In this document: positions 1 through 32,000 of the stretch, in pieces
Layout of the letters: every line of letters begins with the position of its first letter
Position numbering within the stretch: the first letter of the stretch is position 1
Assembly: GCA_030167145.1 (NCBI GenBank)
Contig: CP126532.1
Coordinates: forward strand, 2,910,001 to 2,942,000
Reading direction: 5' to 3'
DNA length: 32,000 nucleotides
From: Ktedonobacterales bacterium
Lineage (GTDB): Bacteria; Chloroflexota; Ktedonobacteria; Ktedonobacterales; JADMIN01
Made by a program: the position numbers and the translations under genes
Notes under the pieces: generated by a model
The model's input: only the letters and a program-made list of their open reading frames with translations
Database searches by the model: none
Told to the model about the DNA's origin: nothing

Positions 1-251
1 GGGTTCCCGTGATCCCTGATTTGGTGGCGGAGGTGGTATCGAACGGCGACCGGAGCAAGGATGTGGCCGAGAAGGTGCAGATGTGGCTGGAAGTGGGCGT
101 GCGGCTGGTGCTGGTCGCGCGCCCGCCAGAGCGCGTCATCGAGGTGCATCGCCCAAACGAGCCAGTGCTGACACTGCACGACGGTGACACGCTGGAAGGC
201 TATGCTATTTTGCCCAGCTTTGCTGCTCCTGTCGCCAGCTTCTTCGGCTAG
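1..251 (+). CDS. Uma2-family (DUF820, restriction-endonuclease-like) protein, C-terminal fragment; 5' end lies outside the window
   Basis: The frame is open from the window edge; the ORF-track start at 9 is an internal GTG. The segment IPDLVAEVVS..D..K...W...GV.LVLV..P..R.IEVH matches the PD-(D/E)xK core and C-terminal pattern I recall for Uma2 proteins. Confidence 0.6.
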   Translation, partial: VPVIPDLVAEVVSNGDRSKDVAEKVQMWLEVGVRLVLVARPPERVIEVHRPNEPVLTLHDGDTLEGYAILPSFAAPVASFFG

Positions 252-377
252 CTGGCCACCGCGAACATGTCCCCTCCTATGCCGCACCCATGCCTGTAGC
301 CCTCGCTCGCGGCAGACCTCATGTGGCCACGCGCCCAACCTGGACGGTAACACGGGCGTACATATAGCACACTGCGG

Positions 378-406
378 TTGACGGCATGCGCTATGGCATG
401 TAAAAT
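378..406 (+). promoter_or_regulatory. sigma70-type promoter: TTGACG, 17-nt spacer, TAAAAT
   Basis: TTGACG at 378-383, a 17-nt spacer, and TAAAAT at 401-406. It sits about 90 nt upstream of the ATG at 499, which has a GGAGGAG Shine-Dalgarno sequence. Confidence 0.45.
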
Positions 407-498
407 GCTTCGTGTTGCGATATATATGGCGCGCGTGGCTTCGCGGACGGCGTGTATTGGCTGATACGGGCTGATGCGGAAGAAGGCGGAGGAGTACG

Positions 499-1158
499 AT
501 GGCATCCCAGCGCACCGACCACCCATCCAAACGAGACGCCGGGGCAGTCGCCGCGCCACACCGCCGCTACTCCCTGACCCGCGACGTGGTTCGCGGCGCG
601 GTCTGGGGCGACTTCGCCCTTGACAAAAAACTGCCCGGCACGCTGACGCAGATCATCCTCGGCTATGTGCCCGTGCTTGGCACGCTTGGCGCGTTGCGCG
701 ATGCCTTCGCCGACTGGCGCACCCGCGATCCGCTGGGTGTGGCGCTGAACCTGCTCGCCGTCTTTCCCATCGCGGGTGGCATCCCCAAGACCATCGAGGT
801 GCTGCATAGCGCGCACCGGCTACACCACTCGCTTACCCATCCGCAGCCACAATCGGTTCCCGCCACGCACTGGGGCGACCGGGCAATAGGCTGCGTGCTC
901 TCGCTGATTTTGCCAGTGGCGGGGCTGCTCTACGGGCTGGGTGTGCAGCGGATGACGGCGGCGCTGCGCGCGAACGACGGCGCCATTGCCGCGTTTACGC
1001 TGCCAGGAAACGTTCTGCCGTGGGCGCCATGGATCTTGCTTGTCATCGGATTCTTCCTCGGCGTGGTTCTCAGTGTGCGCTCGCACTCCTGGCTGGGCCT
1101 CTTCTTCCTGCCGGCGGCGCTTGTGTTGGGATTCACGCTGCTCGCGGCAGTGGCCTAG
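499..1158 (+). CDS. hypothetical integral membrane protein (about 4 predicted TM segments)
   Basis: ATG preceded by GGCGGAGGAG. There are hydrophobic helices (ILGYVPVLGTLGAL, LLAVFPIAGG, CVLSLILPVAGLLYGL, WILLVIGFFLGVVL, LFFLPAALVLGFTLLAAVA). I recognise no family. Confidence 0.6.
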   Translation: MASQRTDHPSKRDAGAVAAPHRRYSLTRDVVRGAVWGDFALDKKLPGTLTQIILGYVPVLGTLGALRDAFADWRTRDPLGVALNLLAVFPIAGGIPKTIEVLHSAHRLHHSLTHPQPQSVPATHWGDRAIGCVLSLILPVAGLLYGLGVQRMTAALRANDGAIAAFTLPGNVLPWAPWILLVIGFFLGVVLSVRSHSWLGLFFLPAALVLGFTLLAAVA

Positions 1159-1705
1159 CGCTAGCATGTGGGCATGAGACGTATCCACAAGGCGTATCGG
1201 GAAGGAATGTCGCGGGGCGAGTGTGTTTCCACCGCATGCGGGCTTGCAGTATTTCCAACCGATGGGTGCGAACGAGGGCATAGATTGTGCAAGCATTTGG
1301 CCGCGATAGTTCTTCCTTCTCGTGGGGCTATTTTCGTATACGAGGCGTGTGCTCCTCTCCCTGGATTTTTGGCGTGCGTTCCGTTCCCCTTGTTCCGTTC
1401 CTTCATCCTATCTATACGGCAGAGAGTGCGTTTTCGTAGATTGCTCGCTGGAGCCTGCCGCTGGCGCTGGTATGGCGCGAAAGCCAGATGGCAAGCCAGA
1501 GAACACGCCTGTTCTTATCGCGGCATTCCCGTGTCATCATGTCGTGGGCCGAACCTCCTGTTTGCGCGACGTAGCCTTCTCGAGAGCATACATGAGACGC
1601 CTGGACGGCGTTCGCTAGAGATAGCGGGCAAACATCGCAGGGCGTCTGCTCGGCTGTGCCGCGTCAGGATGCGATAGGGCGCGCTTCCACTCGCACCTGG
1701 CAGCA

Positions 1706-1730
1706 CCCGAAGGGAGCGTTCGGGGTTTTT
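1706..1730 (+). terminator. terminator-like hairpin with a T-run, just upstream of the response-regulator gene
   Basis: CCCGAA (1706-1711), loop GGGAGCG, TTCGGG (1719-1724), then G TTTTT (1726-1730). It lies at the end of a ~600-bp stretch with no credible ORF. Confidence 0.4.
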
Positions 1731-1768
1731 GGTGGGGGAAGGCTCCCCCGCGCGAAGGGAAACCGTTG

Positions 1769-2404
1769 ATGGCGATTCGCGTGCTGATTGTGGACGACCA
1801 TAGCGTGGTGCGTGAAGGGCTGCGCATGTTCATTGCCCGCGACCCGGACCTGGAGGTGGTGGGGGAGGCGGCGGGCGGGGCCGAAGCAATTCAGCAAGCC
1901 AGACTCTTGCGGCCCAATGTGGTGGTCATGGATCTGCTCATGCCCGCCCCAGATGGGATAGCCGCGACCCGGACGATTCGTAGCGAGTTGCCGGAGACCG
2001 AGGTGATCGCGCTCACCAGCGTGCTGGAGAGCACTTCGATGATCGAGGCCATACGTGCCGGAGCGATTGGCTATCTGCTGAAGGATGCTCATGCCGACGA
2101 ACTGCGCACAGCCATCAAGGGTGCCGCCGCGGGGCAGGTGCAACTCTCTCCCCAGGCGTCCGCCTATTTGCTGGGCGCGGTCCGTACGCCAGACCATGCG
2201 GAACCTCTGACCCCGCGTGAATTGGACGTGCTTCGCCTGCTTGCGCGTGGCCACTCGAATAAGGAAATCGCCCACATGTTGCATCTGGTCGAGGAGACCG
2301 TCAAATCCCATGTGAGCCATATTCTGGGCAAGCTTGGTGTCCAGAGCCGTACCCAAGCCGCTCTCGCGGCGATCCGGTTGGGAATCGTCTCTCCCCAACC
2401 GTGA
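1769..2404 (+). CDS. response regulator, NarL/FixJ (LuxR-type HTH) family
   Basis: Receiver motifs (LIVDDH, VVVMDLLMP, ALTS, YLLKD) plus a C-terminal LuxR HTH (LTPRELDVLRLLARGHSNKEIA..L..S..TVKSHVSHILGKLGV.SRTQA). ATG at 1769; the track start at 1766 is TTG. SD GAAGGGA lies 7 nt upstream. Confidence 0.92.
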   Translation: MAIRVLIVDDHSVVREGLRMFIARDPDLEVVGEAAGGAEAIQQARLLRPNVVVMDLLMPAPDGIAATRTIRSELPETEVIALTSVLESTSMIEAIRAGAIGYLLKDAHADELRTAIKGAAAGQVQLSPQASAYLLGAVRTPDHAEPLTPRELDVLRLLARGHSNKEIAHMLHLVEETVKSHVSHILGKLGVQSRTQAALAAIRLGIVSPQP

Positions 2405-2426
2405 GCGCGAAAGGAGATGCTGGACC

Positions 2427-3524
2427 ATGCATACATCACGCCAGGATGGCAATGCGAAGTGGGGCCAACGTCTCATCGTGTGGCCGGCGCGAACAGCGCC
2501 GCCATGGCGGCGCATCATCATTGATAGCATGCTGGCTATAGCAGGTGTCACCCTGGTGACGCTCATCATCGCTACCGCGCACCTCTACCCGCGCCTGCCG
2601 AGCAGTGTGTTGTGCTATCTGCTGGTGATCGTCATGCTGGCTAGTCTGCTGGGAAACTATGCGGCCATTCTGGCATCGCTGCTGGCAAGTTTCGCCTTTG
2701 ACTTCTTCCTGGCGCCTTTGCCTGAACCATACATGTTTGCTGAGCTGGACGACGTGCTTGATCCAGCGATTTTTCTGGCAACAGCCATCGTGACAGGGCA
2801 ATTAACCGCAGTGTTGCGCAAACATACTGAGCAGGCCAGGCGGAGAGAGCGCGAAACGCGCCTCCTCGCCGAGCAAGCGCAAGAACTCGCCGCGCTCCAC
2901 GAGCGCCAGCGCATTGCTCGCGAGCTACACGATTCAGTCTCGCAGGCGCTGTATGGCATCAGCCTGGGCGCGCAGACCGCCCGTGATGCCCTCAACCGTG
3001 ACCCAGCGGATGTGGCCACCCCGCTCGACTATGTAATCGCGCTGGCCGAGGCGGGCATGGCCGACATGCGCGCCCTGATCTTTGAGCTGCGCCCCGAATC
3101 GCTCGCCAGCGAAGGGATCGTCGCGGCCCTGAACAAACAGGTGGCGGTCTTGCGTACCCATTACAAACTGGAGGTTGACGCCCAACTCGGCGAGGAGCCG
3201 AACATCGCGCTGGAGTGTAAACAGGCGCTCTATCGTATCGCCCAGGAGACGCTGCACAACATCGTCAAGCATGCCTGCGCGCACACCGTTCTCCTGCGCC
3301 TGAGCATGCGCGATGACGCGCTGCTCTTAGAAGTCTGCGACGATGGCAAAGGCTTTGACCCCACCGAGCCGTTCCCTGGCCATCTCGGCATCCGTTCGAT
3401 ACAAGAGCGCACCGCCTCGCTGGATGGCGTCTGCTCTATCGAGAGCGCTCCAGCGCAGGGGACGTGTCTGCGCGTACATATTCCCGCTCACAGTGTGGCT
3501 GGGCTGAGCGGCAAGCACATCTGA
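2427..3524 (+). CDS. sensor histidine kinase: DUF4118-like membrane domain, HisKA_3 and HATPase_c
   Basis: ATG at 2427 follows AAGGAGA (2411-2417). KdpD-type DUF4118-like TM bundle, H-box ERQRIARELHDSVSQAL, N-box HNIVKHA, and G-boxes DDGKGF / GHLGIRSIQER. Adjacent to the NarL-type regulator. Confidence 0.9.
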   Translation: MHTSRQDGNAKWGQRLIVWPARTAPPWRRIIIDSMLAIAGVTLVTLIIATAHLYPRLPSSVLCYLLVIVMLASLLGNYAAILASLLASFAFDFFLAPLPEPYMFAELDDVLDPAIFLATAIVTGQLTAVLRKHTEQARRRERETRLLAEQAQELAALHERQRIARELHDSVSQALYGISLGAQTARDALNRDPADVATPLDYVIALAEAGMADMRALIFELRPESLASEGIVAALNKQVAVLRTHYKLEVDAQLGEEPNIALECKQALYRIAQETLHNIVKHACAHTVLLRLSMRDDALLLEVCDDGKGFDPTEPFPGHLGIRSIQERTASLDGVCSIESAPAQGTCLRVHIPAHSVAGLSGKHI

Positions 3525-4025
3525 GCGACGGCCCCTTCTCTCCCCCTTTCGAGTGAGATCCCCATCCCCCCAAGGTGTGAACCAGAATCCACCCAATGCG
3601 GGTAGCCTTGTGCCCGTGTGCTCTCTATGCTTGTGAAGAATCCCACGAGACCATGATTGAGCATCGGAGTAGCGTTCGCGGCCCGGCTGGGCCGCGCATG
3701 AAGCACGCGAGTTGAGCGTTGTGTCCCCTGTCGCGCGAGTGCAATGCACGCTGAACGCATGCTGGTAGTGATGTGCTCCATTTGAAGCCAGGAAGCTTTT
3801 AGGAGTCGTACCTCACGCCCATGGCGTCCACGGATGAAGACCGAAATGGTGGGTGGCGGCGCCGTATCTGGGCGTGGGGCCTTACGAGAGCAATCCCCCG
3901 ATTGAAACCGGGGTGCTTGACCAATCTTCCAAACGATGCCGCGCACGCGCCAGCGAGCGGGATGCGCAGTCAGACCCTCTACGCGCGGGCACGCAAGGGC
4001 ACAAGGCGAGGGGAGGAGTCACACG

Positions 4026-7000
4026 ATGATACGTTGGATTGTTGGCTGGAGCCTGAAATTCCGCTTCTTCGTGGTGGCGCTGGCGCTGGCGACGCTGCTC
4101 GTCGGCATCGTGCAGGTGCGCGCCATGCCAGTGGATGCCCTCCCAGAGTTCGCGCCGCCCTACGTGGAAGTGCAGACCGAAGCGCTCGGCCTTTCCGCCT
4201 CTGAAGTGGAGGAGTTGATTACCCTCAACCTGGAGGAACTGCTCAACGGGACACCGTGGCTGGACTCAATCCGCTCCACCTCGGTGCCTGGGCTTTCCTC
4301 CATCATCCTCTATTTCCAACCCGGAACCGATGTCATCCGCGCACGGCAATTAATAGCCGAGCGCCTGAGTCTGGCGTATACGCTGCCCAATGTGGCGAAA
4401 CCGCCGGTCATCCTCCAGCCGGTGTCGGCGACGAGCCGGGTGATGATGGTGGGGCTGTCCTCAAAGACGGTCTCGCCCATCGAGATGTCGGTGCTGACCC
4501 GCTGGAACATCCGGCCCGCACTGCTCTCGGTGCCGGGCGTGGCAAATGTCGCGATTTGGGGCATGCGCGACCGCCAGTTGCAGGTGCAGGTTGACCCCGC
4601 GAAGCTGGCCGCCCACAACGTTACGCTCGATCAAATCGTCGCCACCACCGGCAATGCCTTGTGGGTATCGCAACTCAGCTTCCTGAACGCCTCCACACCG
4701 GGCAGCGGCGGCTGGATTGATACCCCACAGCAGCGGCTCGAAGTCCGGCATATCCTACCCATCTCCACACCAGACGATCTGGCGCAGGTGATCGTCGAAG
4801 ACACGCAGTTACGCCTGGGCGATGTGGTCACGGTCGTGGAAGATCATCAGCCGCTGATTGGCGACGACATCCAAAGCAGCGACGCTGGCCCATTGCTCGT
4901 CATCGAGAAATTCCCCGGCGCGAACCCCGTGGACGTGACACGGGGCGTCGAAGACAAGTTAGCGGAGCTAGAGCCTGGCCTGAGCGGCATCAAGATGGAT
5001 ACGCGCATCTTCCGGCAGGCGAACTTCGTCGAGATGGCCCTGAGCAACTTCGCCAATGCGCTGCTCATCGGCTTGCTGTTGCTGGTGCTGGCGCTGTTCT
5101 TCTTGTTCTACCACTGGCGCGCCGCGTTGATCAGCCTGGTGGCGATACCGCTTTCGGTGGTGGCGGCGGGGCTGGTTCTGGCCCTGCGCGGGACAACCAT
5201 CAACGTGATGATCCTGGCAGGGCTGGTGATCGCCATCGCGGTGCTGGTGGACGACGCCATCGTGGATGTGGAGAACATCATGCGGCGGCTGCGGCAGCAG
5301 CGCGCGGCGGGCAGCGACAGGTCTACCGCCAGCATCATCCTCGAAGCCATGCAGGAGACGCGCGGGGTGATGCTCTATGCGACGCTGATCGTGCTACTGC
5401 CTCTGGCGCCGATCATCTTCCTGGGCGGCGTGACGGGCGCTTTCTTCCAGCCGCTCGCGCTCACCTACGCGCTGGCGCTGCTGACCTCACTGATGGTGGC
5501 GCTGACCCTGACGCCCGCGCTCTGCCTGATTCTGTTCGCCAAATCGCCGCTCGAAAGCTATGAGTCGCCACCGCTGCGCTGGCTCCAGCGGGGCTACTAC
5601 GCGGTCATCCGGCGGATAATCCACATACCGCGTCCAGGTATCCTTGCCTCCGGCGTCATTGCGGTTGGCGTGCTGGCGCTGGCGGGCCTCGCGGTATTGC
5701 CTTTCCTCGGCAAGCCGCTGCTGCCAGCGTTCAAGGAGCCGGACATCATCGTCCAGTGGGAGGGAGCGCCCGGTACGTCCTATCCAGAAATGGCCCGCAT
5801 TACCACTCGTGTCAGTCGCGAACTGCGCGCCATCCCAGGAGTGCATAACGTGGGTGCGCATATCGGGCGCGCGATACTGGGCGATCAGATCGTGGATGTC
5901 AACTCCGCACAACTTGCGGTCAGCGTGGAGCCGGGCACGAACTACGATGCGACAGTGCGGGCAGTCGAGCGCGTGGTCAAGGGCTATCCGGGCCTGTTCC
6001 GCGAGGTGCAAACCTACCTGGACGAGCGCACCAAACAGGTGTTGACGGGATCGAGCGACGATATCGTGGTACGCATCTATGGCCCCGATCTGGGCGTCTT
6101 GCGCGGCAAAGCGGCGGAGGTGCAGCACGCCCTTGCCCAGATTGACGGCGCCTCCGGGGTGCATGCGGAATTGCAGACGGAGGTGCCGCAGGTGCAGGTC
6201 AGGGTGAAGCTCGCCGAAGCGCAACGCTATGGCCTCAAGCCAGGCGATGTACGCCGGTCGGCGGCCACGCTGGTGGCGGGCATCGAAGCCGGGAGCCTCT
6301 TCGAGGAGCAGAAGGTATTCGATGTGGTAGTGAAGGGCACTGCCCCAACATACAGCAGCCTGACGAGTATTCGCGAGATGCTGATAGACACACCCGACGG
6401 CGGCCATGTGCGCCTGGGGGATGTCGCCGATGTGAGCATCCTGCCATCCCCGAACTTGATCCGCCACCAGACCGTCTCGCGGCGCATTGACGTGGGGCTG
6501 AATGTCCGCGGGCGCGACACGGGCGCGGTGGTCCGCGAGATCAACGAGCGACTGAGCCGTATCACGTTCCCGCTGGAATATCGCGCGCAAGTGCTCGGCG
6601 AATACGCCGAACGGCAAGCGGCGCAGGGGCGTTTGTTCGCCTTTGGCCTCGCGGCGGCGATCATCGTCTTCCTGTTGTTGCAGGCAGCCTTCGGGAGCTG
6701 GCGGCTGGCGACGCTGATCTTCTTCACGCTGCCCTTCGCCCTGGTAGGCGGTGTGCTGGCCGCGTTTGCCATTGGCGGCGTCATCTCGCTGGCCGCGGTG
6801 CTGGGCTTGCTAGCGGTGTTCGCCATTGCCGCCCGCAACGGCATGCTGCTGATTAACCACTATCAGCATCTCGAACGCGAAGAAGGGATGACATTTGGCC
6901 CCGAATTGGTGATGCGCGGCGCGCGTGAGCGGCTAGGACCGATCCTGATAACGGCGCTGGCGGCGAGCCTCGCGCTGGCGCCGCTGGCTATCGCCGGCAA

Positions 7001-7235
7001 CAGCCCCGGATACGAGATCGCCTTCCCGATGGCGGTGGTGATCCTGGGCGGGCTGATTACTTCGACGGCGCTCAACCTGTTTATTGTCCCCATCCTCTAT
7101 TTGCGCTTCGGGCGTGGCGCATCCACACCCGGCACAGCGGGACGATGGAGCCGCTTCAGGAGACGTGAAGCGTCCGCGCCTTCTGGCCCGCCAGCGGACG
7201 CCCCCGAAATGCCGCTTTCCGAGCCAGCCACGTGA
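4026..7235 (+). CDS. efflux RND transporter permease subunit, CzcA/CusA-like (paralog 1)
   Basis: ATG at 4026 follows GGGGAGGAG. N-terminus MIRWIVGWSLKFRF, TM4 motif VLVDDAIVDVEN, and a C-terminal region NGMLLINHYQHLEREEG...RERLGPILITALA...GGLITSTALNLFIVP typical of heavy-metal-efflux RND pumps. About 1069 aa with 12-TM architecture. Confidence 0.92.
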   Translation: MIRWIVGWSLKFRFFVVALALATLLVGIVQVRAMPVDALPEFAPPYVEVQTEALGLSASEVEELITLNLEELLNGTPWLDSIRSTSVPGLSSIILYFQPGTDVIRARQLIAERLSLAYTLPNVAKPPVILQPVSATSRVMMVGLSSKTVSPIEMSVLTRWNIRPALLSVPGVANVAIWGMRDRQLQVQVDPAKLAAHNVTLDQIVATTGNALWVSQLSFLNASTPGSGGWIDTPQQRLEVRHILPISTPDDLAQVIVEDTQLRLGDVVTVVEDHQPLIGDDIQSSDAGPLLVIEKFPGANPVDVTRGVEDKLAELEPGLSGIKMDTRIFRQANFVEMALSNFANALLIGLLLLVLALFFLFYHWRAALISLVAIPLSVVAAGLVLALRGTTINVMILAGLVIAIAVLVDDAIVDVENIMRRLRQQRAAGSDRSTASIILEAMQETRGVMLYATLIVLLPLAPIIFLGGVTGAFFQPLALTYALALLTSLMVALTLTPALCLILFAKSPLESYESPPLRWLQRGYYAVIRRIIHIPRPGILASGVIAVGVLALAGLAVLPFLGKPLLPAFKEPDIIVQWEGAPGTSYPEMARITTRVSRELRAIPGVHNVGAHIGRAILGDQIVDVNSAQLAVSVEPGTNYDATVRAVERVVKGYPGLFREVQTYLDERTKQVLTGSSDDIVVRIYGPDLGVLRGKAAEVQHALAQIDGASGVHAELQTEVPQVQVRVKLAEAQRYGLKPGDVRRSAATLVAGIEAGSLFEEQKVFDVVVKGTAPTYSSLTSIREMLIDTPDGGHVRLGDVADVSILPSPNLIRHQTVSRRIDVGLNVRGRDTGAVVREINERLSRITFPLEYRAQVLGEYAERQAAQGRLFAFGLAAAIIVFLLLQAAFGSWRLATLIFFTLPFALVGGVLAAFAIGGVISLAAVLGLLAVFAIAARNGMLLINHYQHLEREEGMTFGPELVMRGARERLGPILITALAASLALAPLAIAGNSPGYEIAFPMAVVILGGLITSTALNLFIVPILYLRFGRGASTPGTAGRWSRFRRREASAPSGPPADAPEMPLSEPAT

Positions 7236-7298
7236 TCCGCATCCGTAACTCGCGCCAGGTAGCTAACCCTGGACCCGATATGACGAGGAGGAAGCCAG

Positions 7299-7754
7299 AT
7301 GCGACACTTTGGACACCCTGTTCGCTGGGCGATACTGCTGCTGTTCATCATCGCCGGCCTGCAACTTGTAGCGTGTGGGCAGCCCTCCACCACAGCCAGC
7401 GGGGGCGAAGAACCAGCCAAGGTCGATCCGGTCGCGGGGACGGATCTCAGCCGCGTGATCGTGACCGAAGAAGCGGCGAAACGGCTCGACATCCAGACGG
7501 CCACTGTGCATGACGCGCAGATGCGCGGGACACTGCGCTTGGTGGCGCCCTACTCCGCCGTGCTCTACGACATGAATGGCGCAACCTGGGTCTATACCAA
7601 TCCTTCGCCGCTCACCTTCGTGCGCGAGAGCATCACGGTTGAGTATATCGAAGGCGATCTGGCGGTGCTTGCCGCAGGCCCACCCGCAGGAACCGTCGTG
7701 GTGACGGTCGCGGGGCCTGAACTCTACGGTATCGAGGCTGGGGTTGGCGAATGA
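7299..7754 (+). CDS. small lipoprotein; candidate minimal periplasmic adaptor (MFP membrane-proximal-domain-only)
   Basis: ATG follows GAGGAGGA. Signal peptide with lipobox LVAC-G. The mature part carries an MFP-like N-terminal strand (VIVTEEAAKRLDIQTATV) fused directly to an MFP-like C-terminal module (LRLVAPYSAVLYDMNGATWVYT..FVRESITVEY..GDLAVLAAGPPAGTVVVTVAGPELY). Its stop lies 21 nt before the start of the next RND gene. Confidence 0.75.
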   Translation: MRHFGHPVRWAILLLFIIAGLQLVACGQPSTTASGGEEPAKVDPVAGTDLSRVIVTEEAAKRLDIQTATVHDAQMRGTLRLVAPYSAVLYDMNGATWVYTNPSPLTFVRESITVEYIEGDLAVLAAGPPAGTVVVTVAGPELYGIEAGVGE

Positions 7755-7775
7755 TGGCGCAAGGAGGTGGTAGCC

Positions 7776-10700
7776 ATGATGCGCTGGATCGTTGGGTCAA
7801 GCTTACGTTTTCGTTTCCTGGTGGTGGCCATGGGCGCCGCGATGATGCTCATCGGCATTGCGCAGTTGCGCACCGTGCCGATAGATGTCTTTCCGGAGTT
7901 CGCCCCGCCACTGGTCGAGATTCAGACCGAAGCGCCGGGGATGTCCACCTCGGAGGTAGAATCGCTGATTACCATTCCCCTGGAGGACGCGCTTAGCAGC
8001 ACCCCGCAGCTTGATACCATCCGCTCGAAGTCGGTTCCTGGCTTGTCGGCCATTACGCTGATCTTCAAGTCGGGAACCGACATCCTGAACGCCCGCCAGC
8101 TCGTGAGTGAGCGCGTGTCGGTAGCGACTCGTTCGTTGCCGACGTGGGCAGGGCTGCCCTGGATGCTCCAGCCGCTCTCCGCGACCAGCCGTGTCGTGCA
8201 GATTGGGATCACCTCAGATAAATATTCGCCGATGGATCTCTCGATGATTACCTACTGGACGATCCGCTGGCGCTTGATGGGCGTGCCGGGTGTGGCGAAT
8301 GTCGTCCTCTGGGGCGACCGCTTCAAGCAGTTGCAGGTGCAGGTGGATCCCCACAAGCTGGGGCAATATCATGTTTCGCTGGATGAAGCCCAGGAGGTCA
8401 CTTCAGAAGCCCTGGACTACGGGTTGCTGCGGTATACGAGCAACTCCCGAACCCGTGTCGGTGGCTTCGTGGACACCGCCAATCAACGGCTCGGTATTCA
8501 GCATGTCTTGCCGGTGGTCACCCCGGAGGATCTGGCGAAGGTGCCCGTGCATGACAAAACCAAGAGCGATGGCACCCCGCTGACGCTCGGCGACCTGGGC
8601 CATGTGGTGTGGGACCACCAGCCGCTCATTGGCGATGGTGTTATCAACGATAAGCAGGGTCTGTTGCTCATCGTTGAGAAGTTCCCCTGGGCCAACTCGC
8701 TGGATGTGACGCGCGGAGTAGACGCGGCGCTCAATGAGATGCGCCCCGGCCTGGCCGGCATCCAGATTGACTCGACCATCTTCCGGCAGGCGAGCTTCAT
8801 CGAGATGGCCATTGGCAACCTCGCCCATGCGCTGCTCATCTCGTGTCTGCTGGTGGTGCTGGTGCTCGGCTCCTTCCTCTTCGAATGGCGCACCGCGCTG
8901 ATCAGCATGGTGGCGATACCGCTGTCGCTGGTGATGGCGGGGCTGATCTTAGCGATGCGCGGGGCAACCATCAATACGATGATATTAGCGGGGCTGGTGA
9001 TCGCCGTCGGGGGGGTTGTGGACGACGCCATCATTGATGTGGAGAACATCGTGCGGCGTCTGCGCCAGGCCCGCCGCGAGGGCAGTACGCGATCCACGGC
9101 CAGCATCATCCTTGAGGCATCGCTGGAAGTGCGCAGCGCCATTGTGTACGCGGTGCTGATTGATGTAACCGTGCTTTTGCCGATCTTCTTCGTGGGCGGC
9201 GTGACAGGCGCGTTCTTCCAGCCACTTGCCCTGTCGTATGCGCTGGCGCTGTTGGCCTCGATGGTGGTGGCGCTGACGGTGACGCCCGCGCTCTGCCTGA
9301 TGCTGCTGGCCAAAGCGCCGCTGGAACGCCGCGAGTCGCCGCTGCTGCGCTGGCTGCAGCGGAGCTACAACCCGCTCGTCGGGCGGATCATCCGCAGTCC
9401 CCGCCCAGCCTTCGCGATGGTTACGCTATTCATGCTGGCTGGGTTGCTGATATTCCCATTTCTTGGCGAGTCGCTATTCCCCGCGTTCAAGGAGCGCGAC
9501 TTCCTGATGCACTGGGTGAGCACACCGGGCACATCCCACGCCGAGGCGGTGCGCATCACCACGCAGGCCAGCCGCGAGCTACGCGCCATCCCTGGGGTGC
9601 GCAACTTTGGCTCGCATATCGGGCGCGCCATCGCGGGGGAGGAAGTCCACAGCATGAATTTTGCGGAGAACTGGATCAGCGTGGACCCCGCCGTTGACTA
9701 TGACAAAACGGTGACGGCTATCGAGGAGGTGGTCAACGGCTATCCCGGCCTCTTCCGCGATGTGCAGACCTATCTGAATGAGCGAATTGACGAGGTGTTG
9801 GTGGGGACGAGCGACGATATTGTCGTGCGCATCTTCGGCCCCGACCTGGAAACCCTGCGCAGCAAGGCGGCGGAGGTGAAGGCTACGCTTGAGAAGGTTC
9901 CGGGAACCTCCGAGGTGCATACCGAGCTGCAGGTGGATGTGCCCCATGTGCAGGTCAGCGTGAACATGGCCAATGCCCAACGCTATGGCCTCAAGCCAGG
10001 CGATATACGCCGGGCGGCGGCGGCGCTGGTGGCGGGCACCGAGGTCAGCGACATTCACCGCGATGGCAAGGTCTATGATGTGATGGTGGTAGGCACGCCT
10101 GAAACCTACAACAGCCTGACCAATATCCGCGAGATGTTGATTGACACGCCCGACGGCGGTCAGGTGCGGCTGAGCGATGTGGCCGATGTGAGCATCCTGC
10201 CCACCCCGAACCTGATCGAACGCGAGCACAACTCGCGGCGCATTGACGTGGGCATCAAGGTGACGGGGCGCGATCTGGGCGCGGTGGTGCATGACGTCAA
10301 CGCGCGGCTGCGCGGCGTCAGCTTCCCGCTGGAATATCACGCGCAGGTGCTGGGCGAGTATGCCGAGCGGCAAGAAGCGCAGGGGCGCCTGTTCGCCTTC
10401 GGTCTCGCCGCCGCTATCGGCGTCTTCCTGCTGTTGCAGGCGGCCTTCGGGAGCTGGCGCCTGGCGACGCTGGCCTTCTTCACGCTGCCCTCCGCGCTGG
10501 TGGGCGGCATACTGGCCGCGTTCGCTACCGGCGGGATCATCTCGCTCGGATCGCTGGTCGGCTTCTTCACGGTCTTCGGGATTGCCGCCCGCAACGGCAT
10601 CATGCTGATCAACCACTATCAGCATCTCGAACGTGAAGAAGGGATGGCGTTTGGTCCCGAACTGGTGGTGCGCGGGGCGCGCGAGCGGCTGGGGCCGATC

Positions 10701-10931
10701 CTGATGACGGCGCTGGCGGCGGGCCTGGCGCTGGTGCCGCTGGTGATCTCCGGCGACATCCCCGGCCACGAGATCGAACATCCGATGGCGATTGTCATCC
10801 TGGGCGGGCTGGTCACCTCGACCATACTCAACCTGTTCGTCGTGCCGTCCCTGTATCTGCGCTTCGGCAAGAAAGACCCGAATCGGCGCTTCTTCCTGTT
10901 CCGCAATCGGCCCGCTCCGGCCCAGTCGTGA
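7776..10931 (+). CDS. efflux RND transporter permease subunit, CzcA/CusA-like (paralog 2)
   Basis: ATG at 7776 lies 8 nt after AAGGAGG (7761-7767); the track start at 7767 is a GTG inside that SD. By eye it is roughly 60-65% identical to paralog 1 across the full length. TM4 motif VVDDAIIDVEN and C-terminal NGIMLINHYQHLEREEG. Confidence 0.92.
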   Translation: MMRWIVGSSLRFRFLVVAMGAAMMLIGIAQLRTVPIDVFPEFAPPLVEIQTEAPGMSTSEVESLITIPLEDALSSTPQLDTIRSKSVPGLSAITLIFKSGTDILNARQLVSERVSVATRSLPTWAGLPWMLQPLSATSRVVQIGITSDKYSPMDLSMITYWTIRWRLMGVPGVANVVLWGDRFKQLQVQVDPHKLGQYHVSLDEAQEVTSEALDYGLLRYTSNSRTRVGGFVDTANQRLGIQHVLPVVTPEDLAKVPVHDKTKSDGTPLTLGDLGHVVWDHQPLIGDGVINDKQGLLLIVEKFPWANSLDVTRGVDAALNEMRPGLAGIQIDSTIFRQASFIEMAIGNLAHALLISCLLVVLVLGSFLFEWRTALISMVAIPLSLVMAGLILAMRGATINTMILAGLVIAVGGVVDDAIIDVENIVRRLRQARREGSTRSTASIILEASLEVRSAIVYAVLIDVTVLLPIFFVGGVTGAFFQPLALSYALALLASMVVALTVTPALCLMLLAKAPLERRESPLLRWLQRSYNPLVGRIIRSPRPAFAMVTLFMLAGLLIFPFLGESLFPAFKERDFLMHWVSTPGTSHAEAVRITTQASRELRAIPGVRNFGSHIGRAIAGEEVHSMNFAENWISVDPAVDYDKTVTAIEEVVNGYPGLFRDVQTYLNERIDEVLVGTSDDIVVRIFGPDLETLRSKAAEVKATLEKVPGTSEVHTELQVDVPHVQVSVNMANAQRYGLKPGDIRRAAAALVAGTEVSDIHRDGKVYDVMVVGTPETYNSLTNIREMLIDTPDGGQVRLSDVADVSILPTPNLIEREHNSRRIDVGIKVTGRDLGAVVHDVNARLRGVSFPLEYHAQVLGEYAERQEAQGRLFAFGLAAAIGVFLLLQAAFGSWRLATLAFFTLPSALVGGILAAFATGGIISLGSLVGFFTVFGIAARNGIMLINHYQHLEREEGMAFGPELVVRGARERLGPILMTALAAGLALVPLVISGDIPGHEIEHPMAIVILGGLVTSTILNLFVVPSLYLRFGKKDPNRRFFLFRNRPAPAQS

Positions 10932-10945
10932 AGCTAACCACTTGG

Positions 10946-10970
10946 TAGGGGGTCGCGCCCTATCGTTTCC
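10946..10970 (+). terminator. possible terminator or degenerate GTAG hairpin after the RND operon
   Basis: TAGGG / CCCTA stem (10946-10950 pairs with 10958-10962) with a 7-nt loop, preceded by G to give GTAG, followed by TCGTTTCC. The stem is weak. Confidence 0.3.
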
Positions 10971-11106
10971 AGGGCAGCCTAGAGCCTTGCCAGCAGCATA
11001 CCACACAGCAGAAAGGGAGCGCAGGCTATGGCCCGCTCAGCAACTCATAGCGGAAGTTGCAATGCCATCCACAACCATGCCACATCAGTACGACTTGGCG
11101 GCGGCA

Positions 11107-11135
11107 TTGGCGTTGTGCGCGCGATGGGCTAGAAT
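11107..11135 (+). promoter_or_regulatory. candidate promoter: TTGGCG, 17-nt spacer, TAGAAT
   Basis: TTGGCG at 11107-11112, a 17-nt spacer, and TAGAAT at 11130-11135, about 100 nt upstream of murG. Confidence 0.4.
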
Positions 11136-11234
11136 GAAGGAGCGTCGCCGGTCCGAAGGAGCCATTGGAGGAGTGCGGGACCGGCGCGGGAAGCATGCGT
11201 GCGAGTACCGGCGCGTGGGGGAATGTGGAGAGCT

Positions 11235-12365
11235 ATGCGAATCTTGATTTCTGGCGGTGGCACCGGCGGCCACATCTATCCGGCGCTGGCGGTGGCGCGC
11301 GAACTGAGCGACCGCTACGACGCGGAACTGCTGTACCTGGGCGACGTGAATGGCCTGGAGACTGACCTCGTGCCACGCGCTGGCATTCCCTTTGCCGCGG
11401 TGGAGGCAGGCAAGTTCCGGCGCTACCTCTCGCGTCGCACATTCTCTGATCTGGCGCGCGTGCCCAAGGGCATCCGCCAGGCGATGGAGATTGTTCGCCA
11501 GTTCCGCCCGCATGCCGCCTTCACCAGCGGCGGCTACGTCGCCGTTCCGGCAGGCTTCGCTGCGCGTCGCTTCGGCGCGCCGCTGCTGATGCACCAGCAA
11601 GATGTTTCGCCCAATCTCTCCAACCGCCTGCTCACCCCATTCGCCAGCCGCATCTCCGTCTCGTTCCCCGACTCCTTGCGCTACTTCCCCCGTCGCAAGA
11701 CCGCACTGACCGGCAATCCCGTGCGCGAAGACATCCTCCACGCCACCCGCTGGCCCCAGGCCGACTGCAAGCGCGCCTTCGGGCTGAACCCCCATGATCC
11801 GGTGCTGCTGGTGACGGGCGGCAGCCAGGGCGCACGGCATCTGAACCAGGTGACAGCGCGGCTATTGCCGCAACTGCTGCCACGCTGCCAGGTGTTGCAT
11901 ATCAGTGGCGACCGCACCTACAACGAAACCCGCGCAGCGGCGGAGCCAGCCTTCACCGAGCGCCCCGAATGGCGCGGGCGCTATGTGCTGCGCGCATATC
12001 TCACGGATCGCATGGCCGGGGCGCTCGCCGCCAGCGACATCGTGCTCTGCCGCTCCGGCGCTTCGACGCTAACTGAACTGGCGACGCTGGGGCTGCCCAG
12101 CGTGCTGGTGCCACTGCCGCCGGGCTTCACCGGCTCGCCGCAGGCCGTCAACGCGGCGATGTTCCGTCAGGCTGGCGCGGCGGAGTTGATCGCCGATAAA
12201 GAACTGACCGTAGACCGGCTCGCGTCGGTGCTGCTGCCGCTGCTAGAAAACGATGCGCGGCGCACGCTGATGGCCAACGCCGCGGCAGCGCTGGCGCATC
12301 CCGAAGCCGCCGCCGTGCTGGCCGATACCGTGGCGGAGCTAGCCAAGCGGCGCGGCGCGGACTGA
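11235..12365 (+). CDS. murG: UDP-N-acetylglucosamine--N-acetylmuramyl-(pentapeptide) pyrophosphoryl-undecaprenol GlcNAc transferase
   Basis: MRILISGGGTGGHIYPALAVA N-terminal glycine loop, central VTGGSQGA, and C-terminal CRSGASTLTELA. An alternative upstream ATG lies at 11199. Confidence 0.9.
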   Translation: MRILISGGGTGGHIYPALAVARELSDRYDAELLYLGDVNGLETDLVPRAGIPFAAVEAGKFRRYLSRRTFSDLARVPKGIRQAMEIVRQFRPHAAFTSGGYVAVPAGFAARRFGAPLLMHQQDVSPNLSNRLLTPFASRISVSFPDSLRYFPRRKTALTGNPVREDILHATRWPQADCKRAFGLNPHDPVLLVTGGSQGARHLNQVTARLLPQLLPRCQVLHISGDRTYNETRAAAEPAFTERPEWRGRYVLRAYLTDRMAGALAASDIVLCRSGASTLTELATLGLPSVLVPLPPGFTGSPQAVNAAMFRQAGAAELIADKELTVDRLASVLLPLLENDARRTLMANAAAALAHPEAAAVLADTVAELAKRRGAD

Positions 12366-12682
12366 CGACGCCCGCGGCAGATCTCGCATAGTTCAATATT
12401 CTGCCCCTGAAAATCGTTCCCAGATGGGCGCGGATGGCGTGTGAAGGAAGCGACGCCTATCTGTGCTGTTGCCCAATTCTTGCGAGTAGTTGACGGCATA
12501 ACGCAAATGTCGCACAGTGTAGCTGTGCCAATCATGTAGGCAACACCCTCTGAATGCGTTCCGGCGAACAGTGAGGTGCATACCCAGCGCGAACCAGACC
12601 GAGATCGAGCGCATGGGACATGCGGAAAGATGAGTGTGGCGCCGCCGAGACACATGGAGCGTTCTGGCGAGGCAGGCGTACA

Positions 12683-14923
12683 ATGAAATCACCCAAGAAT
12701 GGCACGAAGACTCCGGCTCACCAGGAGACATCCACGACAACTGGGCGAACCAATGGCCACCAGCGTCGCCGGGGTTTCCGGAGGCTGGGCCTCAATCAGC
12801 GCTTTCTGCCGATCCTGATCGTCGTCTCGCTCATTAGCTCGTTCGCTATCGCCTCGCTGGCCTACATCGCCATCCGCACCGCCGCCATCAACAGCGCGCA
12901 GGATCGCGCGCGACAGGATGTGCGCGTAGCGCAAGCGTTCTTAGAGGGTCAGGGCGACACGCTGGCGATCAGCAATGGGCAGATGGTGGTCATCAGCCAG
13001 GGCAAATCTACGCTGACACTCAATGGTGATACAACCCAGGTGGACCGTATGGCGGCGCTGGTGGCCGATGCGACCATCTATCAGCTTGAGGGAGAGAATC
13101 TGGTCGCTATCTCGTCCAGTGTGCATACTCCGAATGGTTCGCGTTTACTTGGGTATGCGCTCGGCGGCCCGCCATACACCGCGTTGCGTCAGGGCAACGC
13201 CTATACCGGTGTGGTCAGCTTGCAGGGCACGCAATACGTCGCCTCATTCGAGCCACTCCACGACGCCAACGGCGCGTTGATCGGCGCGGTGAGTACCGCG
13301 ACGCCGCTCGATACCGTGCTTGCACCCACCACGCAGATTGGGATTATCTTGCTGTTCGCGAGTCTGTTGCTGGCGCTGGTGCTCTCGCTGGTTGGGTTCT
13401 GGGTGTTCGATTCGCTCTCCAAACGCGTGCTGGCCTCGCTCGACACCCAGCTTAACGCCATCGCGGATGGCGCTGTACAGCTCGGTGGCGAAGCGCATGC
13501 GAACGCGCGGCGATTGCGACGGCAGGAACGCCTCACACGCCAGATTGGCGAGCAAGTCTATCAGCTCGATACGCTGGCCCGCGCCATGGAACACGGGCAT
13601 GCCGCGCTGCAAAACTCGGCGGGCGAGATCTGGGCGGAGATGTCGCAGCCAGGACTTGCGCCTGATCCGCAGCGGGCGCTGCAATGGGCAAAACAGTCGG
13701 TGATTATCTCGGCGCGCGTGGGCACACAGGCGGAGCAGGCCCGCGACCTGTGCTATCAACTGACGAATCTGCTCAATCATGTCGTCGCCGAAGGCAATGC
13801 TATGACCAGCAGTAGCCGCGACATAGACGCCGAGGCGACAGATCTGCACACGGCAGTGAACGGCATCGAAGCGGCGCTCGGCGAGCGGTTCGTCCCGCGC
13901 GACGCCCTCGCGGGCGCGCCAGAGTCCCGCTACGATGCGGGCGAGACCCCCGCCGCCATGTATCCGCCGCGCGCGCCGCAGCCACAGTCACAGCCATCAC
14001 CCCAGATGGAGCCGCGTGGTATACCTGCCACGCCATCACAGCCAGGAGGCCCGCAGCAAGCCATGCCTCGCAATGCCGGGCAGATGCCGCAGCAACCATC
14101 TCAACCACCCCAACGCGGCCCTGTCAGCCCCTACTTCATCCAGCCACCGCAATCGCCCCAACAAGCGGGCTGGGGTGGCGCCGCCCAACCTGCTCAGCCT
14201 GCCCAACCGCGCACACCACCCCAGGAGCAGCGTTCACAACCATCTGGACAGTATCCAGCCGCCAATCAGTACCCTGGCGGGCAACGTCCCGACGCCAATC
14301 AATATCCTAGCGGGCAATATCCCGCCGTTGGCGGACAGTATGCGCCAGAACGCTATCCGGCGCAGCAGTATCCTCCCAGCGGGCAGTATCCGGCCGTCGG
14401 CGGACAATCGCAGCAGCGGACTGCAGTCCCTGGTGGCGCGGGTGAACCACCCGCACATGGTCAGCCGCCGCAACCACCACAATATCAGCCGCAGCCACAG
14501 CGGCAGACTGGCGCGCCTGAGGCAGGCAGTCGCGGCTACACCAGCGACGACCTACAATGGCGCGCCGCTGGCGGATGGCCGCCCGACGAAGCAGACCAAA
14601 GCACCCAGCAATACACGCCAACCCGGCGCGATACTCCTCCGCTCACGCCAGCCGCGCCCGAACAAGCCCAAGCGCCGCAGCCACCATACGCGCCAGCATA
14701 CCCGCCGCAACAATCGTATGCGCCCGAACAAGCGTATATGCCAGAGCAGCAACAGCCGCCGTCATGGCAGGCGCAGATGCCCGCCCCTAGCGTGCCGCCA
14801 GCGATGCCACCATTCAATGATCTTGGCCTGCCCAACCTGCCCAGCGTCAGTGGCAAAGACTGGCGCGGCACTGGCGTCCACGGCGCTGCTGGCGAGCCGG
14901 AAGACTTCTCCGATGAGCGCTAG
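12683..14923 (+). CDS. membrane sensor-like protein: TM, Cache-like extracytoplasmic domain, TM, HAMP-like/helical region, and a ~330-aa Pro/Gln/Tyr-rich tail
   Basis: Two TM helices (ILIVVSLISSFAIASLAYIAI and IGIILLFASLLLALVLSLVGFWV) flank about 170 aa resembling single-Cache sensors (ATIYQLEG.NLVAISSSV..P.G.RLLGY.L......AL..G..Y.G.V.L.G..YVA.FEPL.D..G..IGAV). A HAMP-like segment follows, then a QYP/PQ low-complexity region to the stop. The start could also be the ATG at 12620. Confidence 0.75.
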   Translation: MKSPKNGTKTPAHQETSTTTGRTNGHQRRRGFRRLGLNQRFLPILIVVSLISSFAIASLAYIAIRTAAINSAQDRARQDVRVAQAFLEGQGDTLAISNGQMVVISQGKSTLTLNGDTTQVDRMAALVADATIYQLEGENLVAISSSVHTPNGSRLLGYALGGPPYTALRQGNAYTGVVSLQGTQYVASFEPLHDANGALIGAVSTATPLDTVLAPTTQIGIILLFASLLLALVLSLVGFWVFDSLSKRVLASLDTQLNAIADGAVQLGGEAHANARRLRRQERLTRQIGEQVYQLDTLARAMEHGHAALQNSAGEIWAEMSQPGLAPDPQRALQWAKQSVIISARVGTQAEQARDLCYQLTNLLNHVVAEGNAMTSSSRDIDAEATDLHTAVNGIEAALGERFVPRDALAGAPESRYDAGETPAAMYPPRAPQPQSQPSPQMEPRGIPATPSQPGGPQQAMPRNAGQMPQQPSQPPQRGPVSPYFIQPPQSPQQAGWGGAAQPAQPAQPRTPPQEQRSQPSGQYPAANQYPGGQRPDANQYPSGQYPAVGGQYAPERYPAQQYPPSGQYPAVGGQSQQRTAVPGGAGEPPAHGQPPQPPQYQPQPQRQTGAPEAGSRGYTSDDLQWRAAGGWPPDEADQSTQQYTPTRRDTPPLTPAAPEQAQAPQPPYAPAYPPQQSYAPEQAYMPEQQQPPSWQAQMPAPSVPPAMPPFNDLGLPNLPSVSGKDWRGTGVHGAAGEPEDFSDER

Positions 14924-14941
14924 CCGTGCGCTTGCCTGCCC

Positions 14942-14971
14942 TTGACGCTGCTTGCAGCCGCTGCTTATAAT
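14942..14971 (+). promoter_or_regulatory. sigma70-type promoter: TTGACG, 18-nt spacer, TATAAT
   Basis: TTGACG at 14942-14947, an 18-nt spacer, and TATAAT at 14966-14971, upstream of eno. Confidence 0.5.
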
Positions 14972-15003
14972 CCGCGCGGGGCGCTCTCACCACTGGCGAC
15001 TGA

Positions 15004-16404
<1,401 letters not shown>

Positions 16405-16434
16405 AAATAGAAGAACGGGAGAAGCTAACAGCAT

Positions 16435-17388
16435 ATGAGCCAGCCAGCAGGAGAATCCAGCCAGCCGCAGCCAGCGCAACCAACACCACCCGCGCAGCCT
16501 GCGTCACGCGCCGCCGCGCTCACGCGGGGGACGGTGCAGTCCATTCACTACACGCTGAGTTACGCTGTTCGCAACGCCGAGAAGGGGCCACAGGGCGCGA
16601 TTGTGCTGCTGCACGACCTGCCCGGCGGCGCCTTTACCTGGGCGGATGCGCTGCCAAAGCTCGACGCGGCGGGCCGCGCGGTCTACGCCTTCGACATGCT
16701 CGCGTATGGTGAATCCGAGCACGCGTGGCCGTCCGATACCTCCGTCTGGGGCCATGCGGACTGCCTGAGCTACGCGATTCAGCGGTTGGGGCTGAGCGAG
16801 ATCACGCTGGTCGGCTTCGGGGTGGGCGGCGGCGTGGCGCAGGTGCTGGCGACGCGGCTGCTGCGCGACCGCATCGCCAAGCTCGCGCTCATCAACTCGT
16901 ATGCCTATGAATACGCCTTCGCGCCGGACTGGCCGCTGCCGGAGATGGCCAAGCGACAAGACCCCGAAGCGCCCAAGCATACCACGACCGACGCCGTATT
17001 GAACGACCTGCGCGCCACGCTGCCCAACGCGGCGGCGAATCCGCAATATCTGGCCGGGAGCAAGCTGGACGCCTATGTGAACGAGTGGAACAGCGACATC
17101 GGCAGGGAACTGCTGTTCCAGCATGTGCGGCTGATGAACCCGATGTACCTGAACGCGGTCTCGTCGTATCTGCGCGGGCTGACCGTTCCCGTGCTGCTGG
17201 TCTGGGGCGAGAACGACAAGGTGACGCCCGTTTCGTTGGGCGAACGGCTGCAACGCGACATCCCCGGCGCGCGGCTGGAAATCGTCAAGGGCGCGGGGCA
17301 TCTGCTGCTCGACGACGCGCCCGACGCCGTGGGCGACCTGATCGCGCGCTTCGCCAGCGCCGCCACGCCGGTTACCGCGTCACGCTAG
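16435..17388 (+). CDS. alpha/beta-hydrolase-fold protein with a non-canonical nucleophile elbow (GFGVG)
   Basis: Fold pattern IVLLHDLPGG...YAFDMLAYGES...ITLVGFGVGGGVAQ...VLLVWGENDKV...GAGHLLLDDAP. The start lies 30 nt after the eno stop. Confidence 0.8.
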   Translation: MSQPAGESSQPQPAQPTPPAQPASRAAALTRGTVQSIHYTLSYAVRNAEKGPQGAIVLLHDLPGGAFTWADALPKLDAAGRAVYAFDMLAYGESEHAWPSDTSVWGHADCLSYAIQRLGLSEITLVGFGVGGGVAQVLATRLLRDRIAKLALINSYAYEYAFAPDWPLPEMAKRQDPEAPKHTTTDAVLNDLRATLPNAAANPQYLAGSKLDAYVNEWNSDIGRELLFQHVRLMNPMYLNAVSSYLRGLTVPVLLVWGENDKVTPVSLGERLQRDIPGARLEIVKGAGHLLLDDAPDAVGDLIARFASAATPVTASR

Positions 17389-17493
17389 CGCGGCGGTACA
17401 ATCGAAGCATCCTGTTGTTTGAGGCTGGTTTCGGCGGGAATCGCGCCGCTGCCAGCCTCGCGCGGTATCGCCCCTCGCGTCAGGAGCAGACGT

Positions 17494-18237
17494 ATGACCA
17501 CAGCGCACTACGACGCCATTGCCGAGTGGTATGACGAGTTCGTGCGGACACAGCCGATTCTCTATGATGTCATCAATCCGGCGCTGCTGCGAATGGTTGA
17601 CGAGACCGGCGACCTGCGTGACCGCGACCTCTGCGATCTGGCTTGCGGGCAAGGGGCCATCGCGCGCCAGCTTGCGCAACGCGGCGCGCGAGTCGTGGGC
17701 GTAGATATCTCGGAGCGGTTGCTGGCGATTGCGAAGCTCCAGGCTGATAGCGGCGACGTGCTGTATCCAATCACCTATCGGTACGATGACGCACAGGCCG
17801 CCACCACGCTTGGCGACGCCAGCTTCGATGGCGTAACCTGCAACATGGCGCTGATGGATATTCCCGACCTCGACGCGGCGATGCGAACAGTAGCGCGCAT
17901 CCTGCGCCCTGGCGGCTGGTTCGTCTGCTCGATTACCCATCCCTATGTGCAGATGCCTGCATCGCAATGGACGGCGCGCGCGGACGGAAGCACGACGCGC
18001 ACAGCGGGCGATTACTTCGCGGAGGGCTTCTGGCATCCGGGCAAGACGCCCGGTGTGCGTGGGCGCGTCGGCGCGCACCACCGCACCCTGGCAACGTATC
18101 TCAATACCTTTGTGCGTGCGGGCCTCGTGCTGGAAGCGGTCGCCGAGCCGCAGGCCACCGATGCCTTGATCGCGCAGTTGCCTGGCTACCAGTGGGTGCC
18201 GGGCGCGTTCATCGCGCGGTGCCGCAAGCGTTCGTAA
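17494..18237 (+). CDS. class I SAM-dependent methyltransferase
   Basis: ATG at 17494 lies 7 nt after AGGAG. Motif I is DLACGQG, and post-I is RVVGVDISE...FDGVTCNMALMD...RILRPGGWFV. Confidence 0.85.
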   Translation: MTTAHYDAIAEWYDEFVRTQPILYDVINPALLRMVDETGDLRDRDLCDLACGQGAIARQLAQRGARVVGVDISERLLAIAKLQADSGDVLYPITYRYDDAQAATTLGDASFDGVTCNMALMDIPDLDAAMRTVARILRPGGWFVCSITHPYVQMPASQWTARADGSTTRTAGDYFAEGFWHPGKTPGVRGRVGAHHRTLATYLNTFVRAGLVLEAVAEPQATDALIAQLPGYQWVPGAFIARCRKRS

Positions 18238-18291
18238 GTAATCGCTCACCACGAACCAAGTCCTCTTAACGGCAACAAGGCCAGCAAGTCT

Positions 18292-19125
18292 ATGGCTCAG
18301 CGTTTAGCACTCGAAACGGCGACCTTCTGGCGCGACCCGGCGCTCCACAATCTGGAACTGCTGCGGGCCACGTATGTGACGCATGTTTATGCCCCGCACA
18401 TGCACGAAGGGTTCGCGATTGGCGTGATCGAGCGCGGTGTGGAGCGTTTCAGCTACCGGCGCGCGATACACGATGCCCCAGCGGGCGCGGTGGTGCTCAT
18501 CAACCCCGGTGAGCCGCACACCGGCGCGGCGGCGCTGCCCGAAGGCTGGACCTATCGCATGCTCTATCCCGCCGCCGAAACGCTGCGGCAGATCGCCAGC
18601 GCCGTCACTGGCCGCCCGCGCGATGTGCCCTTCTTTGCGGAGCCGGTGATTACCGATCCAGCGCTCGCGCTGTCGCTGTTGCGCCTACATGCCACGCTCG
18701 AAGCGCAGCCGACGCCGGTCGAGCGCGAGTCGCAACTACTCATGACGCTGGGCCATCTGATCGTGCGCCACGCCGACAGCCATCCGCATCTGGCGCACCT
18801 GCGCCCTGCGCCGGAGGCTGTGCGCCGGGTACGCGAGTATCTGGCGGAACACTACGCCGAAGCGGTGACGCTGCGCGAGCTTGCCAGCCTCGCCGATCTC
18901 AGTCCATTCCATCTGTTGCGCGTCTTCTCGGCAACCGCCGGGCTGCCACCCCATGCGTATCTGACACAAGTGCGCGTCTCGCGCGCCAAAGGGCTGCTGG
19001 TGGCTGGCATGCCGCTGGCCCAAGTGGCCGCGCTCACCGGCTTCACCGACCAGAGCCATTTCACTCGCCACTTCAAGCGCATCGTCGGCGTGCCTCCCGG
19101 CCACTACGCCCGCGCCGCATCCTGA
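18292..19125 (+). CDS. AraC-family transcriptional regulator (cupin-like N-domain plus two HTH motifs)
   Basis: C-terminal LRELASLADLSPFHLLRVFS...G.PPHAYL...R...A..LL......A.VA...GF.DQSHFTRHFKR..GV.PG.Y. Confidence 0.88.
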   Translation: MAQRLALETATFWRDPALHNLELLRATYVTHVYAPHMHEGFAIGVIERGVERFSYRRAIHDAPAGAVVLINPGEPHTGAAALPEGWTYRMLYPAAETLRQIASAVTGRPRDVPFFAEPVITDPALALSLLRLHATLEAQPTPVERESQLLMTLGHLIVRHADSHPHLAHLRPAPEAVRRVREYLAEHYAEAVTLRELASLADLSPFHLLRVFSATAGLPPHAYLTQVRVSRAKGLLVAGMPLAQVAALTGFTDQSHFTRHFKRIVGVPPGHYARAAS

Positions 19126-19136
19126 TCTGGCCACCA

Positions 19137-19291
19137 GTAGGGCAGACATTTCTGTCTGCCAGCGCCGCACCGCCATAGTAGGGCAGACATTTCTGTCTGC
19201 CAGCGCCGCACCGCCATAGTAGGGCAGACATTCCTGTCTGCCAGCGCCGCACCGCCATAGTAGGGCAGACATTTCTGTCTGCCAGCGCCGC
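19137..19291 (+). repeat. tandem array of 4 x 41-bp REP-like units, each GTAG plus a perfect 8-bp-stem hairpin
   Basis: Unit: GTAG GGCAGACA TTTC TGTCTGCC AGCGCCGCACCGCCATA. Units start at 19137, 19178, 19219 and 19260. The only internal difference is loop TTCC in copy 3. Copy 4 diverges after AGCGCCGC. Confidence 0.95.
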
Positions 19292-19331
19292 CCGACCAAA
19301 AGAGCGCAAGAACGTACAAGACCGCGCCACC

Positions 19332-20144
19332 ATGCCGTGCGATGCTATGGGCATGAAGACCATGAAGCGTAGTACGACCACACCTCGAAGCGAGTTCCTG
19401 GCGGGTGTGCGCGGCGAGTTGCCTATTCTCGTCGGCACCATCCCGTTTGGGTTGATCTACGGTGTCTCGGCGATTGGCGCGGGCATTCCAGCGCCGCTGG
19501 CGCAGGCGATGTCGCTGATTATCTTCGCTGGCTCGGCGCAGTTCGCCACGGCGCAGCTCTATGCCGCGAGCCTCCCGGGATTGGTGATCGTCATCACCGG
19601 GGCGATCATCAATCTGCGGCACCTGCTCTATAGTGCGTCGGTCGCGCCCTATACGCGGCGGCTGCCCACTCGCTGGAAGCTGCCATTGGCATACCTGCTC
19701 ACCGATGAGGCCTACGCCGTGACCATCTCGCACTACCGCGAGACCAGCGACGAGACGCCGCACCGCCACTGGTTCTATCTGGGCGCGGGGCTGGCGTTGT
19801 GGTCAACCTGGCAGGCCAGCACGGCCGTGGGCATCCTGCTGGGCGCGCAGGTGCCCGCAAGCTGGTCGCTCGACTTCGCGCTGCCGCTGACCTTCATCGC
19901 GCTGGTGGTGCCCGCCATCAAAGACCGCGCCAGCCTCGGCGTGGCGCTGGTGGCGGGGATAGTGGCAATTCTGGCGGTGGCGCTGCCGCTGAAATCGGGG
20001 ATCATCGCCGCAACCCTGGCGGCGCTGGCGGCGGGTATCGCGCTGGAATCGCTGATGTCGCGCCGTGGACATGGGCAAGGCGCAGCGGAACAACCAGGGA
20101 ACATAGATACCCTGGCCGCTGAGAAGGAGGAGCAGATCCTATGA
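19332..20144 (+). CDS. azlC: AzlC-family branched-chain amino acid exporter subunit
   Basis: GVRGELPILVGTIPFGLIYG, FAGSAQF and INLRHLLYS motifs, multi-TM. The start is ambiguous among ATGs at 19332, 19347, 19353 and 19362. Confidence 0.85.
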   Translation: MPCDAMGMKTMKRSTTTPRSEFLAGVRGELPILVGTIPFGLIYGVSAIGAGIPAPLAQAMSLIIFAGSAQFATAQLYAASLPGLVIVITGAIINLRHLLYSASVAPYTRRLPTRWKLPLAYLLTDEAYAVTISHYRETSDETPHRHWFYLGAGLALWSTWQASTAVGILLGAQVPASWSLDFALPLTFIALVVPAIKDRASLGVALVAGIVAILAVALPLKSGIIAATLAALAAGIALESLMSRRGHGQGAAEQPGNIDTLAAEKEEQIL

Positions 20145-20473
20145 GCACCACAGCGCTCTGGCTGACCATCCTGGCCATCGGCGTGCTGACGTTCGGCATA
20201 CGCCTCTCGTTCATCGCGCTCACCGACCGTATCGCGCTGCCGCCGTTCGCGCTGCGGGTGCTGCGCTTCGTGCCGGTGGCCGTGCTGACGGCGATCATCG
20301 TGCCAGAACTCGTCTTGCCGACGGGCACGCTCGATCTCTCGCTCGGCAATGCGCGGCTGATTGCGGGGGCGCTGGCGGTGGTGGTGGCGTGGCGCACACG
20401 CAATATCGCGCTGACGCTGGTGGTGGGCATGGTGGCGCTGTGGCTGCTGCAATTCGTATTGCACGCGCAATGA
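20141..20473 (+). CDS. azlD: AzlD-family branched-chain amino acid transport protein
   Basis: ATGA overlap with the azlC stop, SD GAAGGAGGAG 8 nt upstream, and about 4 TM helices with the RLSF pattern typical of AzlD. Confidence 0.85.
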   Translation: MSTTALWLTILAIGVLTFGIRLSFIALTDRIALPPFALRVLRFVPVAVLTAIIVPELVLPTGTLDLSLGNARLIAGALAVVVAWRTRNIALTLVVGMVALWLLQFVLHAQ

Positions 20474-20530
20474 TGTGGATGCGCCTCGCTGTGATGAATG
20501 GGCGCATTTCGAACGCGCATGCCCCCAGGC

Positions 20531-21049
20531 TCAGCTTCCCGCTCGCCTGATCTTCTCTACCCAGGCCCGCATGTCTGCCTCATGTTCCTCGTGAAAATGG
20601 CCGAAGAAGAGCGCACCCGTCAGTTGCTCGCCCTCTAGCCAGGGGAAGTGATCTGGAGCCAGCAGGTCCGCTTCGGGGAAGGCGCCGAGCGTCTCCGCGA
20701 GTTGCTCAAAGACGGTGCGCGAGTCGAGCAGCACGTCGGAGAGTGGGCGGTCGCGGTCGGCGGCATAGATCCAGGCGTTGATCTCATCGTCCGTCTGGAG
20801 GTCTGGTGGCCATGGCGCTGGGGGCGACGGCTCGTGGCGCAGAGCCGCCTGGAATCGCTGCACCGTCCGGCGACGCCAGCCGGTCAGGTGGCCGACGATG
20901 TCTTTGATTGACCACTCGCCAGCGACGCCTGGCTGGGTCATGTGGTCCTCGCCGATGTCGCGCAGCAGCGCCTCCCACTGGGCTTGTTCGTTCTGCAGGT
21001 CATCGAGGAGTTGCGCTTTGCTCGTGGTGATGCCCATGGTGTCGGTCAT
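20531..21049 (-). CDS. DinB-superfamily four-helix-bundle protein, ClbS/DfsB-like
   Basis: TSKAQLLDDLQNEQAQWEALL...GEWSIKDIVGHLTGW...FFGHFHEEHEADMRAWV. I trimmed the start from the track's 21238 to the ATG at 21049, which is adjacent to AGGAGG. The ATG at 21037 is an alternative. Confidence 0.7.
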   Translation of the reverse strand: MTDTMGITTSKAQLLDDLQNEQAQWEALLRDIGEDHMTQPGVAGEWSIKDIVGHLTGWRRRTVQRFQAALRHEPSPPAPWPPDLQTDDEINAWIYAADRDRPLSDVLLDSRTVFEQLAETLGAFPEADLLAPDHFPWLEGEQLTGALFFGHFHEEHEADMRAWVEKIRRAGS

Positions 21050-21116
21050 GCCCTCCTGATGCTGATCGCGGCGCGAGTCGCCAGTAATGCGGATTGTTCT
21101 GGTTCTTAACCCATTA

Positions 21117-21308
21117 CTACGCAGCGCGGCCCGTGCGCTGATACTTGATGAACGCATCGAGTGCGGCGAGATAGGCGTCGTACATGCGCTCCAGCACATG
21201 CACCGGCTGATTGCGCTGCTCGGCCATTGCCAGGTCATACCACTTGCGTTCCATGCGCCGCTCCAGACGTTCCAGTTCGGTCATCGGTGTCGTCTGTTTT
21301 GCCTGCAT
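21117..21308 (-). CDS. hypothetical small helical protein (63 aa)
   Basis: Balanced, helical-looking composition (TELERLERRMERKWYDLAMAEQRNQPVHVLERMYDAYLAALDAFIKY). AAAGGGGCAGGA lies upstream of the ATG. It is co-directional with the ClbS-like gene and 67 nt upstream of it. I recognise no family. Confidence 0.45.
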   Translation of the reverse strand: MQAKQTTPMTELERLERRMERKWYDLAMAEQRNQPVHVLERMYDAYLAALDAFIKYQRTGRAA

Positions 21309-21390
21309 CGTCCTGCCCCTTTCCGCAATAGATCGGATGTCTGACGCCTCTCTCTTCTTTTGGCGGTGTGTGAAATTGGAAATCGCGGGT

Positions 21391-21440
21391 GGGCGTCCAC
21401 CGGACGCCCCTACGCGAGCCGCCGGGACGGCGGCGCTACA
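21391..21440 (-). repeat. bipartite REP-like element (two GTAG-hairpin modules on the minus strand) just 3' of recA
   Basis: Plus strand reads GGGCGTCC ACC GGACGCCC CTACG (21391-21414), then GAGCCGCCG GGA CGGCGGC GCTACA (21416-21440). On the minus strand each hairpin is preceded by GTAG. Confidence 0.85.
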
Positions 21441-21451
21441 ACTCTCTTCGG

Positions 21452-22540
<1,089 letters not shown>

Positions 22541-22695
22541 GCGTGTCTCCTTTTCGCGCCGCTGTCGCGTCTCGCGCGCGTGCCTGGGCGCCTGGGGCCT
22601 TCGCGGCCTGAACTTGGGTGCGAGTCATCGTCCGCTACGGAGCAATCGCGGGTGGGTGTACCCTGTGCGCTCCTGCACGCCGCCACGGAGAATTG

Positions 22696-22711
22696 TAGAA
22701 CTAATGTACTA
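22696..22711 (-). promoter_or_regulatory. candidate LexA (Cheo-type) SOS box with one mismatch
   Basis: Minus strand reads TAGTAC ATTA GTTCTA, that is GTAC-N4-GTTC against GAAC-N4-GTTC. It starts 1 nt after the -10 hexamer of the recA promoter. Confidence 0.45.
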
Positions 22712-22740
22712 ATTGTACGTGACTTCACATGCGGCGTCAA
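22712..22740 (-). promoter_or_regulatory. recA promoter: TTGACG, 17-nt spacer, TACAAT
   Basis: On the minus strand, TTGACG at 22740-22735, a 17-nt spacer, and TACAAT at 22717-22712. It lies about 165 nt upstream of the recA ATG. Confidence 0.55.
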
Positions 22741-22907
22741 GAGCGCATTCTTTTGGCATCGCGCCGAAACGGTCATATCTAATACCCATTAGACGAATGT
22801 GGCGGCGTCCTGGCCGCGTGGTCCTGCCAAAAGCAATAGCGGGCGGCGCGGTGGCGTCTTCCCGTCGCGCCATGTCACCCGCATTCCCGCATGGAGAAGC
22901 CAGATCC

Positions 22908-23486
22908 TCAGCGGTCCGCGTCGCTCTCTGCCCCTTCCTGAAAGCGTTCCAGATTCGGCTGCACGCCATAGGTGGTCATGATTTCCTGGTCATGCTCGGC
23001 TTCATGGATCATCAGTATACGCAGAATTGCGCGCACGCTCGGCCCGTGCTTCTGCGCCTCGGTCAGTTGCGCGCCTGGCGCTGGCGCCTGCACGTTAGGC
23101 AGCCGCAGGCCAGCGATGCGCCGCAGTTCCCAGTCCGCGCCGCCGCCCACATGCGCGCTGGAAAGCGCCCGCTCGCCCGCCGTCTGCAAGCCGCTGATGA
23201 TGTCGTCGCGCGAGAGCGCGCGGAAGCGCGCGACGGCCCGCTCGTTGTAGGCGTCCACGTCCTGGGACGCCTGGAACAGCACCGGCGGCAGGTCGCGGCT
23301 GGCGCTGATCTCAAAGACCGCTATCGCCCACTCATCCCAGGCGAGCACGTGAGCCAGCAGATCGTGGATGGTGCGCTCGCCAGCAAGCGCGGGTTCGCGC
23401 CAGCGTTCTTCGGGTACTTGGTCGGCCAGGGAAAGGGTGATCAATCGCTGCTCGCGCCGCCGCTGAACCAGTTCGCCCGCATCCAT
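22908..23486 (-). CDS. DinB-superfamily protein (DinB_2 / maleylpyruvate-isomerase N-terminal-like domain)
   Basis: ERTIHDLLAHVLAWDEWA...RILMIHEAEHDQEI follows the His-containing helix pattern of DinB-like four-helix bundles. The plus-strand ORF 22713..23756 is its GC shadow. Confidence 0.7.
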   Translation of the reverse strand: MDAGELVQRRREQRLITLSLADQVPEERWREPALAGERTIHDLLAHVLAWDEWAIAVFEISASRDLPPVLFQASQDVDAYNERAVARFRALSRDDIISGLQTAGERALSSAHVGGGADWELRRIAGLRLPNVQAPAPGAQLTEAQKHGPSVRAILRILMIHEAEHDQEIMTTYGVQPNLERFQEGAESDADR

Positions 23487-23529
23487 TCACGTGTTCTCGC
23501 TTTCGATGGAACCCTAACTCCCGCCCGGC

Positions 23530-23625
23530 GGGCGTCCACCGGACGCCCCTACGGATGGCTGCGTGCCGAATCCGGTGAGCACACGCCGTGCGGTCCCCGT
23601 GAGCCGCCGTCCCGGCGGCGCTACA
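23530..23625 (-). repeat. second copy of the bipartite REP-like element, with the modules split by a 47-nt insert, at the 3' end of recR
   Basis: GGGCGTCCACCGGACGCCCCTACG at 23530-23553 and GAGCCGCCG TCC CGGCGGC GCTACA at 23601-23625. The TAG within the minus-strand GTAG is the recR stop codon (23621-23623). Confidence 0.85.
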
Positions 23626-24235
23626 TTTCGCGGCGGCCTTCCAGGGCGCGGCTGAGCGTGCCTTCGTCGGCGTATTCGAGGTCGCCGCCCAGCGGCAGCC
23701 CGCGCGCGAGCCGTGTCACTTTGGCGTTGGGCAGCGTGATCAGCGGCGCGATGTAGGCGGCGGTGTAGTCGCCCTCGTAGTTCGGGTTGGTTGCCAGAAT
23801 GATCTCGCGCACCGGCTCGCCCGCCTCGGCGCTGGCGCGCACCCGCGCCACCAATTCATCTATCCGCAGGTCGCGCGGGCCGATGCCCTCCACCGGCGAG
23901 AGCGCGCCGTGCAGCACGTGATAGACGCCCTTGAAGACACCGGTCTTTTCTAGCGCCAGCACGTCCAGCGGCTCCTCCACGACGCAAATGAGTGTGTGGT
24001 CGCGTTCGGCGTTGGCGCAGATGGGGCAGGGGTCGGCTTCGGTGATGTTGAAGCAGACCGAGCACTGGATGATGCTCTCTTTGACCCGCGTGATCGCCTC
24101 CGCCAGCCGCCGCGCCTGGTCGGCGGGGCTGCGCAGAATGAAGAAGGTGAGCCGTTGCGCGGTTTTTGGCCCGATGCCGGGCAGTTTCGCCAGCTCTTCG
24201 ATGAGCGCCGTCACCGGCGCGGCGGTGGTTTGCAT
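23621..24235 (-). CDS. recR: recombination mediator RecR
   Basis: HhH motif LPGIGPKTAQRL, zinc finger CSVCFNITEADPCPIC, and Toprim region LICVVEEPLDVLALE...GVYHVLHG. Confidence 0.95.
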   Translation of the reverse strand: MQTTAAPVTALIEELAKLPGIGPKTAQRLTFFILRSPADQARRLAEAITRVKESIIQCSVCFNITEADPCPICANAERDHTLICVVEEPLDVLALEKTGVFKGVYHVLHGALSPVEGIGPRDLRIDELVARVRASAEAGEPVREIILATNPNYEGDYTAAYIAPLITLPNAKVTRLARGLPLGGDLEYADEGTLSRALEGRREM

Positions 24236-24257
24236 AGCCTATCCGTTGTTCTAGTCG

Positions 24258-24566
24258 CTAGAATCCCATGCCCGGCGGCAGCTTCATGCCGCCAGTGACG
24301 GTGCTAATGAGGTTGGACTGGGCCTCCGCCACTTTGCCGAAGGCGTCCTGGCAGGCGGTGAGAATCAGGTCTTCGAGCATGGAGATATCTTCGGGGTCCA
24401 CCACTTCTTGCTCCAGCTTGACGCTCTGCACCTCGAACTTGCCGCTCATGGTGACGGTGACAGCGCCGCCGCCAGATGTGCCCTCGAAGGTTTTGTTTTG
24501 CAGTTCTTCCTGCATCTTCATCATTTTGGTCTGCATCTGCTGGAGAGCTTTATAGTTGAAGCCCAT
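24258..24566 (-). CDS. ybaB: YbaB/EbfC-family nucleoid-associated protein
   Basis: LQQMQTKMMKMQEELQNKTFEGTSGGGAVTVTMSGKFEVQSVKL...DPEDISMLEDLILTA. SD AAAGGAG lies upstream. It shows the classic ybaB-recR pairing. Confidence 0.93.
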   Translation of the reverse strand: MGFNYKALQQMQTKMMKMQEELQNKTFEGTSGGGAVTVTMSGKFEVQSVKLEQEVVDPEDISMLEDLILTACQDAFGKVAEAQSNLISTVTGGMKLPPGMGF

Positions 24567-25006
24567 GGACGGCGCGCTCCTTTCAGCGTGTCGGGATGCT
24601 GTCTCGTGCCGGGGTGTACCGCAGCCGGGCCACGACTGCGACGCGCGTGGGCAATCCGACGCGCTTCCGAATTATACGCTATGCAAGATACATCCGCGCG
24701 CCGCCGCTGATTGTGGAAACTTAGCCGAAAAATTTTCGCCGTTTTCGCCGCAAATGGAAGTCGGGTGCAGTTGCCAGAGTTGCCGATTCTGCCGATTTGG
24801 CGATTGTGTGTGGAGGGCGAAATGAGCGGTGAGGCGAGAACGTAGCATGAATGCCACGGGTAATCCCGGCTGAAGGATAGTGACCGAAATGGCCGATATG
24901 TGTTGAATGGCGTGCCGGATGTGGTGCTCCGATGGCGCTAGGGGAGTACGCGCGGTGAATGGCGGACCGGCGCTGGGCTGCGGGGCGTGCCTTGCCTGTC
25001 CATAGC

Positions 25007-25036
25007 ATTATAAGGAACGGACGTTCTATAGCGCAA
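25007..25036 (-). promoter_or_regulatory. candidate promoter (TTGCGC, 18-nt spacer, TATAAT) with a perfect GAAC-N4-GTTC box inside the spacer
   Basis: On the minus strand, TTGCGC at 25036-25031 and TATAAT at 25012-25007. The palindromic GAACGGACGTTC sits at 25015-25026. It lies about 440 nt upstream of ybaB. Confidence 0.35.
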
Positions 25037-25052
25037 GGCGGGTGTGGGCGAC

Positions 25053-25076
25053 GGGCGTCCACCGGACGCCCCTACG
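25053..25076 (-). repeat. third copy of the GGGCGTCC-ACC-GGACGCCC-CTACG REP-like hairpin (single module)
   Basis: A 24-nt match identical to the copies at 21391 and 23530. Confidence 0.85.
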
Positions 25077-25198
25077 TAGGGAGAGGCTGGTGGGAACGCG
25101 GTTGGTAGCCTGACGGGTGTACGCCGGAGGCTCGCGGGGATGCGCGGAGCGCGGTGGTGGGATGCGCCGATCTTGACGCCTGTGCTATATTCTTGATG

Positions 25199-25223
25199 CA
25201 CCCATACCCAGGGGGTATGGGTG
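25199..25223. promoter_or_regulatory. perfect 11-bp-arm palindrome resembling a CsoR-type copper-repressor operator
   Basis: CACCCATACCC AGG GGGTATGGGTG. It lies 8 nt downstream of an extended -10-like TGCTATATT (25183-25191) and about 110 nt upstream of the ATPase ATG. Confidence 0.5.
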
Positions 25224-25331
25224 TCGAGGAAGAGATATGGCACCAGTTGTGCGCGGTTTGTGCTACACCGCAGCGGCGCTTGTGGGAGGGTGCGAGCGCG
25301 CGCAAACCAGGGGAAAGGATGGGCGAGCAGT

Positions 25332-27773
25332 ATGATTACAATCACGACGCCGGTGCAGGGACTCAACTTCGCTGGCTGCGCTCGCGCCATCGAGAAGCGG
25401 CTCAGCACGGTTCCGGGCATCGCCAGCGTAGAGGCGAGCTATGTGACGCAGACGGCGACGATCACCTATGACGAGACGCGGCTCGGCGAGGAGCAGGTGC
25501 GCGATCTGGTCAAGGACTGCGGCTTTGGCTGCGGCGAGCCGTTGGAAGCAGCGCAACCTATGATGGCGGGACATGCCGCAATGGCAGGACACACGATGGC
25601 AGAACATGCTGCGACGGCCACGGCTGAGGCAGCGCTGCCTGCGATGGCGCATGCGATGGATCACAGGGACCATGCGGACCACGGGGACCATGCGGACCAC
25701 GGGAACCATGCGGACCATGCGGACCATGGCGGTATGGGTCACGGCATGCACGACATGAGCGATCCGGCGATGGCGCGGGCGATGGAAGCCGACATGCGCC
25801 GCCGCTTCTTCGTCGCGCTGATTCTCACCATTCCGGTGATCCTCTACTCGCCGCTGGGCACGAATCTCTTGCGTATCCATCTGCCCACGCCGTTCGGCAT
25901 CAATGTCAACTGGGTGTTGTTCGTGCTGACCACGCCTATCGTCTGGTGGGCGGGCTGGATTTTTCATGCGGGGGCATGGCGGGCGCTGCGTAACCGCACG
26001 CTGGATATGAACGTGCTGGTGAGCCTGGGCGTGCTGGTCGCCTATTTCTTCAGCGTCTTCGTGACGCTCTTCGGCCACGATGTGGAAACCAGCTACGACG
26101 CCGCCGCGATGCTGGTGACCTTCGTGCTCTTCGGCCACTGGATGGAGATGCGCAGCCGTCGCGGCTCCTCGGATGCGCTCAACGCGCTGCTGCGGCTGGC
26201 GCCGAGCCAGGCGAACATCGTTGACGCCGATGGGCAGATCCGCACCGTGCCGGTGGAGCAGGTGCATGTGGGCGATACGCTGCTGCTGCGCCCCGGCGAG
26301 AAGACGCCGGTGGATGGCGTCGTCACCGAGGGCGCGAGCGCGGTGGACGAGAGCATGATTACCGGCGAGAGCCTGCCGGTGAGCAAGAAGCCAGGGGACG
26401 AGGTGATCGGCGGCACGGTGAATGGTTCAGGGTCGCTGCGCTTCACCGCGACGAAGGTCGGCAGCGAGACGGCGCTGGCGCAGATCGTTGAACTGGTGCG
26501 GACGGCGCAGAACTCCAAAGCGCCCGCGCAGCGGCTGGCGGACCGCGCGGCGGAATGGCTGGTGCTGCTGGCGGTGGGCGCGGGACTGCTGACCTTTACC
26601 GTCTGGTACTTCGTGATCGGTCAATCGGCGCTCTTCGCGCTGACACTGGCGGTGGCGGCGGTGGTAATCGCTTGCCCCGACGCGCTGGGCCTGGCGACGC
26701 CGACGGCTGTCGCCGTGGGTACGGGCATCGGCGCGCGCAAGGGCATCCTCATCAAGAACGCGACGGCGCTGGAGCAGACCTCGCGCATCCAGGCGATCAT
26801 CTTCGACAAGACGGGCACGCTGACCGAGGGCAAGCCAGCCGTAACCGACATCGTGGTCTTCGCGGCGGGCGAGACGGCGGGGATGGATGACGCGGCGCTG
26901 TTGCGCTACGCGGCGGCGGCGGAGACCGATTCGGAGCATCCGCTGGCGCGCACGATTGTCGAAGAAGCGCAGGCACGCCAGCTCGATCCGCTGCCGTACA
27001 GCGACTTCGCGGCGATTGCGGGCGGCGGGGTGCAGGCGGTGGTGGATGGGCGCACGGTGCGGATCGGCACGCCCAAATTGCTCGCGGACCACGGCATTGC
27101 GTTGACGGAGGCCGAACGCGAGCGGCTGACGGCCCTGCAAGCCGAGGGCAAAACGGTGATGGTGGTGGGCATGGACGCCCATGCCGCCGGGCTGATCGCC
27201 GTCGCCGACCGCATTCGCTCCACCTCGCGCGAGGCGATCAGCGCGCTGCAAGCGCAGGGGATACAGGTGGCGATGCTGACCGGCGACAATACGCACACGG
27301 CGGAGGCGGTCGGGCGGACCCTCGGCATCAGCCGCGTCTTCGCGGAGGTGCTGCCCGCCGATAAAGCGCGCTACGTGAAGCAACTGCAAGCCGAAGGGCT
27401 GTTCACGGCGATGGTGGGCGACGGTGTGAACGATGCGCCCGCGCTGGCGCAGGCGGACCTGGGCATTGCCATCGGCGCGGGCACGGGGGTCGCCATCGAG
27501 ACAGCGCAGGTGGTGCTGATGCGCAGCGATCCGCTGGATGTGCTGGCGGCGATACGGCTCTCGCAGGCGACAGTGCGCAAGATGAAGCAGAATCTCGTCT
27601 GGGCCGCCGCGTACAACCTGATCGCCATCCCCATCGCGGCGGGGGTGCTGTATCCGCTGGGCATTCTGCTCAGCCCGGCGGTGAGCGCGCTGGCGATGAG
27701 CGCGTCTTCGATCACGGTGGCCACGAACGCGGTGCTGCTCAAGCGCGTGGAGCCGCATCTGCGCGAGGGGTAG
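25332..27773 (+). CDS. heavy-metal (probably copper) translocating P1B-type ATPase with atypical metal-binding features
   Basis: TGES (ITGESLP), DKTGTLT, SEHPLA and [10 protein letters not shown] motifs are CPD ([13 protein letters not shown]), YN ([10 protein letters not shown]) and MSASS. It has an N-terminal HMA-like fold and a His/Met-rich stretch. I trimmed the start from 25221, which lies inside the palindrome, to the ATG at 25332. Confidence 0.9.
25659..25730 (+). repeat. in-frame short tandem repeats encoding (D/N)HA-DHG units
   Basis: GACCATGCGGACCACGGG occurs twice (25668-25703), followed by three 9-nt units (AACCATGCG, GACCATGCG, GACCATGGC). Translation: [24 protein letters not shown]. 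Confidence 0.85.
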
Positions 27774-27894
27774 CGCGGACGCTGGCGGCTCATACCTTCG
27801 CGCGCCGTACAATATTTCATGGGCGCTTGCCGCGCCCAAATCTCATCGGGAAGCGATGACGCCTCCCATATCGAAAGCAAAGGAGAAGCCGGTT

Positions 27895-28341
27895 ATGGCA
27901 CTGGCGGAACGACGCGCGGAGGTCACCTGGGAAGGCAATCTGACGCAAGGCAAGGGCACGATAGAGAGCGTGGGCAGCGGCGCGCTACAAACGTTGCCGA
28001 TTACATGGGCCTCGCGTGTGGAGAAGTCCGATGGCCGCACCAGCCCGGAGGAGTTGATCGCCGCCGCGCATGCAAGCTGCTACGCGATGGCGTTCTCGAA
28101 TGAACTGAACAAGGGCGGCACGCCGCCGGCGCGGCTACATGTGACGGCGGTCTGCACGCTGGACCGGACCGACGCCGGCCCGACGATCACGGCGATGGCG
28201 CTGGAAGTAACCGGCAGCGTGCCCGGCCTCGATCAGGCGAAATTCACGGAGGCGGCGGAGACGGCGAAGAAAGGCTGTCCCGTCTCGCGGGCGCTGCAAG
28301 GCAATGTGCAGATCACGGTGAACGCGACGCTGGAGGGGTAA
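27895..28341 (+). CDS. osmC: OsmC-family peroxiredoxin
   Basis: ATG lies 8 nt after AGGAGA. Motifs include W.G.....G.G.I......L......W, TSPEELIAAAHASCYAMAF and KKGCPVSRAL, with the two conserved Cys. Confidence 0.88.
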   Translation: MALAERRAEVTWEGNLTQGKGTIESVGSGALQTLPITWASRVEKSDGRTSPEELIAAAHASCYAMAFSNELNKGGTPPARLHVTAVCTLDRTDAGPTITAMALEVTGSVPGLDQAKFTEAAETAKKGCPVSRALQGNVQITVNATLEG

Positions 28342-28377
28342 TAGATACAAATACCTGCCACAATTAGCGCAAACACT

Positions 28378-28407
28378 CAGGCCCACTCCCACCATGGAAT
28401 GGGCCTG
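28378..28407. terminator. hairpin between the convergent osmC and PT-linker genes (possible bidirectional terminator)
   Basis: CAGGCCCA (28378-28385), a 14-nt loop, TGGGCCTG (28400-28407), then CTTTG. The T-run is poor. Confidence 0.3.
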
Positions 28408-28423
28408 CTTTGCCTATGCCGCC

Positions 28424-29068
28424 TCAACACATCGGCACGTTTGGGTCCACCCAGGGGCCATCGGAGAGATTCGTGCAGTTTTGACCATTGTTGCAAAAGT
28501 TATCCGCTGGCGCATAGAACGCGTTGTTCCAGGGGCTGGATGCAATGCGATACCACCAGGGATTGCCATCGGCGACCTTAAATCCGGAGATTGCGCATGT
28601 GACCTGGATAGTCGTGTAAGCGGGCACGGTTTGGCCTTGCGTTCCTCCGGCATTGGTGTAGTTGGTGAAGGTGGGAGAGGTGCTGTTTGCCGTCCTCTCA
28701 TTATAAGGTGGAGGTGGCGGCGGAGTTGTGGGAGTGATGGTCGGCGACGGGGTTGGAGTAGGTGTAGGCGTCGAGGTAGCTGTCGGCGTTGGAGTGGCTG
28801 TCGAACTATGATTGGATGGCGGGCGAGTCGCTGAAGTAACGATCGTGGGGGTATTGTTCTGGCCACTTGGGCTGACTGTAGCTGTTGAATGGCTGCCTTG
28901 TGGCTGCCCACCATGGAATAGGCCAGTGATCGTTACGCCAGTGATCTGAGATAATCCAGCAAGAAAGGCAACAAAGGCAAGTATGGCACCAACAATGATG
29001 CCAATACGTCTGCGTCCAATGGTTCTCTTGGTGCTTGATGAAGTCGTATTGCCTTCATCTTTACTCAT
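28424..29068 (-). CDS. membrane-anchored secreted protein: N-terminal TM, Pro/Thr linker, small 4-Cys C-terminal domain
   Basis: TM helix IGIIVGAILAFVAFLAGL, linker ATPTPTATSTPTPTPTPSPTITPTTPPPPPP, and C-terminal domain VTCAISGFKVADGNPWWYRIASSPWNNAFYAPADNFCNNGQNCTN...PMC, which has a loosely SH3b-like pattern. Codon third positions are visibly A/T-richer than in neighbouring genes. Confidence 0.7.
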   Translation of the reverse strand: MSKDEGNTTSSSTKRTIGRRRIGIIVGAILAFVAFLAGLSQITGVTITGLFHGGQPQGSHSTATVSPSGQNNTPTIVTSATRPPSNHSSTATPTPTATSTPTPTPTPSPTITPTTPPPPPPYNERTANSTSPTFTNYTNAGGTQGQTVPAYTTIQVTCAISGFKVADGNPWWYRIASSPWNNAFYAPADNFCNNGQNCTNLSDGPWVDPNVPMC

Positions 29069-29248
29069 GATCTGCTGTTCCCTTCACTACCCAAATGTGT
29101 GCTGACACGAGGGTTCCGAGAGGTTAACGAGACTAAGACAGAAGGCTTGTATTCGCGCCTCTCAGCCGTTTCTCCTTTGCAATGCTCTTGAGCTTCATCA
29201 GCGAGCAGTATATCTTGGCGGCCAGGCACAACACAAATTTCAACTGTT

Positions 29249-29277
29249 ATTGTAACGATACGAGTCAATTTATGCAA
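29249..29277 (-). promoter_or_regulatory. sigma70-type promoter: TTGCAT, 17-nt spacer, TACAAT
   Basis: On the minus strand, TTGCAT at 29277-29272, a 17-nt spacer, and TACAAT at 29254-29249. This implies a ~170-nt leader before the ATG at 29068. Confidence 0.5.
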
Positions 29278-29331
29278 GGTGGGTGGTATTAGAAATATGG
29301 AAGCTGGTGCGAGCACTATTCTCATGGAAGT

Positions 29332-29364
29332 GGAAAACGCCGCTCGACACAAGTCAGAGCGGCG
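29332..29364 (-). terminator. Rho-independent terminator of the PQQ-dehydrogenase gene
   Basis: On the minus strand: CGCCGCTC, an 11-nt loop, GAGCGGCG, then TTTTCC. It begins 18 nt after the stop codon. Confidence 0.6.
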
Positions 29365-29381
29365 CGCAGCTTGTGTGGCGC

Positions 29382-30581
29382 CTAGCCGCCGTAGCTGATG
29401 CGATAGATGTTCCCGTCCGCGTCGTCGCTGACGTAGAGCGCGCCGTCGGGGCCGACCGCCAGCCCCACAGGACGCCCGCGCACATCGCCGTTGGATTGCA
29501 GCCAACCGGTAACGAAGTCCTGGGCGGGTCCGGCGATCTGGCCTTGCGGGGTGAGCGGGACAAAGACGAGCTTGTAGCCGGTGGGTACACTGCGATTCCA
29601 CGAGCCGTGGAAGGCGACGAAGAGGCCGCGCCACTGCTGGGGGAAGGCGCTCGCGGTGTAGAAGGCCAGGGCCAGCGGCGCGGAGTGCGCCTGCATACGA
29701 ATCAGCGGCTGAATCACGCCGTCGCAGCTTCCCGCTGAGCCGAGGTCGGGGTCAACGATGTTGCCCGCCTGGCAGACCGGCCAGCCGTAGTTGCCGCCAT
29801 CCTGAAGCGCGTAGATGGTTTCGGGCGGCGAGTTGTCGCCCAGGTAGTCGCGGCCCATATCAGTGACCCAGATCTGCTGGTTGAGCGGATTGATCGCCAT
29901 GCCCACAGCGTTGCGCAGCCTCTTCGCATAGAGCCGTCCGCCGCTGCCATCCAGATTCCATACCCAGACGGCGGCGCGATGGGGATCGGTCTCGAAGCAG
30001 TTGTTGCACGACGAGCCGATGGAGACGTAGAGCCGACCATCGGGGCCGATCAGCACGGTGCGGGTGAAGTGGCGTCCGCCGGTGGGCAGGTCGGGCACGA
30101 TCACTTGTTTTCCTGTCACGGTCGTGCCATCGGGGCCGAGCGCGAACCGTGTCACCTGCGAGCCTTCGCCGACGTAGAGCGCGCCCTGATACACGACGAC
30201 ACTGCTAGGCAGATTGAGTCCGCTGGCGACGGTCGTCTTCGCGGTGGCTTTGCCGGTGTGGTTGGGGTCGCGCAGCGCGAGGACGCTGCCGCCGCCCATC
30301 TGCGCGACGTAGAGCGTGCCATCGGGGCCGAAGGTGATGAAGCGCGGCGTCTTCAGGCCGGAGGCGTAGAGCGTGATACGGAATCCGGCTGGCGCATGGA
30401 GGTAGCTCACCGCTGGCTGCGCGGTGCCGCTGGTGGCGCTGGGGCTGCCGCTCGCGCCTGTGGCGGCAGTGGTGGGTGCGCGCGATGTGTCGCCGGTGGG
30501 CGTGCAGGCGGTGGCGAGGAGGAGCAGCGCCAGCGATAGGAACGGCAGTGTATGCGCCTTCGTCCGTGATCGTATGCCCAT
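29382..30581 (-). CDS. PQQ-dependent sugar dehydrogenase (soluble glucose/sorbosone dehydrogenase family), probable lipoprotein
   Basis: Trimmed to the ATG at 30581, with SD AAGGA 6 nt upstream. Signal LSLALLLLATAC. Beta-propeller motifs: PDGTLYVAQ, GRHFTRTVLIGPDGRLYVSIGSSCN, GLRNAVGMA and GRPVGLAVGPDGALYVSDD..GNIYRI. Confidence 0.85.
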   Translation of the reverse strand: MGIRSRTKAHTLPFLSLALLLLATACTPTGDTSRAPTTAATGASGSPSATSGTAQPAVSYLHAPAGFRITLYASGLKTPRFITFGPDGTLYVAQMGGGSVLALRDPNHTGKATAKTTVASGLNLPSSVVVYQGALYVGEGSQVTRFALGPDGTTVTGKQVIVPDLPTGGRHFTRTVLIGPDGRLYVSIGSSCNNCFETDPHRAAVWVWNLDGSGGRLYAKRLRNAVGMAINPLNQQIWVTDMGRDYLGDNSPPETIYALQDGGNYGWPVCQAGNIVDPDLGSAGSCDGVIQPLIRMQAHSAPLALAFYTASAFPQQWRGLFVAFHGSWNRSVPTGYKLVFVPLTPQGQIAGPAQDFVTGWLQSNGDVRGRPVGLAVGPDGALYVSDDADGNIYRISYGG

Positions 30582-30782
30582 GCGCGTTCCTTTCCCTGTA
30601 TCTCCCTGCCTTGTGTTTGCCGGTGCGGTCCGCGATTGTCTCCCCAGTGTAGCCCATGCGTGAGCTTGTGTGCCATGGCCCATGACGTGACGGTCAGGCA
30701 GGGTGTTACCGGCGCTGGTATAGTGTAGAAGAAGCGCCCGACATGGAAAATGTTTCGCCTAGAGAACAGAAATGAGTCGCAT

Positions 30783-31235
30783 ATGTCCGACATTACGCTC
30801 CAGGTTGGCGATCTCGCGCCGGATTTCACACTGCCCGACGAGGACGGTAATCCCGTCGCACTCTCTGGATTCCGTGGCAAGCGCGTGGTGGTCTATTTCT
30901 ATCCAATGGATGATACCCCCGGCTGCACGACGCAAGCCTGCGGCTTCCGCGACGCCTATCCCGAGATTCAGGAGCGTAACGCGGTGGTGCTGGGCATCAG
31001 CCCGGACGGCACGGAATCGCATCTGGCATTCAAGAGCAAGTTCAATCTGCCGTTCAGGCTGCTCGTGGACGCCGATCACGCGGTGGCCGACGCCTATGGC
31101 ACGTGGAACGCCGAGTCGGGGTACATTCGTCGCAGCCACTTCATTGTGGATGAGACGGGCCACCTCGCCGATGTACAGGTGGGCATCAAGGCAAATGACA
31201 GCGTGCAGCGCGCCCTCGACTCGCTGCGCGGGTAG
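30783..31235 (+). CDS. bcp: thioredoxin-dependent thiol peroxidase (Bcp-type peroxiredoxin)
   Basis: VGDLAPDFTLPDEDGNPVALSGFRGKRVVVYFYPMDDTPGCTTQACGFRD is the PxxxTxxC peroxidatic site. The upstream ATG at 30750 is less likely. Confidence 0.9.
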   Translation: MSDITLQVGDLAPDFTLPDEDGNPVALSGFRGKRVVVYFYPMDDTPGCTTQACGFRDAYPEIQERNAVVLGISPDGTESHLAFKSKFNLPFRLLVDADHAVADAYGTWNAESGYIRRSHFIVDETGHLADVQVGIKANDSVQRALDSLRG

Positions 31236-31264
31236 CAATGGCGCGGGTGGGTGAGCGGCGGCAA

Positions 31265-31459
31265 CTACACGTGATGCCGCGCCCACCCTGGCGCATCGCT
31301 CGCTGGGAAAGATTCCTCCGACGCTTGGGTGACCCGGTCCAGCGGCTCGACATCCGCATCCATCGCCGTTTCGGTCCGCTTATCGGCGGCGCGGTCCGCG
31401 CGTATGCCCGTTGGGGGCGGTTCATTATCGGCGGTGTGCTCTCGCGTACGCTCATCCAT
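31265..31459 (-). CDS. small conserved hypothetical protein with an ESFPASDAP motif
   Basis: The C-terminal ...QASEESFPASDAPGW... matches a motif (ESFPASDPP) I recall from a widespread family of small acidic bacterial proteins. The competing plus-strand ORF 31238..31504 is Arg-rich and shadow-like. Confidence 0.5.
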   Translation of the reverse strand: MDERTREHTADNEPPPTGIRADRAADKRTETAMDADVEPLDRVTQASEESFPASDAPGWARHHV

Positions 31460-31569
31460 GCTGCATTACCCCTTCACTCACTGACTCTGCCACGTCCAGT
31501 GTAGCGCGCCCATGACGTTCCTGCCACGGGCACGCTCAGAGGTGAAGCGAATTCGTTATGCCCTCCGCG

Positions 31570-32000
31570 TCATGCGCTGACCCAGGCGATGCCCCAGGGC
31601 GACTGCGCCTCGCCCCAGAGCGACTGCGCCGATTGCGGTGCGGCCAGCGCTATCGCGAGCAGGCCGTGCGCGGGATCGGTGGCGTAGAGCAGCTTGCCAT
31701 TCGCGCTGAGGGCCACACTGGTGAACGCCTCATCGGCGGCATACGCCCGCTGGACGTGCAGATCGCTGGCACGGATCGCCCAGACGCCGCGCAGGCCCGC
31801 CACGTAGAGCGTTTGCCCATCGGGTGAGAGCGCCGCGCCGTGGTAGAGTGTGCGCGCGGCATCGGTTGCCGTTGCGTTTGCCGTCGCGTCGAAGCGATTG
31901 GTCATCTCCACATTGTCTTCATAGATGTTATCGCCGTGCAGGCCGATGGCGGCCACGACACCCAGCGCGCCATTCGCGGCGTAGAGATAGGCGCCATCGG
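31570..32000 (-). CDS. beta-propeller repeat protein (YncE/YVTN-like), C-terminal part; 5' end outside window
   Basis: Repeating S(P)DG..LY(V/A) blades: DGAYLYAANG, SPDGQTLYVAG, SANGKLLYATD. The frame stays open to position 32000; the track start at 31956 is an internal GTG. Confidence 0.65.
   Translation of the reverse strand, partial: DGAYLYAANGALGVVAAIGLHGDNIYEDNVEMTNRFDATANATATDAARTLYHGAALSPDGQTLYVAGLRGVWAIRASDLHVQRAYAADEAFTSVALSANGKLLYATDPAHGLLAIALAAPQSAQSLWGEAQSPWGIAWVSA

Follow-up and report, generated by a model that had tools for sequence, protein, structure and literature searches.

An RND-linked lipoprotein of a Ktedonobacterales bacterium is an adaptor homolog reduced to its membrane-proximal domain

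We identified a 151-aa lipoprotein, encoded between two RND permease genes of a Ktedonobacterales bacterium (Chloroflexota, a phylum considered monoderm), as a homolog of the MFP/PAP adaptors reduced to the membrane-proximal (MP) domain, with the β-barrel, lipoyl and alpha-hairpin domains lost. This identity rests on the fold obtained with AF2 and Foldseek, on a nested length series among its relatives and on an internal deletion resolved by hhalign. The protein as a whole is likely explained as an MP-only adaptor that docks on the flanking RND pump and activates or assembles it, a function that we infer. No earlier description of an MP-only adaptor was found in the open-access literature searched, which included PAP reviews from 2015, 2021 and 2026 (most subscription-journal papers were outside the scope of the search).

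The gene occupies positions 7299-7754 (+) of the stretch of 32,000 nucleotides that we analysed (hereafter the window). It is flanked by two full-length RND permease paralogs that share 63% identity: RND1 at 3936..7235 (+; Pfam ACR_tran, E=3.3e-199), whose true start is likely Met31 at 4026 (MIRWIVG...), and RND2 at 7767..10931 (+; ACR_tran, E=4.7e-217). Because just 63 bp separate RND1 from the mini gene, and 12 bp the stop codon of the mini gene from RND2, the three genes look like a single operon. Upstream lies a two-component system (1766..3524, +), in which Pfam identifies a response regulator of the LuxR type (1766-2404, +) and, in ORF 2334-3524 (+; the real start is probably near 2424), a HisKA_3 histidine kinase that also carries DUF4118. 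This adjacent system is the likely regulator of operon expression, and a response regulator and HisKA_3 pair also precedes or neighbours the RND1-mini-RND2 cassette in related loci (L001/L002, L006/L007 and L008). Pfam scans revealed neither an outer-membrane factor (OMF) nor a full-length adaptor among the window ORFs of at least 400 aa. A gene for a P1B-type heavy-metal ATPase is found 14 kb downstream in the window.

The best NCBIfam match of RND1 is the CusA/CzcA model TIGR00914. Nonetheless, we rejected an HME-RND (CusA/CzcA) identity for the flanking pumps, since both miss the cutoff of 701 bits (500 for RND1 and 584 for RND2) and the CusA Met triad (M573/M623/M672) is replaced by Q/S/Q and H/F/E in the two proteins. 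RND1 retains the AcrB-type relay residues D407, D408, N941, R971 and T978, with K940 replaced by R; RND2 has the same proton-relay residues, and the TM4 motif VDDAIVDVEN is AcrB-like. A metal-pump reading was likewise rejected, given the missing triad and the absence of conserved metal ligands in the mini protein; the pump substrate is not Cu(I)/Ag(I) moved via a CusA-type methionine relay.

The protein itself can be divided into four parts. Residues 1-26 (7299..7376, +), defined from the translation and homolog conservation, constitute the signal peptide MRHFGHPVRWAILLLFIIAGLQLVAC with the lipobox LVAC at its end (LQLVAC). Cys26 is predicted to be the lipidated first residue of the mature protein; at least 90% of 45 aligned homologs conserve L21, L23 and C26, and 111 of 119 relatives have a lipobox-like motif. 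Signal peptide and lipobox would anchor the mini-adaptor at the inner membrane, lipidation itself being inferred. Residues 27-39 (7377..7415, +) form a disordered, low-complexity tether, GQPSTTASGGEEP, that joins the folded domain to the lipid anchor (pLDDT <50 at 27-34), varies in length and sequence across the alignment and carries no Met/His motifs. The N-terminal half of the MP module follows at residues 40-75 (7416..7523, +), as defined by AF2 secondary structure and hhalign, and consists of a beta-hairpin (strands 40-44 and 51-55), a short helix 'EEAAKRL' (57-63) and the strand 'DIQTATV' (AF2 strands 66-69 and 71-75), the latter corresponding to the N-terminal MP strand of adaptors. This half aligns with CusB 89-100 ('TQNLGVKTATVT'), with a non-significant score. 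The C-terminal half, residues 76-146 (7524..7736, +; pLDDT 96-98, supported by Foldseek), is a beta-roll, 'VAPYSAVLYDMNGATWVYT...FVRESITVEY...GDLAVLAAGPPAGTVVVTVAGPELY'.

What is missing is equally informative. The junction M75|R76 is the site where longer relatives carry their barrel (and lipoyl) domains, and only 5 residues lie between the N- and C-terminal MP segments, leaving the beta-barrel absent. The lipoyl (barrel-sandwich hybrid) domain is missing too, and so is the alpha-helical hairpin, the AF2 model being devoid of long helices. The most conserved parts of the family are the N-terminal 'RLDIQTATV' strand and the C-terminal 'VAPYSAVLYD..G.TWVYT..FVR' block, with a striking aromatic patch (Y85, Y90, W97 and Y99) conserved across the family. 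Twelve columns of the homolog alignment are invariant, and none of them is a metal ligand.

The AF2 model has a pLDDT of 86 overall and above 94 across residues 40-145. In Foldseek, the top 12 PDB matches were all RND adaptors aligned at the MP domain with a probability of about 1.0, among them SilB 5a4g, CusB, TMexC, ZneB, AcrA and MexA; BesA followed at rank 16, also with a probability of about 1.0, and RND adaptors were the only credible matches. The best of these was an engineered SilB construct (N-terminal metal site plus MP domain, 5a4g), whose isolated MP domain folds independently in solution. Locally, residues 76-146 match ZneB 3lnn_A with an rmsd of 1.2 A over 59 columns at 25% identity, and further local matches to CusB 3ne5_B, MexA 6iol_N and BesA 4kkt cover the same residues. 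Taken by itself, the mini model gives only modest E-values, the best being 3e-3. Other identities that we tried and rejected were MmpS (PF05423), for which there is no Pfam match at E<=1 and from which the protein differs in being a lipoprotein rather than TM-anchored, and a YceK-like protein, after a JGI label on one relative.

We stress that the homology of the 151-aa protein to the MFPs rests on transitive sequence links and structure only, not on a direct match. Pfam and NCBIfam scans recognised no family in it, returning only faint signal-peptide matches (LptM, 'invert_tail'), and HlyD-type profiles of either collection gave no direct match at E<=1. A short-form HMM aligned the correct regions of E. 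coli AcrA and CusB, with negligible scores. Against PDB sequences, the short-form profile gave sub-significant adaptor matches at the C-terminal MP regions of TriAB (6vej_P, 611-682; 0.022) and 4l8j_A (254-318; 0.08); the top match, the designed Kelch-like repeat protein 8pjx, was spurious and due to a repeated short motif, 'YD.e.etW'.

The link is provided by the relatives. A first homolog search returned 255 of them, and the short-form profile 2,607 cluster representatives (50% identity clusters) at E<=1e-3, with 45-65% identity across phyla and intact ORFs; conservation of the N- and C-terminal blocks across these sets is far beyond chance. The profile also finds proteins of ~250 and ~330 aa, at E about 1e-45 to 1e-52 and in two stretches each, thereby outlining a nested series of ~330 aa, ~250 aa (β-barrel and MP) and ~150 aa (MP only), in which the short forms outnumber the longer ones (93 of the best 150 representatives). 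The ~330-aa forms exceed the Pfam gathering cutoffs, with 39-48 bits for HlyD_3 (cutoff 22.2) and 42-46 bits for HlyD_D23 (cutoff 30), and their profile reaches MexJ (2e-6), MexA, CusB and ZneB via the barrel and MP regions. They alone carry a lipoyl domain (HlyD_D23, plus a sub-threshold Biotin_lipoyl_2), and even in these longest regular members about 15 residues separate the lipoyl halves, leaving them hairpin-less. The ~250-aa form was modelled as barrel plus MP and matched 36 adaptor chains, CusB first at 4e-8. When short and long forms were compared by hhalign (probability 100%, E=2.2e-62), they differed by a single clean internal deletion of ~180 columns falling exactly after residues 40-75. 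Short, medium and long classes are interleaved on the family tree. The family has no Pfam or NCBIfam name, and its members are labelled "hypothetical protein".

The gene order is conserved as well. In 80 of 88 evaluable loci the family adaptor gene is followed directly by an RND gene, with or without ABC genes, an RND1-type gene is found upstream across related loci, and the order RND1-mini-RND2 recurs in Chloroflexota, Actinomycetota, Gemmatimonadota, Bacteroidota and other phyla. Long, medium and short forms share one operon slot (L005 and L073), and in L073, an Anaerolineaceae MAG contig (Chloroflexota), a long form sits beside a short one. Many family members belong to Chloroflexota and Actinomycetota, and carriers in culture include Micromonospora sp. 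NPDC002717 and NPDC004540 (loci L083 and L084). Short forms abound in Gemmatimonadota, and others come from Lewinellaceae and Ignavibacteriaceae (Bacteroidota), Vicinamibacterales (Acidobacteriota), Planctomycetota and Eisenbacteria MAGs; operons of diderm hosts (Gemmatimonadota) include porin genes (Porin_5/Porin_O_P). ABC ATPase and permease genes recur in family operons, an ABC-2 permease being immediately upstream of the family gene in 16 of 85 evaluable loci. In Pfam scans of the flanks of ~80 related loci, the OEP and HlyD families accounted for at most 1 of 76 flank ORFs per batch in two batches. A CusC-based phmmer search for OMFs at related loci also found none, although its sensitivity was low and the batch Pfam scans supersede it.

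These results largely bear out a sequence-only reading of the same gene, made before this analysis. The ORF is present with a translation identical to the lipobox-bearing 151-aa protein described there, and Pfam confirmed that both flanking genes encode RND pumps. Its central claim of a mini-adaptor that keeps both ends of the MP domain and lacks the inserted domains held in the fold, the graded series and the hhalign comparison. So did the absence of an OMF gene from the window, which extends to essentially all flanks of about 80 related loci. That reading had named an unrelated fold, or homologs not linked to RND genes, as outcomes that would refute it, and neither was met: Foldseek leads to adaptor MP domains and an RND gene lies directly downstream in 80/88 loci. 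Of the checks that it suggested, AlphaFold with Foldseek gave MP-domain matches to CusB, ZneB and AcrA, and HlyD-type profiles failed on the 151-aa protein itself while its ~330-aa relatives pass the cutoffs. It knew of no characterised mini-adaptor, and we found none described in the open-access literature searched.

Comparison with known systems helps to place the protein. CusB, ZneB and SilB (3ne5, 3lnn, 5a4g) have an MP domain of the same fold, an N-terminal strand plus a C-terminal beta-roll, and share the pattern '..A.RLgI.TA.V' (helix-strand) followed by 'vP.sAv....G..wVyv......F..r.V.......v.v..GL..G..VV..G...L'; the SilB construct makes clear that a module of this kind folds by itself. 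In these adaptors, however, MP is one of four domains with the others nested inside, whereas nothing is nested in the mini-adaptor, which also lacks the N-terminal Met/His metal site and an OMF partner gene and has an extra, family-specific N-terminal beta-hairpin (residues 40-55). BesA of Borrelia burgdorferi (4kks/4kkt) is a case of natural domain loss, a hairpin-less RND adaptor that is a structural match for the mini and medium forms and whose plan (lipoyl, barrel and MP) is that of the ~330-aa members. Yet BesA retains lipoyl and barrel domains and works with the OMF BesC, while the mini-adaptor has neither those domains nor a linked OMF gene. EmrA, an MFS adaptor (4tko), represents the opposite extreme, with everything except the MP domain, and its reduction shows that adaptor architecture is modular (PMC4446572, PMC13328181). 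MdtABC combines one adaptor with two RND paralogs that form an MdtB2C heterotrimer. By analogy, two paralogous RND genes and one adaptor-family gene suggest a heteromeric pump here, but MdtA is a full four-domain adaptor whose pump uses TolC, and the MP-only gene lies between the paralogs. Finally, AcrZ, YajC and MmpS are likewise small membrane-anchored RND partners that do not bridge to the outer membrane; being helical TM peptides or MmpS-type domains, they share neither fold nor sequence with the beta-roll of the mini-adaptor.

Food for a mechanism comes from the division of labour within adaptors. Adaptors are usually explained as bridges from an inner-membrane pump to a TolC-like channel; a second role is to sense and activate the transporter via the MP domain. 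Contact sites between adaptor and RND protein are confined to the barrel and MP domains (PMC6975555), and MP-domain mutations impair pump recognition and efflux activity (PMC4446572). For the pairs AcrA/AcrB and MexA/MexB, the adaptor has been shown to stimulate proton flux through its pump. In the mechanism that we propose, the inferred lipid tether would hold the mini-adaptor at the outer face of the cytoplasmic membrane, where it may dock onto the periplasmic porter domain of a pump built from RND1 and RND2, possibly an MdtB2C-like heterotrimer (heteromer formation is also inferred). The MP domain would keep its duties towards the transporter, which are to recognise the pump, to stabilise or assemble it, and to activate it or gate its substrate. 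Since the mini-adaptor would be unable to reach or open an outer-membrane channel, the pump would extrude across the inner membrane only and release its substrate into the wall or the periplasm; diderm hosts may use a porin encoded in the operon as the exit across the outer membrane. Docking, activation or assembly without outer-membrane bridging is thus an inference for which there are no binding data. The beta-barrel domain, which the mini-adaptor lacks, supplies about half of the RND contacts in canonical pumps. Because of this lack, its binding may be weak or may use the family-specific N-terminal hairpin. Furthermore, only the window and the locus flanks were covered, and we cannot exclude that the 5-Mb genome encodes a full-length adaptor and an OMF at another site.

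In a bolder version, MP-only adaptors would be the hallmark of a widespread and so far unrecognised class of RND pumps that have two paralogs and no trans-envelope duct, in monoderms and diderms alike. To activate or assemble such a pump, the MP domain alone would be both required and enough, and porins would be the exit in diderm Gemmatimonadota. We lean narrowly against this version as it stands. If true, it would amount to a natural separation-of-function experiment in which the transporter-facing role of adaptors is autonomous from channel bridging.

Among the alternatives, the one that survives best, though we consider it unlikely, is that the domain loss is an adaptation specifically to a monoderm envelope, in which hairpin, lipoyl and barrel domains are useless without an outer membrane and were lost. 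In its favour, the source genome is from the Chloroflexota, for which a monoderm envelope is increasingly accepted (bioRxiv 10.1101/2025.08.19.671072), this phylum and Actinomycetota contribute many family members, and the window has no OMF gene. Against it, short forms of the same length and in the same slot are abundant in Gemmatimonadota and found in other phyla, in operons with porins; L073 holds long and short forms side by side within Chloroflexota; the form classes interleave on the family tree; and known Gram-positive adaptors retain their hairpins (PMC4446572). Since short forms are common in diderm Gemmatimonadota, absence of an outer membrane is not a general explanation. The suggestion of the sequence-only reading that the loss suits a monoderm or atypical envelope is thus only partly upheld, fitting the Ktedonobacterales host without being general.

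It is less plausible still that the protein is a periplasmic substrate-binding or chaperone protein, similar to CusF or to the metal-binding N-terminus of CusB/SilB, delivering cargo to the pump. The best structural match does combine the SilB metal site with an MP domain, the RNDs score best against the CusA/CzcA model, a P1B-type ATPase is encoded 14 kb downstream, and the patch of Y85, Y90, W97 and Y99 could bind a ligand. However, there is no conserved Met, His or Cys (mature short forms average about 1 Met, 1.7 His and 0.1 Cys), both RNDs lack the CusA methionine triad, the tether has no Met/His motifs, and the fold differs from the CusF OB fold. A CusF-type metallochaperone was rejected on the same grounds, Foldseek returning adaptor MP domains and no OB folds.

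Somewhat harder to sustain is the possibility that the protein serves as a MacA-like adaptor of the co-occurring ABC-2 type transporter, its adjacency to RND genes being secondary. An ABC-2 permease directly upstream in 16/85 loci, the recurrence of ABC genes in the operons and the presence of MP domains in ABC-associated adaptors such as MacA (PMC4446572) speak for it. Nonetheless, the window and most Chloroflexota and Actinomycetota cassettes keep the mini gene without any ABC genes, RND genes are directly downstream (80/88) irrespective of them, and any ABC genes that do occur sit between RND1 and the mini gene, which still abuts RND2. That the gene is a decaying, functionless remnant of a full-length adaptor gene can be all but ruled out: it is far shorter than any characterised adaptor and recognised by no curated family, but more than 2,600 representatives have intact ORFs with a conserved lipobox and 12 invariant columns, autonomous folding is confidently predicted, short forms are 93 of the best 150, and the isolated SilB MP domain folds alone (PDB 5a4g).

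Under the preferred reading of an MP-only adaptor, the family matters beyond this genome. The role of the MP domain has been difficult to study separately, since tripartite assembly is lost once the other domains are removed; with the ~330/~250/~150 aa series, nature has apparently made the MP-only deletion repeatedly. A large unnamed family across many phyla therefore offers a natural and tractable test of the MP domain alone, and in Chloroflexota, Actinomycetota and Gemmatimonadota the MP-only adaptor could serve to flag RND pumps that work without an outer-membrane partner. Short forms in diderms qualify the simple expectation that domain loss tracks outer-membrane loss. There is also an annotation gap to close, with more than 2,600 clusters now named "hypothetical protein". 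The family is present in cultured Micromonospora strains.

The 151-aa lipoprotein encoded at window 7299-7754 (+), hereafter the mini-adaptor, is not recognised by curated profile libraries: a Pfam scan returned nothing at E ≤ 1, and an NCBIfam scan gave only faint signal-peptide matches. Yet three independent lines of evidence (structure, a nested length series and a clean deletion) identify it as the membrane-proximal (MP) domain of a membrane-fusion or periplasmic adaptor protein (MFP/PAP). An AlphaFold2 model built from 45 homologs had a mean pLDDT of 86, and above 94 across residues 40-145. When this model was searched against the PDB with Foldseek, the top 12 matches were all RND adaptors, aligned at their MP domains. 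The best was 5a4g, an engineered 180-residue SilB construct with the N-terminal metal site and the MP domain, followed by CusB (3ne5), TMexC, ZneB (3lnn; rmsd 1.2 Å over 59 columns, 25% identity), AcrA and MexA, with BesA lower in the list. Probabilities were about 1.0 and E-values modest (best 3e-3), as expected for a domain of only about 100 residues. No competing fold family was found among the PDB matches. Alphavirus-capsid and ATP-synthase entries interspersed in the list had probabilities of only ≤0.3.

For the second line, the short-form alignment served as the profile in an exhaustive search. Counted as 50%-identity clusters, it recovered 2,607 representatives at E ≤ 1e-3, of which 751 reached E ≤ 1e-30. 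The best 150 fall into length classes, with 93 at ≤200 aa, 50 at 201-300 aa and a few at 320-336 aa, and the longer proteins align to the short-form profile through an N-terminal and a separate C-terminal stretch. Members of ~250 aa were modelled as β-barrel plus MP domain (pLDDT 81), and this model matches 36 adaptor chains at E ≤ 3e-3, CusB first at 4e-8. Members of ~330 aa (P0142, P0156, P0189, P0216 and L073:950-1936) exceed the Pfam gathering thresholds for HlyD_3 and HlyD_D23; their lipoyl halves are only about 15 residues apart, and they therefore have a hairpin-less lipoyl, barrel and MP plan, which they share with BesA. Against PDB sequences, the long-form profile found MexJ (2e-6), MexA, CusB and ZneB, in alignments spanning the barrel into the MP region. 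In the third line, aligning the short and long forms with hhalign (probability 100%, E=2.2e-62) required one gap of ~180 columns, located exactly between 'DIQTATVHDAQM' and 'RGTLRLVAPYSAV'. Together with the structure and the nested series, this shows that the mini-adaptor is an adaptor minus everything between the two MP half-segments. The sequence-only reading had proposed an adaptor of which only both MP ends were kept, and this held. The length classes interleave on a neighbour-joining tree built from 265 sequences over the 112 columns of the shared MP core; it needs about 37 parsimony changes, compared with about 66 when the labels are shuffled. This suggests repeated loss or gain and not a single event, with the caveat that a 112-column tree is noisy.

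Reviews of PAPs (2015, PMC4446572; 2021; 2026) set out a four-domain plan and name as deviations BesA, in which the hairpin is missing, and EmrA, in which the MP domain is missing. Gram-positive adaptors, against expectation, retain hairpins (2015 review, PMC4446572). The full-text literature searched did not describe any natural MP-only adaptor, although most subscription-journal papers were outside that search. Neither Pfam nor NCBIfam holds a model for the family, and the source annotation reads 'hypothetical protein'. In our view the family is no new type of system but a sub-architecture within the adaptor family, one that is real, large and unannotated. Among the relatives, P0138 (417 aa), P0137 (525 aa) and P0130 (500 aa) carry an extra, unrelated domain of ~200-270 aa (motif 'DNFDRST.IDN.WLPL.PGTQWVYEG') without a Pfam match, either at the usual barrel site or appended C-terminally; the MP scaffold therefore tolerates foreign inserts. 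In P0121 (220 aa) the MP module is tandemly duplicated within one lipoprotein, and the 'IIPYSAL.YDP.G' core occurs twice.

At the N-terminus of the mini-adaptor is a signal peptide that closes with the lipobox L-V-A-C, and Cys26 is kept in ≥90% of the 45 aligned homologs. The presence of the lipobox is shown; lipidation itself is untested. Residues R62, P84, Y85, Y90, G94, T96, W97 and R109 are invariant among the homologs and form a conserved patch, a candidate interface inferred without binding data. The gene lies 63 bp after a 1,099-aa ORF (RND1, 3936-7235, +) and 12 bp before a 1,054-aa ORF (RND2, 7767-10931, +), and each of these ORFs encodes a full-length RND permease (ACR_tran matches at E=3e-199 and 5e-217). 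Read from its longest-ORF start, RND1 gains an Arg-rich stretch of 30 residues (MPRTRQRAGCAVRPSTRGHARAQGEGRSHT, window 3936-4025); the homologous start is Met31 at 4026 (MIRWIVG; MMRWIVG in RND2). Upstream of the cassette, Pfam identified a LuxR-type response regulator (1766-2404) and a HisKA_3 kinase (2334-3524); the kinase ORF start overlaps the regulator, and the true start is probably near 2424. Elsewhere in the window are a 767-aa protein (12620-14923), in which Pfam recognises only an N-terminal Cache_3-Cache_2 sensor (residues ~90-235) and leaves the C-terminal ~500 residues unmatched at E ≤ 1, and, 14 kb downstream of the cassette, a P1B-type heavy-metal ATPase (HMA + E1-E2_ATPase + hydrolase, 25221-27773) with no established functional link.

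RND1 and RND2 share 63% identity; against CusA the figure is 26-28%, and against AcrB 23%. Neither has large deletions, and their porter and docking domains are therefore complete. CusA/CzcA is the best NCBIfam model for both, with scores under its cutoff, and the CusA methionine triad is absent. As in AcrB, the proton relay residues D407, D408, N941, R971 and T978 are kept, with K940 replaced by R. The TM4 sequence reads VDDAIVDVEN where AcrB has VDDAIVVVEN, placing an extra Asp four residues past the DD pair (AcrB position 412), and both lack 13 residues that AcrB has after residue 664. MdtB2C is a heteromeric RND pump; by analogy, RND1 and RND2 might also form one, as two distinct paralogs are constantly found together.

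This linkage extends across relatives in a stable order: RND1-type paralog, optional ABC ATPase and ABC-2 permeases, adaptor, RND2-type paralog. Of 88 evaluable cases, 80 have an RND gene directly downstream of the adaptor; on the upstream side the adjacent gene is an RND in 52/85 and an ABC-2 permease in 16/85. The same slot holds the short, medium or long form (248 aa at locus L005), and one Anaerolineaceae MAG contig has two cassettes, with a 328-aa long form beside a 149-aa short form (L073:950-13525). A Lewinellaceae MAG (L035) carries two RND1-mini-RND2 copies side by side (6746-13597 and 15674-20450). An ABC ATPase with one to three ABC-2 permease genes often lies between RND1 and the mini-adaptor or after RND2 (L006:6751-9952, L013:7526-9978, L017:7351-9961, L008:14000-16643 and others), which suggests a larger multi-transporter system. 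A ~279-aa protein without a Pfam match ('p279') recurs in 50+ loci besides L008:13134-13973, usually directly after RND2 or before RND1 (also L010:7837-8892, L014:13811-14725); it is missing from the window's minimal cassette. Linked TolC-type outer-membrane factor (OMF) genes are not part of this arrangement. Neither an OMF nor a full-length adaptor is among the window's large ORFs, the rest of the source genome being outside our scope. About 80 loci supplied 152 flank ORFs (330-600 aa) for Pfam scanning in two batches of 76, and the OEP (TolC-type) and HlyD families had at most one member each per batch. A single Planctomycetota locus also contained a separate CusB-like operon.

How such an adaptor works can only be inferred. 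Adaptor-RND contact 'boxes' are confined to the barrel and MP domains (PMC6975555), mutating the MP domain compromises both pump recognition and efflux activity, and reviewers propose a role for MP domains in sensing the transporter state and helping to present cargo (PMC4446572; PMC13328181). Because of these reports, we infer that the mini-adaptor would dock on the RND porter domain and retain the transporter-facing functions of MP domains; function and stoichiometry are untested. Without barrel, lipoyl and hairpin domains it would presumably form no hexameric duct and open no TolC-like channel, so that the substrate, still unidentified, would be expected to leave at the outer face of the membrane.

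A protein identical to the mini-adaptor is recorded from a Ktedonobacterales bacterium MAG (Chloroflexota), and the profile scan of reference genomes found 211 relatives. Hosts of the best 80 include Chloroflexota (Anaerolineae, Chloroflexia, Thermomicrobiales, Limnocylindria, Caldilineaceae, Roseiflexaceae), Actinomycetota (two cultured Micromonospora strains among them), very prominently Gemmatimonadota, and Bacteroidota, Acidobacteriota, Planctomycetota and Eisenbacteria. The sequence-only reading had suggested that hairpin loss would fit a pump without a TolC-like partner, for example in a monoderm or atypical envelope. Chloroflexota are increasingly viewed as monoderm (bioRxiv 10.1101/2025.08.19.671072), so the logic of having no outer membrane to reach suits the window's host. 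As a general cause, however, monoderm adaptation is unlikely and is contradicted by the diderm Gemmatimonadota and Bacteroidota. Less support remains for a substrate chaperone resembling CusF or the CusB N-terminus, since the family has no conserved metal-ligand residues and the fold is not an OB fold. An adaptor of an ABC-2 transporter is harder still to sustain: the window and many loci lack ABC genes, whereas RND adjacency is constant. A decaying remnant is all but ruled out by strong conservation and by short forms being the majority.

With the MP-only adaptor as the preferred reading, diderm hosts offer a further observation. A Porin_5/Porin_O_P-type porin gene recurs in Gemmatimonadota operons (14 loci, among them L006:13756-14838, L049:13697-14773, L080:13580-14659, L016:3889-5082 and about 10 more), directly after RND2 in 6/14 and farther downstream in the others. 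It sits at the end of the RND1-mini-RND2(-ABC) operon, the place expected for a TolC-type OMF gene. This hints that, in these hosts, the pump and the outer-membrane export step are uncoupled. OprO/P-like porins are anion-selective, which might tentatively hint at the substrate class. The porin-bearing operons often also contain a DUF5916 gene, and in loci from Gemmatimonadota and Eisenbacteria the cassette is repeatedly bordered by large DUF5916 proteins of 750-960 aa (L003:4062-6323(-), L008:3501-6377, L021:3031-5913, L029, L041, L044 and others); these could be another envelope component.
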